Shown here one piece after another: positions 1 through 64,000 of a DNA stretch of 64,000 nt. The notes beneath the pieces are model-generated. The model was given only the letters and a program-made list of their open reading frames with translations, had not been told where the DNA came from and did not search any database. The DNA is taken from positions 53,773 through 117,772 of IMG/VR virus record IMGVR_UViG_3300027754_005993, one strand, 5' to 3'. Positions within the stretch are counted from its first letter, which is position 1; each line of letters opens with the position of its first letter. Position numbers and translations under genes: made by a program. The DNA is from a virus.

Positions 1-86
1 TGTATCTAAATAGTACAGATTATGTTTGTGTTCCTGTTTCATATACAGATTTCTCAGGTTACGAACTCTGCGACGGGGAATCCTAA
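1..86 (+). CDS. 3' end of an upstream ORF (partial; ...YVCVPVSYTDFSGYELCDGES*)
   Basis: Open frame from base 3 to TAA at 84-86, overlapping the next ATG (TAATG coupling). Confidence 0.5.
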   Translation, partial: YLNSTDYVCVPVSYTDFSGYELCDGES

Positions 87-1594
87 TGTCTTCAGTACAG
101 TTTAGATCAAGAATAAAACCAGCATTTGACTACTCAGATAAACTGAATAGTTATGGTGTTTGTTGTGGGACTACAGGTGCAGACAATAAAACAATAAAAT
201 CGTTTACTGAATGTTTTAATGAAGGTGGATATTTTATTCCTACACTAGATGGAAACGCTGACAGTGTTTCATGTCCAGATAGAGATACTCGTCTTGGATG
301 TTGTTGTGCGTGTTCGTATGTAACTCCAGGAGAATTAAATCAAGTACCTACTTTGGATAGCGAGGGAAACACATCAACTCCATATCTTGCATCGGGAACA
401 ACAAGTAATGTTTCTAAATGCGAATGTGACCGAGTGAATGGAAAATGGACAGAAGGAACTTGTCCAATATTGACAGCAGATACTTGGCAAACTCAATGTT
501 TAAACTCAAGCAGATTAGATGCTAGAGCACCAAGATCTTGTTGTCATTTAGAATTTGATGAAGATACAGGTTGGCCAACTTCTATTACATGTAAAGATGT
601 TTGTTCTAGTAGAGATTGTGCGCTTTTGGGAACTGAAACATATCCATCGGTGTTTGGAGACAATAGATGTACTACACCGCTCCGAGAAGGCGATCAAACT
701 ACAACATGTATTGATTCACCGTATTATTCATATATGCTTACAAGGTCTTCATTATATGAAGGATTTGTAATGGGGTCTTGTTATATCTTGGAAGATAACA
801 ATGGATCTTTAGAATATTCGTGTTCTATAACACCACAAGCATCGTGTGCTGGATATTGGATCGAAGATCAGGATGAAAACAATTCTTTCTGTACTTCAAG
901 TTTTCAACCAATCAATCCACAAAAAATATCAGGAAAATATCAAGTCCAAACGATGGGTCTTACAGCATTTAATAATTTAGGATTGACTTCTGGAGACACA
1001 TTTCAAGGTGGAATTTATATTGGAATATTCAAACCACCAGTATTAAATGGTAAAAGCAGTGAATTATATGGAAATTTAAGTTTTGCAAATCCAACATTGA
1101 CAAACATGTATGCCGATTCTGTCGGAGGTACTGCTTCACAGTGGGCATTGATTGTAAATGAAACTAAATATTCTGTACCATTTATAACAGCAAATGAAAT
1201 TGATGTAGACTATACCACTTCACTGTGGGATGGATATTACAATACTTATGGAGATGGAGTATTCAATGGAATTAATAATGCTCTGACCAATACAATTAGA
1301 TACGCTGATAGGGGAGGATTTATTGATTATTATCTACCATCAATATATGAATTGTATTTCTACAATGCCTATCTTTATAGAAATACTAAAAATATATCTG
1401 GAAATGTAATGTCGTCTTCCATATTCAATACTAAATACTTAAACAAGACCACACAGAAATCAAAGATATCTGGAAAAGGATTTGTGTATGGAGTGGGTAT
1501 GAGTATCAATTATAGTGTAAATTATAAAACTTTACTTATAGAAAAAACAAATACAGAGAGTGCTTTATTTTTTAGAAGAATCGTATTACAATAA
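86..1594 (+). CDS. Cys-rich putative virion protein with a possible C-terminal DUF1566/Lcl-like domain
   Basis: ORF 26..1594, likely start ATG 86 (TAATG). More than 20 Cys in the N-terminal half. C-terminal GDTFQGGIYIG...DYYLPSIYEL motif. Confidence 0.6.
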   Translation: MSSVQFRSRIKPAFDYSDKLNSYGVCCGTTGADNKTIKSFTECFNEGGYFIPTLDGNADSVSCPDRDTRLGCCCACSYVTPGELNQVPTLDSEGNTSTPYLASGTTSNVSKCECDRVNGKWTEGTCPILTADTWQTQCLNSSRLDARAPRSCCHLEFDEDTGWPTSITCKDVCSSRDCALLGTETYPSVFGDNRCTTPLREGDQTTTCIDSPYYSYMLTRSSLYEGFVMGSCYILEDNNGSLEYSCSITPQASCAGYWIEDQDENNSFCTSSFQPINPQKISGKYQVQTMGLTAFNNLGLTSGDTFQGGIYIGIFKPPVLNGKSSELYGNLSFANPTLTNMYADSVGGTASQWALIVNETKYSVPFITANEIDVDYTTSLWDGYYNTYGDGVFNGINNALTNTIRYADRGGFIDYYLPSIYELYFYNAYLYRNTKNISGNVMSSSIFNTKYLNKTTQKSKISGKGFVYGVGMSINYSVNYKTLLIEKTNTESALFFRRIVLQ

Positions 1595-1606
1595 GGATTT
1601 TTTATC

Positions 1607-2176
1607 ATGGGATGTAATTGTAAAAACAAGAATACTGGTGGGGAACAACCACCCCAAGAACCCGCTCGCGCAGCAGCACCTGCGGATATCGTTTTCCGTT
1701 CAGAACAAGCAATTCCTCAGGGGGGATTAAAACAAAAATTGACCATGATGCAAAGCTTTGCCATGGCGATTACCTCTCGTGGAATGAACAACGAAAAGGT
1801 CACAAAACCAATCAAACAACTTCGGGTTTTAAGTTGCTTTGGCAATCAGGGTCAGGGTGGGGTACTACCACAATGTGAACATCTAAAGAAAAGTACAACA
1901 GACGGTAAGTTTTTCTGTGGTGGATGCGGATGTGGTGACCGTAAAGGTACATGGTTGACTCCAGATGATCCAGAATACAGTAAACTGGATTATCCAAAGT
2001 TAAACTGCCCATTACAGATGCCTGGATTTACAAATTATGAAAAGGCAAAACCAGATGAATCTGCATCTCCAATAACAAGAAGATATTACATTGAACAGTT
2101 GCCATATAGAGATATAGAACACATAAAAGTAACTACGCACGAAGTGCCTATACAACCACCAGAAGTTTTAAAATAA
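1607..2176 (+). CDS. Cys-rich hypothetical protein (MGCNCK..., CGGCGCG), putative metal-binding
   Basis: 189-aa ORF with AAGGA RBS and clustered Cys. Confidence 0.7.
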   Translation: MGCNCKNKNTGGEQPPQEPARAAAPADIVFRSEQAIPQGGLKQKLTMMQSFAMAITSRGMNNEKVTKPIKQLRVLSCFGNQGQGGVLPQCEHLKKSTTDGKFFCGGCGCGDRKGTWLTPDDPEYSKLDYPKLNCPLQMPGFTNYEKAKPDESASPITRRYYIEQLPYRDIEHIKVTTHEVPIQPPEVLK

Positions 2177-2184
2177 ACAAAAAA

Positions 2185-2213
2185 ACTCTCCTTATAAATA
2201 AAGTAAGGAGAGT
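2185..2213 (+). promoter_or_regulatory. T4-type late promoter TATAAATA (2193-2200) inside a 10-bp hairpin that pairs with the gp13 RBS
   Basis: ACTCTCCTTA (2185-2194) and TAAGGAGAGT (2204-2213) form a perfect inverted repeat; ATG at 2220. Confidence 0.7.
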
Positions 2214-2219
2214 GTTTTA

Positions 2220-3029
2220 ATGTCTTCAGTAAACGCACCAAATTCAAGAGAAACGCTTATAGAACATGCTCTTCGTGCTCTCGGGCATCCCGTAATCCAA
2301 ATAAATGTAGATCAGCAACAATGCGAGGATCGTCTTGATGAAGCATTGCAATATTTTACCACCAGACACTATGATGGTGTTATAAAAATGTTTTTCAAGT
2401 ATCAAGTAACTCAGACGGATCTGGATCGCGGGTTTATAAATGTTTCGGATATTCAAAACCCAGCTAGCGATCCCAATGGACCCGATGGCACTAATATTGT
2501 GTCTGTTGTTAAGATATTCAGATTCGGCACTCTTTCTGGTGTTAATATGTTTGATGTCAGATATCAGTTGGCATTGACCGATTACTTTGGAATCAATCGT
2601 GGGTTGAACGGAAGTTCATCAACTCCTCTTGCTGGGTATCAAGCGACTATGTCTTACATCAGTCTTCTTGAACAATTTTTTAGTCCAGAGAAGTCATTAA
2701 GATTCAATAAAGTAACAAATAAAATCTATGTGGATGCTTTTAGTCAAGATATAGATGCTGGTGGATATTTAATAATTGAATCATATGCAGAACTAGACCC
2801 AGATGTGTATACTAAAATTTATGATGATCGCATGGTGAAGAAGTATGTCATTGCTTTGATTAAAAAGCAATGGGGTGCAAACATGTTGAAGTATGATGGT
2901 GTTCAACTTCCAGGCGGCATCACTTTCAAGGGACAACAGATATATCAGGATGCCATGGCAGAGATTGTTGCGATAGAACAAGAGTTTGAAAGATCATACG
3001 AACTACCGATAGATTTCATGATTGGATAA
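2220..3029 (+). CDS. gp13: Neck protein gp13
   Basis: LG.PVI.INV..Q.EDR.DEALQYF and KKQWG.N..KY.GVQLPGG motifs; T4-like synteny. Confidence 0.92.
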   Translation: MSSVNAPNSRETLIEHALRALGHPVIQINVDQQQCEDRLDEALQYFTTRHYDGVIKMFFKYQVTQTDLDRGFINVSDIQNPASDPNGPDGTNIVSVVKIFRFGTLSGVNMFDVRYQLALTDYFGINRGLNGSSSTPLAGYQATMSYISLLEQFFSPEKSLRFNKVTNKIYVDAFSQDIDAGGYLIIESYAELDPDVYTKIYDDRMVKKYVIALIKKQWGANMLKYDGVQLPGGITFKGQQIYQDAMAEIVAIEQEFERSYELPIDFMIG

Positions 3030-3032
3030 AAA

Positions 3033-3956
3033 ATGGCAACAAATCCATATTTCAACGAATATATCGGAGAACAAGATCTACTCATTGACTTGACGGTTGA
3101 AACCATCAAGGCTACGGGTAGAGATATGATTTATATACCTAGAGAATATGTCAATAAAGATGTTATCTTTGGAGAGGATGTGCTATCGCAATTTAAGGAC
3201 TCTTATACAATTGAAATGTACATTCAGTCTGTTACATCTTTCGGTGGACAGATGAACATCATCAATAAATTTGGTATCAACATTACTGATAAAGTAACTC
3301 TACAAGTAGCAAAAAGAAGATTTGATGAAGAAGTGGTTGCTAGAGACTCAACCATCACACATCCACGCGAAGGCGATTTAATCTATTTTCCATTCAATAA
3401 AAGTTTGTTTGAAATAAATTATGTTGAAGATAAAATGCCATTTTTCCAATTTGGAATTCTGACAACCTATACACTCACATGCGAACTCTTCACTTATTCT
3501 TATGAAACAATAAACACTGGTATTGCTACTGTAGATGAAGTAGAAGAAAAGAGAAAATACAATATGTACGAATTCCAAATTTCAGGAGCTCCAATTACGG
3601 GATCTATAGTATTTAAACGAGGAGATACTGTTTATCAAGTTTATGGAGTAACTGGTGCTGGAGTCACATACTCTAATGCTACAGCGGAAGCAACACTTGT
3701 TGAAATTACAGGAGCATATGCGTATATGAAAGGTATAAGTGGAATATTTGCAACAGGTCCAAGTGGTATACAATCTGTCAAGAATACAACTACAGGAACA
3801 GAATATTACCTACTGAATTACAATACAACAAATGTGAATCTTTCAGTTGACCCAATTGCTGGAGTTAATGAGATTGAAAATGATATCTACGCAGAAGCAG
3901 CGGACAACGAACTTAATTTTAGCAGAGATAATCCATTCTCAGAGGAATGCTCATAA
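3033..3956 (+). CDS. gp14: Neck protein gp14
   Basis: NPYF..EQ.L..DL..E.IK..G, PREGDLIYFP, C-terminal NPFSE. Confidence 0.92.
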   Translation: MATNPYFNEYIGEQDLLIDLTVETIKATGRDMIYIPREYVNKDVIFGEDVLSQFKDSYTIEMYIQSVTSFGGQMNIINKFGINITDKVTLQVAKRRFDEEVVARDSTITHPREGDLIYFPFNKSLFEINYVEDKMPFFQFGILTTYTLTCELFTYSYETINTGIATVDEVEEKRKYNMYEFQISGAPITGSIVFKRGDTVYQVYGVTGAGVTYSNATAEATLVEITGAYAYMKGISGIFATGPSGIQSVKNTTTGTEYYLLNYNTTNVNLSVDPIAGVNEIENDIYAEAADNELNFSRDNPFSEECS

Positions 3957-4705
3957 TGTTTAAGGTAGGTCAATCATATTATAATGAATCCATTAGAAAG
4001 GTAGTTTTAACCTTTGGTTCTATATTTGAATCTGTGTATATTACTCGTTATAATGTAGATGGTACAGAAAAAGAAAAAATACGAGTTCCTTTGAGTTATG
4101 GAAGCAAGGAAAAATTCTTCTGGAGACTGTCGCAAGAGAGCAGTCTGTCAAAGAATAGTAGAGTTGAAATTGTTCTTCCAAAAATGGGATTTGAAATTAC
4201 AACATTGATTTATGATCCAAGTAGAAAATTAAATAGAACTTTACAACGAACAAATATTGTTGATGGAAGTGTTTTGAAAGCATATGCTGAAGTTCCTTAT
4301 ATTATAAATTTTGCTCTCTATGTTTTTACCAGAAACATGGATGATATGTTACAAGTCATTGAACAAATAGTTCCATATTTTGCTCCAGACTACACAGTAA
4401 CTGTAAAGATGAATAATTTGAATGAAACTGTTGATATTCCATTCGTATTAAATAGTGTAAATATAGATGAAAATTATGAAGGAACTTTTGATACAAGACG
4501 ATCTCTTATAAGTTCATTTGATTTTTCAGCAAAAACTTACATCTACCCAAATATTTGTGGTGGAACTGGTGGACTGATCTTGAGAACTGATATAAACATG
4601 TATGATGGTGAAGAAGTTGCTGGAAGTGAATACTGGGGTGATGTTGGATATACTGGTGATTATATTACAGGTTCAAGTACTGCTGTGCCTGGAGAGTGGC
4701 CATGA
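3956..4705 (+). CDS. gp15: Tail sheath stabilizer/terminator gp15
   Basis: FG.IF, RVPL.YG.KEKF, LPKMGFE, EQI.PYF.P motifs; synteny. Confidence 0.9.
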   Translation: MFKVGQSYYNESIRKVVLTFGSIFESVYITRYNVDGTEKEKIRVPLSYGSKEKFFWRLSQESSLSKNSRVEIVLPKMGFEITTLIYDPSRKLNRTLQRTNIVDGSVLKAYAEVPYIINFALYVFTRNMDDMLQVIEQIVPYFAPDYTVTVKMNNLNETVDIPFVLNSVNIDENYEGTFDTRRSLISSFDFSAKTYIYPNICGGTGGLILRTDINMYDGEEVAGSEYWGDVGYTGDYITGSSTAVPGEWP

Positions 4706-5178
4706 GTGACGAAAAACTAACAGCAGAAGAAAAGTTATCTGAGGTTCTGGACATAGAAATTTTGCCCAAGGAAGAACCAAAGACTATAGTTCAATCTGAA
4801 ATCTTCATAAAAGAAGTAAAGATAAAACGAAAAGACCAAGTGCGACAGGATTATGATTCTGCTCGTAAAAATATGAAAGAACTCATAAATCGTGGATTTG
4901 AAGCTCTAGATGGAGTTATGAGGGTAGCAGAGGCGGGCGATTCTCCTAGAGCATATGAGGTCGCCTCTATTCTTATGAAAACTGTAAGTGAGATTAACAC
5001 CGATCTAATGGGTATTCACAAAACTACTGCGGAAGCATTAGGCGTAAATAAAGTCGTAAAGACCACCACAAATAATTCAATATTTGTTGGATCTACTCGC
5101 GATCTTCAAAATATTATTAATCAGTCTCGTAGTCAATTGAAGGCGATACCAACCGAAGAAGTGGAATATGACAGCTAA
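4702..5178 (+). CDS. gp16: Terminase small subunit gp16
   Basis: DY..AR.N, SPRAYEV, TNNSIFVGST.DLQ; directly upstream of gp17. Confidence 0.9.
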   Translation: MSDEKLTAEEKLSEVLDIEILPKEEPKTIVQSEIFIKEVKIKRKDQVRQDYDSARKNMKELINRGFEALDGVMRVAEAGDSPRAYEVASILMKTVSEINTDLMGIHKTTAEALGVNKVVKTTTNNSIFVGSTRDLQNIINQSRSQLKAIPTEEVEYDS

Positions 5179-6895
5179 AAAAGATGGTTATCTTGGTAAT
5201 CCAAATTTAAAACCCGTAGGTGTGCAACAACAATTCACACCAAATCAGGTAAAAGAATATATTAAGTGTGCAGCAGAACCTGCCTACTTTGTGGAAAAAT
5301 ATGTAAAGATTGTAGCAGTAGATAAGGGTCTTGTTCCTTTTGCAATGTATAACTTTCAGAAAGACCTTATTGATATACTACATCATAATAGATTCGTAAT
5401 AGGAAAGTTACCTCGTCAGGTAGGTAAGACTACCACCGTAGGTGCTTACCTTTTACATTATGTTCTATTCAATCAAAATATGAATGTTGCAATTCTTGCA
5501 AACAAACAATCTACTGCCATTGAAATTTTAGGCAGAATTAAGATGGCATATGAATATTTGCCTAAGTGGTTGCAGCAAGGCGTAATTGAATGGAATAAGG
5601 GTTCTATTGTTCTGGAAAACGGATCAAAGATTCTAGCAAGTGCCACCTCTTCGTCTGCAATCCGTGGCGGTTCATTTAATTGCATCCTGCTCGACGAATT
5701 TGCCCACATTCCTACCCAAATTGCTGAAGAGTTCTTCACCTCAGTGTATCCAACCATCACTTCTGGTCAATCTACCAAGATGTTCATCATCTCCACCCCA
5801 AACGGTCTTAATATGTTTTATTATTACTGGAAGGGTGCTATAAACAATCAAAATGGTTATGTGCCATTTGAAGTTCATTGGAGTCAGGTTCCAAAATATC
5901 CAGGTGGTCCACTCAGAGATGATAAGTGGAAAGAGGATATGATAATCAAGACTTCCGAGAAACAGTTTGAACAAGAGTTCGAATGTGACTTCTTGGGCAG
6001 TTCCAATACTTTGATATCATCTGCTAAATTACACACTTTGGTATATAACAAACCAATTTTAAGAACCAAAGATGGAATGTGTGTATATCAGGAACCACAG
6101 AGAAAAGACCCCGATGTGGAAAAATCTCAGGATCATCTTTATTTTATAACTGCCGATGTCGCAGAAGGTCAAGGCAAAGACTATACCGCTATGACCGTAA
6201 TAGATGTAACTGAATTCCCATACAGGGTAATTGCCACCTATAAAAACAATACAGTATCACCCCTTCTATTCGCATCAGTTCTTAGAACAGTTGCCAAGAA
6301 GTATAATAACGCATATGTTCTAGTTGAGATTAATAGCATAGGCACGGAAGTTGCCAATATATTACACACCGATCTAGAATATGAAAATATAGTTAAAACC
6401 ACCATGATGGGTAGAAAGGGTCAAATTATTACAGAGGGATTTGGTCCTGGAAAAAAGATACAGATGGGTGTTAAAACTTCAGTATTGACTAAAAAGGTTG
6501 GATGTCAAGTACTAAAGAACATGATTGAAGAAGATAAACTCATTGTTGAAGATGCCGACATTATCTCAGAATTTACAACATTTATCTCCAAAAAACAAAG
6601 TTTTGGAGCAGATGAAGGACATAATGACGACTTAGTGATGTGTTTAGTTTTATTTTCATGGGCGACTCGTCAACAGTATTTCAAGAATTTGACCGATATG
6701 GATGTTAGACTTGCGATGTATCAGCAAGATATTGAGAAAATTGAAGAAGATATGTTACCTTTTGGTTATTTTCTTGACGGAATCGAAGATTTTGAAGATG
6801 AGGCAGAAGACAAAAAATGGGGTATGTCTTCAGAAAATTGGCTTATAACAGATAAAAAAAATTATAACTTGCCATGGGATTCGTATAAAAAATAG
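5168..6895 (+). CDS. gp17: Terminase large subunit gp17
   Basis: YLGNPNLK, Walker A PRQVGKTT, LLDEFAH, ISTPNG, nuclease DVAEG and HNDDLVM. Confidence 0.97.
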   Translation: MTAKKDGYLGNPNLKPVGVQQQFTPNQVKEYIKCAAEPAYFVEKYVKIVAVDKGLVPFAMYNFQKDLIDILHHNRFVIGKLPRQVGKTTTVGAYLLHYVLFNQNMNVAILANKQSTAIEILGRIKMAYEYLPKWLQQGVIEWNKGSIVLENGSKILASATSSSAIRGGSFNCILLDEFAHIPTQIAEEFFTSVYPTITSGQSTKMFIISTPNGLNMFYYYWKGAINNQNGYVPFEVHWSQVPKYPGGPLRDDKWKEDMIIKTSEKQFEQEFECDFLGSSNTLISSAKLHTLVYNKPILRTKDGMCVYQEPQRKDPDVEKSQDHLYFITADVAEGQGKDYTAMTVIDVTEFPYRVIATYKNNTVSPLLFASVLRTVAKKYNNAYVLVEINSIGTEVANILHTDLEYENIVKTTMMGRKGQIITEGFGPGKKIQMGVKTSVLTKKVGCQVLKNMIEEDKLIVEDADIISEFTTFISKKQSFGADEGHNDDLVMCLVLFSWATRQQYFKNLTDMDVRLAMYQQDIEKIEEDMLPFGYFLDGIEDFEDEAEDKKWGMSSENWLITDKKNYNLPWDSYKK

Positions 6896-6935
6896 TTTAG
6901 GGCATTTAAAATATTAAAAGTAGAATTTAACTACA

Positions 6936-6943
6936 TATAAATA
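6936..6943 (+). promoter_or_regulatory. T4-type late promoter TATAAATA upstream of gp18
   Basis: Exact consensus in the intergenic region, followed by an AAGGAG RBS. Confidence 0.75.
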
Positions 6944-6969
6944 GCAACTTAAACCAAGGAGAGAAGAAC

Positions 6970-8181
6970 ATGCCAAGACCAAATATAAGTTTTAGAGTAA
7001 ATGATGAATCTATGGTGGTTCCGATCACTGAAGGATTTTCCACAACTATTGGTGCTGTATACAACCCAACACTCAGTATGAAATCGTTAGCAGGAAACAC
7101 AAATGAAAGAGATCTAGGATACTATTTAGTACCTAATATTTCTGACTGGTATGGTCGGTTAACTGACTTTATCATCAGAACAGACGGTGGACTTTCAGCA
7201 TCATCAGGAATCACATTTTATAGTCCTGGATATTGTGCTTCCACTTATCTAAATGGATTATATGCTGGCACTGGAATTTGTGGAGGATTCTCTGCGGAAT
7301 GGTGGGCAATAAACAACTTTCTTCAATACGGATCAGCCTGCTATGTTGGATTCGGAAATGGATTGGCAGGAGTAACAGCATTCTATAATATAGGATTTGA
7401 TGTTATGTTTCAAGGAGCACCAGGAGGACTTTATCCAACAGCAGTGACAACTGTAATTGATGTTAAGTCTAGCACAGATCAACCAGCAATTGGTGTTCTT
7501 GGCCTAACTTCTTCTGCTAACGCATTTACTACAGCTCCAACTAAACCAGCAACAAATAAAGATTACACCATAGTCTATGGTGAAAAATTACATTTAGACA
7601 CTACAGGGTTGTATACAATTGAAACTTCGCTTGCTCCAGATGTTGCTGGGTGTATAGTTCGCACAGATAGAGATTTTTATCCATGGTTCTCACCAGCTGG
7701 TGCTAGAAGAGGAAGAATCCTCAATGTTCTTCGTTTAAAGAGAGCACTTTCTCCAATTGAACAAGATATTCTCTACGATGCTGGAATTAATCCAGTTGTA
7801 ACTTTTGCGGGAGAAGGAACAATTCTCTTTGGAGATAAGACAGGAGAACCTGCAACATCTTCGCTGTCGAGAATAAATGTTTCAAGACTGTACATGTACA
7901 TCAAAAAGGCACTAGCACCAGTTGCTCGCTCTATACTTTTTGAGCAAAATGATGCTGTAACTCGCTCTGGGTTTAAGATTGCTGCCGAAGGATTCTTAGA
8001 TAGAATTGTTGGACAACGAGGTATTACAGAGTATAGAGTAATTTGTGATCAGTCCAACAACACACCAGCAGTAGTTCAAGCAAATTACTTTGTTGCTGAT
8101 ATTTTAGTTAAACCAATTACTTCTATTAATTATGTCAGAATAACCCTAACAAATAAAGATCTGTCAGCAGTATTACCATAA
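6970..8181 (+). CDS. gp18: Tail sheath protein gp18 (short, 403 aa)
   Basis: PWFSPAG.RRG, LY..GINPVV, GDKT, RINV.RL, LFEQND, ILVKP..SINY. Confidence 0.92.
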   Translation: MPRPNISFRVNDESMVVPITEGFSTTIGAVYNPTLSMKSLAGNTNERDLGYYLVPNISDWYGRLTDFIIRTDGGLSASSGITFYSPGYCASTYLNGLYAGTGICGGFSAEWWAINNFLQYGSACYVGFGNGLAGVTAFYNIGFDVMFQGAPGGLYPTAVTTVIDVKSSTDQPAIGVLGLTSSANAFTTAPTKPATNKDYTIVYGEKLHLDTTGLYTIETSLAPDVAGCIVRTDRDFYPWFSPAGARRGRILNVLRLKRALSPIEQDILYDAGINPVVTFAGEGTILFGDKTGEPATSSLSRINVSRLYMYIKKALAPVARSILFEQNDAVTRSGFKIAAEGFLDRIVGQRGITEYRVICDQSNNTPAVVQANYFVADILVKPITSINYVRITLTNKDLSAVLP

Positions 8182-8203
8182 ATAGAAAAAGAGGTAAATT
8201 AGA

Positions 8204-8758
8204 ATGGCAAGTTTAAACGAATTCAGAAGTAACTTTTTTGGTGTAAGACCAAATCGTTTTATGGTCCAAGCGAATTGGCCATCGGGGGTTCCATCACCTC
8301 CAAATGTTAATGACCTCTTCATTTATGTTAAAGGTGCGGATTTACCAGGTTCTACCATAGGAACCATAAATGTCGCTTGGCAAGGCAGAGTAATTAAGTT
8401 CTCAGGTGAACGAAATTATTCCGATTGGGTTATAAATGTTTACGATTCCAATGTGCCAACAAAGGATCTAAGAACGGGATTTGAGCGTTGGATGGAAGTA
8501 ATGGATGGTAGAAATACTCACCAAATTAATTATAACTTGGTAAGTGACTGGATCATTCGTTATAGCGATGTAACAATTGGTGAACAATCTACTCCGTCAA
8601 ACACTCAAAGTCCAAATAATTTTAATAAAGCAGTTAAATTGAAGAATTGTTTCCCAACAGATATTGGTCCAATTACATTGAACTATGATGTTGCCGATAC
8701 ATTCAGTGAATTTACAGTACAACTTGCGTATGATTATTGGGAACCAGTGGATTCGTGA
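8204..8758 (+). CDS. gp19: Tail tube protein gp19
   Basis: RPNRF, LPGST.G, GR.IKF.GER...W, FPT.IG.I.L.YD, EFTV...YDYW. Confidence 0.92.
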   Translation: MASLNEFRSNFFGVRPNRFMVQANWPSGVPSPPNVNDLFIYVKGADLPGSTIGTINVAWQGRVIKFSGERNYSDWVINVYDSNVPTKDLRTGFERWMEVMDGRNTHQINYNLVSDWIIRYSDVTIGEQSTPSNTQSPNNFNKAVKLKNCFPTDIGPITLNYDVADTFSEFTVQLAYDYWEPVDS

Positions 8759-8775
8759 TTTATAAGGATTAATAA

Positions 8776-10344
8776 ATGGCATTTGATATTTTTGGTTTTT
8801 CTTTTGGCAGAAAAGATGAGGGATTATTCCCAGATGGTGGGTTGACGGGTTCATCTCCGTCAACCCTATCTTTTACTGCACCTGAAAATTATGATGGAAC
8901 GCAAGTACTTGAAACAGGTGGATTTATGTCCTCTGTTTATGACTTTGGCGGTTCTTTCATAGATGAAAATTCTTTGGTACGGCAATACCGTGGTATGTCG
9001 CTTTATCCAGAAGTTGATATGGCAATTGAAGATATAGTAACTCAAGCAATAACTTATGATAAGCAAAACATATCACTTAGATTAGATTTGAACAATACTG
9101 AATTGTCTGATAATATTAAATCCAAGATTAATTTAGAATTTATCAATATTTTGAAACTGTTAGATTTTAAGAACAGAGGATATGATATTTTTAGAAGATG
9201 GTATGTGGATGGACGAGTATATTTTCAAAATATTATTGATATGGAACATCCAGAAAAAGGCATCCTTGAACTTAGAGCAATAGATCCTATAAAGATCAGA
9301 AAAATCAGAAAAGTTCAAAAGGAAATAAAAAGAGTAAACAATACTACTGTTCCTATTGTTAAGAAAGTGGAAGAATATTTTGTATATACTGATTTTGAAA
9401 TGAGTTCTGTAGCAACTTCAGCAACATCAAATGTTGGTGTTAAGATTGAAGTTGATGCAATCACATACGCACATTCAGGATTGGTTGACCAGACCTCTAA
9501 GAGAATCGTAGGATTCTTACACAAGGCAATTCGTCCATTGAACATGCTTCGTCAGACCGAAGATGCGATGGTCGTATATCGCCTCGCTCGCGCTCCAGAG
9601 CGTAGAGTGTTTTATATTGATGTAGGAAATCTGCCTAAACAAAAGGCAGAAGAATACATTAAGACTCTGATGACTCGCTATCGTAATAAACTTACATACG
9701 ATTCTGCTACAGGAGACATCAAGGATCAAAAAAACCATATGTCAATGTTAGAAGACTATTGGTTGCCTCGTAGAGAAGGTGGTAAGGGAACTGAGATTCA
9801 GACTCTTCCAGGTGGACAAAATCTTGGAGCAATGGAAGATGTTGAATATCTTCTGCGTAAGGTATACCGAGCACTCAATGTTCCACTGACCCGAATGGAA
9901 GTTCAAAGCGGATTCAATCTTGGTCGCAGCAGCGAAATCACAAGAGATGAAGTTAAATTCTATAAGTTCATAGAGCGTCTTCAGAATAAATTTAGCAATA
10001 TGTTCATAGACATTCTCAAGAAGCAATGTATTCTTCGTGGAATTCTAACTCCAGAAGATTGGAAGAATATATATCAAGATATCAACATAGTTTATAGCAA
10101 GGATTCATATTTTACCGAACTCAAGGAAAATGAAATTCTTAATGAACGAGTTAATATGTTGAATGTCCTTGGAAATTATAATGGCATGTTCTTCTCAACG
10201 AATTATATTAGAAGAAACATTCTAAAGCAGACAGATGAAGAAATAGCAAAAATGGATATAGAAATTGAACAGGATAGACAAAAGCAGTTACAACAACAAC
10301 TACAAATGCAGCAAATGGGTCTGGACCCACAGCAAGAAAAATAA
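8776..10344 (+). CDS. gp20: Portal vertex protein gp20
   Basis: FRRWYVDGR, YRLARAPERRVFYIDVGNLPK, EDYWLPRREGGKGTEI.TLPGG. Confidence 0.97.
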   Translation: MAFDIFGFSFGRKDEGLFPDGGLTGSSPSTLSFTAPENYDGTQVLETGGFMSSVYDFGGSFIDENSLVRQYRGMSLYPEVDMAIEDIVTQAITYDKQNISLRLDLNNTELSDNIKSKINLEFINILKLLDFKNRGYDIFRRWYVDGRVYFQNIIDMEHPEKGILELRAIDPIKIRKIRKVQKEIKRVNNTTVPIVKKVEEYFVYTDFEMSSVATSATSNVGVKIEVDAITYAHSGLVDQTSKRIVGFLHKAIRPLNMLRQTEDAMVVYRLARAPERRVFYIDVGNLPKQKAEEYIKTLMTRYRNKLTYDSATGDIKDQKNHMSMLEDYWLPRREGGKGTEIQTLPGGQNLGAMEDVEYLLRKVYRALNVPLTRMEVQSGFNLGRSSEITRDEVKFYKFIERLQNKFSNMFIDILKKQCILRGILTPEDWKNIYQDINIVYSKDSYFTELKENEILNERVNMLNVLGNYNGMFFSTNYIRRNILKQTDEEIAKMDIEIEQDRQKQLQQQLQMQQMGLDPQQEK

Positions 10345-10370
10345 AATAATATATAAATTAGGAGAACCCC

Positions 10371-10895
10371 ATGTCAAATAGCAAACAAATTATAGAATCA
10401 CTTTTTGCCGACGATCTATACACAGCAAAAAAAGCAATCACCGAAGTACTCACTAGTAAAATGGCACAAGCATTAGAAGAAAAATTAATTGATTTTGCGC
10501 CAGAAGTTTTCAATGAAAGCTCAAAACCAGATTTCCTTGATCTTGATAGAGATGGAAATAAAACAGAACCCATGAGAAAAGCAGCCAGGGATAAAAAGAA
10601 AGTGGGTAAAAGAGTCAATATGAAAGAAGATATTGAAGATCTTGCTGAAGATTTTGAAAATCAACTTAAGTCATTAGTTGAAGAAATTGAAGAAGAAACT
10701 GGTGAACAATTATCTGAAGAAGAAATTATTGATATTGCTAATATGCTTATTGATATGATCGCTGAAGATCATGTTGATGGTGACGAAGATCACGACGATG
10801 ATGAAGACGATGACGACGATGATGATGACGAAGACAATGACGAAGACCAACCAACTGCAACCAATTATCGTCTTGGGACTAATTCCGAGTATTGA
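10371..10895 (+). CDS. Acidic prohead core protein (gp67-like position) with an EF-hand-like loop and poly-Asp tract
   Basis: Lies between portal and protease; very acidic; DLDRDGNKTE. Confidence 0.6.
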   Translation: MSNSKQIIESLFADDLYTAKKAITEVLTSKMAQALEEKLIDFAPEVFNESSKPDFLDLDRDGNKTEPMRKAARDKKKVGKRVNMKEDIEDLAEDFENQLKSLVEEIEEETGEQLSEEEIIDIANMLIDMIAEDHVDGDEDHDDDEDDDDDDDDEDNDEDQPTATNYRLGTNSEY

Positions 10896-10914
10896 ATAAT
10901 TCAGAAAGACTTCC

Positions 10915-11559
10915 ATGAAACTAATCACAGAAACCGTAGAAGATGTAGAATCCATCGTTGAATCCAACGAAGCGGGTGCTAAGACATATAAGATTCGTGG
11001 GGTCATGATGGAAAGTGATACCCAAAATAGAAATGGTCGTATCTATGAAAATAGAATATTAATCAAAGAAACTAGACGATATGTTATAGAATATGTAAAT
11101 AAAAATAGAGCAATGGGTGAATTAAATCATCCATCTGGTCCAACTGTCAATCTTGATCGCGTTTCCCACATGATTGAATCCCTTAAGGAAAATGGAAAAC
11201 AGATAATCGGGGAAGCAAAGATTATTGATACTCCAATGGGAAATATTGTTAAGAATCTAATTGATGCTGGTGCTAAACTAGGGGTATCTTCTAGAGGCAT
11301 GGGAAGTTTGGAAAAACGCAATGGTGTAAATTATGTTAAGGAAGACTTTACTCTCGCAGCAATAGATATTGTTGCGGATCCATCAGCACCAAATGCGTTT
11401 GTAGATGGCATTCTTGAGGGTAAGGAATGGATCTGGAACAATGGAATTTTAATTGAATCTGATATTGCCCATTACGAAAAACAATTAAAAAGAACATCAA
11501 ATCGTAAACTAGAAGAAACTGCTATAAACTTATTTTCTGATTTTCTGAGAAGAATATGA
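10915..11559 (+). CDS. gp21: Prohead core protease gp21
   Basis: MKLITE, NRNGRIY, GELNHP, LGVSSRGMGS, DIVADPSAP.AFV. Confidence 0.96.
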   Translation: MKLITETVEDVESIVESNEAGAKTYKIRGVMMESDTQNRNGRIYENRILIKETRRYVIEYVNKNRAMGELNHPSGPTVNLDRVSHMIESLKENGKQIIGEAKIIDTPMGNIVKNLIDAGAKLGVSSRGMGSLEKRNGVNYVKEDFTLAAIDIVADPSAPNAFVDGILEGKEWIWNNGILIESDIAHYEKQLKRTSNRKLEETAINLFSDFLRRI

Positions 11560-12479
11560 ATAATAATAAAAAACTATTATCGGAAGAAGCAATATCTGCA
11601 ATAAGATCTAGAATTCCTACTATGTCAAAGGACATTCATGAAGGAATAGTCAGTGATATTGCGGGTCTTGCCAGAGTTGCAGGAAGTGCAGTCGCAGCAG
11701 GTGCTAGAGTTGGAGCAGATGCGCTTGCTAGAGGTACTGGAACTGTAGCAGACGCTGCATTGAGAGGCACTAGAACTGTAGCAGACGCTGCATTAAGAGG
11801 TACTGCGGTTGGAGCAGCTGCGGTTGGTAGAGGCACTAGAACTGTAGCAGACGCTGCATTAAGAGGTACTGCGGTTGGAGCAGCTGCGGTTGGTAGAGGC
11901 ACTAGAACTGTAGCAGACGCTGCATTAAGAGGCACTAGGGTTGGAGCAGCTGCGGTTGGTAGAGGCACTAGGGTTGGAGCAAGAGGTGCATGGAGAGGCA
12001 CTAAGGCTGTAGCTAGAGTTGTTGGCAAAGATATTGCTAAAGATATAATTTGGGGTGGTATTAAGGCAGGAGCAGCAGAACAGGCTGCTATCGTTGCAGC
12101 ACACACACATCAAGAATTAAATAGACATCAGCATATTCTTGAACAAACTTATGCTCAAAGACTGGGAATGAGTCATGCAGCTCTACGAAATATATTGGCA
12201 AATGCTCCAGATCAACAACCAATTGCTCCAAATTTATTCATTCCTTTGCCGCGCGGAGTAAGTGCCAGAGATTTGAAAACGGATTTTGATCAAAAGCGTA
12301 GTTTATGGAATGCCAAAGTAGATTTATCTCATTCAATTGCTGGTATTCACGCAGCAGATCCAGAGTTACGACGAACAGCAAATTTTGTAAATGCATCGCG
12401 ACGATCATTAGCACGAACAGCAAATATACAACACCAGGAACCTTGGTGGACAAATCCACAGGCATATAACAGAGTATGA
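11556..12479 (+). CDS. Ala/Gly/Arg-rich 11-residue-repeat protein, putative internal head protein
   Basis: 307-aa ORF coupled to gp21 (ATGA overlap); nine RGTxxxxxxxx units. Confidence 0.6.
   Translation: MNNNKKLLSEEAISAIRSRIPTMSKDIHEGIVSDIAGLARVAGSAVAAGARVGADALARGTGTVADAALRGTRTVADAALRGTAVGAAAVGRGTRTVADAALRGTAVGAAAVGRGTRTVADAALRGTRVGAAAVGRGTRVGARGAWRGTKAVARVVGKDIAKDIIWGGIKAGAAEQAAIVAAHTHQELNRHQHILEQTYAQRLGMSHAALRNILANAPDQQPIAPNLFIPLPRGVSARDLKTDFDQKRSLWNAKVDLSHSIAGIHAADPELRRTANFVNASRRSLARTANIQHQEPWWTNPQAYNRV
11730..12026 (+). repeat. 33-bp coding tandem repeat (~9 units, with a 66-bp higher-order period)
   Basis: Alternating agaggcactagaactgtagcagacgctgcatt and agaggtactgcggttggagcagctgcggttggt units. 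Confidence 0.9.
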
Positions 12480-12579
12480 TAAAACAAAAAATACTTAAAA
12501 ACAGAAATCTTCTAAATAGACAAATAGACAGTGTAAATATTAATTCATCTAAATACTTTTAAACAATATGGAGAACCAC

Positions 12580-13593
12580 ATGGCAGATAATAACCCATAC
12601 GCAGAATACTCATCAACAAAACTTTATATGGACGCTACTGGAAAGGGAGCAAAGATAGCAGAACCTATTGCTAATCCAGCAAACTCAGCAGTCGCAAGAC
12701 ACACAGGAGCCCCTATGACTGGAGCAGCAAATCAATTACAAGACGATTATCTTGAAAGTTTGTTCAATGGTGAAAACTTAAGTGAAGAATTCAAACTTAA
12801 GGCAGAAACCATTTTTCAAGCAGCAATCAATGAAAAAGTTGCTATAATTGAAAATAACATCCTTGACGCAGCAAAAGAAATAATTCAAGAAAACGCACAG
12901 AATCAACAAAACTCACTCGTTGAGCATGTTGACGGTTATCTTAATTATGTAATTTCTGAGTGGATGGAAGAAAACAAAATAGCAATTGAACGCGGTCTTC
13001 GCACTGAAATTGCTGAAAACTTCATTCATGGACTTAAGTCATTGTTTGAAACTTCATTCATTGATGTTCCAGCAGAGAAGTATAATATTCTTGATGATCT
13101 CTATGAAGCAAATGAAGAACTTCAGAAGAATGCTAACAATTTGATAAAAGAAAATATTCAACTCAAAAATGAGATCACTGCTCGTCTTTGTGCTGAAGCA
13201 TTTATGGAAGAAGCAGCAGGACTTGCTGACACTCAAATTGAAAAACTTGCTAAACTTTCAGAAGGAATTGAATTTACAAATGTAAATCATTACCGTGAAA
13301 AAGTTTCATTGTTGAAAGAATCGTATTTTGGTCAAAGAATGTCTTCAACACCAGAAACCACCTACTATACACCACAATCAGCAGGACAAATGTTGACTGA
13401 AGATTCATCCTATGTTTCTGCGGAAACATCAGATTCAGCAATGAATAATATCGTTAACGCCATCACAGCAATTAACAAGAATAGACCAGCAAGACCCGCA
13501 CTTAAGTCATTAAGTGATTCACTAGTAAATACTCGTATCCAATCAATCATGAACCCAAATATGGGTCTGTCCCCCAAGGACAATTTGTTCTAA
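12580..13593 (+). CDS. gp22: Prohead core scaffold gp22
   Basis: LSEEFK.KA.TIF.AA, VDGYLNYV..EWM.EN, GLR.EIAE.F..GLK.LF; upstream of gp23. Confidence 0.92.
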   Translation: MADNNPYAEYSSTKLYMDATGKGAKIAEPIANPANSAVARHTGAPMTGAANQLQDDYLESLFNGENLSEEFKLKAETIFQAAINEKVAIIENNILDAAKEIIQENAQNQQNSLVEHVDGYLNYVISEWMEENKIAIERGLRTEIAENFIHGLKSLFETSFIDVPAEKYNILDDLYEANEELQKNANNLIKENIQLKNEITARLCAEAFMEEAAGLADTQIEKLAKLSEGIEFTNVNHYREKVSLLKESYFGQRMSSTPETTYYTPQSAGQMLTEDSSYVSAETSDSAMNNIVNAITAINKNRPARPALKSLSDSLVNTRIQSIMNPNMGLSPKDNLF

Positions 13594-13639
13594 AATTTTT
13601 AAAAAACTAAATACTAAAAAGGAAATAGGAGAGAAAAAC

Positions 13640-15127
13640 ATGTCAAATGAATTCAATCAAAGTACCGCAGCAGATCTTCTTGTTGAAAAATGGGCTCCAG
13701 TTTTGGACCACGAATCTTTACCAACAATCGGAGATGCCCATAAGCGTAGAGTAACGGCAATTCTTCTTGAAAACCAAATCAAGGCAATGTCTGAAGAAAG
13801 AGTAACAGGTAACACTAGTCTCTTTGAAAATACAATGGGACCAGTCGGTATGGGTGGTAATTTTACCACAGGTCAAGTTGGCGCAGCAGGTAACTTTGCT
13901 GGATACGATCCAGTAATGATTTCACTTGTTCGTCGCGCAATGCCGAATGTTGTCGCCTACGATATTGCAGGCGTTCAACCGATGAGTGCTCCAACAGGAC
14001 TCATCTTTGCAATGCGTGCTCGTTACGGCAATGATTCTGGTGGTTATACACAAGGAACCGAAGCACTCTTTGACGAACCATGGGCTAAATTCTCTGGTGT
14101 ATGTGGTGCATCTGGTCCTGGTGGAGCTGGATATGCAAGTATTCTCGCTGGGTCATCCGCTGGTGTTCTTAGTGGTGTTCTTGGGACCGCAGGTGCTACA
14201 TATATCACTCGTGTTGATCCCTTCACAGCATTCCGTGGAATGTTGACCTCAACTGCTGAAACTCTCGGTGCGTCTCCATCAACAACGGATTTCCGTGAAA
14301 TGGCATTCAGCATTGAGCGTGTCGCAGTACAAGCTCGTTCACGCGCTCTGAAAGCAGAATATACCACAGAACTTGCACAAGATCTTCGTGCAGTTCACGG
14401 TCTTGATGCCGAAGCAGAACTCGCTAATATTCTCTCAGTTGAAATCATGAATGAAATCAACCGCGAAATTCTCCGAGCAATGTATTTTGTTGCTAAGACA
14501 GGTTGCGTAAATGACGATCTTGCTGGTTATGGATCAGTTGCTACACCAGCTGGCGGCGTATATGATCTTATCCAAGATTCTGACGGTCGTTGGTCAGCAG
14601 AACGCTATCGTGGTTTGATGTTCCAAATTGAACGCGAAGCAAATCAAATTGCTAAGGATACTCGTAGAGGTAAGGGTAACTTCATCGTATGCAGTGCAGA
14701 TGTTGCATCAGCACTTGCAATGGGTGGATTCCTTAATCTCTCACCAGCACTCAATGTTGATATGCAAGTAGATGATACTGGTAATGTCTTCGCTGGTGTT
14801 CTTAACAATAAGTTTAAGGTATTCATTGATCCATTCGTTGCCAACAATGTCAACTTTATCACTGTTGGATACAAGGGAACCTCACCATATGACGCAGGAT
14901 TCTTCTACTGCCCATATGTTCCACTACAAATGGTCCGTGCTGTTGGCCAAGACACCTTCCAACCGAAGATTGGTTTCAAGACTCGTTACGGTCTTGTCGC
15001 CAATCCGTTCGCTCAAGGTCGCGATGCATTTACATCAACACAACTTGGCAACGATGGTCTAGTTGCATCTACAAATGCATACTTCCGCCTCTTCGCAGTC
15101 AAGAATCTCCACGGCAATACCGCCTGA
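13640..15127 (+). CDS. gp23: Major capsid protein gp23
   Basis: EKW.PVL, DPV.ISLVRR.MP, GVQPM..PTGLIFAMR, SRALKAEY..ELAQDL, YCPYVPLQ, FQPKIGFKTRYG. Confidence 0.98.
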   Translation: MSNEFNQSTAADLLVEKWAPVLDHESLPTIGDAHKRRVTAILLENQIKAMSEERVTGNTSLFENTMGPVGMGGNFTTGQVGAAGNFAGYDPVMISLVRRAMPNVVAYDIAGVQPMSAPTGLIFAMRARYGNDSGGYTQGTEALFDEPWAKFSGVCGASGPGGAGYASILAGSSAGVLSGVLGTAGATYITRVDPFTAFRGMLTSTAETLGASPSTTDFREMAFSIERVAVQARSRALKAEYTTELAQDLRAVHGLDAEAELANILSVEIMNEINREILRAMYFVAKTGCVNDDLAGYGSVATPAGGVYDLIQDSDGRWSAERYRGLMFQIEREANQIAKDTRRGKGNFIVCSADVASALAMGGFLNLSPALNVDMQVDDTGNVFAGVLNNKFKVFIDPFVANNVNFITVGYKGTSPYDAGFFYCPYVPLQMVRAVGQDTFQPKIGFKTRYGLVANPFAQGRDAFTSTQLGNDGLVASTNAYFRLFAVKNLHGNTA

Positions 15128-15151
15128 TAGAGATCAGTAAATAATTAAGAA

Positions 15152-15185
15152 GACCCAGGGATGAAAGTCCCTGGGTTTTTCTTTT
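15152..15185 (+). terminator. Rho-independent terminator after gp23
   Basis: ACCCAGGGAT-GAAA-GTCCCTGGGT stem-loop followed by TTTTCTTTT. Confidence 0.85.
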
Positions 15186-15192
15186 ATAAATA
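15185..15192 (+). promoter_or_regulatory. Late promoter TATAAATA upstream of the gp3-like gene
   Basis: Exact consensus immediately after the terminator. Confidence 0.7.
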
Positions 15193-15197
15193 CTAGT

Positions 15198-15788
15198 ATG
15201 CCAAACAACAATCAGCAGATAATCCGAGATAATGTTCCAGCGAGCATTTTAAAAGATTTGCCTGGAGATATGTTATTTGAAAATAACTTTCAACCAACAA
15301 CAAATAATACTTTAACAAATAATAAGTTTAGATTTGTTATGACTCGTTGCCCAACTATGACATATTTTTGCCAAAGAGCAAATGTGCCATCATTGAGTTT
15401 TGGAACAAGTATTCAATCAAATCCAACTGGTGTGACAATCAAAAGACCAGGAACCTCCTATGTCTATGAGGATCTACAAATAGGGTTTTCTGTTGATGAA
15501 AATATGAAAAATTGGTTAGAAATTCACAACTGGATAAAGGATCTTGGTGTATCGTACAATAGCGCAACTGAAGTTTTAAATGAACATCAAAAGGTAGCAA
15601 GCGCATATTTACTTGTATTAAATAGTGCGTATAGACCAATGATTTCTTTTACATTTAAAAATGTATATCCAACATTTCTAAGTGGTATTGATTTTGATTC
15701 ATCATTAGCAGATACCGACACAATCATAGCAACCGCAACATTTTCGTACACTCACTATGAAGTGAATGTATTCACAAGCGAACCTTAA
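15198..15788 (+). CDS. gp3: Tail tube terminator/completion protein (gp3-like)
   Basis: N.L..N.FRF...R.P...YFCQ.AN.PS, F.VDE.MKNWLEI.NW, F.N.YP..LS...FD; position after gp23. Confidence 0.8.
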   Translation: MPNNNQQIIRDNVPASILKDLPGDMLFENNFQPTTNNTLTNNKFRFVMTRCPTMTYFCQRANVPSLSFGTSIQSNPTGVTIKRPGTSYVYEDLQIGFSVDENMKNWLEIHNWIKDLGVSYNSATEVLNEHQKVASAYLLVLNSAYRPMISFTFKNVYPTFLSGIDFDSSLADTDTIIATATFSYTHYEVNVFTSEP

Positions 15789-15799
15789 TCCCCTATACT
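15771..15799 (+). promoter_or_regulatory. Sigma70-like promoter for uvsY (TTCACA-17-TATACT)
   Basis: Near-consensus boxes; ATG 8 nt after the -10 box, no SD. Confidence 0.45.
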
Positions 15800-15806
15800 T
15801 TACATT

Positions 15807-16241
15807 ATGAACATTGACCAAATAAAAGCACAAGCGGAACTTGATACTGTAATTGATGTCAACCACCTAGACGAAGAGTCTACGAAGGTTCCTCAGATTC
15901 ACAATAAATATCTTTGTATTCTTATGGATGAGAAACTCGTTCTTGAAAACTTTGAATCTAAACTCAAAGTACTCAAGCGTGATAAATGGTTATATTACTC
16001 TGGCAAATTGTCAGAAGAAGAACTAAAGAAGAAAGGTTGGGAACCATTTGGTCTTAACATTCTTAAGCAAGATCTTGATCGGTTCATTGACAGCGATTCT
16101 GAAGTCATTAACCTTTCAAATAAAGTATTTCTTCAAAAAGAAAAAGTAATATACATTGAAAGTGTCATCAAGATCATTTCAAACAAAATGTGGAATATTC
16201 GTTCAGCCATTGAATGGATTAAGTTTACCCAAGGCGTATGA
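15807..16241 (+). CDS. uvsY: Recombination mediator UvsY
   Basis: P..H.KY, KWLYYSGK, LK.D....D.D, W.I..AIEW.KF..G. Confidence 0.9.
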   Translation: MNIDQIKAQAELDTVIDVNHLDEESTKVPQIHNKYLCILMDEKLVLENFESKLKVLKRDKWLYYSGKLSEEELKKKGWEPFGLNILKQDLDRFIDSDSEVINLSNKVFLQKEKVIYIESVIKIISNKMWNIRSAIEWIKFTQGV

Positions 16242-17686
16242 TTAAGATACATCAAGTAGATTCTGTGTATATCGAAATTGAGTGCGAGAAAGGTATCGCC
16301 AAGGAGTTATCCTCATTCTTTACCTTCAATGTACCAAATTCGCAATACAATCCAGCATTTCGCAAGAAGCGTTGGGATGGCAAGATTCGTTTGTTCAGTA
16401 TTCTTACAAACAAAATCTATGCTGGATTGCTTTCATATGTTCTGACATTTGCTTCTGATCGTGGTTACAAAGTAGAATATCAATCAAGTCTATCGCGAGA
16501 CACCACTTGCTTAGAACTGCCTACAGTCTATTCTGGAGGCAAGGTCATTCAACCGCACGACTACCAGATTGATGCGATCAAACACGCCCTTGAAAATCGT
16601 AGGACTCTCCTGATATCGCCAACGGGCAGTGGTAAGAGTTTGATCATCTATATGATTATGCTTGAACTTTTAAAGCGTACAAAGAAAAAGATTCTAATTG
16701 TTGTACCCACCACAGGACTTGTTACACAATTAAATTCAGACTTTCAAGATTATGCAAATACCAAGGCAATTGCCAAACATATTCATTTAATATATGGTGG
16801 TCAGGAAAAAACAACTGAATGTAGAGTTATAATATCCACATGGCAAAGTCTTTATACACAGGATGAAAGATACTTTGAACAATTTGATAGTATCATCGGC
16901 GATGAGTCTCATTTGTTTAAGGCAAAATCTCTAGTAAAGATCATGAGTAAATTGAAGACCTGTGAATATAGAATCGGAACCACAGGCACGCTTGATGGCA
17001 CGCAGGTACATCGGTTGGTTCTTGAAGGATTATTTGGTCCTGTGCATCAAGTCACATCTACAAAAGAACTTATAGATAAAGAAGTACTAGCTCAGCTAAA
17101 TATTGAATGTTTGATTCTTCGTTATACTGACAAAGATATACAGGAGATTAAGCGTGCAAAATATCCTGATGAAATTGAATGGTTAGTTCTCAATGATAAA
17201 CGAAATCAGTTTATTACAGATCTCGCAACTAGCATTCCTGGTAATGTGCTCGTTCTTTTTAATTTTGTTGAGAAGCATGGAATACCTCTATATCAGAAGA
17301 TTTCAAAGGCAAGTAAGAAACAGTCATATCTTATCTGTGGTAAAACCGAAATTGAACAAAGAGAAGAAATACGAAAGATTGTAGACAAGGGCAACAATAG
17401 CGTTCTTGTGGCATCCTATGGAACATGCAGCACAGGTATTAATATTAAAAACATTCACGCAATTGTATTTGCTTCCCCATCAAAATCAGTTGTTCGTGTT
17501 CTTCAATCCATTGGTCGTGGTCTTAGAAAGTCAGATACAAAGGAAAAAGCAACGGTATATGACATAGGAGACGATCTCAGTTGGGGCAAGTATAGAAATC
17601 ATGCTCTCCGACACCTAGATGAGCGCACTACCATATATACTAATGAAGAGTTCACATTCAAGAAAACTAAAATTAAATTAAGTTAG
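16238..17686 (+). CDS. uvsW: SF2 helicase UvsW
   Basis: WDGKIRLF, SPTGSGKS, DESH.FKA, GTTGTL, STGINIK, QSIGRGLR. Confidence 0.95.
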   Translation: MIKIHQVDSVYIEIECEKGIAKELSSFFTFNVPNSQYNPAFRKKRWDGKIRLFSILTNKIYAGLLSYVLTFASDRGYKVEYQSSLSRDTTCLELPTVYSGGKVIQPHDYQIDAIKHALENRRTLLISPTGSGKSLIIYMIMLELLKRTKKKILIVVPTTGLVTQLNSDFQDYANTKAIAKHIHLIYGGQEKTTECRVIISTWQSLYTQDERYFEQFDSIIGDESHLFKAKSLVKIMSKLKTCEYRIGTTGTLDGTQVHRLVLEGLFGPVHQVTSTKELIDKEVLAQLNIECLILRYTDKDIQEIKRAKYPDEIEWLVLNDKRNQFITDLATSIPGNVLVLFNFVEKHGIPLYQKISKASKKQSYLICGKTEIEQREEIRKIVDKGNNSVLVASYGTCSTGINIKNIHAIVFASPSKSVVRVLQSIGRGLRKSDTKEKATVYDIGDDLSWGKYRNHALRHLDERTTIYTNEEFTFKKTKIKLS

Positions 17687-17695
17687 GAACTAACA

Positions 17696-18430
17696 ATGAA
17701 TCTTAAAATCCTGAAACTTAGAAGCGGTGAAGAAATAATAGGTCAGATTCTTGAAGAAACTGAATCCTCAGTAAAAATCTTTCAACCTATGTTCTTCAAC
17801 ATAATTCAATCATTTAATGATGATGGTAATCCTTGTGATATCACCACAATTCATGATTGGTTGGTAAATACCGATGAGAAAAATGTTTCATTGCCAATGG
17901 ATCATGTGGCATTCATCAGTGAACCAAATACGAACACCAAAAAACTATATGAAATTGAAAGTGTCAAAGAATTTGACAAAGATAGTTACAAGACTTCTGT
18001 CGAAGAAACAGAAAAACCACCAGCATCTTCTATTAAAATGAATGAAAAAGATGCAGATGTGTTTGGTATGTTCTTGGAACAACTTATTAATCAATCTTTG
18101 GATTATACGCGACCTCCTACTTCTCATAGAGAATCTTCTAATAGAGAAGGTCCAAAGAGAAAAAGAAAACCAAAGAAGGACTATCTTCCACCAGATATGT
18201 CAGATGAGAGCGAATTAGAGCGTCATATGATTATGATGCAACTCTACATTCCAGCTGAGGCAATTATGAATATGGTGACCAGTGGTCTTCTAGAACCAAA
18301 AGTTCTACTTGATATGGTAAAAGAAGTCAAGAAGCGTAATAAGTTCACTGGTGATGAGAAGGATCGTGGCGATTTCGGTACTAAGTTTTCCGATTGGAAT
18401 CCCGATCCTAAGTCAGATGACTATAACTAA
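17696..18430 (+). CDS. Hypothetical protein (KL.SGEEII N-terminus of the kind seen after uvsW in T4-like phages)
   Basis: 244-aa ORF with AGGA RBS. Confidence 0.7.
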   Translation: MNLKILKLRSGEEIIGQILEETESSVKIFQPMFFNIIQSFNDDGNPCDITTIHDWLVNTDEKNVSLPMDHVAFISEPNTNTKKLYEIESVKEFDKDSYKTSVEETEKPPASSIKMNEKDADVFGMFLEQLINQSLDYTRPPTSHRESSNREGPKRKRKPKKDYLPPDMSDESELERHMIMMQLYIPAEAIMNMVTSGLLEPKVLLDMVKEVKKRNKFTGDEKDRGDFGTKFSDWNPDPKSDDYN

Positions 18431-18472
18431 TAGTTAGCTACTATAGGGATCCTTCTTTATTACCACACAGAA

Positions 18473-18502
18473 ATTATACACGCAATGTACGATTCTTGTC
18501 AA
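18473..18502 (-). promoter_or_regulatory. Consensus sigma70 promoter on the minus strand (TTGACA-18-TATAAT)
   Basis: Plus strand shows ATTATA at 18473-78 and TGTCAA at 18497-502. Confidence 0.55.
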
Positions 18503-18541
18503 GCCCTTATCATCAAGTTTACCAAAAATAGTATAAAACAC

Positions 18542-18569
18542 TTGAAAGATTGGTTTTCCATGCTATACT
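18542..18569 (+). promoter_or_regulatory. Sigma70-like promoter for gp55 (TTGAAA-16-TATACT, TGn extended -10)
   Basis: Boxes in the intergenic region before gp55. Confidence 0.55.
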
Positions 18570-18584
18570 TGTATTACGAACAGG

Positions 18585-19157
18585 ATGACCATGAAAAACG
18601 AAAATGAAGATCCAAAAATTATAGAACAAGAAGTAAAGACTCTGAAACATTACATAGACAATGTAAAGTTTTGCAAGTCAATGACCGAATGGAAAAAACT
18701 AGTGCATATTGCAGAGCAGTGTGGAGAAAAGCGTCCACCTGTTACTGACTATATTGCAGAATCATTTCTTAAGATTGCAGAGCATCTCTCGCATAGACCA
18801 AACTTTATCAATTATCAATTTAGAGATGATATGATTGGTGATGGTATTGAGAATTGTCTTCTATATGCTCATAATTTTGATCCTGAAAAATCATCAAATC
18901 CATTTTCATATTTTACTCAGATAATTTATTATGCTTTTCTTCGTCGCATAGAAAAAGAAAAGAAACAAGCATTTATAAAATATAAGTGCTTGCAATTAAA
19001 CGATCTTGATGGTAAAGTGGTGAATTGGTTGAAGCAAGATGGAGAGGCAAGTTCATATGGTGAATTTTTACAAAAACATTTTGCATTAACTGAAAATGAT
19101 ATTGAAAAGTTAGAACCCAAAGATAAAAAGAAAAGGAAACAAAGGAAGCGCAAGTGA
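18585..19157 (+). CDS. gp55: Late transcription sigma factor gp55
   Basis: HYIDN, KIA.HLS.RPNFINY.FRDDMI.DGIENC, NPFSYFTQI.YYAFLRRI.KEKKQ. Confidence 0.96.
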   Translation: MTMKNENEDPKIIEQEVKTLKHYIDNVKFCKSMTEWKKLVHIAEQCGEKRPPVTDYIAESFLKIAEHLSHRPNFINYQFRDDMIGDGIENCLLYAHNFDPEKSSNPFSYFTQIIYYAFLRRIEKEKKQAFIKYKCLQLNDLDGKVVNWLKQDGEASSYGEFLQKHFALTENDIEKLEPKDKKKRKQRKRK

Positions 19158-20215
19158 AATTAGCATTTATTTGTGATACCCATTTTGGTGTACGAAATGA
19201 TTCGCCGTTCTTTTTGGATAATGCCCTATCTTTTTTTGAAAATCAATTCTTTCCATTTTTAAAAGAAAACAATATTACTCAAGTTATTCATCTTGGTGAC
19301 TTTTTTGACCGAAGGAAGTATGTTAATTTCAACACGCTTTCTTTGGTCAGAACACGATTTGTGAATAAGTTGCAAGAACACAATATCACTTTTCATATTA
19401 CCATAGGAAATCATGATACTTATTTTCGCAACACAAATGAATTAAATTCTTTGCGTGAACTTTTGACTGATCGCTACGATAATATTAAACTTTACGAAAA
19501 ACCAACTACAATTAATTTTGACGACTTCTGCTTTGGAATAGTTCCTTGGGTGACTAAGGATAACGAAGCAGAAGTCGTTGATTTCGTTTCAAAATGTCCA
19601 TGTAGAATGATTGGTGGACATTTTGAAATCAATGGATTCCAAGTAGTCATGGGTGTCAAGCATTCACACGGATTCACTACAGAAATCTTCAAACGATTTG
19701 ATCGTGTTCTATCTGGACACTTTCATATCAAACAATCACAAGGAAATATTCATTATCTTGGGACTCAATATCAATTGAATTTCTCAGATGTATATTCTAC
19801 AAAAGGATTTCATGTTTATGACACAGAAACCGACGAGATGGATTTTATTGAGAATGCTGGCAATATATTTCATGTGTTTAACTATGACGATTCCAATCAA
19901 GATGAAGTCAAGCGTATTGTCAAATTTATAAATGAAACTAATCTAAAGAATGGGTTTATTCGTGTCACTGTAAGATCCAAGGCACGACAAGAAATCTTTG
20001 ATAAATTTATTGATGCTCTTTGGGATAAAGGAATTCAAGATCTATCGGTAGTGGAAGATCAAATAGATCATAAAACATCTGGAGTTGAATTCAGTGAATC
20101 TGAGGATACAATGAGCATCATAGGTCGTGAGATTGATGCGATTGAACGCGATGTAGATAAGGGTAAACTTAAGACTTTGATTCGTGATCTTTATATGGAA
20201 AGTCTGAAGATATGA
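19154..20215 (+). CDS. gp47: Recombination endonuclease subunit gp47 (Mre11/SbcD-like)
   Basis: DTHFG, HLGDFFDRRK, GNHD, SGHFH metallophosphoesterase motifs. Confidence 0.95.
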   Translation: MKLAFICDTHFGVRNDSPFFLDNALSFFENQFFPFLKENNITQVIHLGDFFDRRKYVNFNTLSLVRTRFVNKLQEHNITFHITIGNHDTYFRNTNELNSLRELLTDRYDNIKLYEKPTTINFDDFCFGIVPWVTKDNEAEVVDFVSKCPCRMIGGHFEINGFQVVMGVKHSHGFTTEIFKRFDRVLSGHFHIKQSQGNIHYLGTQYQLNFSDVYSTKGFHVYDTETDEMDFIENAGNIFHVFNYDDSNQDEVKRIVKFINETNLKNGFIRVTVRSKARQEIFDKFIDALWDKGIQDLSVVEDQIDHKTSGVEFSESEDTMSIIGREIDAIERDVDKGKLKTLIRDLYMESLKI

Positions 20216-21942
20216 TTAAATTTGAAAAAGTAAGATTCAAAAACTTTGGATCTTTTGGAAACAATATCACAGAAATCGTGCTGGATAAAAACAGCACAAC
20301 TCTTATCTGTGGAAGCAATGGAAGTGGAAAGTCTTTTGCTTTTCTTGATTCCATTACATTTGCGTTGTTTGGCAAACCATTTCGTAAGATCAATATTCCT
20401 ACACTCGTCAATTCAGTCAATGAAAAAGGGTGTTTAGTTGAGATTGATTTTAGTCGTGGATCCGATAAATTCATGATTCGTCGTGGTATTAATCCGCGCG
20501 TCTTTGAGATTTATAGAAACGGTGAACTTATTGATCAGGATGCCAAGAGTCTTGATTATCAGGAACTTCTTGAGAATCAAATTCTTAAGATGAATTACAA
20601 GACATTCACGCAGGTGGTAATTCTTGGTAGTTCTTCATTTGTTCCTTTCATGCAGTTGTCGGCAGCAGATCGTCGCTCTGTTATTGAAAATATTCTTGAC
20701 ATCAATATATTCAGCACAATGAATATCGTGCTCAGGGGTAAGATTCTTTCATTAAAGGAAATGATCAAAGAACTCAGCATGAAGATTGAAATTGAAAAGA
20801 ACAAGATTAATGTTCAAAAGAGTTATATTGCTACTCTTGAAAAGAAGAACACCGAAGATGATGATGTAAAGAATCAACGAATTACTGAACTAGAGACAAA
20901 GATTAAAACAATTCAATATGATTTAATATGCAAAAATCTTTCGGTTGAGGGTCTACAAGAAGATATTAATAATGCAAAGAAAATTTTAAAAGACAAAACC
21001 AACAGAATTCAAGATTGTCGTACCCATATCGTCACATTGAAGACTTCAAAGGATCAGAAACAGAAGGAGATAAACTTCTTTAAGGAAAATTGTACCTGCC
21101 CAACTTGCACCCAACCTATTGATGATAAAGTCAAAAAAGAAAAGGTGTTGATGAATAATTATGAGATTTCTAATTTAGAAGATGATATGGTAACTACCAA
21201 AGATCATAGCAATTCTCTTCAATATGATATCACTAAATTTGAAAGTCACATTCAGGATACAACCAATCTCATATATGAAGTAACTTCCTTCAACAAAGAA
21301 ATTGAAGCGTATAATAAAGAGATTGAACGGATTCGTAGCACTATGCATAAATCCGCAATCAAGGATGATCTTGTAGAGGAGAAAGAAAAACTCAAGATGT
21401 TTGAGGGTGGACTTGCTGCTTTAGATGAGGAAAAGTTAATTCATTCGAGTGATCTGATGTATCATGAATTCGCAGGTGAGTTACTTCGCGATGGGGGAGT
21501 CAAGGGAAAGATCATCAAGTATTATCTTCCTCACATGAATAAGTTCATCAATAAGTTTCTATCGTCCATGGATTTCTTTGTGCAGTTTCAACTGGATGAG
21601 GAATTCAATGAACAGATTAAATCTCGCTATCGTGATGATTTTAGTTACATGAATTTTAGCGAAGGTGAGAAAATGCGTATAGATCTGGCACTATTGCTAG
21701 CATGGCGAGAGATCGCAAGACTCAAGAATAGCGTCAGTTGTAATCTCTTGATTCTTGATGAGGTGTTCGACTCCTCTCTAGACTCCGTTGGCATGGACGA
21801 ACTTATGAAACTTTTAAAACTTATAAGCGACAAAGCGAATGTGTATGTTATTAGTCACAAAGCAGATCAACTTGTTGATAAATTTTCAACGATTATTTCC
21901 GTTGAGAAAAAGAATAATTTTAGCAAGATCATATATAGTTAA
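20212..21942 (+). CDS. gp46: Recombination ATPase gp46 (Rad50/SbcC-like)
   Basis: GSNGSGKS, CPTC zinc hook, FSEGEKMRIDL, LILDEVFD. Confidence 0.96.
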   Translation: MIKFEKVRFKNFGSFGNNITEIVLDKNSTTLICGSNGSGKSFAFLDSITFALFGKPFRKINIPTLVNSVNEKGCLVEIDFSRGSDKFMIRRGINPRVFEIYRNGELIDQDAKSLDYQELLENQILKMNYKTFTQVVILGSSSFVPFMQLSAADRRSVIENILDINIFSTMNIVLRGKILSLKEMIKELSMKIEIEKNKINVQKSYIATLEKKNTEDDDVKNQRITELETKIKTIQYDLICKNLSVEGLQEDINNAKKILKDKTNRIQDCRTHIVTLKTSKDQKQKEINFFKENCTCPTCTQPIDDKVKKEKVLMNNYEISNLEDDMVTTKDHSNSLQYDITKFESHIQDTTNLIYEVTSFNKEIEAYNKEIERIRSTMHKSAIKDDLVEEKEKLKMFEGGLAALDEEKLIHSSDLMYHEFAGELLRDGGVKGKIIKYYLPHMNKFINKFLSSMDFFVQFQLDEEFNEQIKSRYRDDFSYMNFSEGEKMRIDLALLLAWREIARLKNSVSCNLLILDEVFDSSLDSVGMDELMKLLKLISDKANVYVISHKADQLVDKFSTIISVEKKNNFSKIIYS

Positions 21943-21945
21943 GAC

Positions 21946-22266
21946 ATGTCTAAAGTAGATACACTTAATTTTAGAGGAAAATTTCGGCAATATGATGTTG
22001 ATGGTCATCCTTATATTTATTTTATAGGTGATTCTGTTGAACACAATTCTCAAATTTATGTTTGTGTAAAGGCAACAACCACTAAAATTCCAGGAACACA
22101 GGAAGGTTCAGCATATTGGAAAGAAACTGGAGGAAATTTTGGTTTCTTTATTCAAGAACAATTACCAAAAAATGCTGAAGTTGGAGATAGATGGTATATT
22201 CCGTCTACAGCGATAATGTACACTTATGTTAAAGAAAGAAATAATGCTTTTTGGGTTGAATTATGA
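21946..22266 (+). CDS. Small protein with a CBM5/12-like motif and a fiber-type GDRWY module
   Basis: IGDSV.H....YVC...P.....YWK plus VGDRWY.....MY.Y......WVEL. Confidence 0.55.
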   Translation: MSKVDTLNFRGKFRQYDVDGHPYIYFIGDSVEHNSQIYVCVKATTTKIPGTQEGSAYWKETGGNFGFFIQEQLPKNAEVGDRWYIPSTAIMYTYVKERNNAFWVEL

Positions 22267-22283
22267 TTAAAACATGGTATAAT
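22256..22283 (+). promoter_or_regulatory. Sigma70-like promoter (TTGAAT-16-TATAAT, TGn) for the gp45 operon
   Basis: TGGTATAAT at 22275-83. Confidence 0.55.
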
Positions 22284-22293
22284 AGGACAAGTT

Positions 22294-22473
22294 ATGAATA
22301 ACACCAATACGGGGCGTAATGAATTTAAAGAAAAGCCAAAACCACCTAAACAATTGAAATCTGTTTCCCGTAAGGAAAAAGATTCAGAGAAGAATAGATC
22401 AAAACAACAACTGAAAAATTATGTCCAAAGCAACTTTGAGGACGATAATTTTGAAGATAACTTCATGAGGTAA
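22294..22473 (+). CDS. Small basic/acidic hypothetical protein (59 aa; not in the ORF track)
   Basis: ATG 22294 to TAA 22473 (MNNTNTGRNEFKEKPK...FEDNFMR) with AGGA upstream; fills the gap before gp45. Confidence 0.6.
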   Translation: MNNTNTGRNEFKEKPKPPKQLKSVSRKEKDSEKNRSKQQLKNYVQSNFEDDNFEDNFMR

Positions 22474-22476
22474 ATT

Positions 22477-23160
22477 ATGAGCACTGTGACTTTTTCGAAA
22501 AATACCCTAACAATTCTTAAGAACTTCTCAAGTCTAAATTCCAATATTCTAGTAAAACCAGGAAATGTAATCAAGACGATTACACCATCCAAGACAGGTA
22601 TGGCAGTCGCTACCATTGAAGAAACCTTTAATGTTGAGTTCGGCATTTGGGATCTCAATAAATTTCTTGGTGTAGTCAGTCTCTTCAATACTCCAACATT
22701 CACCTTTGGAGATAAGAGCGTCAAGATCAAGAATGGTGGAGATTCTGTAGTCAATTATTACTACTCAGAACCACGACTATTGACATGTCCTACAAAGGAT
22801 GTCAATATGCCAGAAATCAATGTGAGTATTATTCTCACCGAAAAGAACTTCAATGAACTTCAGAAAGCAGCATCCGTGATGCAACTTCCTGATATGTCGT
22901 TTAAGTCTGACGATGGTGACATTGTTGCTATGGTTTCTGATCTTGGAGATCCTACCAGTAATTCATATAAGGTAATTTCTGGGACAAAGTATAATGGTCC
23001 CGAATTCTTGTTTAACTTTAAGATGGAGAATATCAAGATTCTTCCTGGAGATTATAAGATTAACTTTGCCAAGAATGTTGTGGGTGAATTCATTCACCAG
23101 TCTATTCCTGTCAAGTACTGGTATGCGATGGAAGCAAATACCTCTAACTATGGATCTTAA
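22477..23160 (+). CDS. gp45: Sliding clamp gp45
   Basis: TL.ILKNFS..N..I, FGI.DL..FL, F.FK.EN.K..PGDY. Confidence 0.94.
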   Translation: MSTVTFSKNTLTILKNFSSLNSNILVKPGNVIKTITPSKTGMAVATIEETFNVEFGIWDLNKFLGVVSLFNTPTFTFGDKSVKIKNGGDSVVNYYYSEPRLLTCPTKDVNMPEINVSIILTEKNFNELQKAASVMQLPDMSFKSDDGDIVAMVSDLGDPTSNSYKVISGTKYNGPEFLFNFKMENIKILPGDYKINFAKNVVGEFIHQSIPVKYWYAMEANTSNYGS

Positions 23161-23162
23161 TA

Positions 23163-24107
23163 ATGAAACCAGAAAATTTTCTGTGGGTTGAAAAGTATCG
23201 TCCGCAGACCATTGAAGATTGCGTTCTCCCCATGTCGCTGAAGTCTACCTTCAGCGACATGGTTGCTAAGGGAGAACCTCAGAATTTGCTCTTCTCTGGT
23301 ACTGCTGGTGTTGGCAAGACAACAGTCGCAAAGGCACTCTGCAATGAGATGGAGTGTGACTGGATTATTATTAATTGCTCAGAGGAAGGAAACATTGACA
23401 CGCTGCGAACAAAGATTCGTCAGTTTGCCAGTACCGTATCTCTGAGTGGGGATACTAAAAAGGTGGTCATTTTAGATGAGTTTGATTATTCAAATGCTAA
23501 TAGCATTCAACCTGCTCTGCGAGGTGCTATTGAAGAATTTGCAAATAATTGTAGGTTTATCCTTACTTGTAACTATAAATCAAGAATTATTGAACCTATT
23601 CACTCTCGTTGCACTTGTATTGACTTCGTACTTGCTGCCTCCGAAAAACCAACCATTGCCGCAAAGATGATGGAACGGTGTTCATATATTCTTAACCAAG
23701 AAGGTGTTAAGGCAGATAAGAAGGTTCTTGGTCAATTGATCATGAAGCACTTTCCAGATATGCGTAGAATTCTAAATGAATTGCAACGGTACGGAGTGTC
23801 TGGTACGATTGATGTGGGAATTCTTTCCTCTATCGCAGAGGTAGAGATTAAGAACCTGATGACTGCACTTCGCAACAAGGATTTTGTCACGGTTCGTCGT
23901 TGGGCAGCACTCAATGCTGAAACCTCCCCCCAAGAGATCTATAGGAAAATCTACGATGCCCTTGGTGAGCATATGGAGAATCAGACCATTCCAGAGGCGA
24001 TCTTGATAATCGCAGAGGCACAGTATCGCTCTGCTTTTGTTGCTGATCAAGAGATCAATCTTGTAGCGTGTCTAGTCCAGTTGATGATGTCTTGCGCTTT
24101 CAAATAA
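23163..24107 (+). CDS. gp44: Clamp loader large subunit gp44
   Basis: LWVEKYRP, GTAGVGKTT, ILDEFD, SRC. Confidence 0.96.
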   Translation: MKPENFLWVEKYRPQTIEDCVLPMSLKSTFSDMVAKGEPQNLLFSGTAGVGKTTVAKALCNEMECDWIIINCSEEGNIDTLRTKIRQFASTVSLSGDTKKVVILDEFDYSNANSIQPALRGAIEEFANNCRFILTCNYKSRIIEPIHSRCTCIDFVLAASEKPTIAAKMMERCSYILNQEGVKADKKVLGQLIMKHFPDMRRILNELQRYGVSGTIDVGILSSIAEVEIKNLMTALRNKDFVTVRRWAALNAETSPQEIYRKIYDALGEHMENQTIPEAILIIAEAQYRSAFVADQEINLVACLVQLMMSCAFK

Positions 24108-24108
24108 T

Positions 24109-24480
24109 ATGCTTTCCGATATCTTAAACTCAATCAATCAGACCAAGGAAAATCTCCTATCCAAAGACCCCCGTCTGGAGAAGGATTATGTTCCCTTTGT
24201 CATCAATAAATGCTTTTCGTATTTTCCCGATACCATCTTTTATGCCAATAGAATGAATCAGTCTGCATTCTTAGATAAAAAGATGCAATATGACTATTAT
24301 ATTCACTCAATATCCAAGCGTAAGCGTTTTTCCAAGTGGATCAAATCCGAGGAAAGCAAGGATTTAGAGGTGATCAAGGAAGTCTATGGGTACTCAGATG
24401 CCCGTGCTAGGGAGGTAATTGACTTGCTTCCTATGGACAAATTACGCGAATTAATACAAAAAGGTGGTCAAAAACGGTAA
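24109..24480 (+). CDS. gp62: Clamp loader small subunit gp62
   Basis: Y.PF.IN...S.F.DT...AN.MN, KRKRFSKW, YGYS..A. Confidence 0.92.
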   Translation: MLSDILNSINQTKENLLSKDPRLEKDYVPFVINKCFSYFPDTIFYANRMNQSAFLDKKMQYDYYIHSISKRKRFSKWIKSEESKDLEVIKEVYGYSDARAREVIDLLPMDKLRELIQKGGQKR

Positions 24481-24515
24481 AACCCTAAATATTTTCTATA
24501 ATATGGAGCATTATT

Positions 24516-24911
24516 ATGGAAGATATTTTTGAGGGATTGGGCGTGGAGATAACATTGAAAAGTGAAGAAGATTTCCTTAAAGTTAAGGAAACTCTCACTA
24601 GAATCGGTGTATCTTCTAAAACTGAAAAGAAATTATATCAATCGTGTCATATACTACACAAGCGAGGTAGATATGCTATCATACATTTTAAAGAAATGTT
24701 TGTTCTTGATGGTCTTGACTCTGATATATCAGAAGACGATCTTGGGCGAAGAAATACAATAGTTAAATTACTGGTAGAATGGGAATTGGTGAATGTGATA
24801 GATCCAAAACAGTATGAGCAACCACAACTTTCTCTTGCTAGATTGAAGATCATTCCGCATAAAGAAAAGAAAGAATGGACTTTGATTCCTAAGTATCACA
24901 TCGGTAAGTGA
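24516..24911 (+). CDS. regA: Translational repressor RegA
   Basis: DFLKVKETLTRIG, LYQSCHILHK.G.Y.I.HFKE.F.LDG. Confidence 0.96.
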   Translation: MEDIFEGLGVEITLKSEEDFLKVKETLTRIGVSSKTEKKLYQSCHILHKRGRYAIIHFKEMFVLDGLDSDISEDDLGRRNTIVKLLVEWELVNVIDPKQYEQPQLSLARLKIIPHKEKKEWTLIPKYHIGK

Positions 24912-24938
24912 CATATATAAGTGTGGAGATTTTATATT

Positions 24939-25778
24939 ATGAAAAAAATGCAAGCAATTGGTGCTCCATTTCAAATAGAATATTCATCAAATTCTAATTT
25001 ATTGCCACAATCCTTCAGTTGGATCGCGGAAGACTTTCCTGTAAAAGTTTTTATAGATGGTGGAATTGCCATCGGAATGTCTTATCAAAAGAAACCTGGA
25101 ACACTGAAAATAGCATGGGTTTGCGAATCGCGTGCTATTTTTCATGCAATGAACTTTCCAAGAGAAGTTTGGGAAGAACAATTTTTAAATATTTGCGATT
25201 CATATGATCTTCTTTTTACTTCTGAGAAGAGTTGGTTGGGAAAGCATCCAAATGTAAGATATTGTCCAGCAGGAAGTAATCTTCCATGGATAAAGAACCA
25301 AGATATTTTTCCAAAAACAAAATTAGCATCTATGATTGCTTCTCCCAAGAAATTTGCATTTGGACATGCTATTCGTCATCAATTGGCAGAACAATATAAA
25401 AATAACCTTGATCTGTATGGTGGAGTTCTTGGATCTCGTAGATTAAGTCCAGGTGTTCCGTGGGGCGATAAGTCTGAAGGACTGAATGATTATATGTTTT
25501 CTATTACTGTGGAAAATGATAAGTACAGTACATATTATACAGAGAAAATAACTGATTGTTTTGCTACGGGAACAATACCAGTATATTGGGGAGCACCAGA
25601 TATTGGTGATATCTTCAACAAAGATGGAATTATAGAATTAACTCCAGATTTTGATCCAAAAACATTGACAAAAGAACTATATGAAAGTAAACTTGATGCA
25701 GTAAGAGACAACTTTAATCGGGTTAAAGAACTTGTTTCTGCTGATGATCAATTATTTAAATTAATCAATGAAAACTGA
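24939..25778 (+). CDS. Glycosyltransferase, GT10 (alpha-1,3-fucosyltransferase)-like
   Basis: YMFSI.VEN.....Y.TEKI.DCF..GTIPVYWG. Confidence 0.8.
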   Translation: MKKMQAIGAPFQIEYSSNSNLLPQSFSWIAEDFPVKVFIDGGIAIGMSYQKKPGTLKIAWVCESRAIFHAMNFPREVWEEQFLNICDSYDLLFTSEKSWLGKHPNVRYCPAGSNLPWIKNQDIFPKTKLASMIASPKKFAFGHAIRHQLAEQYKNNLDLYGGVLGSRRLSPGVPWGDKSEGLNDYMFSITVENDKYSTYYTEKITDCFATGTIPVYWGAPDIGDIFNKDGIIELTPDFDPKTLTKELYESKLDAVRDNFNRVKELVSADDQLFKLINEN

Positions 25779-26436
25779 AATTGTATCCTTTTATTGTGAT
25801 ATAGATGATCGTACATACTATAGCGATCACGCGCGTCGTCTGAGAATCAATTGCAATGAGAATAATATTCCACATGATATTCGCGAATTACCTTCGCGTG
25901 GTGAATACCGTTTAAATTGTCTTGCTAAACCAAGATTCATTCTTTCTGTGTTGGAAGAAAAGAAACGACCATTTGTGTGGATGGATGTTGATTCTTTGAT
26001 TCATGCTGAACTTTCTATATTTGATACCCTGAAAGACAACTGCGATATGGCATTTGCATATCAAGGCAATCCTCCAGATGTGAATCCCAATTTACCCAAA
26101 GCATCACCAATTTATGTAAATTATACAGAAAAGACTATACAGTGTTTGACTTACTGGGTTGAACGATGCGAATTCAATGAAATGAATTTGGGTGTGAAAT
26201 TTTTTGATCATGAAGTTCTGATGGGTGAAGTATTGCCAGAATTTTTATCCAAGATGCGAATTGGTATGCTTGGACATCCATATGCCATATGGCCTGGAAC
26301 ATCATTGCCAGAAGGATTCACGCCAATGATAACAATGGGAATTGCTGATGGAAAATCCAAAGAAAATTCACTGAGAGAAATGGGACTTCGAGAAGAAATC
26401 GTAAAATTTAACTTAGTAGGTAATGCAAGTGAATAA
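25768..26436 (+). CDS. Putative GT-A fold glycosyltransferase
   Basis: N...KP.FI...L and VWMDVDS (DxD). Confidence 0.65.
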   Translation: MKTEIVSFYCDIDDRTYYSDHARRLRINCNENNIPHDIRELPSRGEYRLNCLAKPRFILSVLEEKKRPFVWMDVDSLIHAELSIFDTLKDNCDMAFAYQGNPPDVNPNLPKASPIYVNYTEKTIQCLTYWVERCEFNEMNLGVKFFDHEVLMGEVLPEFLSKMRIGMLGHPYAIWPGTSLPEGFTPMITMGIADGKSKENSLREMGLREEIVKFNLVGNASE

Positions 26437-27163
26437 ACAAGTTTTATTTTGGCAACCAGCTGGCATTGGTGATATATTCTTCTTACAGAAGGCAGCAAGA
26501 CATTTTATATCTTCAGAATATGAAGTCATATGGCCTGTGATTCCAGAATTCCTATACATCAAGGATTACATCAAGGGAATCAATTTTGTAAATGTAAATG
26601 AAGATTTTCCTCGTAAGGAATTATATAAGACACCAATTGCAATCAATACAGAAGAATTCATTTATATTCCTTTTGATATTTCACATCATAGATTTGGTGT
26701 GCTACCGATGAAGGGCAAGTATCTGTTGATGCAATTCCTGGGATTTGATGTCAATGAAAATAATTGGAAAGATTATTTGCAATTTGAACGAAATCAAGAA
26801 CGAGAGATTCGTTGTAAGGAAATCCTTGGTATAAAGAACGAACCATTTATTTTTGTGAATAATATGTTTGCTTCTCCACCTGATATGGTATACAGGGAAG
26901 TCAATATTACAAATTCAAATATAAAGTGTGTATACCATAAACCAGAACATATCAAACTATTCAATGTATTTGATCTATGCTGGGTTATTGAGAATGCTGT
27001 AGAGATTCATACAGTTGAAACTTCACTTTGCTATCTTGTTGAAAAACTAAATACTAAAGGAAAACTGAACATGTATTCGCGAAAAGTGAATGACAGATTG
27101 CAGAATCCAGATTTTTCATATGTTGACCATATTTATAAAAAGGATTGGAATTATATAATATGA
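26423..27163 (+). CDS. Putative GT-B glycosyltransferase-like protein
   Basis: N-terminal GIGDI, IENA.EIH.VETS; island context. Confidence 0.55.
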   Translation: MQVNKQVLFWQPAGIGDIFFLQKAARHFISSEYEVIWPVIPEFLYIKDYIKGINFVNVNEDFPRKELYKTPIAINTEEFIYIPFDISHHRFGVLPMKGKYLLMQFLGFDVNENNWKDYLQFERNQEREIRCKEILGIKNEPFIFVNNMFASPPDMVYREVNITNSNIKCVYHKPEHIKLFNVFDLCWVIENAVEIHTVETSLCYLVEKLNTKGKLNMYSRKVNDRLQNPDFSYVDHIYKKDWNYII

Positions 27164-27540
27164 TGCTTGAAGTTTCTATTGGCGAGGCAATTGACAAATA
27201 TACAATTCTTACAATCAAAGAAGAATGTATCAAAGACGAGAGAAAACTCGTAAATATTAAAAAAGAAAGAATGGAAATTGAAAAATCCCTGATAGATCAG
27301 GGATACTTTTATTCATTCATCGAAGAGATGGCAGACTTGACTAAAGTAAATAAAACTCTTTGGGATATAGAAGATCAGATACGAATTAAAGAAGCAAATA
27401 AACAGTTCGATCATGAGTTCATAGAACTTGCAAGATCTGTTTATATTACTAATGATAAAAGATTTGAAATTAAAAATCAAATCAATCAAAAGTCAAATTC
27501 GAATCTCAAAGAAGAAAAGTCGTATGCCAAATACAATTGA
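27160..27540 (+). CDS. DUF6165-like protein (associated with glycosylation loci)
   Basis: VSIGE.IDK.TIL.IK, LWDIED.IR, FIELARSVY.TND.R. Confidence 0.75.
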   Translation: MMLEVSIGEAIDKYTILTIKEECIKDERKLVNIKKERMEIEKSLIDQGYFYSFIEEMADLTKVNKTLWDIEDQIRIKEANKQFDHEFIELARSVYITNDKRFEIKNQINQKSNSNLKEEKSYAKYN

Positions 27541-28234
27541 TATATCAGATATAACATTTCTTGGAGTGGACGGTGTTGGTAATGATGCAACTATATTGCG
27601 TTCATTAAAATACAGCAAACAATTTTTTCCAAATGCTAAAGTTAAATTTTTAACTTCAGGAAATCATCATTCAATCGATCCTGATATTGAACATGTGCAA
27701 ATACGAAATCTTGGATACGATGAATTTAGCAAATTCTGTTTAACTGAATTGTATCGGTATTTTGATACTAGTTATATGATATATTGTCATGGTGATGGGT
27801 TTGCCACAAATCCAAATGCATGGACTGGTGAATTTTTAAAATATGATTATCTAGGAGCACCTTGGCCAAGATCTAATCTAGAAAGAAGTTCAAATAGATG
27901 GGAATTGGTTAAAAAAGCGTACTACGAATCACAAAAAACTTATTTTGTTGGGAATGGTGGATTTTCATTTAGATCTAAAAAATTAATGGAATCTGTAAGT
28001 CAACTGTACAAAGATGAATATTATGGTATACCAGAAGATCTTGTCATAGCAATAATCATGCGAAAACAACTGGAAAAACAAGGATTTAAATTTACAAGTG
28101 ATATAGGAGTTGCTGGTAAGTTTTCATGTGAAGCACCCTTTGTAGATGGATACATACTTTCATCGGATGAGAGTTTTGGATTCCATTGTGGTGGAACTCA
28201 TCCCCACAAAGTGAAATTATTGGAGACTGTATGA
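27524..28234 (+). CDS. DUF5672-like putative glycosyltransferase
   Basis: DGF, YDYLGAPW, VGNGGFSFRS, PED, SFGFH. Confidence 0.75.
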   Translation: MPNTIDISDITFLGVDGVGNDATILRSLKYSKQFFPNAKVKFLTSGNHHSIDPDIEHVQIRNLGYDEFSKFCLTELYRYFDTSYMIYCHGDGFATNPNAWTGEFLKYDYLGAPWPRSNLERSSNRWELVKKAYYESQKTYFVGNGGFSFRSKKLMESVSQLYKDEYYGIPEDLVIAIIMRKQLEKQGFKFTSDIGVAGKFSCEAPFVDGYILSSDESFGFHCGGTHPHKVKLLETV

Positions 28235-29226
28235 AGGTTTTAATTACTGGTGTTGCTGGTCTTTTAGGTTCTCGTCTTGCTGATTGGTTGATTGAGAATG
28301 ACAAAGCAACGGTGTATGGTATTGATGATCTTTCTGGTGGATACATCCAGAATGTAAATTCTAAAGTTGTTTTTTACAACTACGACCTTACAAGCAATAG
28401 CAAAAAAATAGAATATCTTTTCAAGGAACATAAGTTTGATTATGTCTTTCATTTTGCCGCATATGCTGCTGAAGGGTTAAGTCCTTTCATTCGTCAATAT
28501 AATTATGAAAATAATCTGATTGCAACTACAAAGTTGATCAATCTTAGCATCAAGCACAAGATCAAGAGATTTGTATTTACATCGACCATGGCAGTTTATG
28601 GCAATGGTGAAGTTCCCTTCAAGGAATCGCATCAGCAAGCACCAATAGATCCATATGGCATTGCAAAATATGCGTGTGAGATGGATCTCCATGTTGCAGG
28701 AGAACAGCATGGTCTTGATTGGTGTATCTTTAGACCTCACAATGTATATGGTGTCAATCAAAACATCTGGGACAAGTATAGAAATGTTTTAGGTATTTGG
28801 ATGTATCAGCATCTTAACGGTATGCCAATGACGATCTATGGTGATGGAGAGCAAACCAGAGCATTTAGTTATATTGATGACTGTGTTCCATACTTTTGGA
28901 TGGGTGCTATTGAAGATAAGGCATCAAAGCAAATATTCAATATTGGTGGAGATGATCATATTTCTATAAATGATGCTTGCAATTTGTTAATTGATGTGAT
29001 AGGATCTGGAACCAAACAACATCTTGAACAACGACATGAAGTAAAACATGCATGGGTGACGCATGATAAGATCAAGGATGTTCTTGGATATAAGCAAGTA
29101 ACAACTCTAAAAGACGGATTGAGTAAGATGTGGGAGTGGGCAAAAACTCAACCAATGCGTGAAAGAAAACTATGGTCGAAGTATGAATTAGATGTGGGCA
29201 TTTACAACTATTGGAAAGTGAAATAA
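28231..29226 (+). CDS. NAD-dependent sugar-nucleotide epimerase/dehydratase (extended SDR)
   Basis: GVAGLLG, YGIAK, RPHNVYG. Confidence 0.9.
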   Translation: MKVLITGVAGLLGSRLADWLIENDKATVYGIDDLSGGYIQNVNSKVVFYNYDLTSNSKKIEYLFKEHKFDYVFHFAAYAAEGLSPFIRQYNYENNLIATTKLINLSIKHKIKRFVFTSTMAVYGNGEVPFKESHQQAPIDPYGIAKYACEMDLHVAGEQHGLDWCIFRPHNVYGVNQNIWDKYRNVLGIWMYQHLNGMPMTIYGDGEQTRAFSYIDDCVPYFWMGAIEDKASKQIFNIGGDDHISINDACNLLIDVIGSGTKQHLEQRHEVKHAWVTHDKIKDVLGYKQVTTLKDGLSKMWEWAKTQPMRERKLWSKYELDVGIYNYWKVK

Positions 29227-29227
29227 T

Positions 29228-29863
29228 ATGGCACAAGGTGTACATAAAATTACAGAACAGTTCGAGGAAAAGGTAGCAGAATATACTGGTGCGCCTTATG
29301 CTGTTGCTCTTGACAACATGAGTAACGCATTGTTTCTTGCTTTGTATTATGAGAAAGTTCAAGGACTTGAGATCACAATACCAGCAAGAACTTATATGTC
29401 AGTTCCCTGTGAAATTATTCATGCTGGTGCAAAAGTAAAATTTGAACCAGTCGAAGGAACCAAGATCAAAGGTGGGTATCAACTAAAACCAACAAAGGTT
29501 TGGGATTGCGCATTGCAATTCACAACAAACATGTATGTGCCAAATACACATATGTGTTTATCTTTCACTGGACCATATAAGCATCTTAAATTGGGCAAGG
29601 GTGGCATGATAATTACTGATGATGTGGATGCGTACAAGTGGTTCAAGAAAGCAAGATTTAGTGGAAGAAATGAGTGTTCTTATCACGAAGATACATTTGA
29701 TATGTTGGGGTGGAACTTCTATATGATGCCAGAGATTGCTGCCCGTGGTCTTCTTCTGATGACACAGTTTTATAATCTTGATGGCACTCCAAAACACAAT
29801 CCAGATCTTGAATTACCATATCCAGATCTTTCAAAGCATCCAGTATATACAGATAGTAAATAA
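29228..29863 (+). CDS. Short DegT/DnrJ-family PLP aminotransferase-like protein
   Basis: FE...AEY.G..YAVA, SF...K.L..G.GG.I.T, G.NF.M. Confidence 0.75.
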   Translation: MAQGVHKITEQFEEKVAEYTGAPYAVALDNMSNALFLALYYEKVQGLEITIPARTYMSVPCEIIHAGAKVKFEPVEGTKIKGGYQLKPTKVWDCALQFTTNMYVPNTHMCLSFTGPYKHLKLGKGGMIITDDVDAYKWFKKARFSGRNECSYHEDTFDMLGWNFYMMPEIAARGLLLMTQFYNLDGTPKHNPDLELPYPDLSKHPVYTDSK

Positions 29864-30609
29864 TGATTCATATATTTTTTAGACATTATAATGTTGGTGG
29901 AAGCAATAATGCTGCAAGACAAGACAATCGTTATCAAGCACGATCTGCTCGTCGTTGGGGAAATGTAGACAATTGGTTTAATTATGAAAAAGTATTTTTA
30001 AATCTTCTTCGTACTACTGCTGGTGCTAATGTTAAGATTAATGTTGTTATGGATGGCATCATCGAAGAAAATTGGATTGCAAAATACAAAAATAAATTTA
30101 CACCATATGAAATTGTCGGTGGAACTGATTTTGCGTCATTTTTTCCAACAATGGATATTGTAAAAAATGATACATCTATTCGACAAAATGATATAGTTTA
30201 TCTTTTAGAAAATGATTATCTTCATGTTGATGGATGGGTTTCAAAGGTAGAAGAACTCTACACAATGTACAATGATAATGTAAGTTATGTTTCACTATAC
30301 GATCATTTGGATAAATACATTTATGATCATTATTCGCATTTGAGGGAAAAGATTATTATAACCAGAACCCATCACTGGAGAACTACCCCAAGCACAACGG
30401 GAACATTCATGTTAAGTAAGAAAATCTTCGATGAGGATTATGATGTTCATTCGACACGAAAAGAAGATCATGGTAAATTTGTATGGTTACAAGAAAATAG
30501 AAAAAGATTTCTGTTGACTCCTATCCCTGGATTATCAACTCATTGTGTTGGAGAATGTTCACCCACAATTGATTGGCAAGCAATTAGCGATAGAGAGGTA
30601 ATACAGTGA
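29863..30609 (+). CDS. Putative GT-A glycosyltransferase
   Basis: VYLLENDYLH, YVSLYDH.DKY, TP.PG.STH. Confidence 0.6.
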   Translation: MIHIFFRHYNVGGSNNAARQDNRYQARSARRWGNVDNWFNYEKVFLNLLRTTAGANVKINVVMDGIIEENWIAKYKNKFTPYEIVGGTDFASFFPTMDIVKNDTSIRQNDIVYLLENDYLHVDGWVSKVEELYTMYNDNVSYVSLYDHLDKYIYDHYSHLREKIIITRTHHWRTTPSTTGTFMLSKKIFDEDYDVHSTRKEDHGKFVWLQENRKRFLLTPIPGLSTHCVGECSPTIDWQAISDREVIQ

Positions 30610-30917
30610 ATACAGTTGAAGAATCGTATCGTGCATTGTCTTTGAGTGCATCGGATATAAATGATGCTTGCAATTTGTTAATTGATGTGGTAGGATCAGG
30701 TACTAAACAGCATCTCGAACAGAGACATGAAGTAAAACATGCATGGGTGACGCATGATAAGATCAAGGATGTTCTTGGATATAAGCAAGTGACATCTTTA
30801 AAAGATGGATTGGGTAAAATGTGGGAATGGGCAAAGACCCAACCCATGCGGGAGAGAAAGTTATGGGATAAGTATGAATTGGATAAAGGAATTTACAACT
30901 ATTGGAAAGTGAAATAA
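30606..30917 (+). pseudogene. Chimeric remnant: short unrelated N-terminus fused to a diverged copy of the epimerase C-terminal ~86 aa
   Basis: 30656-30917 matches 28965-29226 with mostly synonymous differences. Confidence 0.75.
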
Positions 30918-30919
30918 AA

Positions 30920-31444
30920 ATGAATAAACCAAATTTAAAACAAGAAAGAATGCATGGAATGGGAGATGCTGGTGGAGTTAATTATATAGAAGGATTAGAT
31001 GAACTTTGTTTATTTTTTAAAATGAACAAAAATCATAAAGTTCTAGAATTAGGTTGTAATGATGGAGTTAGCACATCTTTATTTGCATACTATGCTGATG
31101 TTGTTGATACTGTTGATATAGTTTTAACAGAAAAAATGAAAAATATTTTAAATTTTCATAAAAACATTAATTTTAAACAAGGAAGTATTTCTCAGATAGT
31201 TCCAAATTTAATTGATGATTATTATGATTTTATTTATATTGACGCAGATCATTCTTTTCATTCTGTAGTACATGATATAAATGTTAGTCTTCCAAAATTA
31301 AAAAAAACTGGAATAATGTCTGGACATGATTATATACCAGATAGTCCAACATTATTTGGAGTAAGTCAAGCAGTAAATAGTTTATTTAATATTGAAAAAA
31401 TTAAAGTTTTTTCTGATTATAGTTGGGCAATTATTGGAGAATAA
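30920..31444 (+). CDS. Class I SAM-dependent methyltransferase (Methyltransf_24-like)
   Basis: VLELGC..G.ST, DFIYIDADH, GHDY. Confidence 0.85.
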   Translation: MNKPNLKQERMHGMGDAGGVNYIEGLDELCLFFKMNKNHKVLELGCNDGVSTSLFAYYADVVDTVDIVLTEKMKNILNFHKNINFKQGSISQIVPNLIDDYYDFIYIDADHSFHSVVHDINVSLPKLKKTGIMSGHDYIPDSPTLFGVSQAVNSLFNIEKIKVFSDYSWAIIGE

Positions 31445-31501
31445 AATTCATGAAATGTTTAGTAATTGCAATGGTCTTACTATACTGAAACGAGTTGGTT
31501 C

Positions 31502-32221
31502 ATGATAGATTTATCAAAAGTAACTTTAGTCACTATAGATGGTACTGGCAAAGATACTTCCAAACTTATTGAAGTAATCGATATCTGCACTCGTAAAATA
31601 AACTTTGGGTCTGTTATTTTGATTACAGCAGATCCAGACATTCAGACTACTGCTAAAGTGACAATTCATACAATTGACAAGATGTCATATCCAGAGTATA
31701 ATACATTTTGTATAACGGATTTGAATAAATATGTCAATACAGAATTTTGTTTGATTGTTCAGACTGATGGATTTATCTGCAAACCAACAAACTGGACAGA
31801 TGAATTTTATAACTATGATTACATCGGTTGTCCGTGGATGGATGCCGAACCTGGATATTTTCCTTGGGTTACTGAACCAAAGTATCAAGTTGGTTGTGGT
31901 GGATTTTGTTTCCGTAGTAAGAAATTACTACAAACAGGAGCAAATATAAGCAGGGAATTTATCTCAAGAATGACACACGCAGGAATGGGTGAGGATGTAA
32001 TCATATGTGTATCACTGAGGGATTATTTTGAAAAAATGGATTGTAAGTTTCCAACAGGAGAATTTGCAAAGAAGTTTGCACTAGGGAGTGCTCCGCTAAA
32101 GGAAAATCAATTGGAAACTACATTTGGATTCCACAGCAATGAATATATGTCGGAAGTTAAAAAAATGATTGAAAGATGGGATGAATATGAAATTACAAGA
32201 AATACTAACAGAGGAAATTAA
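31502..32221 (+). CDS. DUF5672-like putative glycosyltransferase (second copy)
   Basis: QTDGF, YDYIGCPW, VGCGGFCFRS, GED, FGFH. Confidence 0.75.
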   Translation: MIDLSKVTLVTIDGTGKDTSKLIEVIDICTRKINFGSVILITADPDIQTTAKVTIHTIDKMSYPEYNTFCITDLNKYVNTEFCLIVQTDGFICKPTNWTDEFYNYDYIGCPWMDAEPGYFPWVTEPKYQVGCGGFCFRSKKLLQTGANISREFISRMTHAGMGEDVIICVSLRDYFEKMDCKFPTGEFAKKFALGSAPLKENQLETTFGFHSNEYMSEVKKMIERWDEYEITRNTNRGN

Positions 32222-32224
32222 TTT

Positions 32225-32764
32225 ATGAAAGTTAGACCAATGCGACCACTTGAAGGTGTACAAGGATTGATTGATATTTGCGATTTTGTTTCTAGTAACA
32301 TTAAAGTAGAAACTGCTTTAGAGTTGGGATCATATATTGGAGAATCAACTGTTACATTTGCTAAAAATTTTAAAGATTTAAAAATTTTGTATGCAGTCGA
32401 TCCGTTTAGTTTAAATTTTAATTCTGATAATTTATTTGATGAAGAAAATATAGAAGGAATAATGAACATTTTCTATAAAAATATTGAACAATATCCATCA
32501 ATCAAGCATATTAGAAAAGATTCAGAAAACGCATCAAAAGATTTTGAAAATAAAATTTTTGATTTCATTTATATTGATGGTTGTCACTCATTTGATTGTG
32601 TGATGAAGGATGTTAAATATTGGAAACCAAAAGTAAAAGAAAATTGTTATATGTCATTCCATGACATTGATTGGTATGAAGTTGTATCTGCATTATCTTT
32701 ACATTTTGATATCGATAACGGGTATATGACCAAAGACAACAGCATTACTTTTAGAGTTCAATAA
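32225..32764 (+). CDS. Class I SAM-dependent methyltransferase (Methyltransf_24-like)
   Basis: LELGSY.GEST, AVDP, DFIYIDG.H, HD. Confidence 0.85.
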   Translation: MKVRPMRPLEGVQGLIDICDFVSSNIKVETALELGSYIGESTVTFAKNFKDLKILYAVDPFSLNFNSDNLFDEENIEGIMNIFYKNIEQYPSIKHIRKDSENASKDFENKIFDFIYIDGCHSFDCVMKDVKYWKPKVKENCYMSFHDIDWYEVVSALSLHFDIDNGYMTKDNSITFRVQ

Positions 32765-32781
32765 AATTAAGAGGAATAAAA

Positions 32782-33585
32782 ATGCAAAGAAAAATATATG
32801 ATTGTTTTCAATTTTTTAACGAATTGGATATTCTTGATATTAGATTAAATGAATTGGATTCTCAAGTTGACTATTTTGTTATTGTTGAAGCAGAATTGAG
32901 TCATCAGTTAAAACCAAAACCATTATATTTTAAAGAAAATAAAGAAAGATATTCTAAATTCTTGCATAAGATCATTCATGTTGTTGTGCCAGCAGATAAA
33001 TTTGTATCGAATACGGTTCAGCATTTTGCTCATCATAATGATCAAATTCAAAGAAATTCTTTGAGAAATGGAATAGAAAATGCCAATGATGAAGATTTTA
33101 TTATTATATCTGATTTAGATGAAATTGTTTCTAGTAAAAAAATACAAGATTATAAAAATTCACAGTATTGGGAATCTCCAATACCTGTTATATTTGAACA
33201 AAATTTTTATTTATGGTATTTGAATGCAAGAGCAGACGGATTCCCTTGGATTAATTCTGGAATGTGTTTAAAGAAAGATTTAGAGGAAATTGGAACAAGA
33301 GGATTCAAGGATAACAAAACTTGTTTTACATTTCCTAGAATTAAAGATGGTGGTTGGCATTTTTCTTATATTGGAAATCCTAATACTGTAAAAACAAAAC
33401 TTGATAATTTTGCACATACAGAATTCTCTCATCTAACTATTGATGACTTAAAAAAGAATAGAGAAAATTTAATCGACCCATTAGGGAGAAAAGACGAAGG
33501 TATAAATATAGTTGTAGACTCAATACAGACTATGCCACAGTATGTGCAGGATAATATAGAAAAATTCAAGGACTTTTTAATATGA
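32782..33585 (+). CDS. Glycosyltransferase family 17 (MGAT3-like)
   Basis: YDCF.FFNELDIL.IRL.EL...VD.FVIVE, ISDLDEI, GGWHFSY, K...FAH.E. Confidence 0.85.
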   Translation: MQRKIYDCFQFFNELDILDIRLNELDSQVDYFVIVEAELSHQLKPKPLYFKENKERYSKFLHKIIHVVVPADKFVSNTVQHFAHHNDQIQRNSLRNGIENANDEDFIIISDLDEIVSSKKIQDYKNSQYWESPIPVIFEQNFYLWYLNARADGFPWINSGMCLKKDLEEIGTRGFKDNKTCFTFPRIKDGGWHFSYIGNPNTVKTKLDNFAHTEFSHLTIDDLKKNRENLIDPLGRKDEGINIVVDSIQTMPQYVQDNIEKFKDFLI

Positions 33586-34610
33586 AAAATATATTGGTTT
33601 TGGGTGGTGGGGGATTTATTGGTTCTCATCTCGTTAAACGACTTAAAAATGAAGGAAATTATGTAAAGGTATGTGATCTTAAATATCCAGAATATTCTGC
33701 AAGCACAGCAGATGATTTTATGATTGGAGATTTGCGCGATCAAGTGGTGTGCGACAAACTCTTTAATATGCATTATGACGAGGTTTATCAACTCGCTGCT
33801 GATATGGGTGGTGCAGGATATATCTTCACTGGAGAGAATGATGCAAATGTAATGCATAATTCCGCTCTTATCAATTTAAATATTGTTGAGCGTTGTATGC
33901 GTACTGGAGTAGGAAGAGTGTTTTATTCTTCATCTGCTTGCATGTACCCTGCATACAACCAGGAAGATCCAAATAATCCAAAGTGTTCAGAATCTTCCGC
34001 ATACCCTGCTGCACCAGATAGTGAGTATGGATGGGAGAAACTTTTCAGCGAAAGACTTTATCTATCTTATGCTCGCAATCATAAGTTGAATGTAAGGATT
34101 GCAAGATATCATAATATCTTTGGACCAGAAGGCACATGGAAGGGTGGCAAGGAGAAAGCACCAGCGGCACTTTGCCGTAAGGTTATAGAAGCAAAAAATG
34201 GCACGATTGATGTGTGGGGTACTGGAGAACAAACTCGGTCATTCCTATATATCGATGAGTGTGTTGAAGCAACTCTAAGATTGATGCGATCAGATTTTTC
34301 TGGTCCAGTGAATATTGGTTCAGAGGAAATGATAACAATTAATAATCTAGCAAAGATGGTTATTGATATCTCTGGAAAAGATGTTAAGATACACAATGTG
34401 AAAGGACCAGTTGGAGTTATGGGTAGAAATTCTGATAATAAACTCTATAAGGAAAAGATTGGTTGGGAACCATCGCAACCACTTTCTGTTGGTATTGAGA
34501 AAACTTACAAATGGATTGAAACTCAGCATGAGGATTGTTCGTCATTTACTAGCGTTCCAGTTCATGCAAATTCCGCACAACTGGACATGGAAGATAAACA
34601 TAGAAAGTAA
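33582..34610 (+). CDS. GDP-mannose 3,5-epimerase-like SDR
   Basis: GGGGFIG, QLAADMGGAG, YSSSAC.YP, YGWEKLF.E, R.HNIFGP.GTW.GG.EKAPAA.CRK. Confidence 0.88.
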   Translation: MKNILVLGGGGFIGSHLVKRLKNEGNYVKVCDLKYPEYSASTADDFMIGDLRDQVVCDKLFNMHYDEVYQLAADMGGAGYIFTGENDANVMHNSALINLNIVERCMRTGVGRVFYSSSACMYPAYNQEDPNNPKCSESSAYPAAPDSEYGWEKLFSERLYLSYARNHKLNVRIARYHNIFGPEGTWKGGKEKAPAALCRKVIEAKNGTIDVWGTGEQTRSFLYIDECVEATLRLMRSDFSGPVNIGSEEMITINNLAKMVIDISGKDVKIHNVKGPVGVMGRNSDNKLYKEKIGWEPSQPLSVGIEKTYKWIETQHEDCSSFTSVPVHANSAQLDMEDKHRK

Positions 34611-34611
34611 A

Positions 34612-34767
34612 ATGCATTACATCATCGTATATGAAGATGGTAAACCATTCTTGTCAATACCGACATATGAAAAGAATGTTGATGTGGACAAGATAGTCAA
34701 AGACTACAGATTGAATAAAACTGTAGTAATCAAAGTAGAAGAACAAGATAAATTTATAGGATGGTAA
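34612..34767 (+). CDS. Small hypothetical protein (51 aa)
   Basis: ATG 34612 just after the epimerase stop, in the frame of ORF 34411..34767. Confidence 0.45.
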   Translation: MHYIIVYEDGKPFLSIPTYEKNVDVDKIVKDYRLNKTVVIKVEEQDKFIGW

Positions 34768-34770
34768 ACA

Positions 34771-35637
34771 ATGAAAATTGTATTTTTTAATCATCACCCA
34801 GATGAAATGTATTGGCATATTAAAACTTTTGAAGCACTTGGTCATGATTGTCATGTTGCTACTAGAAAATTAACACTAGAATGTGGAGAGAATTATTGCT
34901 CTTTTGACGAAGAGGGGCATGTTCAAAAAGGTCCAGTATTCTATAAATGGGAACATCTTCACCCAGACATGAACTTGAAATTTACTGACACTATTCATGG
35001 ATTTGATGCTGCTGTTACAATCAGTGGAAAGATTCCATATGTGCTCGCACCAAAAATGAAAGTCTTTGCTTGCGTAGTAGTTAAGTTTGATATTGATAAG
35101 TTTAATGGTGTGGATAATATCATCAAGATCATAGCACATCCAGATGCTAAACAATGGAATGGACATTTTGTTCCAAAGTTTGTTCCGCAATATGGAAAGA
35201 TCGGTCCACAGACTTATATCAGTCAGTTGATGGAGAGATATTATACCATGTATCTTGCAGACTTGATGAAGTTGAAGCAAGAAGGATTCCCAGTCATTGT
35301 TTCTGGTGCAATCGAAGCACCAGATGGAGTTGTTCACGATCTTCGTCTATTGGAACAAACTAGATTTCTAGTTCACGACAAGGCATATGGGATTTCATGT
35401 GGTGCTGTTCTCAAAGCATTGGACTCTGGATGTAAAATTTATATGACAAAGAAAAATAGAATTGAAACTGGTCTTTCTGATATTCCAGATGAATGTTTCA
35501 TATTTAATGATGATATATCAATTAAAGATGCATACGATAAGTATGCTGATTATGATAAATCTCATATTCAAACCTTGTTTAGAAATGTGAGAAATTTAGA
35601 TAATGCTGTCAACCATTTATCCAATTTACTAAAATGA
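34771..35637 (+). CDS. Hypothetical protein, possibly GT-B glycosyltransferase-like
   Basis: 288-aa ORF in the island; VH.K..G..CGAVLKA...G. Confidence 0.5.
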   Translation: MKIVFFNHHPDEMYWHIKTFEALGHDCHVATRKLTLECGENYCSFDEEGHVQKGPVFYKWEHLHPDMNLKFTDTIHGFDAAVTISGKIPYVLAPKMKVFACVVVKFDIDKFNGVDNIIKIIAHPDAKQWNGHFVPKFVPQYGKIGPQTYISQLMERYYTMYLADLMKLKQEGFPVIVSGAIEAPDGVVHDLRLLEQTRFLVHDKAYGISCGAVLKALDSGCKIYMTKKNRIETGLSDIPDECFIFNDDISIKDAYDKYADYDKSHIQTLFRNVRNLDNAVNHLSNLLK

Positions 35638-36470
35638 TATCGGTATTTGGATCTAGTGGATTTATTGGGTCTAGATTTGTTGATACATTCAAAGACAAAT
35701 GTATCGCTATACCTAGAGAATGTAATACACCACAATCTAATACTGTTCTTTATTTAATAAGCACAGTTGATAATTATAATGTATATACAGATCCATATTT
35801 GGATGTTAATACAAATCTCATAAAACTAATAAATGTTCTTGAACAGTGTAAAAACTTTTCAGAACCATTAACATTTAATTTTATCAGTTCTTGGTTTGTG
35901 TATGGAAAGACTAATGAATTTCCAGCAAAGGAAACTTCAATTTGCAATCCCAGAGGATTTTATTCGATTACTAAATATGCAGCAGAAAGAATGGTTGAAT
36001 CTTATTGTGAAACTTTTAACATCAACTATAAGATAATGCGATTGACCAATATAATTGGTCCTGGTGACAAAAAAGTATCCAATAAGAAGAATGCATTGCA
36101 ATATATGTTCAATCAGTTGAAATCCAATGATCAGGTCAAATTGTATAATAATGGAGAAGTTATTAGAGATTATATGGGTGTTGATGATTGTTGTAATGCT
36201 ATAATGACATGTATTGATAATGCAGATAATAAATCCATAACAAATATTTCCAATTCAGAACCAACAAAGATAAAAGATATAATCAATTATGCTAAAGTTA
36301 AGTTAAATTCTCAAAGTGAAATATTATCAATAGATACACCACAATTTCATAAAACTGTTCAAATTGAGAACATGTATCTTGACAATACCGCTCTTTGTAT
36401 GCTAGGATATACACCAAAAAGCACTGTGTATCAGTGCGTAGATTCTATATTGAAAATAAACAATGATTAA
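35634..36470 (+). CDS. NAD-dependent epimerase/reductase (extended SDR)
   Basis: GSSGFIG, ISS..VYG, YSITK. Confidence 0.85.
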   Translation: MISVFGSSGFIGSRFVDTFKDKCIAIPRECNTPQSNTVLYLISTVDNYNVYTDPYLDVNTNLIKLINVLEQCKNFSEPLTFNFISSWFVYGKTNEFPAKETSICNPRGFYSITKYAAERMVESYCETFNINYKIMRLTNIIGPGDKKVSNKKNALQYMFNQLKSNDQVKLYNNGEVIRDYMGVDDCCNAIMTCIDNADNKSITNISNSEPTKIKDIINYAKVKLNSQSEILSIDTPQFHKTVQIENMYLDNTALCMLGYTPKSTVYQCVDSILKINND

Positions 36471-37800
36471 TTTAAACACTGATAATCTTATTAAAGAAAA
36501 GTTATCAAAATTGATAACAGAGATTGTGATTTCATCTAAAAAAGAATGGATTCCAGGTATTGATTGGATTTCATATGCTGGATCTTTTATGGATGAAAAC
36601 GAGTATATTGCTGCCGTCGAATGCCTATTGGATGGTTGGTTTGCTCTCGGTGAAAATGGTATTAAATTTGAAAGACAATTTAAATTTCATATAGGGAAAA
36701 ATTATGGGTTATTGACGAATAGTGGATCTAGTGCAAATTTATTGATGGTTTCTGCGCTTAAATCTAAAAATTTATACAATTTGCCAGTAGGATCAAAAAT
36801 AATAACTCCATGTGCTGGATTTCCAACAACAGTAAATCCAATATTGCAAAATGGTTTTGTTCCTGTTTTTGTGGATATAGAAATTGAGACTCTTAATATT
36901 GATTTGGATCAATTTGAAAAGGCAGCAAAAGATGGAGCAAGTGCAGTAATTTTTGCACATGTTTTAGGTAATCCTCCAAACATGGATCGTGTTATGGAGA
37001 TCGTAGACAAATATAATCTTATTTTACTTGAAGATTGTTGTGATGCTCTTGGTAGTTCTTTTGATGGTAAACTTTTGGGATCGTTTGGTCAATTTGCATC
37101 ATGTTCTTTTTACCCAGCACACCATATTACAATGGGAGAAGGTGGATTTGTTGGATGTAGAACAGAAGAACAAGAAACAGTAATTAGAAGTATTCGTGAT
37201 TGGGGTAGAGGTTGCTATTGCTCTGGTAAAGGTTCTGCTTGCCTGAAGAATGGAATGTGTAAAAAGAGATTCAGCAATTGGTTGCCAGATATGCCAGATG
37301 TAATTTTTGATCACAAATATATTTACGATGAAATTGGTTATAATTTAAAACCACTAGATTTGCAAGCAGCTATTGGTCTAGTTCAGATTAAAAAAATACC
37401 TGAAATTATAAAAATAAGAAAGAATAATTTTAACAGATTATATTCTATATTTTCGAAATATGAAACAATATTTCATTTGCCCAAAGCAACTCAAAATTCA
37501 GATCCTTCATGGTTTGCATTTCCATTGACCGTGAGGGATGGTGTTCAGTTAAATAGATCTGATTTTACTTTATATCTTGAAAATTGTAAAATACAGACTA
37601 GAAATTATTTTGGTGGTAATTTATTACTTCAACCAGCTTATCGTGGATTGTATAGTGGAAACGCAATGATAGATTTTCCAGTTGCAACAAAAATTACAAA
37701 AGATACTTTCTTTTTAGGTACAAGTCCAGTAATTTCAGATCAACAACTTGTCTACATAGAAGAGAAAGTGAATGAATATTTTCAGTCAGTCAAGTTTTAA
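36463..37800 (+). CDS. rfbH: CDP-4-keto-6-deoxyglucose 3-dehydrase (RfbH/DdhC, E1)
   Basis: NSGSSANL, FPTTVNP, EDCCDALGS, SFYPAHHITMGEGG (His replacing Lys), RDWGRGCYC Fe-S region, DHKY.Y..IGYNLK. Confidence 0.9.
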   Translation: MINLNTDNLIKEKLSKLITEIVISSKKEWIPGIDWISYAGSFMDENEYIAAVECLLDGWFALGENGIKFERQFKFHIGKNYGLLTNSGSSANLLMVSALKSKNLYNLPVGSKIITPCAGFPTTVNPILQNGFVPVFVDIEIETLNIDLDQFEKAAKDGASAVIFAHVLGNPPNMDRVMEIVDKYNLILLEDCCDALGSSFDGKLLGSFGQFASCSFYPAHHITMGEGGFVGCRTEEQETVIRSIRDWGRGCYCSGKGSACLKNGMCKKRFSNWLPDMPDVIFDHKYIYDEIGYNLKPLDLQAAIGLVQIKKIPEIIKIRKNNFNRLYSIFSKYETIFHLPKATQNSDPSWFAFPLTVRDGVQLNRSDFTLYLENCKIQTRNYFGGNLLLQPAYRGLYSGNAMIDFPVATKITKDTFFLGTSPVISDQQLVYIEEKVNEYFQSVKF

Positions 37801-37811
37801 GAGTATTAATT

Positions 37812-39026
37812 ATGAAACCAAAAATTGCACTATCTATGATCGTTAAGAATGAATCTCATATTATTCATGAGTGTTTGAATTCTATTTACAAGTACATTGA
37901 TTACTGGATTGTTTCCGATACTGGATCCACCGATGGAACTCAAGATATCATTAAGAATTTCTTTGCAGAAAAAGGAATTCCTGGTGAGATTCATCAAGAT
38001 GAGTGGAAGAACTTTGGTCACAATAGAACACAGGCACTTCGCCATTGTGATGGTAAGTGTGATTATATCTGGATGATTGATGCGGATGACTGCATAGAAG
38101 GTGATTTTAAATTTCCATTAGAAATGACAGCAGATGGATATGTGATTCGCATGGGTCGCGAAGATTTCTCTTGGTGGAGAACTCAAATTTTCCGAATGGA
38201 TGCCAAGTGGGAATACAAAGGTGTTCTTCACGAATATCCAGCATGTGCTAAAGAACAACCAATGCTTACAAAGATTGAAGGAAAGTATAATCTCAATGCA
38301 CGAACTCTTGGTGCAAGAAATGTTGGAATTACTCCAGTAGAAAAATACAAGAGAGATGCCGATATGCTTGAAATTGCAATGGTGGATGAACCAACCAACA
38401 CTAGGTATCAATTCTATCTTGCACAATCGTATTTTGATTCTCAGCAATGGGAAAAGTCTGAGGCAGCATATAAGAAGCGTGCTGAAATGGGTGGATGGGC
38501 AGAGGAAGTTTATTACGCACTTTATCGTGTTGCTGTTTGTCGCGCAATGTTGGATAGACCGTGGCCTGAGATTCAAGCATCATTCCTTGATGCATATAAT
38601 TATCGTCCAATTCGTTCCGAACCGTTGGTCCATATTTCCCAAGTTCTTCGTCAAAAATATAATCAACCAGCAGCTGCATTTGTGTTTGCACGAATGGCAG
38701 CAGAAATGCCACTACCTCAAGGTGAGATTCTATTTGTTCCTGATGCCATTTATAACTTTGTGGCATTAGATGAACTTGGAGCAACAGCATTTGCTGCTGG
38801 TAGACCAGAACTTGGATTTCTTGCGTGTAAGAAACTTTTGGAAGAAAATAGACTACCAAAGGGCGAAATTGACAGAGTTCAGCAAAATTATAATCAATAT
38901 AAAACAATTCTTGAACAAATAGATCAACAACGAAAACAATACGAAGCACACATACAAAAAACACAACCAGTTCCTGAAATTAAATCCCAAAAATTTAAGG
39001 AACGAAAGAAACAAAAAGTTAAATAA
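37812..39026 (+). CDS. GT2 glycosyltransferase with C-terminal TPR-like repeats
   Basis: MIVKNE, DTGSTDGT, F...R..AL, IDADD, G.LHE, FYLAQSY. Confidence 0.9.
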   Translation: MKPKIALSMIVKNESHIIHECLNSIYKYIDYWIVSDTGSTDGTQDIIKNFFAEKGIPGEIHQDEWKNFGHNRTQALRHCDGKCDYIWMIDADDCIEGDFKFPLEMTADGYVIRMGREDFSWWRTQIFRMDAKWEYKGVLHEYPACAKEQPMLTKIEGKYNLNARTLGARNVGITPVEKYKRDADMLEIAMVDEPTNTRYQFYLAQSYFDSQQWEKSEAAYKKRAEMGGWAEEVYYALYRVAVCRAMLDRPWPEIQASFLDAYNYRPIRSEPLVHISQVLRQKYNQPAAAFVFARMAAEMPLPQGEILFVPDAIYNFVALDELGATAFAAGRPELGFLACKKLLEENRLPKGEIDRVQQNYNQYKTILEQIDQQRKQYEAHIQKTQPVPEIKSQKFKERKKQKVK

Positions 39027-39031
39027 TTTTG

Positions 39032-39039
39032 TATAAATA
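39032..39039 (+). promoter_or_regulatory. Late promoter TATAAATA upstream of the collagen-like gene
   Basis: Exact consensus in a 28-bp intergenic gap. Confidence 0.7.
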
Positions 39040-39054
39040 GTGCTATAGTAAACT

Positions 39055-40830
39055 ATGGCATTTCCAATAAATCCAATTTCAGGAACCACACACGGCGTTA
39101 ATAGTCGTGTGTGGTCATATAATGGCATCGCGTGGGATAGACTAGATCTAGGAACTAGCACAGGGGGTTCTGGTGGTATTAGTGGTCCTTATGTAATATC
39201 CATAAACGGATTCATTGGTGGGGTCACGCTCTCAGCGGGGTCTGGTATCACTCTAAGTGGTACTGGTGGAATTATAACAATTTCCACTACTGGTACTGCT
39301 GGTCAAGGAACAATATTCTATTATCAAGCTACTGGTCCAAGTTCTGGTATAACTACTGGCGACAGGTGGATGGATTCCGATACAGGAATTGAATTTGTAT
39401 ACATCAACGATGGCAATTCTCCACAATGGGTTCAACCATTAAATGCTGGAACCGTGGGACCAGCAGGTGCAGCAGGAAATACTGGTAATACTGGAAATAC
39501 TGGTATTCAAGGAAATACTGGTAATACTGGAAATACTGGTTCTCCAGGTATTCAAGGCAACACTGGTAATACTGGAAATACTGGTTCTCCAGGTATTCAA
39601 GGAAATACAGGTAATACTGGTGCTACAGGTATTCAAGGAAATACTGGTAATACTGGTTCTCCAGGTATTCAAGGAAATACAGGTAATACTGGTTCTCCAG
39701 GTATTCAAGGAAATACTGGTAATACAGGAAACAATGGAAACACAGGAAACACAGGTAATACTGGAAACACTGGTAATACTGGTAACAATGGAAACACAGG
39801 TGCTACTGGTTATGGATATACTGCTGCTGGTATTTCTGGTGGGTTCCTTTGGATATCGCCAGTAGATGAATTTGGTATTCGTGGAGCATCATTCTCCATT
39901 GGATATGTTCAAGGTAATACAGGTAATACAGGAAACAATGGAAACACAGGTAATACTGGAAACACTGGTAACAATGGAAACACAGGTGCTACTGGATCTG
40001 GTTATACTGGAATTGGTATATCTGGTGGATTCTTGTGGATATCACCAGTAAATAATTCTGGTAAAGGTGCTTCTTTTAGTATAGGATATGTTCAAGGAAA
40101 TACTGGTAATACAGGAAACAATGGAAACACAGGAAACACAGGTAATACTGGAAACACTGGAAACACAGGTTCAACTGGTGCTACTGGTTATGGATATACT
40201 GCTGCTGGTATTTCTGGTGGGTTCCTTTGGATATCGCCAGTAGATGGATTTGGTATTCGTGGAGCATCATTCTCTATAGGATATGTTCAAGGAAATACTG
40301 GTAATACAGGAAACACTGGTAATACAGGAAATACTGGAAATACAGGAAACACAGGTAATACAGGTGCTACTGGTAACACAGGTTCAACTGGTGCTACTGG
40401 TTATGGATATACTGCCGCTGGTCTTTCTGGTGGATTCTTGTGGATATCACCTATAGATGGATTTGGTATTCGTGGAGCATCATTCTCTATAGGATATGTT
40501 CAAGGTAATACTGGTAATACAGGTGCTACTGGTCAAGCACCAATATTCTATTATCAAGCTACTGCTCCGACTTCTGGTATAACGACTGGCGACAGGTGGA
40601 TGGATTCCGATACAGGAATTGAATTTGTATATATCTACGATGGTAACTCTCCACAATGGGTACAACCATTAAATGCTGCATCTCAAGGTAGTCAATATCT
40701 CTACGAGTTGACTCCCGCTTCCGCTACTGCGACAGGAACAAAAGGAGACATTGTTTACGACACAAACTACATCTATGTCTGCATAGCAACTGACACTTGG
40801 AAGCGGACAGCAATTTCTACTTGGGTGTGA
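39055..40830 (+). CDS. Collagen-like (Gly-Asn-Thr) fiber protein
   Basis: Long GNT/GSP/GIQ triplet runs, four GGFLWISP modules, duplicated GDRWMDSDTG domain. Confidence 0.8.
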   Translation: MAFPINPISGTTHGVNSRVWSYNGIAWDRLDLGTSTGGSGGISGPYVISINGFIGGVTLSAGSGITLSGTGGIITISTTGTAGQGTIFYYQATGPSSGITTGDRWMDSDTGIEFVYINDGNSPQWVQPLNAGTVGPAGAAGNTGNTGNTGIQGNTGNTGNTGSPGIQGNTGNTGNTGSPGIQGNTGNTGATGIQGNTGNTGSPGIQGNTGNTGSPGIQGNTGNTGNNGNTGNTGNTGNTGNTGNNGNTGATGYGYTAAGISGGFLWISPVDEFGIRGASFSIGYVQGNTGNTGNNGNTGNTGNTGNNGNTGATGSGYTGIGISGGFLWISPVNNSGKGASFSIGYVQGNTGNTGNNGNTGNTGNTGNTGNTGSTGATGYGYTAAGISGGFLWISPVDGFGIRGASFSIGYVQGNTGNTGNTGNTGNTGNTGNTGNTGATGNTGSTGATGYGYTAAGLSGGFLWISPIDGFGIRGASFSIGYVQGNTGNTGATGQAPIFYYQATAPTSGITTGDRWMDSDTGIEFVYIYDGNSPQWVQPLNAASQGSQYLYELTPASATATGTKGDIVYDTNYIYVCIATDTWKRTAISTWV

Positions 40831-40841
40831 TCGTTATGGAC

Positions 40842-40849
40842 TATAAATA
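40842..40849 (+). promoter_or_regulatory. Late promoter TATAAATA
   Basis: Exact consensus before the AAGGA RBS of 40864. Confidence 0.7.
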
Positions 40850-40863
40850 TTAAAGGATAATAC

Positions 40864-42012
40864 ATGCCATTAGATTTCCCTCCATCCCCAGCACCGAATT
40901 ATATTTATACCTTTGGCACTTCTTCTTGGAAGTGGACTGGTGATTCGTGGACAGTTTATTCTACTCCACTTTTGGGTAACACTGGTGCTACTGGCAACAC
41001 AGGTGCTACTGGTCCAGTTGGTGATTATGTAATTACATTCAATGGAAGAACTGGTAACATTCAAGGTGTGACATCAATCAATGGTGCTACAGGTACTATA
41101 ATAAATGTGGCATTTACAAATCTAGGAAATACCTTTACTGTCAGACAGGTAATGAATGCTGGTCTTACGACTTCTTCTATAAATGTTGCTGGTGTAGCAT
41201 CATTCAATCCATCAAACAGCGGACAGAATACTTTAGGCGGAACAAGTACCACTCTTGCATCAACTGCCACGACAGTTCAGAATACAGCAGCACTGCTGAC
41301 TATTTCAACCACTTTCTTACCAGGAAACAATGCTACGCTCAGACTACAGGGATCTGATGGAAGTGGTGAAACTTCATATACTAATGATATTAAACCCCAG
41401 ACTACACAGACTGGAAATTTAACACATACTCTGCCAGCGACTACAGGAACATTACTGAATGATAAATTACAGTATGTTGCTTCAATAAATGGAAGAACGG
41501 GTGACATTCAAGGTGTGACATCAATCAATGGTGCTACAGGTACTATAATAAATGTGGCATTTACAAATCTTGGAAATACCTTTAGTGTTTGTCAAGTATT
41601 CAATGCTGGCATAACCGCCTCTGGTGGAATGACATTATTTGGATCATTAAATTCTTATAGTGGAATTTCTGCTTCTGGCATCACATCAGATTCTGGGTAT
41701 AAAATAACAGCTGGTGCAATCAATGCCCAAACAGTAAGTTATACTATGCTAGGATCAGACAACGGCAAAATCATAACCATGAATCCTGCTTCTACAGGAA
41801 TCACACTTACTGTTCCTACTGGATTGCCCATCGGTCACACAACAACAATTATTCGTCTTAGCTCTACTCTAAATGTTGGAATAAGTGCCGCTAGTGGTGT
41901 GACAATCAATAGTTTCCAGAATCAGAAAAATATTGCTGGTCAACATGCTGCTGTAAGTTTGATTTCTTATACCACCGATACATTCAATCTTGCAGGAGGA
42001 CTGACAGGATGA
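40864..42012 (+). CDS. Tail fiber/virion structural protein
   Basis: MPLDFP N-terminus, short GXT run, VTSING.TG repeats, C-terminal L.G.L beta domain. Confidence 0.7.
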   Translation: MPLDFPPSPAPNYIYTFGTSSWKWTGDSWTVYSTPLLGNTGATGNTGATGPVGDYVITFNGRTGNIQGVTSINGATGTIINVAFTNLGNTFTVRQVMNAGLTTSSINVAGVASFNPSNSGQNTLGGTSTTLASTATTVQNTAALLTISTTFLPGNNATLRLQGSDGSGETSYTNDIKPQTTQTGNLTHTLPATTGTLLNDKLQYVASINGRTGDIQGVTSINGATGTIINVAFTNLGNTFSVCQVFNAGITASGGMTLFGSLNSYSGISASGITSDSGYKITAGAINAQTVSYTMLGSDNGKIITMNPASTGITLTVPTGLPIGHTTTIIRLSSTLNVGISAASGVTINSFQNQKNIAGQHAAVSLISYTTDTFNLAGGLTG

Positions 42013-42524
42013 TACTTCCTAATTGTCGTCCTGCATATTTAACACCAATACAGATCAAAGGATCCAATACTCCAGCAGCAGTGAATTGGACCAATATAAG
42101 ATTTACCGCGTCTTCGGGAACACATCAATTCACAGAACAGCAAATAACAGGAATTTCAACTCCTATAGTTTTAAGTGTGAATGGAGCATGGGGATCCAAT
42201 AGTACATTATATTATCGTGTTGCTCCAACTACAACGCCATTGCCAAACCCTTTACTCAATAAAGATGTATTTGTAGGAGTAACAGCATTTGATTACGCTG
42301 TAGGATTTGGATCATCCTCACAAGGATTCACTGCATGTCTTCCATTCAATAGTACTGGAAGCACTTTTGCAGTGAATAATAATGATTTTGTTGCATTTAT
42401 ATGCTGGGGTGCTGATCAGGCGCCTGGTCCATCAGTTATATTCCCAACATGGACAGTTACAGTCAATAACGAATCTGCTGGTGCAGCTACTTTGGATACT
42501 TTTGACGCAATAACAAATCCATAA
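42009..42524 (+). CDS. Hypothetical virion-associated protein
   Basis: Coupled to the previous gene; beta-rich composition. Confidence 0.55.
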   Translation: MILPNCRPAYLTPIQIKGSNTPAAVNWTNIRFTASSGTHQFTEQQITGISTPIVLSVNGAWGSNSTLYYRVAPTTTPLPNPLLNKDVFVGVTAFDYAVGFGSSSQGFTACLPFNSTGSTFAVNNNDFVAFICWGADQAPGPSVIFPTWTVTVNNESAGAATLDTFDAITNP

Positions 42525-42542
42525 ATATAACGGAGAAATTAT

Positions 42543-42974
42543 ATGCCAGCATCACGGTACGATATTCAAGCAGATCAGGGAGCAACATTCAAGTTGCATT
42601 TGCATTATAAATTTTCTGGTGGAACTGGAATTGATATTGGAAACTTTACAGGAAGAATGCAAGTCCGAAGATCCTCAAAAGATCCAAATGTTATTTTATT
42701 CTTAACTCAAAATGGTGTTACTGGTGGTGGTATTACTGGAGAATTTGCTATTGGTAGTGGAATTGCTGGTAGTGGTGGAATTAGTTTCAATACTTCTATT
42801 TCTGGAGCAACAGCATTTACTGGTGGAATATTTCTAAGAGTTGATGCTGATACTATGACTAATGTTCCAAATGGAAAGCATTTTTATGATCTTGAATTAA
42901 AGAATTCGCTCAATGAAGTGATGAGACTTATGGAAGGTTCATTTGAAGTCTCAAGAGAAATTACGAGAACATAA
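42543..42974 (+). CDS. Beta-sandwich fiber-attachment protein (LtfC/BppU-N-like)
   Basis: DQGATF, D...FTGRMQVR, YDLEL......RL.EG...V..E.T. Confidence 0.65.
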   Translation: MPASRYDIQADQGATFKLHLHYKFSGGTGIDIGNFTGRMQVRRSSKDPNVILFLTQNGVTGGGITGEFAIGSGIAGSGGISFNTSISGATAFTGGIFLRVDADTMTNVPNGKHFYDLELKNSLNEVMRLMEGSFEVSREITRT

Positions 42975-42977
42975 CAG

Positions 42978-45947
42978 ATGGCAGAAGAGAAACCAATACT
43001 GGTAGTAACTCAAATTCCTCCGAACACAATTGTTACGGAGAGTTCTGCTAATAACTTAGTAGTCAATAACACATTACCATCCACAGTATTGATTGCTGCT
43101 GCATTGGGGCCAGCAATTGCTGGTGGTGCTGGTGCTCAAGGTATAAGAGGAACTACAGGTGCTACTGGTGCTACTGGTTCTGGTTATACTGCAATTGGTC
43201 TTTCTGGTGGGTTTCTTTGGGTTTCTCCTGTAAGTAATACTGGAGTTCGTGGAGCATCATTTTCCATTGGATATGTTTTAGGATCAACTGGTAACACTGG
43301 AAATACTGGTATTCAAGGTAACACTGGTAACACTGGTAATACTGGTTCTCCAGGTATTCAAGGAAATACAGGTAACACTGGTAACACTGGAAATACTGGT
43401 TCTCCAGGTATTCAAGGTAACACTGGTAATACTGGAAACACTGGTTCTGATGGTTCTCCAGGTATTCAAGGAAATACAGGTAATACTGGTTCTCCAGGTA
43501 TTCAAGGTAACACTGGTAATACTGGAAACACTGGTGCTCCAGGTATTCAAGGTAACACTGGTAATACTGGTTCTCCAGGTATTCAAGGAAATACAGGTAA
43601 TACTGGAAACACTGGTTCTCCAGGTATTCAAGGAAATACAGGTAATACTGGTTCTCCAGGTATTCAAGGTAACACTGGTAATACTGGTAATACTGGTTCT
43701 CCAGGTATTCAAGGAAATACAGGTAATACTGGTTCTCCAGGTATTCAAGGAAATACAGGTAATACAGGTAATACTGGAAACACTGGTGCTCCAGGTATTC
43801 AAGGAAATACAGGTAATACTGGTTCTCCAGGTATTCAAGGAAATACAGGTAACACTGGTAATACAGGTATTCAAGGAAATACAGGTAACACTGGTAATAC
43901 AGGTAATACTGGTTCTCAAGGTCCATCTGGTGGTGTTAATTTTGCTTTTGGTGCAACTGCTCCTTCCAACCCAACTGGTGGAGATCAATGGTTAGATAGC
44001 AATACTGGAGCATTGCTCACTTATTTTTATGACGGAAATTCTTCTCAATGGGTTCAATTCCTTAAAGGAATTCCTGGTCCTCAAGGAGCAACTGGTCCGA
44101 GCGGAGTAGTCTCTGGTGATTATGTTGCTTTGTTCAATGGAAAAACTGGAAATGTTGGTATTTCTGCTGGATCGTTCATAACAATCACTCAAACAGGAAA
44201 CACATTTACAATATCTTCTAGTGTAGGAACTGTTGCAGGTTCTACAGGAAATACTGGTGCTACTGGTTCTCCAGGTATTCAAGGTAACACTGGTAACACT
44301 GGTAATACAGGTATTCAAGGTAACACTGGTAACACTGGTAATACAGGTATTCAAGGTAACACTGGAAATACTGGTAACACTGGAAATACAGGTATTCAAG
44401 GTAACACTGGTAATACTGGTAACACTGGAAATACAGGTATTCAAGGTAACACTGGTAACACTGGTAACACTGGTATTCAAGGTAACACTGGTAACACTGG
44501 AAATACAGGTATTCAAGGTAATACTGGAAATACTGGAGCATGTGGTCCAACCGATATACGATCAACAAATTCAGCATCCACATTCTATCCATTATTTGCT
44601 GGAGGTTCTGGAAATACTTACATTTATATTGATGATGTCACTACACCATTTACATATGTCCCAAGTAGTGGTGCATTAACAGCAAAGATATTCGCCATAG
44701 CAACTGGAGTTAATTCATCCTCATTGAACGCAACCTATGTTGAATTTAATACTAGTACAGACTCATCAAGTGTTTCTGCTACCAATATTGGTAATGTTGG
44801 ATCATCACCATTTACAGTTCAATCAAATGTTAAATTAAAATTAACTGCTCCAACTATAGAATTTTATGGATCTGGTTGGGGATATACATTCCCTGCATCA
44901 AATGGAACTACTGGTCAAGCATTACTGACAAGAGGTGATGCTGGACTTTATTGGGGAACGGTTTCTACATCTGGTGGTAGTGGAACAACTCTATTTGCTG
45001 GAAGAGGAATTACTCTAACTACAGCATCCGCAGGAACTACAGTTGCTACTATTCTAGGAATGACCAGTGCGAATGATGGATTCTTGATTTCTGGTGGTAT
45101 AACCCAAAGAACTCTTGGATTTAGTGGTGGTGATGTGACAATTGAAGGTGGAACATTTGCATCAGTAATAACATTCCCAACTGTATCTACAACACTTGTT
45201 GGAATTCACAATGCAGTAACTTCGTTCAATGGATCAACTGGTGATATTACATTCGCTGGTGGTGTTACTGGAGTGAATGGTAAAACTGGAAATGCTTTTG
45301 TGTTTGAATATTATCTAGGGTTTACTTCCACCGTAAACACTTCAACATATCCAGAAGGTGGAACTGCTAATTATGCGTCAAATCAACCAGTATATTACAG
45401 TTCCTCACCATTTAATGATATAATATCATCGGGTAGAGCAAAACCAAATAGAGTTTATTTTAATCCATTTGTAATTCCAACCCAAACAACAATACAAATA
45501 TTGCGACTTAGTGGATATCAAAACGGATTATGTGGTGGAACTGGAAATGTATTTTTAGGAATATATAATGCAAATTCTTATGGTATGCCAAAAGACAAAC
45601 TATATTCGTCCAGCAGTCTAGTAGTATTAAGTGATTTTGCCAATACTCATGATTATAATCCTTCTGGATTGATTACTCTATCTCCTGGATATTATTATCT
45701 TGCAGCAGTATTTAATAATAATCCTACACTATATTCGTTTACTACTGGAGCGCAAACCAGTACAAGTCCATTTGGATCTCAAAATCTTGCTGGTGGATAT
45801 CAGAACCGAGCTATTATTATAGATCAGGGTGGATTTACCTTACCGATAAGTGGAATCACTAGTGGTGCTAGATTTGTTGATTATAGCGTTGGTGGAACAT
45901 ATACAAATCTTATGGTAAGTCCACTAATAGAATTTAGGATTCTATAA
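42978..45947 (+). CDS. Long collagen-like tail fiber protein
   Basis: About 200-residue GNT/GSP/GIQ triplet run plus a second run; globular C-terminal domain. Confidence 0.8.
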   Translation: MAEEKPILVVTQIPPNTIVTESSANNLVVNNTLPSTVLIAAALGPAIAGGAGAQGIRGTTGATGATGSGYTAIGLSGGFLWVSPVSNTGVRGASFSIGYVLGSTGNTGNTGIQGNTGNTGNTGSPGIQGNTGNTGNTGNTGSPGIQGNTGNTGNTGSDGSPGIQGNTGNTGSPGIQGNTGNTGNTGAPGIQGNTGNTGSPGIQGNTGNTGNTGSPGIQGNTGNTGSPGIQGNTGNTGNTGSPGIQGNTGNTGSPGIQGNTGNTGNTGNTGAPGIQGNTGNTGSPGIQGNTGNTGNTGIQGNTGNTGNTGNTGSQGPSGGVNFAFGATAPSNPTGGDQWLDSNTGALLTYFYDGNSSQWVQFLKGIPGPQGATGPSGVVSGDYVALFNGKTGNVGISAGSFITITQTGNTFTISSSVGTVAGSTGNTGATGSPGIQGNTGNTGNTGIQGNTGNTGNTGIQGNTGNTGNTGNTGIQGNTGNTGNTGNTGIQGNTGNTGNTGIQGNTGNTGNTGIQGNTGNTGACGPTDIRSTNSASTFYPLFAGGSGNTYIYIDDVTTPFTYVPSSGALTAKIFAIATGVNSSSLNATYVEFNTSTDSSSVSATNIGNVGSSPFTVQSNVKLKLTAPTIEFYGSGWGYTFPASNGTTGQALLTRGDAGLYWGTVSTSGGSGTTLFAGRGITLTTASAGTTVATILGMTSANDGFLISGGITQRTLGFSGGDVTIEGGTFASVITFPTVSTTLVGIHNAVTSFNGSTGDITFAGGVTGVNGKTGNAFVFEYYLGFTSTVNTSTYPEGGTANYASNQPVYYSSSPFNDIISSGRAKPNRVYFNPFVIPTQTTIQILRLSGYQNGLCGGTGNVFLGIYNANSYGMPKDKLYSSSSLVVLSDFANTHDYNPSGLITLSPGYYYLAAVFNNNPTLYSFTTGAQTSTSPFGSQNLAGGYQNRAIIIDQGGFTLPISGITSGARFVDYSVGGTYTNLMVSPLIEFRIL
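43282..43930 (+). repeat. Imperfect 9-bp-unit tandem array encoding Gly-X-Y triplets
   Basis: ggtaatact, ggaaataca, ggttctcca and ggtattcaa units; similar arrays near 39470-39810, 44240-44545 and 47260-47410. Confidence 0.85.
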
Positions 45948-46282
45948 TGAAAGTATTCAAACAATACAGTTTCAACGAACTCACACAAGAATCAACTTTA
46001 ATAGATGATAGAGATTTTTATCATTGTAAACAATTTCAATTAAAAGAGCTAAGAAATATTGCTAACAAACTGATTATCTCTAGTGTTCCAGAATATAAGC
46101 AAAGAAACGCAGCACTTGGATTGCTGTCTGATGAAGAAACACAACAGATTAAAGATTCAATACAAGCAATAAGAACAATATCAAATCAAAAAGAAGCAGA
46201 GATACTCGCAGTTGTTTGGGATGGACAAGAATCCACAAGAGCAGAAGCGTGTGATATAGTTCAGAGGATATTCTGGGAATAA
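45947..46282 (+). CDS. Small protein after a fiber gene (possible fiber assembly chaperone)
   Basis: Coupled to the fiber gene; helical PEYKQRNAALG motif. Confidence 0.5.
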   Translation: MKVFKQYSFNELTQESTLIDDRDFYHCKQFQLKELRNIANKLIISSVPEYKQRNAALGLLSDEETQQIKDSIQAIRTISNQKEAEILAVVWDGQESTRAEACDIVQRIFWE

Positions 46283-46296
46283 ATAATTAAACTACC

Positions 46297-47766
46297 ATGC
46301 CACTAGATTTTCCTTCAAATCCAACCCTCAATTTACCATACACTTTCAACGGAACTCAATGGAAGTGGAATGGTTCTGCTTGGTTGATTGTTGGTGATAA
46401 TTTTGGTACTACAGGAGCAACAGGACCAGCTGGAAATACTGGAAACACTGGTAATAATGGAACAACAGGTAACACTGGTGCTACGGGATCTGGTTATACT
46501 GCTGCTGGTCTTTCTGGTGGATTCTTATGGATAACTCCAGTTTTATCTTCTGGTATACTTGGAGCATCATTCTCCATTGGATATGTTATTGGTTCAACTG
46601 GAGCAACTGGAAGAACGGGAACAACGGGAAATACAGGAGCAACAGGATCTGGGTATACTGCTATTGGTATTTCTGGTGGATTTCTTTGGATATCACCAGT
46701 AGACAGTAGTGGAATCCAAGGTGCTTCATTCTCTGTGGGTAGAGTTCAAGGAACAACTGGATCTACTGGTCCTACTGGATCTACAGGTGCTACAGGTAAT
46801 AATGGAACAACAGGTAACACTGGTGCTACGGGATCTGGTTATACTGCCGCTGGTCTTTCTGGTGGATTCTTATGGATATCTCCAGTATTGAATGATGGAA
46901 CTAGAGGTGCATCATTCTCTATAGGATATATTTTAGGAACAACAGGTAATACTGGAAACACTGGTAATAATGGAACAACAGGTAACACTGGTGCTACGGG
47001 ATCTGGTTATACTGCTGCTGGTCTTTCTGGTGGATTCTTATGGATAACTCCAGTTTTATCTTCTGGTATACTTGGAGCATCATTCTCCATTGGATATGTT
47101 ATTGGTTCAACTGGAGCAACTGGAAGAACTGGTACTACTGGATCTACAGGTGCTACGGGATCTGGTTATACGGCTATTGGTATTTCTGGTGGATTTCTTT
47201 GGATATCACCAGTAGATAATTTTGGTATTCGCGGAGCATCATTCTCTATAGGATATGTTCAAGGAAATACTGGAAACACTGGTAATACAGGTAATAATGG
47301 AAGTACAGGTAATACTGGAAACACTGGTAATACAGGTAATAATGGAAGTACAGGTAATACTGGAAACACTGGTAACAATGGAAATACTGGCAACACTGGT
47401 GCTACAGGATCTGGATATACTGCTATAGGATTATCTGGTGGATTCTTGTGGATATCACCAGTAGATGGATTTGGTATTCGTGGAGCATCATTCTCCATTG
47501 GATATGTTCAAGGTAATACAGGTAATACAGGAAATGACGGAACACCTGGAACAATTAGTGGTTCATATGTTCAGACCATAAATGGATTTACGGGTGGTGT
47601 TACATTGGCACAAGGAACCAATGTTACAATAAATTCTGTTGGAAATATAATAACAATCAACTCATCTGGAGCTGGGGGTGGAGTAGATGGAGTTTCTACA
47701 TATGATGGTAGAACTGGTAATATTTTCACACCACCATTAATTTTATACGCATTAGGAATAATTTAA
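46297..47766 (+). CDS. Collagen-like fiber protein with six GGFLWISP modules
   Basis: MPLDFP N-terminus; GXT runs alternating with modules. Confidence 0.78.
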   Translation: MPLDFPSNPTLNLPYTFNGTQWKWNGSAWLIVGDNFGTTGATGPAGNTGNTGNNGTTGNTGATGSGYTAAGLSGGFLWITPVLSSGILGASFSIGYVIGSTGATGRTGTTGNTGATGSGYTAIGISGGFLWISPVDSSGIQGASFSVGRVQGTTGSTGPTGSTGATGNNGTTGNTGATGSGYTAAGLSGGFLWISPVLNDGTRGASFSIGYILGTTGNTGNTGNNGTTGNTGATGSGYTAAGLSGGFLWITPVLSSGILGASFSIGYVIGSTGATGRTGTTGSTGATGSGYTAIGISGGFLWISPVDNFGIRGASFSIGYVQGNTGNTGNTGNNGSTGNTGNTGNTGNNGSTGNTGNTGNNGNTGNTGATGSGYTAIGLSGGFLWISPVDGFGIRGASFSIGYVQGNTGNTGNDGTPGTISGSYVQTINGFTGGVTLAQGTNVTINSVGNIITINSSGAGGGVDGVSTYDGRTGNIFTPPLILYALGII

Positions 47767-47776
47767 GGAAAATACA

Positions 47777-48214
47777 ATGGCAACAACCGCACAATTTGTC
47801 GCATCACCTATAATTGATATCACACAAATTGGTCCTACAGCAAATACTGGAAGAACTGGTGGTGGAACTATTGGTACTGATATATTTTTAGTATGTTCTG
47901 GACCAACATTCTCTGGTGGATCTGGTGTTGGAAAAAGAATCACTCGCGGAGTAATTCATGGGGTCAGTGGAACTTCTAGCGGAATTGTAAGATTTTTTCT
48001 ATCTCCAGACAGTGGAACAACGCGAAGAGTCATATTGGAAAAACCAGTATATGGCACAACAGTTTCTTCCACTACTTCAGCATATAGAACAGAAATTCCA
48101 GAATTAGTTGGAATGGTAGTTCCAGGTGTAAGCGGAGCAAACGCATATCAAATATATGCTTCAACTCATGTAGCGGATACCTATAATATAATTATTGAGA
48201 GTGGAGTTCTATGA
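47777..48214 (+). CDS. Hypothetical virion-associated protein
   Basis: 145-aa ORF with AAGGA RBS in the fiber cluster. Confidence 0.6.
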   Translation: MATTAQFVASPIIDITQIGPTANTGRTGGGTIGTDIFLVCSGPTFSGGSGVGKRITRGVIHGVSGTSSGIVRFFLSPDSGTTRRVILEKPVYGTTVSSTTSAYRTEIPELVGMVVPGVSGANAYQIYASTHVADTYNIIIESGVL

Positions 48215-49218
48215 ATCAAGGGATATATGGATTTCCTTCTACAACTGGAATAGCATTACCAAATATAATCAGTATTACTGAATTTGACGCAAATGCATCT
48301 TACGCTATTCCGCCTACTGCTGCATCATTGCAGATTCTTTTAATTGGTGGTGCTGGTGGTGGCGGTGGTGGTGCTGCTGGAAATAATAACAATGCAGCTG
48401 GTGGTGGTGCAGGATCAGGTGGAAGCATTATATATCTTGACTGTTTGGTTGTGGAAGATCTTCCTTCAATAACACTCAATGTGACGATTGGTGCTGGTGG
48501 TGCTGGCGGTGCTAGTGCAATTCCAGGTACTAGATCTGCCACAAATGGTGGACCTGGTGGAAATTCTAGTATATCAATGTCTGGGTTTCCAGGATTATTC
48601 ATCAGAGCGCAAGGTGGTGGTGGAGGTGCAACTAGTGGAGCAACCACCCTTACAGCAGGTGGTGTTGCTGCTGGTGGTGCAAGTAAACAGTCAAATTTTG
48701 GATTTGTGAATACACCAAATTCAAGTGGGCAAAACGGTGGATTTTCTAATGCATTGCTTCCTGTTGTAATATCGGATGCAAGAAATAATAATGGTGCTGG
48801 TGGTGGTAGTTGTACTTCAGCATCCATTGCCTTCACAGGTGGGTCTATTGAAATAGCAACTAATGCAACAGTATCATCTCAACCAATTCTATATCATTTA
48901 AATTTACCACTTGTCGGTGCTGCTTTTGGAATAACAGCAGCGTTAGGTGGAGCTATAAATGCAGGTCCAACATTAGGTGCTGGACAAAACGGTACATTTA
49001 TGATTGGAACTAGTATGAAATTATTGGGTGGTGGAATTGGTGGTGCGGGTGGTGGTGGTAGTATTAGTGCTGGAGCAACCCAAGGTGGTGGTAATGGAGG
49101 CAATGGGTTTCGCGGTGGAGGCGGTGGAGGTGGAGGGGCAGCTAGAGCCACTGGAGTTCCTGGTGGAACTGGTGGGAATGGTGGAAATGGTTATTGTTGT
49201 ATAGTAGCAAAGATGTAA
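48211..49218 (+). CDS. Glycine-rich fiber-associated protein
   Basis: GGGGGG runs, IGAGG.GG, C-terminal GGNGGNGY...V. Confidence 0.7.
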   Translation: MNQGIYGFPSTTGIALPNIISITEFDANASYAIPPTAASLQILLIGGAGGGGGGAAGNNNNAAGGGAGSGGSIIYLDCLVVEDLPSITLNVTIGAGGAGGASAIPGTRSATNGGPGGNSSISMSGFPGLFIRAQGGGGGATSGATTLTAGGVAAGGASKQSNFGFVNTPNSSGQNGGFSNALLPVVISDARNNNGAGGGSCTSASIAFTGGSIEIATNATVSSQPILYHLNLPLVGAAFGITAALGGAINAGPTLGAGQNGTFMIGTSMKLLGGGIGGAGGGGSISAGATQGGGNGGNGFRGGGGGGGGAARATGVPGGTGGNGGNGYCCIVAKM

Positions 49219-49222
49219 AAAT

Positions 49223-50119
49223 ATGTCAGCACCAAGTCCATCATTAAATTCAGGAGCGATTGATCAATTCTATAATAGAGTTGCAATTGTTCGTTCTTCT
49301 GACAGCAGAGTTATTGATATTGTTGTGTCTGGTGGTTCTGTATTCCCAGATGCATATGGTGTGACAGTTGTTGCTATTTCAGTTTTATCTACTGAAACTT
49401 GTGAGATATATTGGATATATGATGAACTTGGTATTCCAAGATTTTATAGTGATGGAACAAATTACGAAAGATCTTTAGAAGTACCAATAACAGTATTTCC
49501 AGGTTCTATAGCAGTTGGAAATAATCCACCTATATCAGATCGTGGATTCTATGTTCAATTTCCAGATGGAACCACACAAGATAGTGCAGTAAATAGAACA
49601 AGACTTACAACATTCACTGCTATACAAGAATTTGCTGCTGGAATTTCTTCTGGTCAAATAATCGCAACAGATACAACTGATGGTGTTGGACTTATAGCAG
49701 CAAAAGCAATGTCTGGATCTAATTCCAGAATAGGTGCAATTCGTTTAGGATATGTCAATGGTACTTCACAGTACAATACATTGCTTCACAATTCATCTGG
49801 AACATTCACGATCTATAATGGATTCAGTTCAACTGGTTCCAACCTTTTAAATATCAGTTCTACAGTTATGAATGTAAATGTTCCAGTTTCTGGAATGACA
49901 TTTACTGGAAATATTTACGCACCTAATATCGTAAATTCAGTCAATGGTTGTACTGGAATACTTGGAATCACAGGAACAACGGGAGAGATAGAAGTAACAA
50001 GTATATGCCCCAATATTATCATTGGTCTTCCAAATAATGTAACAATTTCTGGTAATTTAAATGTTGGAGGGGATATTCAAATGTTTGGTTCCATATACAT
50101 AGACGGAGGGACTTACTAA
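49223..50119 (+). CDS. Fiber-related protein ending in IDGGTY
   Basis: FPDGTTQ motif; shares a domain with 52401..54503. Confidence 0.6.
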   Translation: MSAPSPSLNSGAIDQFYNRVAIVRSSDSRVIDIVVSGGSVFPDAYGVTVVAISVLSTETCEIYWIYDELGIPRFYSDGTNYERSLEVPITVFPGSIAVGNNPPISDRGFYVQFPDGTTQDSAVNRTRLTTFTAIQEFAAGISSGQIIATDTTDGVGLIAAKAMSGSNSRIGAIRLGYVNGTSQYNTLLHNSSGTFTIYNGFSSTGSNLLNISSTVMNVNVPVSGMTFTGNIYAPNIVNSVNGCTGILGITGTTGEIEVTSICPNIIIGLPNNVTISGNLNVGGDIQMFGSIYIDGGTY

Positions 50120-50120
50120 T

Positions 50121-51851
50121 ATGTCAACAATTCGAGTTAAACGATCAACATCATCTACTGCACCATCAGGCCTTACATTCGGCGAACCAGCGTTCGTTGA
50201 TGGAATAAATTCATTATATGTCGCAAAGAATGATGGAACATCATTGCGAGTTGGTGCAGAAATTGACACCACCGTTACTCTAGGCACTAGTGATAATAAG
50301 ATTCCAACCCAAAAAGCAGTAAAGGTCTATGTTGATAATAATATCGCAGGAGGTTCCATATCTTCATTGAATGGTCTTACTGGTGCGGTTAATATTTATG
50401 GTGGTTCTGGTGTCTCCGTTGCTGCTGCTGCTGGTGGAATAACCCTAACGAACACAGGCGTTGTATCTGCGGTTGCAGGAACAGGAATTTCCGTATCGGC
50501 GGCCACAGGAGCGGTCACCTTTACAAATACTGGTGTTCAGTCTGCGGTTGCAGGAAACCAAATAACAGTTTCTGGTGCTACAGGAGCAGTTACTGTTGCG
50601 GTAACTGCTACTCCAAGTTTCACCACAATCTCAACCTCTGGAGATGGTACGGTTGGTGGAAATTTAGTTGTTACTGGTAATCTGACAATCAACGGAACTA
50701 CCACCACCGTTAACAGCAATACGATGACCATAGACGATCCGCTGCTTACCCTTGGAACCTCGGGTGGTCTACCGATTTCCGCATCGGATTCAGGAAAAGA
50801 TCGTGGTATTGTATTTAATTATTATGATACTGCTGGTCGCACAGGATTCTTTGGTTGGGATGCAAGTGCTGCTGAATTCGTATTTCAGAAGAATTCAACG
50901 GTTACTGGTGAAGTGGTCACAGGAGTTTCCTATGGAAATCTTCATGTTGCAAGTTTAGTATTACAAAATGGTGCGGTTACACCAGATACGGTTATTGGCA
51001 GTGCAGCAGGAAATCAAACTCATACATTTAGAGATTACGGCGGAACCATTGTTACCGTCAATGGTGAACCCACAACAGGATATATTCTCAAGGGAAATTC
51101 TCTTGGAGCACACACTTGGCAAAACCCAAATGCCGCAGGATTTACTGCATTCGCAGCGACTAGTTTAGCAACTGCTCGTACATTCTCCCTGACAGGTGAT
51201 GTCACGGCAACTGGAATCACCTTTGATGGAACTGGCAATGTCACACTGTCCACAACGATTGCAGCTAATTCAGTAGCACTCGGAACTGATACCACAGGAA
51301 ATTATGCTCAAGATGTTAGTGTTGCTGGTTTAGGTCTTACTATAAGTGGTGCAGCAGGAGAAGGCACACAATACATCATAACATCTGGTGCGACTTCTGC
51401 AAATACAGCATCTCAGATTGTTGCTAGAGATGCTTCTGGTAATTTCACAGCAGGAACAATAACCGCAAACTTGACTGGAAATGTTTCTGGTAGTGCTGCT
51501 ACACTAACAACTTCTCGTACAATAGGTCTTACTGGCGATATATTTGGATCAGCATCCTTCAATGGATCTGCTGATGCAACTATTACTGCTACTATTGCGG
51601 CAGGATCCATTCTTGATGCAGATATTAATGCATCTGCTGGTATAGTAGATACTAAACTTGCTACTATATCTACTGCTAATAAAGTTTCTATATCTGCATT
51701 GGATATAGATGGCGCAACATCCGCAGGAAACATCGTAGGAGCTGACCTCTTGATTGTGGATGACGGCGCAAACGGCACAAACAGAAAAGTCACGGTTGAC
51801 AATCTATTCGGATCAACCAGCACTGCTATTGTTGATGGTGGAACATACTAA
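50121..51851 (+). CDS. Tail fiber protein (Mtd-N-like N-terminus)
   Basis: IRVKRS....P..L..GE, L.T.RT..LTGD repeats, RDASGNF.AG, VDGGTY end. Confidence 0.75.
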   Translation: MSTIRVKRSTSSTAPSGLTFGEPAFVDGINSLYVAKNDGTSLRVGAEIDTTVTLGTSDNKIPTQKAVKVYVDNNIAGGSISSLNGLTGAVNIYGGSGVSVAAAAGGITLTNTGVVSAVAGTGISVSAATGAVTFTNTGVQSAVAGNQITVSGATGAVTVAVTATPSFTTISTSGDGTVGGNLVVTGNLTINGTTTTVNSNTMTIDDPLLTLGTSGGLPISASDSGKDRGIVFNYYDTAGRTGFFGWDASAAEFVFQKNSTVTGEVVTGVSYGNLHVASLVLQNGAVTPDTVIGSAAGNQTHTFRDYGGTIVTVNGEPTTGYILKGNSLGAHTWQNPNAAGFTAFAATSLATARTFSLTGDVTATGITFDGTGNVTLSTTIAANSVALGTDTTGNYAQDVSVAGLGLTISGAAGEGTQYIITSGATSANTASQIVARDASGNFTAGTITANLTGNVSGSAATLTTSRTIGLTGDIFGSASFNGSADATITATIAAGSILDADINASAGIVDTKLATISTANKVSISALDIDGATSAGNIVGADLLIVDDGANGTNRKVTVDNLFGSTSTAIVDGGTY

Positions 51852-51872
51852 TAAATACTATGGAGGTATATA

Positions 51873-52397
51873 ATGGAAGAAGTGAATTATAATGATAAGG
51901 TCGTGCTACCATTCTTAGAGAAGAAGTGTAAAGACTTATTAAGTCTAAACCTTGTATTTGAGGCGAAGTTATTGATTGAGCAAAACAAGGTAAAGGACTT
52001 TGAGGCTTTTGCAAATCAAGAAAATGAAAAAGTAGAAGGTCTTGTCAATCAAATAGAGAATCTCAAACTCAATATAGAGAATATCAATAAATCTATCGGC
52101 GAGTATACATCTGCCAGAAACGATGCAGTAAATCAGTTGAATCAACTGCAACAGGATATGTCCAATCTGAATAATAGATTTATACGAGAAGAGTCAATGA
52201 AGAATAATGCCATTGGAGAATATGATATTCTACAGAAACGGTGTTCTGCTCTTGAACTTGAGAATTCGCAATTGAAGAACACTATTGCTGAAAGCAAAGA
52301 ACTAAATATTAAATATTCTGCTCTTGAAGTTGAGAATTCGGAATTGAAGAACACTATTGCTGAAAGTAAAGTTAAAAAACAAAAAGTAGCAGTGTAA
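51873..52397 (+). CDS. Coiled-coil protein
   Basis: Heptad pattern; 72-bp-spaced duplication SALE.ENS.LKNTIAESK; GGAGG RBS. Confidence 0.7.
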   Translation: MEEVNYNDKVVLPFLEKKCKDLLSLNLVFEAKLLIEQNKVKDFEAFANQENEKVEGLVNQIENLKLNIENINKSIGEYTSARNDAVNQLNQLQQDMSNLNNRFIREESMKNNAIGEYDILQKRCSALELENSQLKNTIAESKELNIKYSALEVENSELKNTIAESKVKKQKVAV

Positions 52398-52400
52398 CAC

Positions 52401-54503
52401 ATGGCAAAAGTTTTATTAAAGAATTCCTTTACATCAGCATCTGTTCCTGCTGGTCTTTCTGCGGGTGAACTAGCGGTAAATGTAACCGATAGAAAATTAT
52501 TTGTTGGAAATGCCGTTGGTGGCGTTGTTACTCTTATTGACCCAAATGCACTTGTAACTTCAGTCAATGGAGCAACTGGTGCAGTAACAAACATCAATGC
52601 AGCAACTGTCACTACCACATCGTCCAATAGTTCTTCTACATTTTATCCCCTATTTGCTGGAGGAGCAGGAAACACTGCACTCTATGTGGACGATGTCACT
52701 ACACCATTTACATATGTTCCAAGTAGTGGTACATTAAATATAAGAAATTTAAATGCCCTTAATGGAAACACGGGTACTTTCCTTACTACATCTAACTTAG
52801 GAGTAGTGAATTCTCTTGATAGTACTGAGTTATCTATAAGTGCTTTAAATCATGTACCATCCTCATCAAATTCTTTTACTGTCAGTTCAACAAATTCATT
52901 AAAATTATCAGGATCAACTGTGCAATTTTATGGATCTGGTTGGGGATATACATTCCCAACATCAAATGGAAGTGCTAATCAAGTACTGACAACCAATGGA
53001 GCAACCCCAGCAACATTGACTTGGTCAACACCATCGAGTGGTATTACAACGGGGACTGCAAATACATTCACCGCACTCCAAACATTCTCTGCGGGTATTA
53101 CCTCAACTACACTATATGCCTCTGCTGGTGTGACATTTAATAGCACATCAGCACACACAGGTCTTGGTACATTCTCTGCTGGTATTACCTCAACTACACT
53201 ATATGCCTCTGCTGGTGTGACATTTAATAGCACATCAGCACACACAGGTCTTGGTACATTCTCTGCTGGTATTACCTCAACTACACTATATGCCTCTGCT
53301 GGTGTGACATTTAATAGCACATCAGCACACACAGGTCTTGGTACATTCTCTGCTGGAATAATCGCAACAGATACAACTGATGGAATTGGTGTTATTTCCA
53401 CAAAAGGTGCGCTTGATACATCACCTGCAAGAAACGGCGCAATTCGTTTAGGATATGTCAATAGTACTCCGTCGTATAATATATTGCTTAACAATGCATC
53501 TGGACTTTTTACAATTTATAATGGATTTAGTTCAACTGGATCCAACCTTCTCAATATTAATTCAACAGTCATGAATGTAAATGTTCCAGTTTCTGGAATG
53601 ACATTCACGGGCAACATCTCAGCACCAAACATTGTTACTGGTATATCTGGAGCGACTGGACCTATTGGTTTAGTTGCTGGTACAAATATTACTATTGCTC
53701 AATCGGGAAAAACATTTACTTTTTCTTCTAGTTCTAGTGGTGGAACACAGGTAGGAGTCACATCATCTGGTCAATTATTTGATGTTAAGAGTTGGGCTTT
53801 TTCGTATTGTGATTTCCATGGCGGACCAGGACCATTTGGTACTGTTCTTGGTGCTAGTGGTGGAGATGTTGTTTATTATGTAGATTCACCAGGTTCTCAC
53901 ATTTTCACTAATTATCAAAAATATACTGGTGTGGCATCTTTAAGAACTGGAGCGAGTGGAAGTTATGTTGCATTGGGTTGTGTAACACCAAGTGCTTCAT
54001 ATAGCACAGCTGTTGGACCATTTAGTATGGGTCTTACATTTGAATTTAGAACAAGAATTAGTACTGATTATGGTAACGATTCTACGGCTACAAATAATTT
54101 TACTATTTATGCTGGTGTGGATGAACAGTCTGCTTTGTATCCAACTTTTAATACAAGTAATGGAGCAGCTTGTTGGTTTGAATATAATCACGCTTCGAAT
54201 AGTGGAAATTGGACTGCCAACCTTTGTGAATATTTTGGAAGAACTGCTTCTGTTGGTACTACATTTGCCTATACTAATGCTGATAATAAATTTGATATAA
54301 TAAGAGGTATGAGTGGTGGAACAGGACACTTCTTCATGTATATCAATGGTGTTACTGTTGCTGGATTTAGTTTCGACCAAGGACTCCTTGGACAAGGTCA
54401 AGGAAATGCCAGAATTGTTGTAAGACGAACTGCATCTGCTGCCAGTGTAACTAGAAGAACATTCGTAGATTATCTTTCTATACTTCAGCAAAGGGGTACA
54501 TAA
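52401..54503 (+). CDS. Tail fiber / receptor-binding protein
   Basis: P..L..GELAVN..D.KLFVG N-terminus, three 29-aa repeats, lectin-like C-terminal domain. Confidence 0.75.
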   Translation: MAKVLLKNSFTSASVPAGLSAGELAVNVTDRKLFVGNAVGGVVTLIDPNALVTSVNGATGAVTNINAATVTTTSSNSSSTFYPLFAGGAGNTALYVDDVTTPFTYVPSSGTLNIRNLNALNGNTGTFLTTSNLGVVNSLDSTELSISALNHVPSSSNSFTVSSTNSLKLSGSTVQFYGSGWGYTFPTSNGSANQVLTTNGATPATLTWSTPSSGITTGTANTFTALQTFSAGITSTTLYASAGVTFNSTSAHTGLGTFSAGITSTTLYASAGVTFNSTSAHTGLGTFSAGITSTTLYASAGVTFNSTSAHTGLGTFSAGIIATDTTDGIGVISTKGALDTSPARNGAIRLGYVNSTPSYNILLNNASGLFTIYNGFSSTGSNLLNINSTVMNVNVPVSGMTFTGNISAPNIVTGISGATGPIGLVAGTNITIAQSGKTFTFSSSSSGGTQVGVTSSGQLFDVKSWAFSYCDFHGGPGPFGTVLGASGGDVVYYVDSPGSHIFTNYQKYTGVASLRTGASGSYVALGCVTPSASYSTAVGPFSMGLTFEFRTRISTDYGNDSTATNNFTIYAGVDEQSALYPTFNTSNGAACWFEYNHASNSGNWTANLCEYFGRTASVGTTFAYTNADNKFDIIRGMSGGTGHFFMYINGVTVAGFSFDQGLLGQGQGNARIVVRRTASAASVTRRTFVDYLSILQQRGT
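53082..53356 (+). repeat. 87-bp near-perfect tandem repeat, three copies plus a partial
   Basis: Units start at 53082, 53169, 53256 and 53343 (TFSAGITSTTLYASAGVTFNSTSAHTGLG). Confidence 0.92.
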
Positions 54504-54508
54504 ACTTT

Positions 54509-54922
54509 ATGAGATACGCAATACTCCGAGATGACACTAGAGATTATGTGATTAATATAAGAGATACTGATATAGTATATGATTCAGATCAGTTAATATT
54601 ATTAAATGATGGTGAAGTATGTGGTAAATTTTATAGATATTTCCCAAATGAAACACCAAGATTTTTACCACCATTACCATACCATGTGTATACAACATTT
54701 CAATTTTTATTAAAATTTACTGCGGAAGAACGAGCAGCAATGCGATTGCTCGCACAAACGGATACTAGTTTGGCAGATTTTTTACAATTATGTCAATCCG
54801 CACAACAAATAGAAAATATCCATCCCATGACATTACAGGGAATGAATTATTTGGTTTATCTTAATATCATTAGTGAGCAAAGAAAAAATGAAATATTAGA
54901 TTTGAATGATAATAATGATTAA
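54509..54922 (+). CDS. Small protein after a fiber gene (possible fiber chaperone)
   Basis: F...FT.EER.A......D...DF......A..I..............I...R..EIL pattern. Confidence 0.55.
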   Translation: MRYAILRDDTRDYVINIRDTDIVYDSDQLILLNDGEVCGKFYRYFPNETPRFLPPLPYHVYTTFQFLLKFTAEERAAMRLLAQTDTSLADFLQLCQSAQQIENIHPMTLQGMNYLVYLNIISEQRKNEILDLNDNND

Positions 54923-54950
54923 TATCACTAATATTATCAATAGTTGACTC

Positions 54951-54978
54951 TTGACTTGAATTGTATTTATGGTATAAT
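54951..54978 (+). promoter_or_regulatory. Sigma70-like promoter (TTGACT-16-TATAAT, TGn) for the dUTPase operon
   Basis: ATG at 54985 lies 7 nt after the -10 box, no SD. Confidence 0.6.
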
Positions 54979-54984
54979 TGAGTT

Positions 54985-55503
54985 ATGGAATTAAAACTGT
55001 TTAAACTTCACAATAATGTCCATGAACCAAAATATGGTTCAGAGAATGCGGCATGTTTTGATCTCAGCGCATTTTTACATTATCAGGGATCAGTAAAAGC
55101 ATACACCAAAGAAAATGATCTTATGGAAATGCTTGTAACTCAGGATCCTGCTGGTAAGAATTATATTGATATTCCTGGTGAATGGAGAGTATTGATTCCT
55201 ACTGGATTGATCATGGATATTCCATGTAATCATTCTGTAAGAATTTATCCAAGATCTGGGATTTCTACCAAACAAGGGTTGAATCTTATTAATTGTGTTG
55301 GTATAATTGATTCTGATTATGTACATGAAGTTTTTATTCCTGTGTATAATACAGCACAGAAAAAGATCAGAATCTATGATAATGATAGAATTGCTCAGGG
55401 AGAAATGGTCTTTAATTACAAGACCTTAATTAATTTTACAAATGAAAGACCACTTGCGAGAGGTAATCGTGATGGTGGGTTTGGATCTACAGGAATACAA
55501 TGA
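54985..55503 (+). CDS. dut: Trimeric dUTPase
   Basis: AACFDL, IPTGL, PRSG, GIIDSDY, DRIAQ, RDGGFGSTG. Confidence 0.93.
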   Translation: MELKLFKLHNNVHEPKYGSENAACFDLSAFLHYQGSVKAYTKENDLMEMLVTQDPAGKNYIDIPGEWRVLIPTGLIMDIPCNHSVRIYPRSGISTKQGLNLINCVGIIDSDYVHEVFIPVYNTAQKKIRIYDNDRIAQGEMVFNYKTLINFTNERPLARGNRDGGFGSTGIQ

Positions 55504-56837
55504 ATACAGCAAAACTTGATGATGTTGTGAACTTTCTGAAGAAGTTCGCTGGTGATGATGGTATACCAATTATTGGTGGAACTGATTGGGAAGAGATGAA
55601 TACTCTCTTCAAGAAAGAAGAAATCAAAGAAGGAATGGCAGAATATATTTCAAAGTATTCTGTATTATTTCCTTTTAGACAAATTCCAATTGAAGACTCC
55701 GAAAAGAAATTTCGTGAACTTCGTGCTGCTCCGCATATGGAATTTATTATGCGTGAATCGGGAGAAGTCGTTGAAAAATATGAGGATTACAAATATCCAT
55801 ATTCAACTCATGGTAAATTTGTAATTTCATTTGGTCATTATTTCAATGACATTAGCAATTACTATCATCAACGCAATCGCTATGATTGCGGATCGCATGG
55901 ATTTGTTTCTCCAAATGAATACTGGTATTCTCCCGACCTACTCAAGAAAATGAATTGGACATTCTGGAGAATGGAAGATCGTGGAATCAATCATGGAAAG
56001 ATTCGTGGATCCTTTCGTCTTGGAGCATATGTTGCTACTCAGTTTAAACCACAAGTAGCAAAGACAATCTTTGATTTTGTTAAGTTCAAGGTAAAGGCTC
56101 ATCAATTCCGTGTTCTTGATTTTAGTATGGGGTGGGGAGATCGCCTTGCAGGATTTTATACATCAAAGGCGACTCAGTATCTGGGAACAGATCCAAATCC
56201 AAGTGTATTTCGTGTATATAAGGATCAGTGTATTGCATATGAAAAACTAATCAGTGGTAAGGATCCAATTATCACTGATTTTCAAAAAGAAGTGAATGGG
56301 CATTTCTATGATGCTTTCCGTTGCGTTGGTTCTTCTGGTAAAGAAGTGATTGTGTACAATGCTCCTGCTGAAGATATCCTTGATGTTGTTCGCGCTAATA
56401 AATATGATTGTATCTTTACATCTCCTCCATATTTTGCAACTGAACTATATGATGAGGGTGGAGATGATTGGAAACAGTCTTGGTTTCGTTACAGCGAATA
56501 TGACAATTGGTGGAATAAGTTCTACGCACCAGTAATGAAAGCGTGTTATGAATCCCTTACCGACAATGGAGCGATGATGATTAATATCATGGATCCACAT
56601 GTATATGGTAAACGATATAATACATGTGATCAGATGGTAGATTATATCAAGAGTCTTGGTGGAACATTTGATGGTCAGATTGGAATGAGAATCAAGCAGC
56701 GTCCAAAAAATGTTGATGCTGCTGATCTTAAAGAACATTTAACCACAACCTTTATTGAGAATATTTGGTGTTTTTCCAAGAATGGATTTGACTTATCCCC
56801 AGGATTTGCTACACTAGAAGGACTATTTGGAGACTAA
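55500..56837 (+). CDS. Amino (N4-C/N6-A) DNA methyltransferase-like protein
   Basis: Motif I VLDFSMGWGDRL, G.DPN, motif IV FTSPPYF..E.Y. Confidence 0.8.
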   Translation: MNTAKLDDVVNFLKKFAGDDGIPIIGGTDWEEMNTLFKKEEIKEGMAEYISKYSVLFPFRQIPIEDSEKKFRELRAAPHMEFIMRESGEVVEKYEDYKYPYSTHGKFVISFGHYFNDISNYYHQRNRYDCGSHGFVSPNEYWYSPDLLKKMNWTFWRMEDRGINHGKIRGSFRLGAYVATQFKPQVAKTIFDFVKFKVKAHQFRVLDFSMGWGDRLAGFYTSKATQYLGTDPNPSVFRVYKDQCIAYEKLISGKDPIITDFQKEVNGHFYDAFRCVGSSGKEVIVYNAPAEDILDVVRANKYDCIFTSPPYFATELYDEGGDDWKQSWFRYSEYDNWWNKFYAPVMKACYESLTDNGAMMINIMDPHVYGKRYNTCDQMVDYIKSLGGTFDGQIGMRIKQRPKNVDAADLKEHLTTTFIENIWCFSKNGFDLSPGFATLEGLFGD

Positions 56838-56838
56838 T

Positions 56839-57147
56839 ATGACTCGTGATGAACTTTTTAAAATGCATGAAGATATGTGTTGCTCTGCACTTGACCTTAT
56901 GAGAAAAAAGAATGCAGACTACGCTGGCAGTGGTAGTGATCCCTTTGCGAACTTTCGTCGTGCAGAAGCATTGGGGGTTTGCTCCACTGAGCAAGCATTC
57001 CTTGTTCGCATGACCGATAAGATGTCACGATTGACATCATTCGCCAGCAGAGGGAAATTGAGTGTTGAAGATGAAACCGTGTATGATACTCTAGAAGATT
57101 TGATCAATTACTCTGTGCTGCTTGCAGCATACCTAAAATCCAAATGA
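56839..57147 (+). CDS. DUF1599/Nmad1-like all-alpha nucleotide-modification-associated protein
   Basis: KKNADY, ANF, R..DK..RL, DTL.DLINY. Confidence 0.7.
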   Translation: MTRDELFKMHEDMCCSALDLMRKKNADYAGSGSDPFANFRRAEALGVCSTEQAFLVRMTDKMSRLTSFASRGKLSVEDETVYDTLEDLINYSVLLAAYLKSK

Positions 57148-58625
57148 ATTTCTATACAAATGTATTTTATGATTTCAAGTCCATTCTTTATGCAGAAAAA
57201 GAGAATGGCATAACTGTCTATAGGAGTGAGGAATATGTTCCAAGCGTTTATCTGCCGTCTAAAAAGAAAACTGATTCTCTTTCGATTCATGGTCAGTATG
57301 TTCATGAAATGACATTTGATTCTTATCAGTCATACAAGGAATTCTCTGAGAAGTATGCTGATGTCCCCAATTTTGAGATTCATGGTGATATTCAAACCGA
57401 ATATCAGTTCATCAATCGCAAATATGGAACTGATATTTCCTATGATTTTTCACAGATAGACATCATGTATATTGACATTGAAACCACCTCTGAGAAGGGG
57501 TGGCCTTCAATTGAAGATCCTGAAGAAGAGATCATTGCGATTACTGTATTTTCCAGTAAGCATGGAAATGCAACTTTCTGTCTTGGTATATTCAATCCTG
57601 GCGATATGGATATCAAGGTATTTGAATATCAAGATGAACAGAAACTACTCAGAGAATTCCTTGAATACTTTGCCAAGAATTATCCCGATGTTGTGAGTGG
57701 TTGGAACATTCGTTTCTTTGACTTTCCATATCTCATCAAGAGAATCAAAAAGGTTCTTGGACATAAAGCAGCAAAGATGCTTTCTCCTTGGGGTATTCTA
57801 AAGGAAAAGTATATCACTCGCAATGGTAAGGAAGATCTGATGTATGATATCATCGGAGTCTCCATGCTCGACTACTTTGAAGTCTACAAGACATTCACAT
57901 ATGTCAATCAGGAATCTTATCGTCTTGATCATATTGCGTATGTTGAATTAGGTCAGCGTAAATTGGCATATGATGAATACGAGAGTATGAATGAGTTCTA
58001 CAAGAAGGATTTCCAGAAGTTTATTCAGTATAATATCCGAGATGTTGAACTCGTTCAGAAATTGGAAGAGAAGTTAAAGCTTATAGAACTCTCTGTGGCA
58101 CTTGCATATTCAGCAGGAGTTAATTTTCAGGATGTATTCTCTCAGGTTCGTACATGGGATGTAATCATCTATAATTACTTGAGCAAGAAGAACATCGTCA
58201 TTCCTCCCAAGAAGAGGGGACGAAAGGATGAGCAATATGCTGGTGCTTATGTCAAGGAACCTCTTGTCGGTATGCATGAATGGGTAGTATCCTTTGACTT
58301 GAATTCACTTTATCCGCATCTCATCATGCATTATAATATTTCCACAGAGACAATCACACCCGATGAAGTGCGTGGTCTTATTTCACCAGATGCTATTCTC
58401 AAAGGTGATGTTGTTGCCACTAAATTAATACAACAATTCAAGGAAAAGAATCTATCCGTTGCTGCCAATGGGACAACCTATCGCAAGGATATTCGTGGAT
58501 TCTTACCAGAACTTATGGATACGATGTATCAAGAGCGTAAAACATTCAAAAATAAAATGATTGAATCGCAAAAACATTTAGAGGAAATCACTAAGGAACT
58601 CATGCGTAGGGCATTGACAAAGTAA
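57144..58625 (+). CDS. gp43: DNA polymerase gp43, N-terminal cistron (43A: exonuclease, motif A, first fingers helix)
   Basis: DIET, GWN...FD.PY, SY.LD, YNI.DV, GAYVKEP, SFDLNSLYP; ends after Y.ERK.FK..M. Confidence 0.93.
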   Translation: MNFYTNVFYDFKSILYAEKENGITVYRSEEYVPSVYLPSKKKTDSLSIHGQYVHEMTFDSYQSYKEFSEKYADVPNFEIHGDIQTEYQFINRKYGTDISYDFSQIDIMYIDIETTSEKGWPSIEDPEEEIIAITVFSSKHGNATFCLGIFNPGDMDIKVFEYQDEQKLLREFLEYFAKNYPDVVSGWNIRFFDFPYLIKRIKKVLGHKAAKMLSPWGILKEKYITRNGKEDLMYDIIGVSMLDYFEVYKTFTYVNQESYRLDHIAYVELGQRKLAYDEYESMNEFYKKDFQKFIQYNIRDVELVQKLEEKLKLIELSVALAYSAGVNFQDVFSQVRTWDVIIYNYLSKKNIVIPPKKRGRKDEQYAGAYVKEPLVGMHEWVVSFDLNSLYPHLIMHYNISTETITPDEVRGLISPDAILKGDVVATKLIQQFKEKNLSVAANGTTYRKDIRGFLPELMDTMYQERKTFKNKMIESQKHLEEITKELMRRALTK

Positions 58626-58641
58626 AGTTTTCTGGTATAAT
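58614..58641 (+). promoter_or_regulatory. Consensus sigma70 promoter TTGACA-16-TATAAT (TGn) overlapping the end of 43A
   Basis: TTGACA 58614-19, TATAAT 58636-41; ATG at 58648. Confidence 0.75.
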
Positions 58642-58647
58642 AGACGG

Positions 58648-59187
58648 ATGGAAACGAGGAACATTATTGACTACTTTCATTACTGGACGCACGAAGCGAT
58701 TATTGCAGATCTTGATGCAAAACGGAATAATTTTACCGTTCTTTGCAGCAATCTTTACAATGATTTCAACATCGCTACAGTCATTCGTAACTCAAATGCG
58801 TTCCTCGCGAAGCAGGTGATCCTATACGGATCCAAGCAGTATGATCGCCGTGGCACTGTTGGAACACATCATTATACTAATTTCATTCATGCCAAGACTT
58901 TTACCGAACTAGATGAAAGAATGAAGATTCTTCGTCAGACCTATGGTACGGTAAAGATCATCGGCATAGATAATGTTCCAGGTGCTACGGCGATTGATAC
59001 TTTTGAATGGAACACAAATACACATTATGTTCTAGCGTTCGGTCAAGAACAAGTCGGTCTACCAACAGAAATCCTCGACATCTGTGATCACATCTTGTAT
59101 ATTAAACAATATGGAACTGTCAGGAGTCTGAATGTAGGAACCGCGAGTGGTATCGCAATGTACGCACTCGCAAGTAATGTGTTTTAA
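58648..59187 (+). CDS. SPOUT (SpoU/TrmH family) RNA 2'-O-methyltransferase
   Basis: N...DFNI..VIR..NAF, FGQE..GL, I..YG.VRSLNV..A.GIAM. Confidence 0.88.
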   Translation: METRNIIDYFHYWTHEAIIADLDAKRNNFTVLCSNLYNDFNIATVIRNSNAFLAKQVILYGSKQYDRRGTVGTHHYTNFIHAKTFTELDERMKILRQTYGTVKIIGIDNVPGATAIDTFEWNTNTHYVLAFGQEQVGLPTEILDICDHILYIKQYGTVRSLNVGTASGIAMYALASNVF

Positions 59188-59258
59188 TACCCCGTGGTGA
59201 AATGGTATCACAGAAGCCTTTGGAGCTTCTTTTCTTGGTTCGAATCCAAGCGGGGTAG
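59188..59258 (+). tRNA. tRNA-Gln (anticodon UUG), no encoded CCA
   Basis: Acceptor TACCCCG/CGGGGTA, anticodon arm GAAGC-CTTTGGA-GCTTC, T arm CTTGG-TTCGAAT-CCAAG. Confidence 0.9.
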
Positions 59259-59263
59259 TTTTT

Positions 59264-59336
59264 GGGGATGTAGTCCAATGGCAGAGACAAATCACTTAAA
59301 ATGATTCCAGTGTGGGTTCGAGTCCCACCATCCTTA
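59264..59336 (+). tRNA. tRNA-Leu (anticodon UAA) with a short variable loop, no encoded CCA
   Basis: Acceptor GGGGATG/CATCCTT, anticodon arm AATCA-CTTAAAA-TGATT, T arm GTGGG-TTCGAGT-CCCAC. Confidence 0.85.
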
Positions 59337-59356
59337 TTAAATCGGAGACGACGATA

Positions 59357-59599
59357 ATGTATGGAATTATGACCAAACTGAACAACTTCGTTGACGACAA
59401 CCTGAAAGACTCCTTGGGAGTACCTCGTAAGGGCGTTCTGGCATTTAAGAAGAAGACTAGTGCGGTCACCGAATGTGATGCCCTGAATGACCTCCTGACG
59501 ACTAAGAAAACTAAACCATATGTGGTTGCCAAGTTTCCAGAAGATGAAACCTCATCATATGGATTTATTGTGGATGGTGTGTGGAAGCAAAAATTATAA
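59357..59599 (+). CDS. Hypothetical protein (80 aa)
   Basis: GGAG RBS at 59344 and ATG 59357, in the frame of ORF 59312..59599. Confidence 0.55.
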   Translation: MYGIMTKLNNFVDDNLKDSLGVPRKGVLAFKKKTSAVTECDALNDLLTTKKTKPYVVAKFPEDETSSYGFIVDGVWKQKL

Positions 59600-59602
59600 A
59601 TA
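59595..59602 (+). promoter_or_regulatory. Late promoter TATAAATA inside the polymerase intercistronic region
   Basis: Exact consensus before a GAGG RBS and ATG 59622. Confidence 0.6.
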
Positions 59603-59621
59603 CTTCATAAGAGGAACAATT

Positions 59622-59981
59622 ATGGAATGTATTTCGAAATTACTGACACTTCAAAACCAACTTCGCGTTCACCATTGGCAAACACCATCATATGCTGAAC
59701 ACAAAGCATTGGGTAAGGCATACGCAGGATTGGATCCACTAATTGATACCTTTGTGGAAACATATATGGGCAAGTATGGAAAAGATACACAGCAGAATAG
59801 AAGTATTGATCTACAAGGGTACGAAACTGCTCATCCAATGCCAGTATTGAAGTATTTTGAAAATTATTTAATCAATGAACTTCCAAACGATTTGTCTGAA
59901 CAAGATACAGAACTTTTAAATATTCGCGATGAAATGTTAAGTGTTCTCAATCAGACTAAGTATCTCTTGACTCTACATTGA
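59622..59981 (+). CDS. Ferritin/Dps-like four-helix protein (DUF5856-like)
   Basis: HWQT.SYAEHKALG..Y..L..LID.FVE.Y.GKYG, L.NIRDEM......TKYLLTL. Confidence 0.75.
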   Translation: MECISKLLTLQNQLRVHHWQTPSYAEHKALGKAYAGLDPLIDTFVETYMGKYGKDTQQNRSIDLQGYETAHPMPVLKYFENYLINELPNDLSEQDTELLNIRDEMLSVLNQTKYLLTLH

Positions 59982-59995
59982 GTTTGTAGTATCAT
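59967..59995 (+). promoter_or_regulatory. Sigma70-like promoter (TTGACT-17-TATCAT) that could drive ORF 60002 and 43B
   Basis: ATG 60002 lies 7 nt after the -10 box. Confidence 0.5.
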
Positions 59996-60001
59996 GTGTG
60001 A

Positions 60002-60244
60002 ATGATTTACGAGTTTAAAAATCCAATTCCTGTAACCACACCTATGGGTGATGGTTATATTTTATATGTTCGCGATGGCGGAACATGGGAAAACGATATT
60101 TTCGCCGTGGTCTTGACTGAAGGTGGAACGATTCGGCATTTTAGAAGTGATCAGTTGAATGTTTGGGCGAATGCCACCTTTGGAATTAAAAAGGATTCTA
60201 CATTATGTCAAAAGACTACTCCAAGTTCACCGATGCCCAACTAA
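60002..60244 (+). CDS. Hypothetical protein
   Basis: 80-aa ORF overlapping the 43B start. Confidence 0.55.
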   Translation: MIYEFKNPIPVTTPMGDGYILYVRDGGTWENDIFAVVLTEGGTIRHFRSDQLNVWANATFGIKKDSTLCQKTTPSSPMPN

Positions 60245-61356
60245 TGGCACTGAAAAAACAAACTGAACATGATATATCCAAGTATCATAATTTTCAGTTG
60301 GTTCGCAAGATTCAGTTAAACTCCGCTTACGGTGCGATAGGGAACCAATATTTTAGATATTATTCTACCGAACTCGCAGAGGCGATTACTCTGTCGGGTC
60401 AATTGTCAATTCAATGGATCGGTCAAGAACTAAACAAATATCTCAACAAGATTATTGGCACTACCGATGTGGATTATGTGATTGCATCAGATACAGATTC
60501 TGTTTATCTGTGTCTTAATAATCTAGTCTTGAAGGTATTTCCAAACACAGGTCTTTTTGATGGAAAACCAGTTTCGCGACCACCGACAAAGACCGTAGTT
60601 GATTTCTTAGATAAGTCTGCGGAACAGGCGATCATTCCATTCATTGAGAAGAAGTTTGCTGAACTCGCACTCACCATGAATGCATACGAGAACAAAATGC
60701 AGATGGGTCGGGAAGTCATTGCCGACAAGGGAATATGGACTGCCAAGAAACGGTATATGTTGAATGTTTGGGATTCTGAAGGTGTGCGCTATGCAGAACC
60801 TAAACTCAAGATCATGGGAATTGAAACTACTCGTTCTTCAACTCCAGAGTTTGTCCGTAAGCATCTTAAGAAGGCTATCAATATTACCATGAATGGCACT
60901 GCACAGGATATGATAGACTTTGTTGAGAAGTGTCGTAATGAATTTTACGCACTGCCTCCAGAGGATATTGCATTTCCTCGTAGCGTAAACGGATTGGAAA
61001 AATATATTGATCGTTCTGCAATTTATAAAAAATCAACACCTATTGCCGTAAAGGGTGCTTTGATTTACAATCATTATCTTGCTAAATTCAAGATTGGTAA
61101 GAAATATAGGAAGATTATTGAAGGAGATAAGATTAAATTTCTAATGCTCAAGAAACCAAATCCTGTTGGTGGTTGCATTGGAGAAGATCAGGTTATTTCT
61201 TTTCCAAATGTTCTTCCAAAAGAATTTGAACTTGAGAAATATATTGATTATAAAACGCAATTTGAGAAATCTTTTATTGATCCTCTGACCGCCATTCTAG
61301 ATACTATTGGGTGGTCAACTGAAAAGAAAAATACATTAGAAAACCTATTTGGTTGA
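60205..61356 (+). CDS. gp43: DNA polymerase gp43, C-terminal cistron (43B: motifs B and C, thumb, clamp-binding tail)
   Basis: KIQLNSAYGAIGN, IT.SGQ, ASDTDSVY, KKRY, KIMGIE..RSSTP, C-terminal TLENLFG; AAGGA RBS. Confidence 0.93.
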   Translation: MSKDYSKFTDAQLMALKKQTEHDISKYHNFQLVRKIQLNSAYGAIGNQYFRYYSTELAEAITLSGQLSIQWIGQELNKYLNKIIGTTDVDYVIASDTDSVYLCLNNLVLKVFPNTGLFDGKPVSRPPTKTVVDFLDKSAEQAIIPFIEKKFAELALTMNAYENKMQMGREVIADKGIWTAKKRYMLNVWDSEGVRYAEPKLKIMGIETTRSSTPEFVRKHLKKAINITMNGTAQDMIDFVEKCRNEFYALPPEDIAFPRSVNGLEKYIDRSAIYKKSTPIAVKGALIYNHYLAKFKIGKKYRKIIEGDKIKFLMLKKPNPVGGCIGEDQVISFPNVLPKEFELEKYIDYKTQFEKSFIDPLTAILDTIGWSTEKKNTLENLFG

Positions 61357-61366
61357 AAGGAATATT

Positions 61367-62410
61367 ATGAGTGATTTTTTATCGTCTATGGTTAAGAATT
61401 CTGGAAACAAATACGCATCACTGGTTTCCGATGGTCTTGAGGGAAGTGATGTAAATGGATTCGTGGATACTGGATGTTATATTCTGAATGGACTACTGTC
61501 GGCATCCATTTATAATGGAATGCCAAATAATAAAATTACAGCGATTGCGGGAGAAACATCCACAGGAAAGACTTATATCGCTTTGGGAATTGCCTCTAAG
61601 TTTTTACGGGATAATCCCAATGCTGTTGTTTTATATTTTGATTCTGAACAAGCAGTTACTTCTGAGATGTTCAAGAATCGTGGAATTGACCCAAAGCGAA
61701 TTGCAGTATTTCCAGTATCAACGGTGGAGGAATTTCGTCATCAAGTAATTACGATTGTGGACAAATATATTGACCTTCCCAAAGGGGAACAGAAACCAAC
61801 CTTCATCGTTCTTGATTCGTTGGGAATGTTGTCCACGACCAAAGAGATGACTGATACCGCTGATGGAAAAGATACAAGGGATATGACCCGCGCACAAATC
61901 ATCAAGGCTACATTTAGAGTCTTGACGGTAAAACTTGGTGTGGCGAAGATTCCTCTTCTGATGACAAACCACACATATCAATCCATGGGAATGTTCCCAA
62001 CGGCAGAACTTGCTGGTGGTCAGGGATTGAAGTATGCGGCATCAACTATTCTTTATCTTTCCAAGCGAAAGGATAAGAATTCTGATGGTGAGGTTGTTGG
62101 AAATATCATTCATTGTAAACTTTATAAGGGTAGATTCACCAAAGAAAATAGCATGGTGGATATTCGGTTGAATTACGAAACTGGACTTGACCCATATTAT
62201 GGTCTTGTGGATGTTGCGGTATCTGCTGGAATATTCAAAAAGAATTCAACGCGCATTGAACTTCCAGATGGAACCAAAGCGTTTGAGAAGACGATTTATG
62301 ATAATCCAGAAAAGTATTTTACCAAAGATGTTCTTGCGTTAGTGGAGAAGGCAGTGTATACTCAGTTCAGTTATGGTGGAGAGAAAACCATAGAGAACAC
62401 CGATGACTGA
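61367..62410 (+). CDS. uvsX: RecA-like recombinase UvsX
   Basis: DTG..LN.L.S, AGE.STGKT, YFDSE, LDSLG.L, DMTRA, GG.G..YAAS. Confidence 0.95.
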   Translation: MSDFLSSMVKNSGNKYASLVSDGLEGSDVNGFVDTGCYILNGLLSASIYNGMPNNKITAIAGETSTGKTYIALGIASKFLRDNPNAVVLYFDSEQAVTSEMFKNRGIDPKRIAVFPVSTVEEFRHQVITIVDKYIDLPKGEQKPTFIVLDSLGMLSTTKEMTDTADGKDTRDMTRAQIIKATFRVLTVKLGVAKIPLLMTNHTYQSMGMFPTAELAGGQGLKYAASTILYLSKRKDKNSDGEVVGNIIHCKLYKGRFTKENSMVDIRLNYETGLDPYYGLVDVAVSAGIFKKNSTRIELPDGTKAFEKTIYDNPEKYFTKDVLALVEKAVYTQFSYGGEKTIENTDD

Positions 62411-63767
62411 TGTTGAAAAACTAATTCTTCACAACCTTCTCAAGAACGAGACATACGCACGAAAAGTTACTCCCTTCCTACAGAGGGAGTATTTTCATGA
62501 TCGTGGACTACGATTTGTTTTTGAGACTATTCATGAATTTATTCTAAAATATAATAACCTTCCCACAAAGGAAGCGATCTATATCATTCTTGATAAGAAC
62601 AAAAGTATTAATCAAGAAGAGATGAAGCGCATCACAAATTATGTGGAGGAGATTTGCAATTCAAAGGAAAATGTTGATTCTGAATGGTTGATGACAGAAA
62701 CTGAAACTTTCTGCAAGGATAAGGCGGTATATAATGCGATCATGGAATCCATTCAGATTATAGATGGAAAGACTCAGCAATCTCAGGGATCTATTCCTGA
62801 TATTCTATCCAAGGCGTTGTCGGTATCATTTGATGTTCATATCGGTCACGATTATATTGAAGACTATGAGAAACGATATGATTTCTACCACACGGTAGAG
62901 AAACGAATTCCATTTGATTTGGATGGATTCAATCAGATCACAAATGGGGGAACTCCTGCAAAGACTTTGAACATTGTCATGGCAGGAACTGGTGTTGGTA
63001 AATCATTGTTCCTGTGCCATCATGCTGCAAATTGTCTCAAAAAGAATTGTAAGGTTCTATACATCACCTGTGAGATGGCAGAGGAAAGAATTGCAGAACG
63101 CATTGATGCAAATCTTCTTGATGTTACTCTTGATAATCTTCGCGAACTTTCAAAGGTAATCTATGAAAAGAAAATTCAGAATCTGAGTGCTGGAGTTCAA
63201 GGTAAACTTATCATCAAGGAATATCCAACTGCTACAGCAAATGTAAATCACTTTCGGTTTTTGTTGGATGAACTTTGGTTGAAGCGTAAGTTTAAACCCG
63301 ATGTGATCTTCATTGATTATCTGAACATCTGTGCTTCAGCAAGAGTAAAGAGTGGAAACAATGTAAACTCCTACACTTACATCAAGTCAATTGCAGAGGA
63401 GATTCGTGGTCTTGCGGTTGAATATAATGTACCAATTTTCAGTGCCACGCAAACTACTCGCTCTGGGCATTCAAACACGGATGTTAGTCTTGAGGATACT
63501 TCCGAGTCATTTGGTCTTCCAGCAACTGCTGACTTTATGTTCGCCTTGATCTCTACAGATGAACTTGCGGAACAGAATCAGATCATGGTGAAGCAGTTAA
63601 AGAATCGTTACAATGATACAGCAACCAATCGTAAGTTCTTGCTTAACATTCAGCGTGCTAAGATGAAACTTTCCGATATTCCACCGCAACACACAAATCT
63701 CATTACTATTCCTATTGCTAATCAACCAAAGCAAAAGGGTCAAAAGTTTGAAGATTGGAATTTCTAA
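62403..63767 (+). CDS. gp41: Replicative DNA helicase gp41
   Basis: AGTGVGKS, EMAEERIAERIDAN, IKEYPT, IDYLNIC, ATQTTR, SESFGLPATAD, KQLKNRY. Confidence 0.96.
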   Translation: MTDVEKLILHNLLKNETYARKVTPFLQREYFHDRGLRFVFETIHEFILKYNNLPTKEAIYIILDKNKSINQEEMKRITNYVEEICNSKENVDSEWLMTETETFCKDKAVYNAIMESIQIIDGKTQQSQGSIPDILSKALSVSFDVHIGHDYIEDYEKRYDFYHTVEKRIPFDLDGFNQITNGGTPAKTLNIVMAGTGVGKSLFLCHHAANCLKKNCKVLYITCEMAEERIAERIDANLLDVTLDNLRELSKVIYEKKIQNLSAGVQGKLIIKEYPTATANVNHFRFLLDELWLKRKFKPDVIFIDYLNICASARVKSGNNVNSYTYIKSIAEEIRGLAVEYNVPIFSATQTTRSGHSNTDVSLEDTSESFGLPATADFMFALISTDELAEQNQIMVKQLKNRYNDTATNRKFLLNIQRAKMKLSDIPPQHTNLITIPIANQPKQKGQKFEDWNF

Positions 63768-64000
63768 TGTCTGCTTATCTTGATCGTAAATATATCAATT
63801 TGGTTTCTAATTCCCTTGTGAAATTTAAATGGAAGAAGGTAAATCTTGCTAACTGCCGTTGTGTCTTTTGTGGTGATTCCGAGACAAATAAGAACAAAGC
63901 GAGAGGTTATTTCTTCAGCAGTAAGGATAGTTATTTTTATAAATGTCATAACTGTGGGGTTTCATATAATGTGTACAAGTTTCTTGAAGTGATCTCTCCT
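63767..64000 (+). CDS. gp61: DNA primase gp61, N-terminal zinc-binding domain (partial, runs off the window)
   Basis: ATG 63767 (TAATG): MSAYLDRKYINLVS...NCRCVFCGDS..NK.KARGYF......YKCHNCG. Confidence 0.88.
   Translation, partial: MSAYLDRKYINLVSNSLVKFKWKKVNLANCRCVFCGDSETNKNKARGYFFSSKDSYFYKCHNCGVSYNVYKFLEVISP

Follow-up and report, generated by a model that had tools for sequence, protein, structure and literature searches.

The unit described here lies in a 117,772-bp record of an uncultured freshwater T4-like phage (myovirus), estimated to be 65% complete, of which a stretch of 64,000 nucleotides (the window, whose numbering is used throughout) was analysed. On the plus strand, the order is promoter, 179-aa SpoU/SPOUT ORF, tRNA-Gln(UUG) and tRNA-Leu(UAA), and the whole lies where a T4-type DNA polymerase is split at the fingertip, inside a gap of 1.58 kb. 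Upstream is the N-terminal half of this family-B polymerase (gp43; 57144-58625; Pfam DNA_pol_B_exo1 and DNA_pol_B; PHROG 262 and 2062), the end of which is overlapped by a sigma-70-type early promoter, TTGACA-16-TGgTATAAT (58614-58641), that is conserved in relatives. The gene for a predicted SpoU/SPOUT RNA 2'-O-methyltransferase (58648-59187), recognised by Pfam PF00588, an AF2 model and fold matches, is followed by the 71-nt tRNA-Gln(UUG) (59188-59258), a 5-nt TTTTT spacer (59259-59263) and the 73-nt tRNA-Leu(UAA) (59264-59336). The remainder of the gap, on the same strand, holds a small conserved 76-aa ORF (orf76; 59369-59599), which has no family match in Pfam or PHROGs and comes after the tRNAs in most relatives; a DUF5856 protein (59622-59981; PHROG 858), a passenger in the polymerase gap; and an 80-aa ORF (60002-60244) that overlaps the start of the C-terminal polymerase half (60205-61356), with its motif B, motif C and thumb. 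Megablast returned no hit to 57000-61500 from a set of 50,697 phage records. The original prediction, made from the letters alone, had described a perfect TTGACA-16-TATAAT promoter, a 179-aa SPOUT enzyme, a tRNA-Gln(UUG) directly after its stop codon and a tRNA-Leu(UAA) 5 nt on, and each of these was recovered, the tRNA-Leu with identical bounds by Rfam. Its description of the cassette as self-contained holds in part: the unit has transcription signals of its own, but the -35 hexamer is embedded in polymerase codons and no terminator was seen downstream of the two tRNAs.

The promoter matches at 12/12 positions, with TTGACA at 58614-58619, a 16-nt spacer carrying TG at 58633-58634, and TATAAT at 58636-58641; it is the only such site in 55000-64000. 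Perfect sites number 11 in the whole record versus 0.24 expected, and 200 shuffles of the record averaged 0.25, with 3 as the highest count. Four of the nine on the plus strand head tRNA units, in one of which the predicted start falls on position +1 of a tRNA-Arg, and a dUTPase-like gene is headed by a second TGnTATAAT-N6-ATG unit. The -35 hexamer at the present locus encodes the terminal Leu-Thr of the upstream polymerase half, which ends Leu-Thr-Lys-stop (stop codon, 58623-58625), and the enzyme ATG lies 6 nt past the end of the -10 hexamer. The promoter is kept in about 45 of 50 polymerase-linked loci (39 with at most two mismatches by script, three more by eye in L040, L041 and L050, and three with three mismatches), with 6 or 7 nt between the -10 end and the ATG and without a Shine-Dalgarno sequence.

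The enzyme ORF ends in TAA at 59185-59187 and tRNA-Gln begins at the very next base, with bounds identical by ARAGORN and Rfam (RF00005; 62 bits against a gathering score of 29). The tRNA-Leu (57.3 bits by Rfam, also drawn by ARAGORN and present in relatives) has a short variable arm, discriminator A73, G1-U72 and G2-U71 pairs, and A36-A37-A38; the bounds given by ARAGORN, 59263-59337, entail an 8-bp acceptor stem and were set aside as the poorer call. All nine tRNAs of the record have the D-loop GG and lack an encoded CCA, and eight of the nine have U34. The two tRNAs suit the codon use of the phage, as had been proposed, with CAA accounting for 70% of the codons for Gln, and UUA and UUG together for 40% of those for Leu.

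The N-terminal polymerase half contains the exonuclease domain, motif A and the first fingers helix, and the C-terminal half resumes with the second fingers helix bearing motif B; with SLYP in the former and NSAYG and DTDS in the latter, the break falls between motifs A and B. In an alignment to an unsplit 860-aa homolog, the N-terminal half (its residues 3-482) covers residues 8-494 and the C-terminal half (its residues 10-382) covers 496-859; the gap ranges from 0.9 to 4.4 kb in 20 loci. The cistrons of the published split gp43 of T4-like phages are 2 bp to 3 kb apart (Petrov et al. 2006, 2010, via the available part of PMC3061061). The present polymerase resembles these, as far as that part describes them, in its fingertip break between motifs A and B and in the inserted DNA that parts its cistrons; it differs in that the gap carries a promoter, tRNA genes and a methyltransferase gene, and in that the last codons of the N-terminal half are partly formed by the -35 hexamer.

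The 179-aa product matched PF00588 (SpoU_methylase) over residues 29-172 with 85.5 bits (cut-off, 29.7; E = 4.9e-24), behind a conserved 28-aa N-terminal extension. Residues N41, R47, E134, S160 and N162 are invariant in 36 of 36 aligned family members; in a wider set of 79, R47 and E134 are invariant and the other three at least 90% conserved. They align with Asn35, Arg41, Glu124, Ser150 and Asn152 of Thermus thermophilus TrmH (1v2x alignment), the catalytic roles of which are set out in the available part of PMC5372735. The AF2 model (pLDDT 88.1; pTM 0.85) matched more than 50 SPOUT entries in overall fold, with Z between 14 and 18.8. By its sequence, the enzyme is a member of a mainly viral SpoU subfamily without a characterised member; over 1,000 protein clusters (90% identity) were retrieved, and the clusters nearest to it in the Atlas have 89-100% viral content. 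No PHROGs family matched the enzyme, and a PF00588 search of 14 control genomes returned no loci. Among 22 long representatives, two have an N-terminal SocA/Panacea antitoxin domain and others GNAT, HAD, HTH or DUF559 domains; these fused-domain clusters have one or two members each, and the HTH-fused member comes from an Actinomyces genome. The original prediction had tentatively likened the N terminus to the actinobacterial Rv0380c-like subfamily; the pointers to such a resemblance are indirect, namely this Actinomyces member and the 33-35% identical genes of Rhodococcus phages. An apparent in-frame fusion of an orf76-like segment to the enzyme (L075, L077 and L078) was rejected, the upstream ORF being in another frame and the similarity to orf76 amounting to 27% at E = 0.014 in a tiny search space.

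When the family profile was compared with the PDB, the four best matches were 1zjr (2.4e-13), 7edc (7.9e-12), 2ha8 (3.5e-11) and 1v2x (2.3e-8), all of them Gm18 enzymes or the human homolog thereof. Lower matches were AviRb (6.4e-7), RlmB (1e-5) and TrmL-type chains (about 1e-5 to 2e-5), the last matching only profile positions of about 117-175, the C-terminal 60 or so residues. Structural comparison gave Z scores of 18.8 for AviRb, 18.8-17.4 for rRNA methyltransferases, 16.9-18.2 for TrmH and 14-15.3 for TrmL/TrmJ; with the scores tied, the modelled catalytic domain fits rRNA methyltransferases as well as it fits TrmH. The N-terminal extension of the model was aligned by TrmH chains only (162-165 aligned residues); rRNA enzymes align from about model residue 25 on, via their own residues from about 100-130 on, which are their C-terminal catalytic domains. 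An N-terminal L30e-like RNA-binding domain is absent from the phage protein, and short N-terminal regions mark tRNA SPOUT enzymes, unlike rRNA ones, in the available part of PMC5372735. The protein did not reach the NCBIfam equivalog cut-offs for TrmH (NF008295; 43.2 bits vs 227), RlmB (TIGR00186; 46.9 vs 160), TrmL (TIGR00185; 27.2 vs 190.6) or TrmJ (TIGR00050; 31 vs 167), and the C-terminal extension domain of TrmJ is absent. TrmL is a minimal domain that lacks an N-terminal extension, in contrast to the 28 conserved residues of the phage protein. The best E-value for NF008295 among the 79 subfamily members was 1.8e-23, still short of the cut-off; the RlmB model matched 79 of 79, with a bit score slightly above that of the TrmH model.

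TrmH (SpoU) is thus the nearest solved relative by family profile, and shares with the phage enzyme the SPOUT fold, the five catalytic residues, a GxH-aromatic segment after strand 2 and a short N-terminal helical extension. The two differ in that identity is 16-22%, that Phe replaces the phosphate-binding His34, and that the phage enzyme has motifs of its own (an N-terminal ETRN-I-D-Y-YW..E-I..DLD, plus DRRG), is viral and is encoded within tRNA arrays. A TrmH-like basic C-terminal tail is also missing, because the protein stops about 6 residues past motif 3; the alignment ends at TrmH residue 164, about residue 173 of the 179. Arg166, Arg168 and Arg176 of T. thermophilus TrmH belong to this basic region, which serves initial tRNA binding (available part of PMC5372735), and the target site of a Streptomyces SPOUT enzyme was at one time misassigned by homology (available part of PMC12772374).

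The neighbourhood of the gene was surveyed in 80 related viral loci from IMG/VR, which represent 55 distinct enzyme sequences and 12 clusters at 80% identity. In 74 loci, the enzyme gene has a tRNA gene no more than 1.3 kb away, and in 56 of those the distance is within 150 nt; in the remaining six, the contig ends at most 20 nt from the ORF. All 318 tRNA genes (318/318) are on the strand of the enzyme, and the linkage persists through at least five different rearrangements and in two genome regions. The adjacent tRNA is Gln in 36 of the linked loci, Ile(UAU) in 19, Gly in 9, Leu in 7 and Asp in 3; this variation indicates a general link to tRNAs and not the dedicated Gln/Leu enzyme-substrate pair of the original prediction. 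That prediction had named a lack of tRNA linkage among homologs as evidence against it. The close relatives are linked, and the linkage does not extend beyond the clade: distant homologs (at most 53% identity) had a tRNA within 3 kb in none of nine loci, and sit in ordinary cellular contexts without tRNA genes. The only matches in the 50,697 phage records were in Rhodococcus phages NiceHouse and Trina and in the 484-kb uncultured LR756508, with 33-39% identity over 96% of the protein (33-35% for the Rhodococcus phage genes). The NiceHouse and Trina homologs are annotated 'tRNA-methyltransferase', a predicted function; unlike the present locus, NiceHouse has no tRNA gene within 6 kb of its homolog, and LR756508 has a single tRNA-Met, 3.3 kb away.

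No Shine-Dalgarno sequence was found upstream of the enzyme ATG, a feature that is not unique to this gene, because 27 of the 70 ORF starts in the window likewise have no Shine-Dalgarno-like triplet. In a second arrangement found among the relatives, the enzyme ATG lies 1-2 nt past the 3' end of a tRNA-Ile(UAU), and the TAG of the ORF falls within a tRNA-Glu; the distance from the stop codon to tRNA-Gln is 0 nt in 24 loci. The -10-to-ATG spacing, the missing Shine-Dalgarno and the ATG that abuts a tRNA together imply a leaderless message bounded by tRNA processing, and the first base of the enzyme mRNA is probably the A of the ATG or one beside it. A contig from an RNA library (58452-59138) joins the 3' end of the polymerase half to the promoter and the enzyme ORF, as either read-through transcription or DNA carry-over would produce; a start at the ATG is not evident from it. 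In 4 of 4 metatranscriptome runs, parts of the enzyme ORF are covered by assembled contigs, which may include DNA carry-over and carry no ends, strand or level, so that low tRNA coverage and other holes in them are uninformative.

Together, the anatomy of the unit, its conserved spacing and linkage to tRNAs, and the fold and catalytic residues of the enzyme, which the analysis shows, are best explained, with moderate confidence, by an early-promoter tRNA unit whose first cistron encodes a tRNA 2'-O-methyltransferase on a leaderless, tRNA-bounded message, with G18 as the likeliest site; the start of transcription, the processing, the tRNA substrate and the methylation site are probable readings of the sequence. 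Transcription would begin at or beside the A of the ATG to give a leaderless mRNA. By cleaving before the first base of tRNA-Gln, RNase P would give this message a 3' end that coincides exactly with its UAA stop; tRNA-Gln(UUG) and tRNA-Leu(UAA) would be freed and would then need CCA addition. The product, a predicted homodimeric, SAM-dependent tRNA methyltransferase, probably acts broadly on new phage tRNAs and perhaps on host tRNAs too; the D-loop G18 would be the most probable site, where methylation would stabilise the tRNA elbow. The enzyme gene abuts tRNA genes and related phages have kept that linkage, from which we infer that the phage probably modifies its own tRNAs. Weighing against this reading are the equivalog scores below their cut-offs, the equally good fit of the catalytic domain to rRNA methyltransferases, the missing basic tail, the Streptomyces precedent, the RNA-library contig, the frequency of ORF starts lacking a Shine-Dalgarno-like triplet and the distant homologs without tRNA neighbours. 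The module behaves as a further slot of the phage tRNA array and, in this lineage, occupies the polymerase fingertip split.

The original prediction favoured a narrower activity, that of a TrmL/TrmJ-like methylase of anticodon-loop position 34 or 32 dedicated to Gln(UUG) and Leu(UAA/CAA), which would tune decoding or block anticodon nucleases. The polymerase-linked arrangement does place Gln(UUG), Leu(UAA) and often Leu(CAA) after the enzyme gene, and the prevalence of U34 and the A36-A37-A38 of tRNA-Leu would suit such an enzyme. E. coli TrmL targets the Leu CAA/UAA isoacceptors and TrmJ position 32 (available parts of PMC7736821 and PMC12772374), and phage tRNAs have been proposed in print as an escape from tRNA-targeting defences (available part of PMC10264068). 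Nevertheless, 31 of the 74 linked loci have Ile(UAU)/Glu(UUC), Gly or Asp as the neighbour; TrmL-type profile matches reach E = 1.6e-5 at best and cover the C-terminal part only, whereas the Gm18 enzymes, to which the profile is nearest, lie between 2e-13 and 2e-8; structural Z is 14-15.3 against 17-18.8 for the TrmH/rRNA group; and the NCBIfam scores (TrmL, 27 bits; TrmJ, 31) are far under their cut-offs (191 and 167). The Gln and Leu neighbours cannot tell the sites apart, because their E. coli counterparts bear Gm18 as well (available part of PMC7736821). We consider an anticodon-loop activity unlikely, and the anticodon-nuclease idea is the less supported. It is distinctly improbable that the target is instead host rRNA, as for RlmB, AviRb and TsnR, or another RNA, with altered ribosomes or resistance to ribosome toxins as the outcome; the location would then follow from tRNA genes being strong early transcription units. 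RlmB gives the best NCBIfam score and matches the entire subfamily, AviRb and other rRNA methyltransferases head the structural ranking, and the distant homologs live apart from tRNA genes; against this, the N-terminal rRNA-binding domain is absent, the PDB profile E-values favour Gm18 enzymes by 5-6 orders of magnitude, and expression convenience alone would not predict a linkage kept through so many rearrangements.

Protective methylation has a likened precedent in Hen1 of the bacterial Pnkp/Hen1 RNA-repair system, and the phage enzyme might similarly place a 2'-O-methyl at the nuclease cut site of phage or repaired tRNAs, which would stop recutting by host ribotoxins. Faint signs of this, all in distant members of the subfamily, are the two SocA/Panacea fusions, an RNA ligase 2.3 kb upstream and an AAA_33 kinase-like ORF downstream of the enzyme in L085, an RNA ligase gene about 1.1 kb downstream in NiceHouse, and a calcineurin-like phosphoesterase gene immediately upstream in L003 and L084 (L004, L027 and L028 have upstream sequence in common with L003). 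The 49+61+9 ORFs of the present 117.8-kb record, itself an estimated 65% of the genome, include no RNA ligase or polynucleotide kinase domain; the domain fusions are singletons and possibly gene-calling artefacts; and the best-known tRNA ribotoxins cut in the anticodon loop, to which G18, if it is the site, does not belong. Such immunisation is, to our minds, very unlikely. A composite in which an RNase P-cut, tRNA-punctuated leaderless mRNA, an Nm shield against tRNA-cleaving defences and a mobile module splitting the polymerase all hold is conceivable, although doubtful. If the tRNA-punctuated reading is true, ribosomes would compete with tRNA-processing enzymes over one precursor, enzyme output would follow the load of unprocessed phage tRNA, the leaderless 5' end would come either from the promoter 6 nt upstream or from cleavage 1-2 nt past a preceding tRNA, and the RNase P cut would fall at, or even inside, the stop codon.

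The preferred tRNA-methyltransferase unit recalls two known systems. The T4 tRNA cluster has co-oriented genes, sigma-70-type early promoters and RNase P-dependent precursors, and its tRNAs without an encoded CCA require 3' trimming and CCA addition; it is not known to contain a tRNA-modifying enzyme. The present T4-like phage shares the co-oriented, CCA-less tRNAs and the sigma-70-type early promoters, and differs in the protein cistron, which is fitted in with a margin of 0-2 nt, either between two tRNAs or between the promoter and a tRNA. In the tRNA punctuation of animal mitochondria, leaderless messages are bounded by tRNA processing sites and have the stop codon at the 3' end. The phage message would likewise be leaderless and tRNA-processing-bounded, with its stop at the extreme 3' end; unlike the mitochondrial case, the setting is phage and bacterial, there is a single cistron, and one arrangement has the stop inside the downstream tRNA. 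No phage methyltransferase of this kind was described in the literature searched, and the available part of a 2026 review on the role of tRNA modification in virus replication makes no mention of TrmH, SpoU or Gm18.

Throughout a clade of abundant T4-like phages of fresh water, a predicted ribose methyltransferase gene is kept within the tRNA arrays. Enzyme and substrate set are clonable, which offers a way to ask whether phages modify their own tRNAs and whether the modification protects; the 0-2 nt packing against tRNAs is also a test case from the bacterial world for the translation of leaderless, tRNA-bounded messages. Two related contigs were binned in Bacteroidota and Flavobacteriales MAGs, and the sigma-70 consensus promoters of the record are presumably a poor fit to Bacteroidota promoters.

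The promoter, SPOUT ORF, tRNA-Gln and tRNA-Leu of the original prediction were all recovered by promoter scan, Pfam, ARAGORN and Rfam, and all lie on the plus strand. The promoter, TTGACA-16-TATAAT with a TG upstream of the -10 (58614-58641), is the sole 12/12 match of the scan in 55000-64000, and is followed by the 179-aa enzyme ORF (58648-59187), whose SpoU_methylase domain scored 85.5 bits against a cut-off of 29.7. From the very base after its TAA stop (59185-59187), the ORF gives way to tRNA-Gln(UUG) (59188-59258; ARAGORN and Rfam); a TTTTT spacer then precedes tRNA-Leu(UAA), which has A73 and whose predicted borders, 59264-59336, were reproduced by Rfam. The ARAGORN borders for the latter (59263-59337) give an 8-bp acceptor stem and are less plausible. 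When the window's tRNA-Leu was compared with loci L003, L008, L016, L019, L020, L037, L038, L050, L052, L068, L073 and L077, tRNAs with Leu anticodons proved to take two forms in the clade, one of 81-90 nt with the normal long arm and one of 73 nt with a short variable arm, the latter being that of the window; UAA or CAA anticodons were found in both, as were A73 and compensatory stem changes between phages.

A scan of IMG/VR yielded 104 relatives, of which the best 80, with 57-99% protein identity, were kept; their 55 different enzyme sequences group into 12 clusters at 80% identity. In 74 of these 80 loci the enzyme gene has a tRNA gene no more than 1.3 kb away (at up to 150 nt in 56 loci, at 151-600 nt in 17 and at 601-1300 nt in one), and in all six others the contig ended within 20 nt of the ORF; the strand of the tRNA genes was that of the enzyme in 318 of 318 cases. 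None of nine loci of more distant homologs (identity 53% or less; cellular MAG contigs, Rhodococcus phage NiceHouse and a 484-kb phage) had a tRNA within 3 kb. Two arrangements were seen among the best 80. In 50 loci, the enzyme gene lies 3' of the N-terminal half of the polymerase, and its downstream neighbours are Gln(UUG) and Leu(UAA), often with Leu(CAA), or else Leu alone, Asp-Asn or a longer array. The remaining loci have the gene within a large tRNA array, most often flanked by Ile(UAU) and Glu(UUC), or placed some 340 nt past Gly(UCC); of four records of this second kind that were searched, one gave a polymerase match, and there the polymerase was unsplit and 77 kb from the enzyme gene. 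The partner tRNA is not fixed, and the dedicated Gln/Leu pairing originally proposed was not supported, since the partner changes between related loci (Ile/Glu, Gly and Asp-Asn neighbours). The left-hand tRNA island of the record to which the window belongs has Ile(UAU) and Glu(UUC) as neighbours, separated by 4 nt. This junction, empty here, is the slot that holds the enzyme gene in array-embedded relatives, and we therefore conclude that the gene travels as a further member of the tRNA array.

The polymerase that flanks the unit is a gp43 in two cistrons, an N-terminal half of 493 aa (57144-58625, plus strand) and a C-terminal half of 383 aa (60205-61356, plus strand), which in alignment together span the unsplit 860-aa homolog of a related record; the unsplit gene is in a more distant relative (L094). 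Motifs A and B lie on either side of the break, which is at the fingertip of the fingers; fingertip splits with 2 bp to 3 kb of intervening DNA have been described in T4-like phages (PMC3061061, citing Petrov et al. 2006, 2010). The C-terminal tail of the N half has no counterpart in the unsplit enzyme, and its Leu-Thr is encoded by the -35 hexamer, for which reason the promoter appears to belong to the inserted DNA. Also present in the gap, after the tRNAs, are a 76-aa ORF (59369-59599, plus strand), as well as a DUF5856 gene and an 80-aa ORF. Among the best 80 relatives, 20 loci with both halves have gaps of 0.9-4.4 kb. In these loci the gap is a variable island of tRNAs, HNH endonucleases (L016, L019), DUF6065, metallophosphoesterase and AdoMet decarboxylase genes; the 76-aa ORF is retained 3' of the tRNAs in most polymerase-linked loci, and a small ORF weakly like it (27% identity) lies directly 5' of the enzyme gene in L075 (4370-4573), L077 and L078.

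Perfect promoters number 11 in the 117,772-bp record (9 on the coding strand) against 0.24 expected, and 200 shuffles of the record gave a maximum of 3; the match is therefore not due to chance. Of the nine perfect plus-strand promoters, four head tRNA units, and the predicted start of one is the first base of tRNA-Arg. Among the 50 polymerase-linked loci, the promoter was found with at most two mismatches in 39 by script and in the same design by eye in three more; three others had three mismatches with an extended -10, and five lacked it. In this arrangement, the -10 hexamer ends 6 nt before the ATG (7 nt in five loci), and no Shine-Dalgarno sequence precedes the enzyme ATG. By the usual sigma-70 geometry, the predicted start is the A of the ATG; transcription from this base would produce a leaderless mRNA. 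TGnTATAAT-N6-ATG also precedes a dUTPase-like gene at 54985. Perfect or near-perfect extended -10 promoters occur at record positions 12641, 16118, 20109, 108723 (window 54951) and 112386 (window 58614), with predicted starts at the first base of tRNA(Arg) or at the A of the ATG (dUTPase-like and SPOUT genes).

At the 3' end of the cistron, the stop codon abuts tRNA-Gln in 24 loci. In array-embedded loci, the enzyme ATG lies 1-2 nt past the 3' end of tRNA-Ile(UAU), and the last three codons and TAG lie inside tRNA-Glu(UUC) (L052, L057, L063 and L073, around locus position 5000-5555), such that RNase P cleavage would yield a message without a stop codon. Taken from these spacings, the enzyme cistron would in every arrangement be bounded by tRNA processing sites or a start-site promoter, and we infer the processing itself. 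Assembled RNA contigs covered parts of the enzyme ORF in four of four metatranscriptome runs; one spans the polymerase end, promoter and enzyme ORF, as would be expected either of read-through transcription or of a library that contains DNA.

With a cut-off of E 0.001, a word-index search for the enzyme family returned 1,028 clusters, the best 120 of which were all at least 57% identical; a full search returned at least 150 clusters (50% identity) at E 1e-30 or better. Most of the full-search clusters align from profile position 2-6, which makes the conserved N-terminal extension a subfamily hallmark; the closest Atlas clusters were 89-100% viral. By Foldseek and VIA-align, the confident AF2 model (pLDDT 88.1) fell in the TrmH/RlmB/AviRb group (Z 16.9-18.8), with TrmL and TrmJ lower (Z 14-15.3). 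The likeness to TrmH extends to the N-terminal extension, covered by TrmH chains only, to the five residues essential in T. thermophilus TrmH, all invariant in the family, and to the family profile, whose top four PDB matches were Gm18-type proteins (2.4e-13 to 2.3e-8), ahead of rRNA enzymes and then TrmL-type chains. In contrast, the enzyme lacks the basic C-terminal tail of TrmH, and the curated NCBIfam cut-offs for TrmH, RlmB, TrmL and TrmJ were reached by 0 of 36 close and 0 of 79 wider members. Given these differences, and a presumed TrmL of Streptomyces that in fact acted at position 32 (as stated in part of PMC12772374), we filed the enzyme as a putative SPOUT 2'-O-methyltransferase of an uncharacterised subfamily, which would work most like TrmH.

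Three features point to tRNA as the substrate: the conserved embedding among co-transcribed tRNA genes, the TrmH-like profile, and an N-terminal region that is short, as is typical of SPOUT enzymes that act on tRNA (PMC5372735). The changing neighbours point to broad specificity. The Gln and Leu neighbours are compatible with TrmL- or TrmJ-type action, but are not diagnostic of it; E. coli carries Gm18 on 12 of 35 tRNAs, tRNA-Gln(UUG) and tRNA-Leu(UAA) among them (according to a portion of PMC7736821), and such neighbours therefore fit a Gm18 enzyme equally well. All nine tRNAs of the record have the D-loop GG and lack an encoded CCA, and they decode the phage's preferred A-ending codons (CAA 70%, GAA 79%, AGA 46%).

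Taken singly, SPOUT enzymes, tRNA arrays of phages, early sigma-70 promoters and split gp43 polymerases are all of known kinds. Their combination is new in three respects: an uncharacterised SpoU subfamily has a viral clade that is fixed within tRNA arrays, the packing implies a leaderless message with tRNA processing sites as its bounds, and the unit lies in the polymerase fingertip split. No description of such an enzyme was found in the main texts of the open-access literature searched.

Only weak hints of a role in defence were seen. The wider SpoU subfamily has 22 long representatives, of which two carry a SocA/Panacea antitoxin domain and others GNAT, HAD, HTH or DUF559 domains, all domain-fused members being clusters of 1-2 sequences. 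Distant homologs have an RNA ligase gene nearby in two contexts, the gene immediately 5' of the enzyme encodes a metallophosphoesterase in L003 and in one bacterial locus, and no RNA-repair genes were found in the 117.8-kb record. The L003 upstream sequence is common to L004, L027 and L028. The ligase contexts are an Armatimonadota contig (L085, 1-684 and 2489-2998), where the gene immediately upstream is GmrSD-like, and Rhodococcus phage NiceHouse (L081, 7660-8208). The extra domains of the rare fused members P0151, P0178, P0235, P0202, P0217, P0175, P0165 and P0187 are N-terminal; one of these members comes from an Actinomyces genome.

The virus record, a single contig of which the window forms the second half, carries the T4 core genes for neck, terminase, sheath, portal, prohead protease, scaffold, gp23 capsid, UvsY, UvsW, gp46/47, gp45, gp44/62, RegA, gp32, baseplate proteins, UvsX and gp41 helicase. 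IMG/VR classes the record as a provirus (CheckV completeness estimate 65%), at odds with its gene content, which is that of a lytic T4-like myovirus; no integrase was found among the ORFs scanned. A sugar-nucleotide/glycosyltransferase block (24921-39026; epimerases, DegT aminotransferases, GT2, GT10, GT17 and DUF5672) is followed by collagen-repeat proteins (39055-47766), probably tail fibres.
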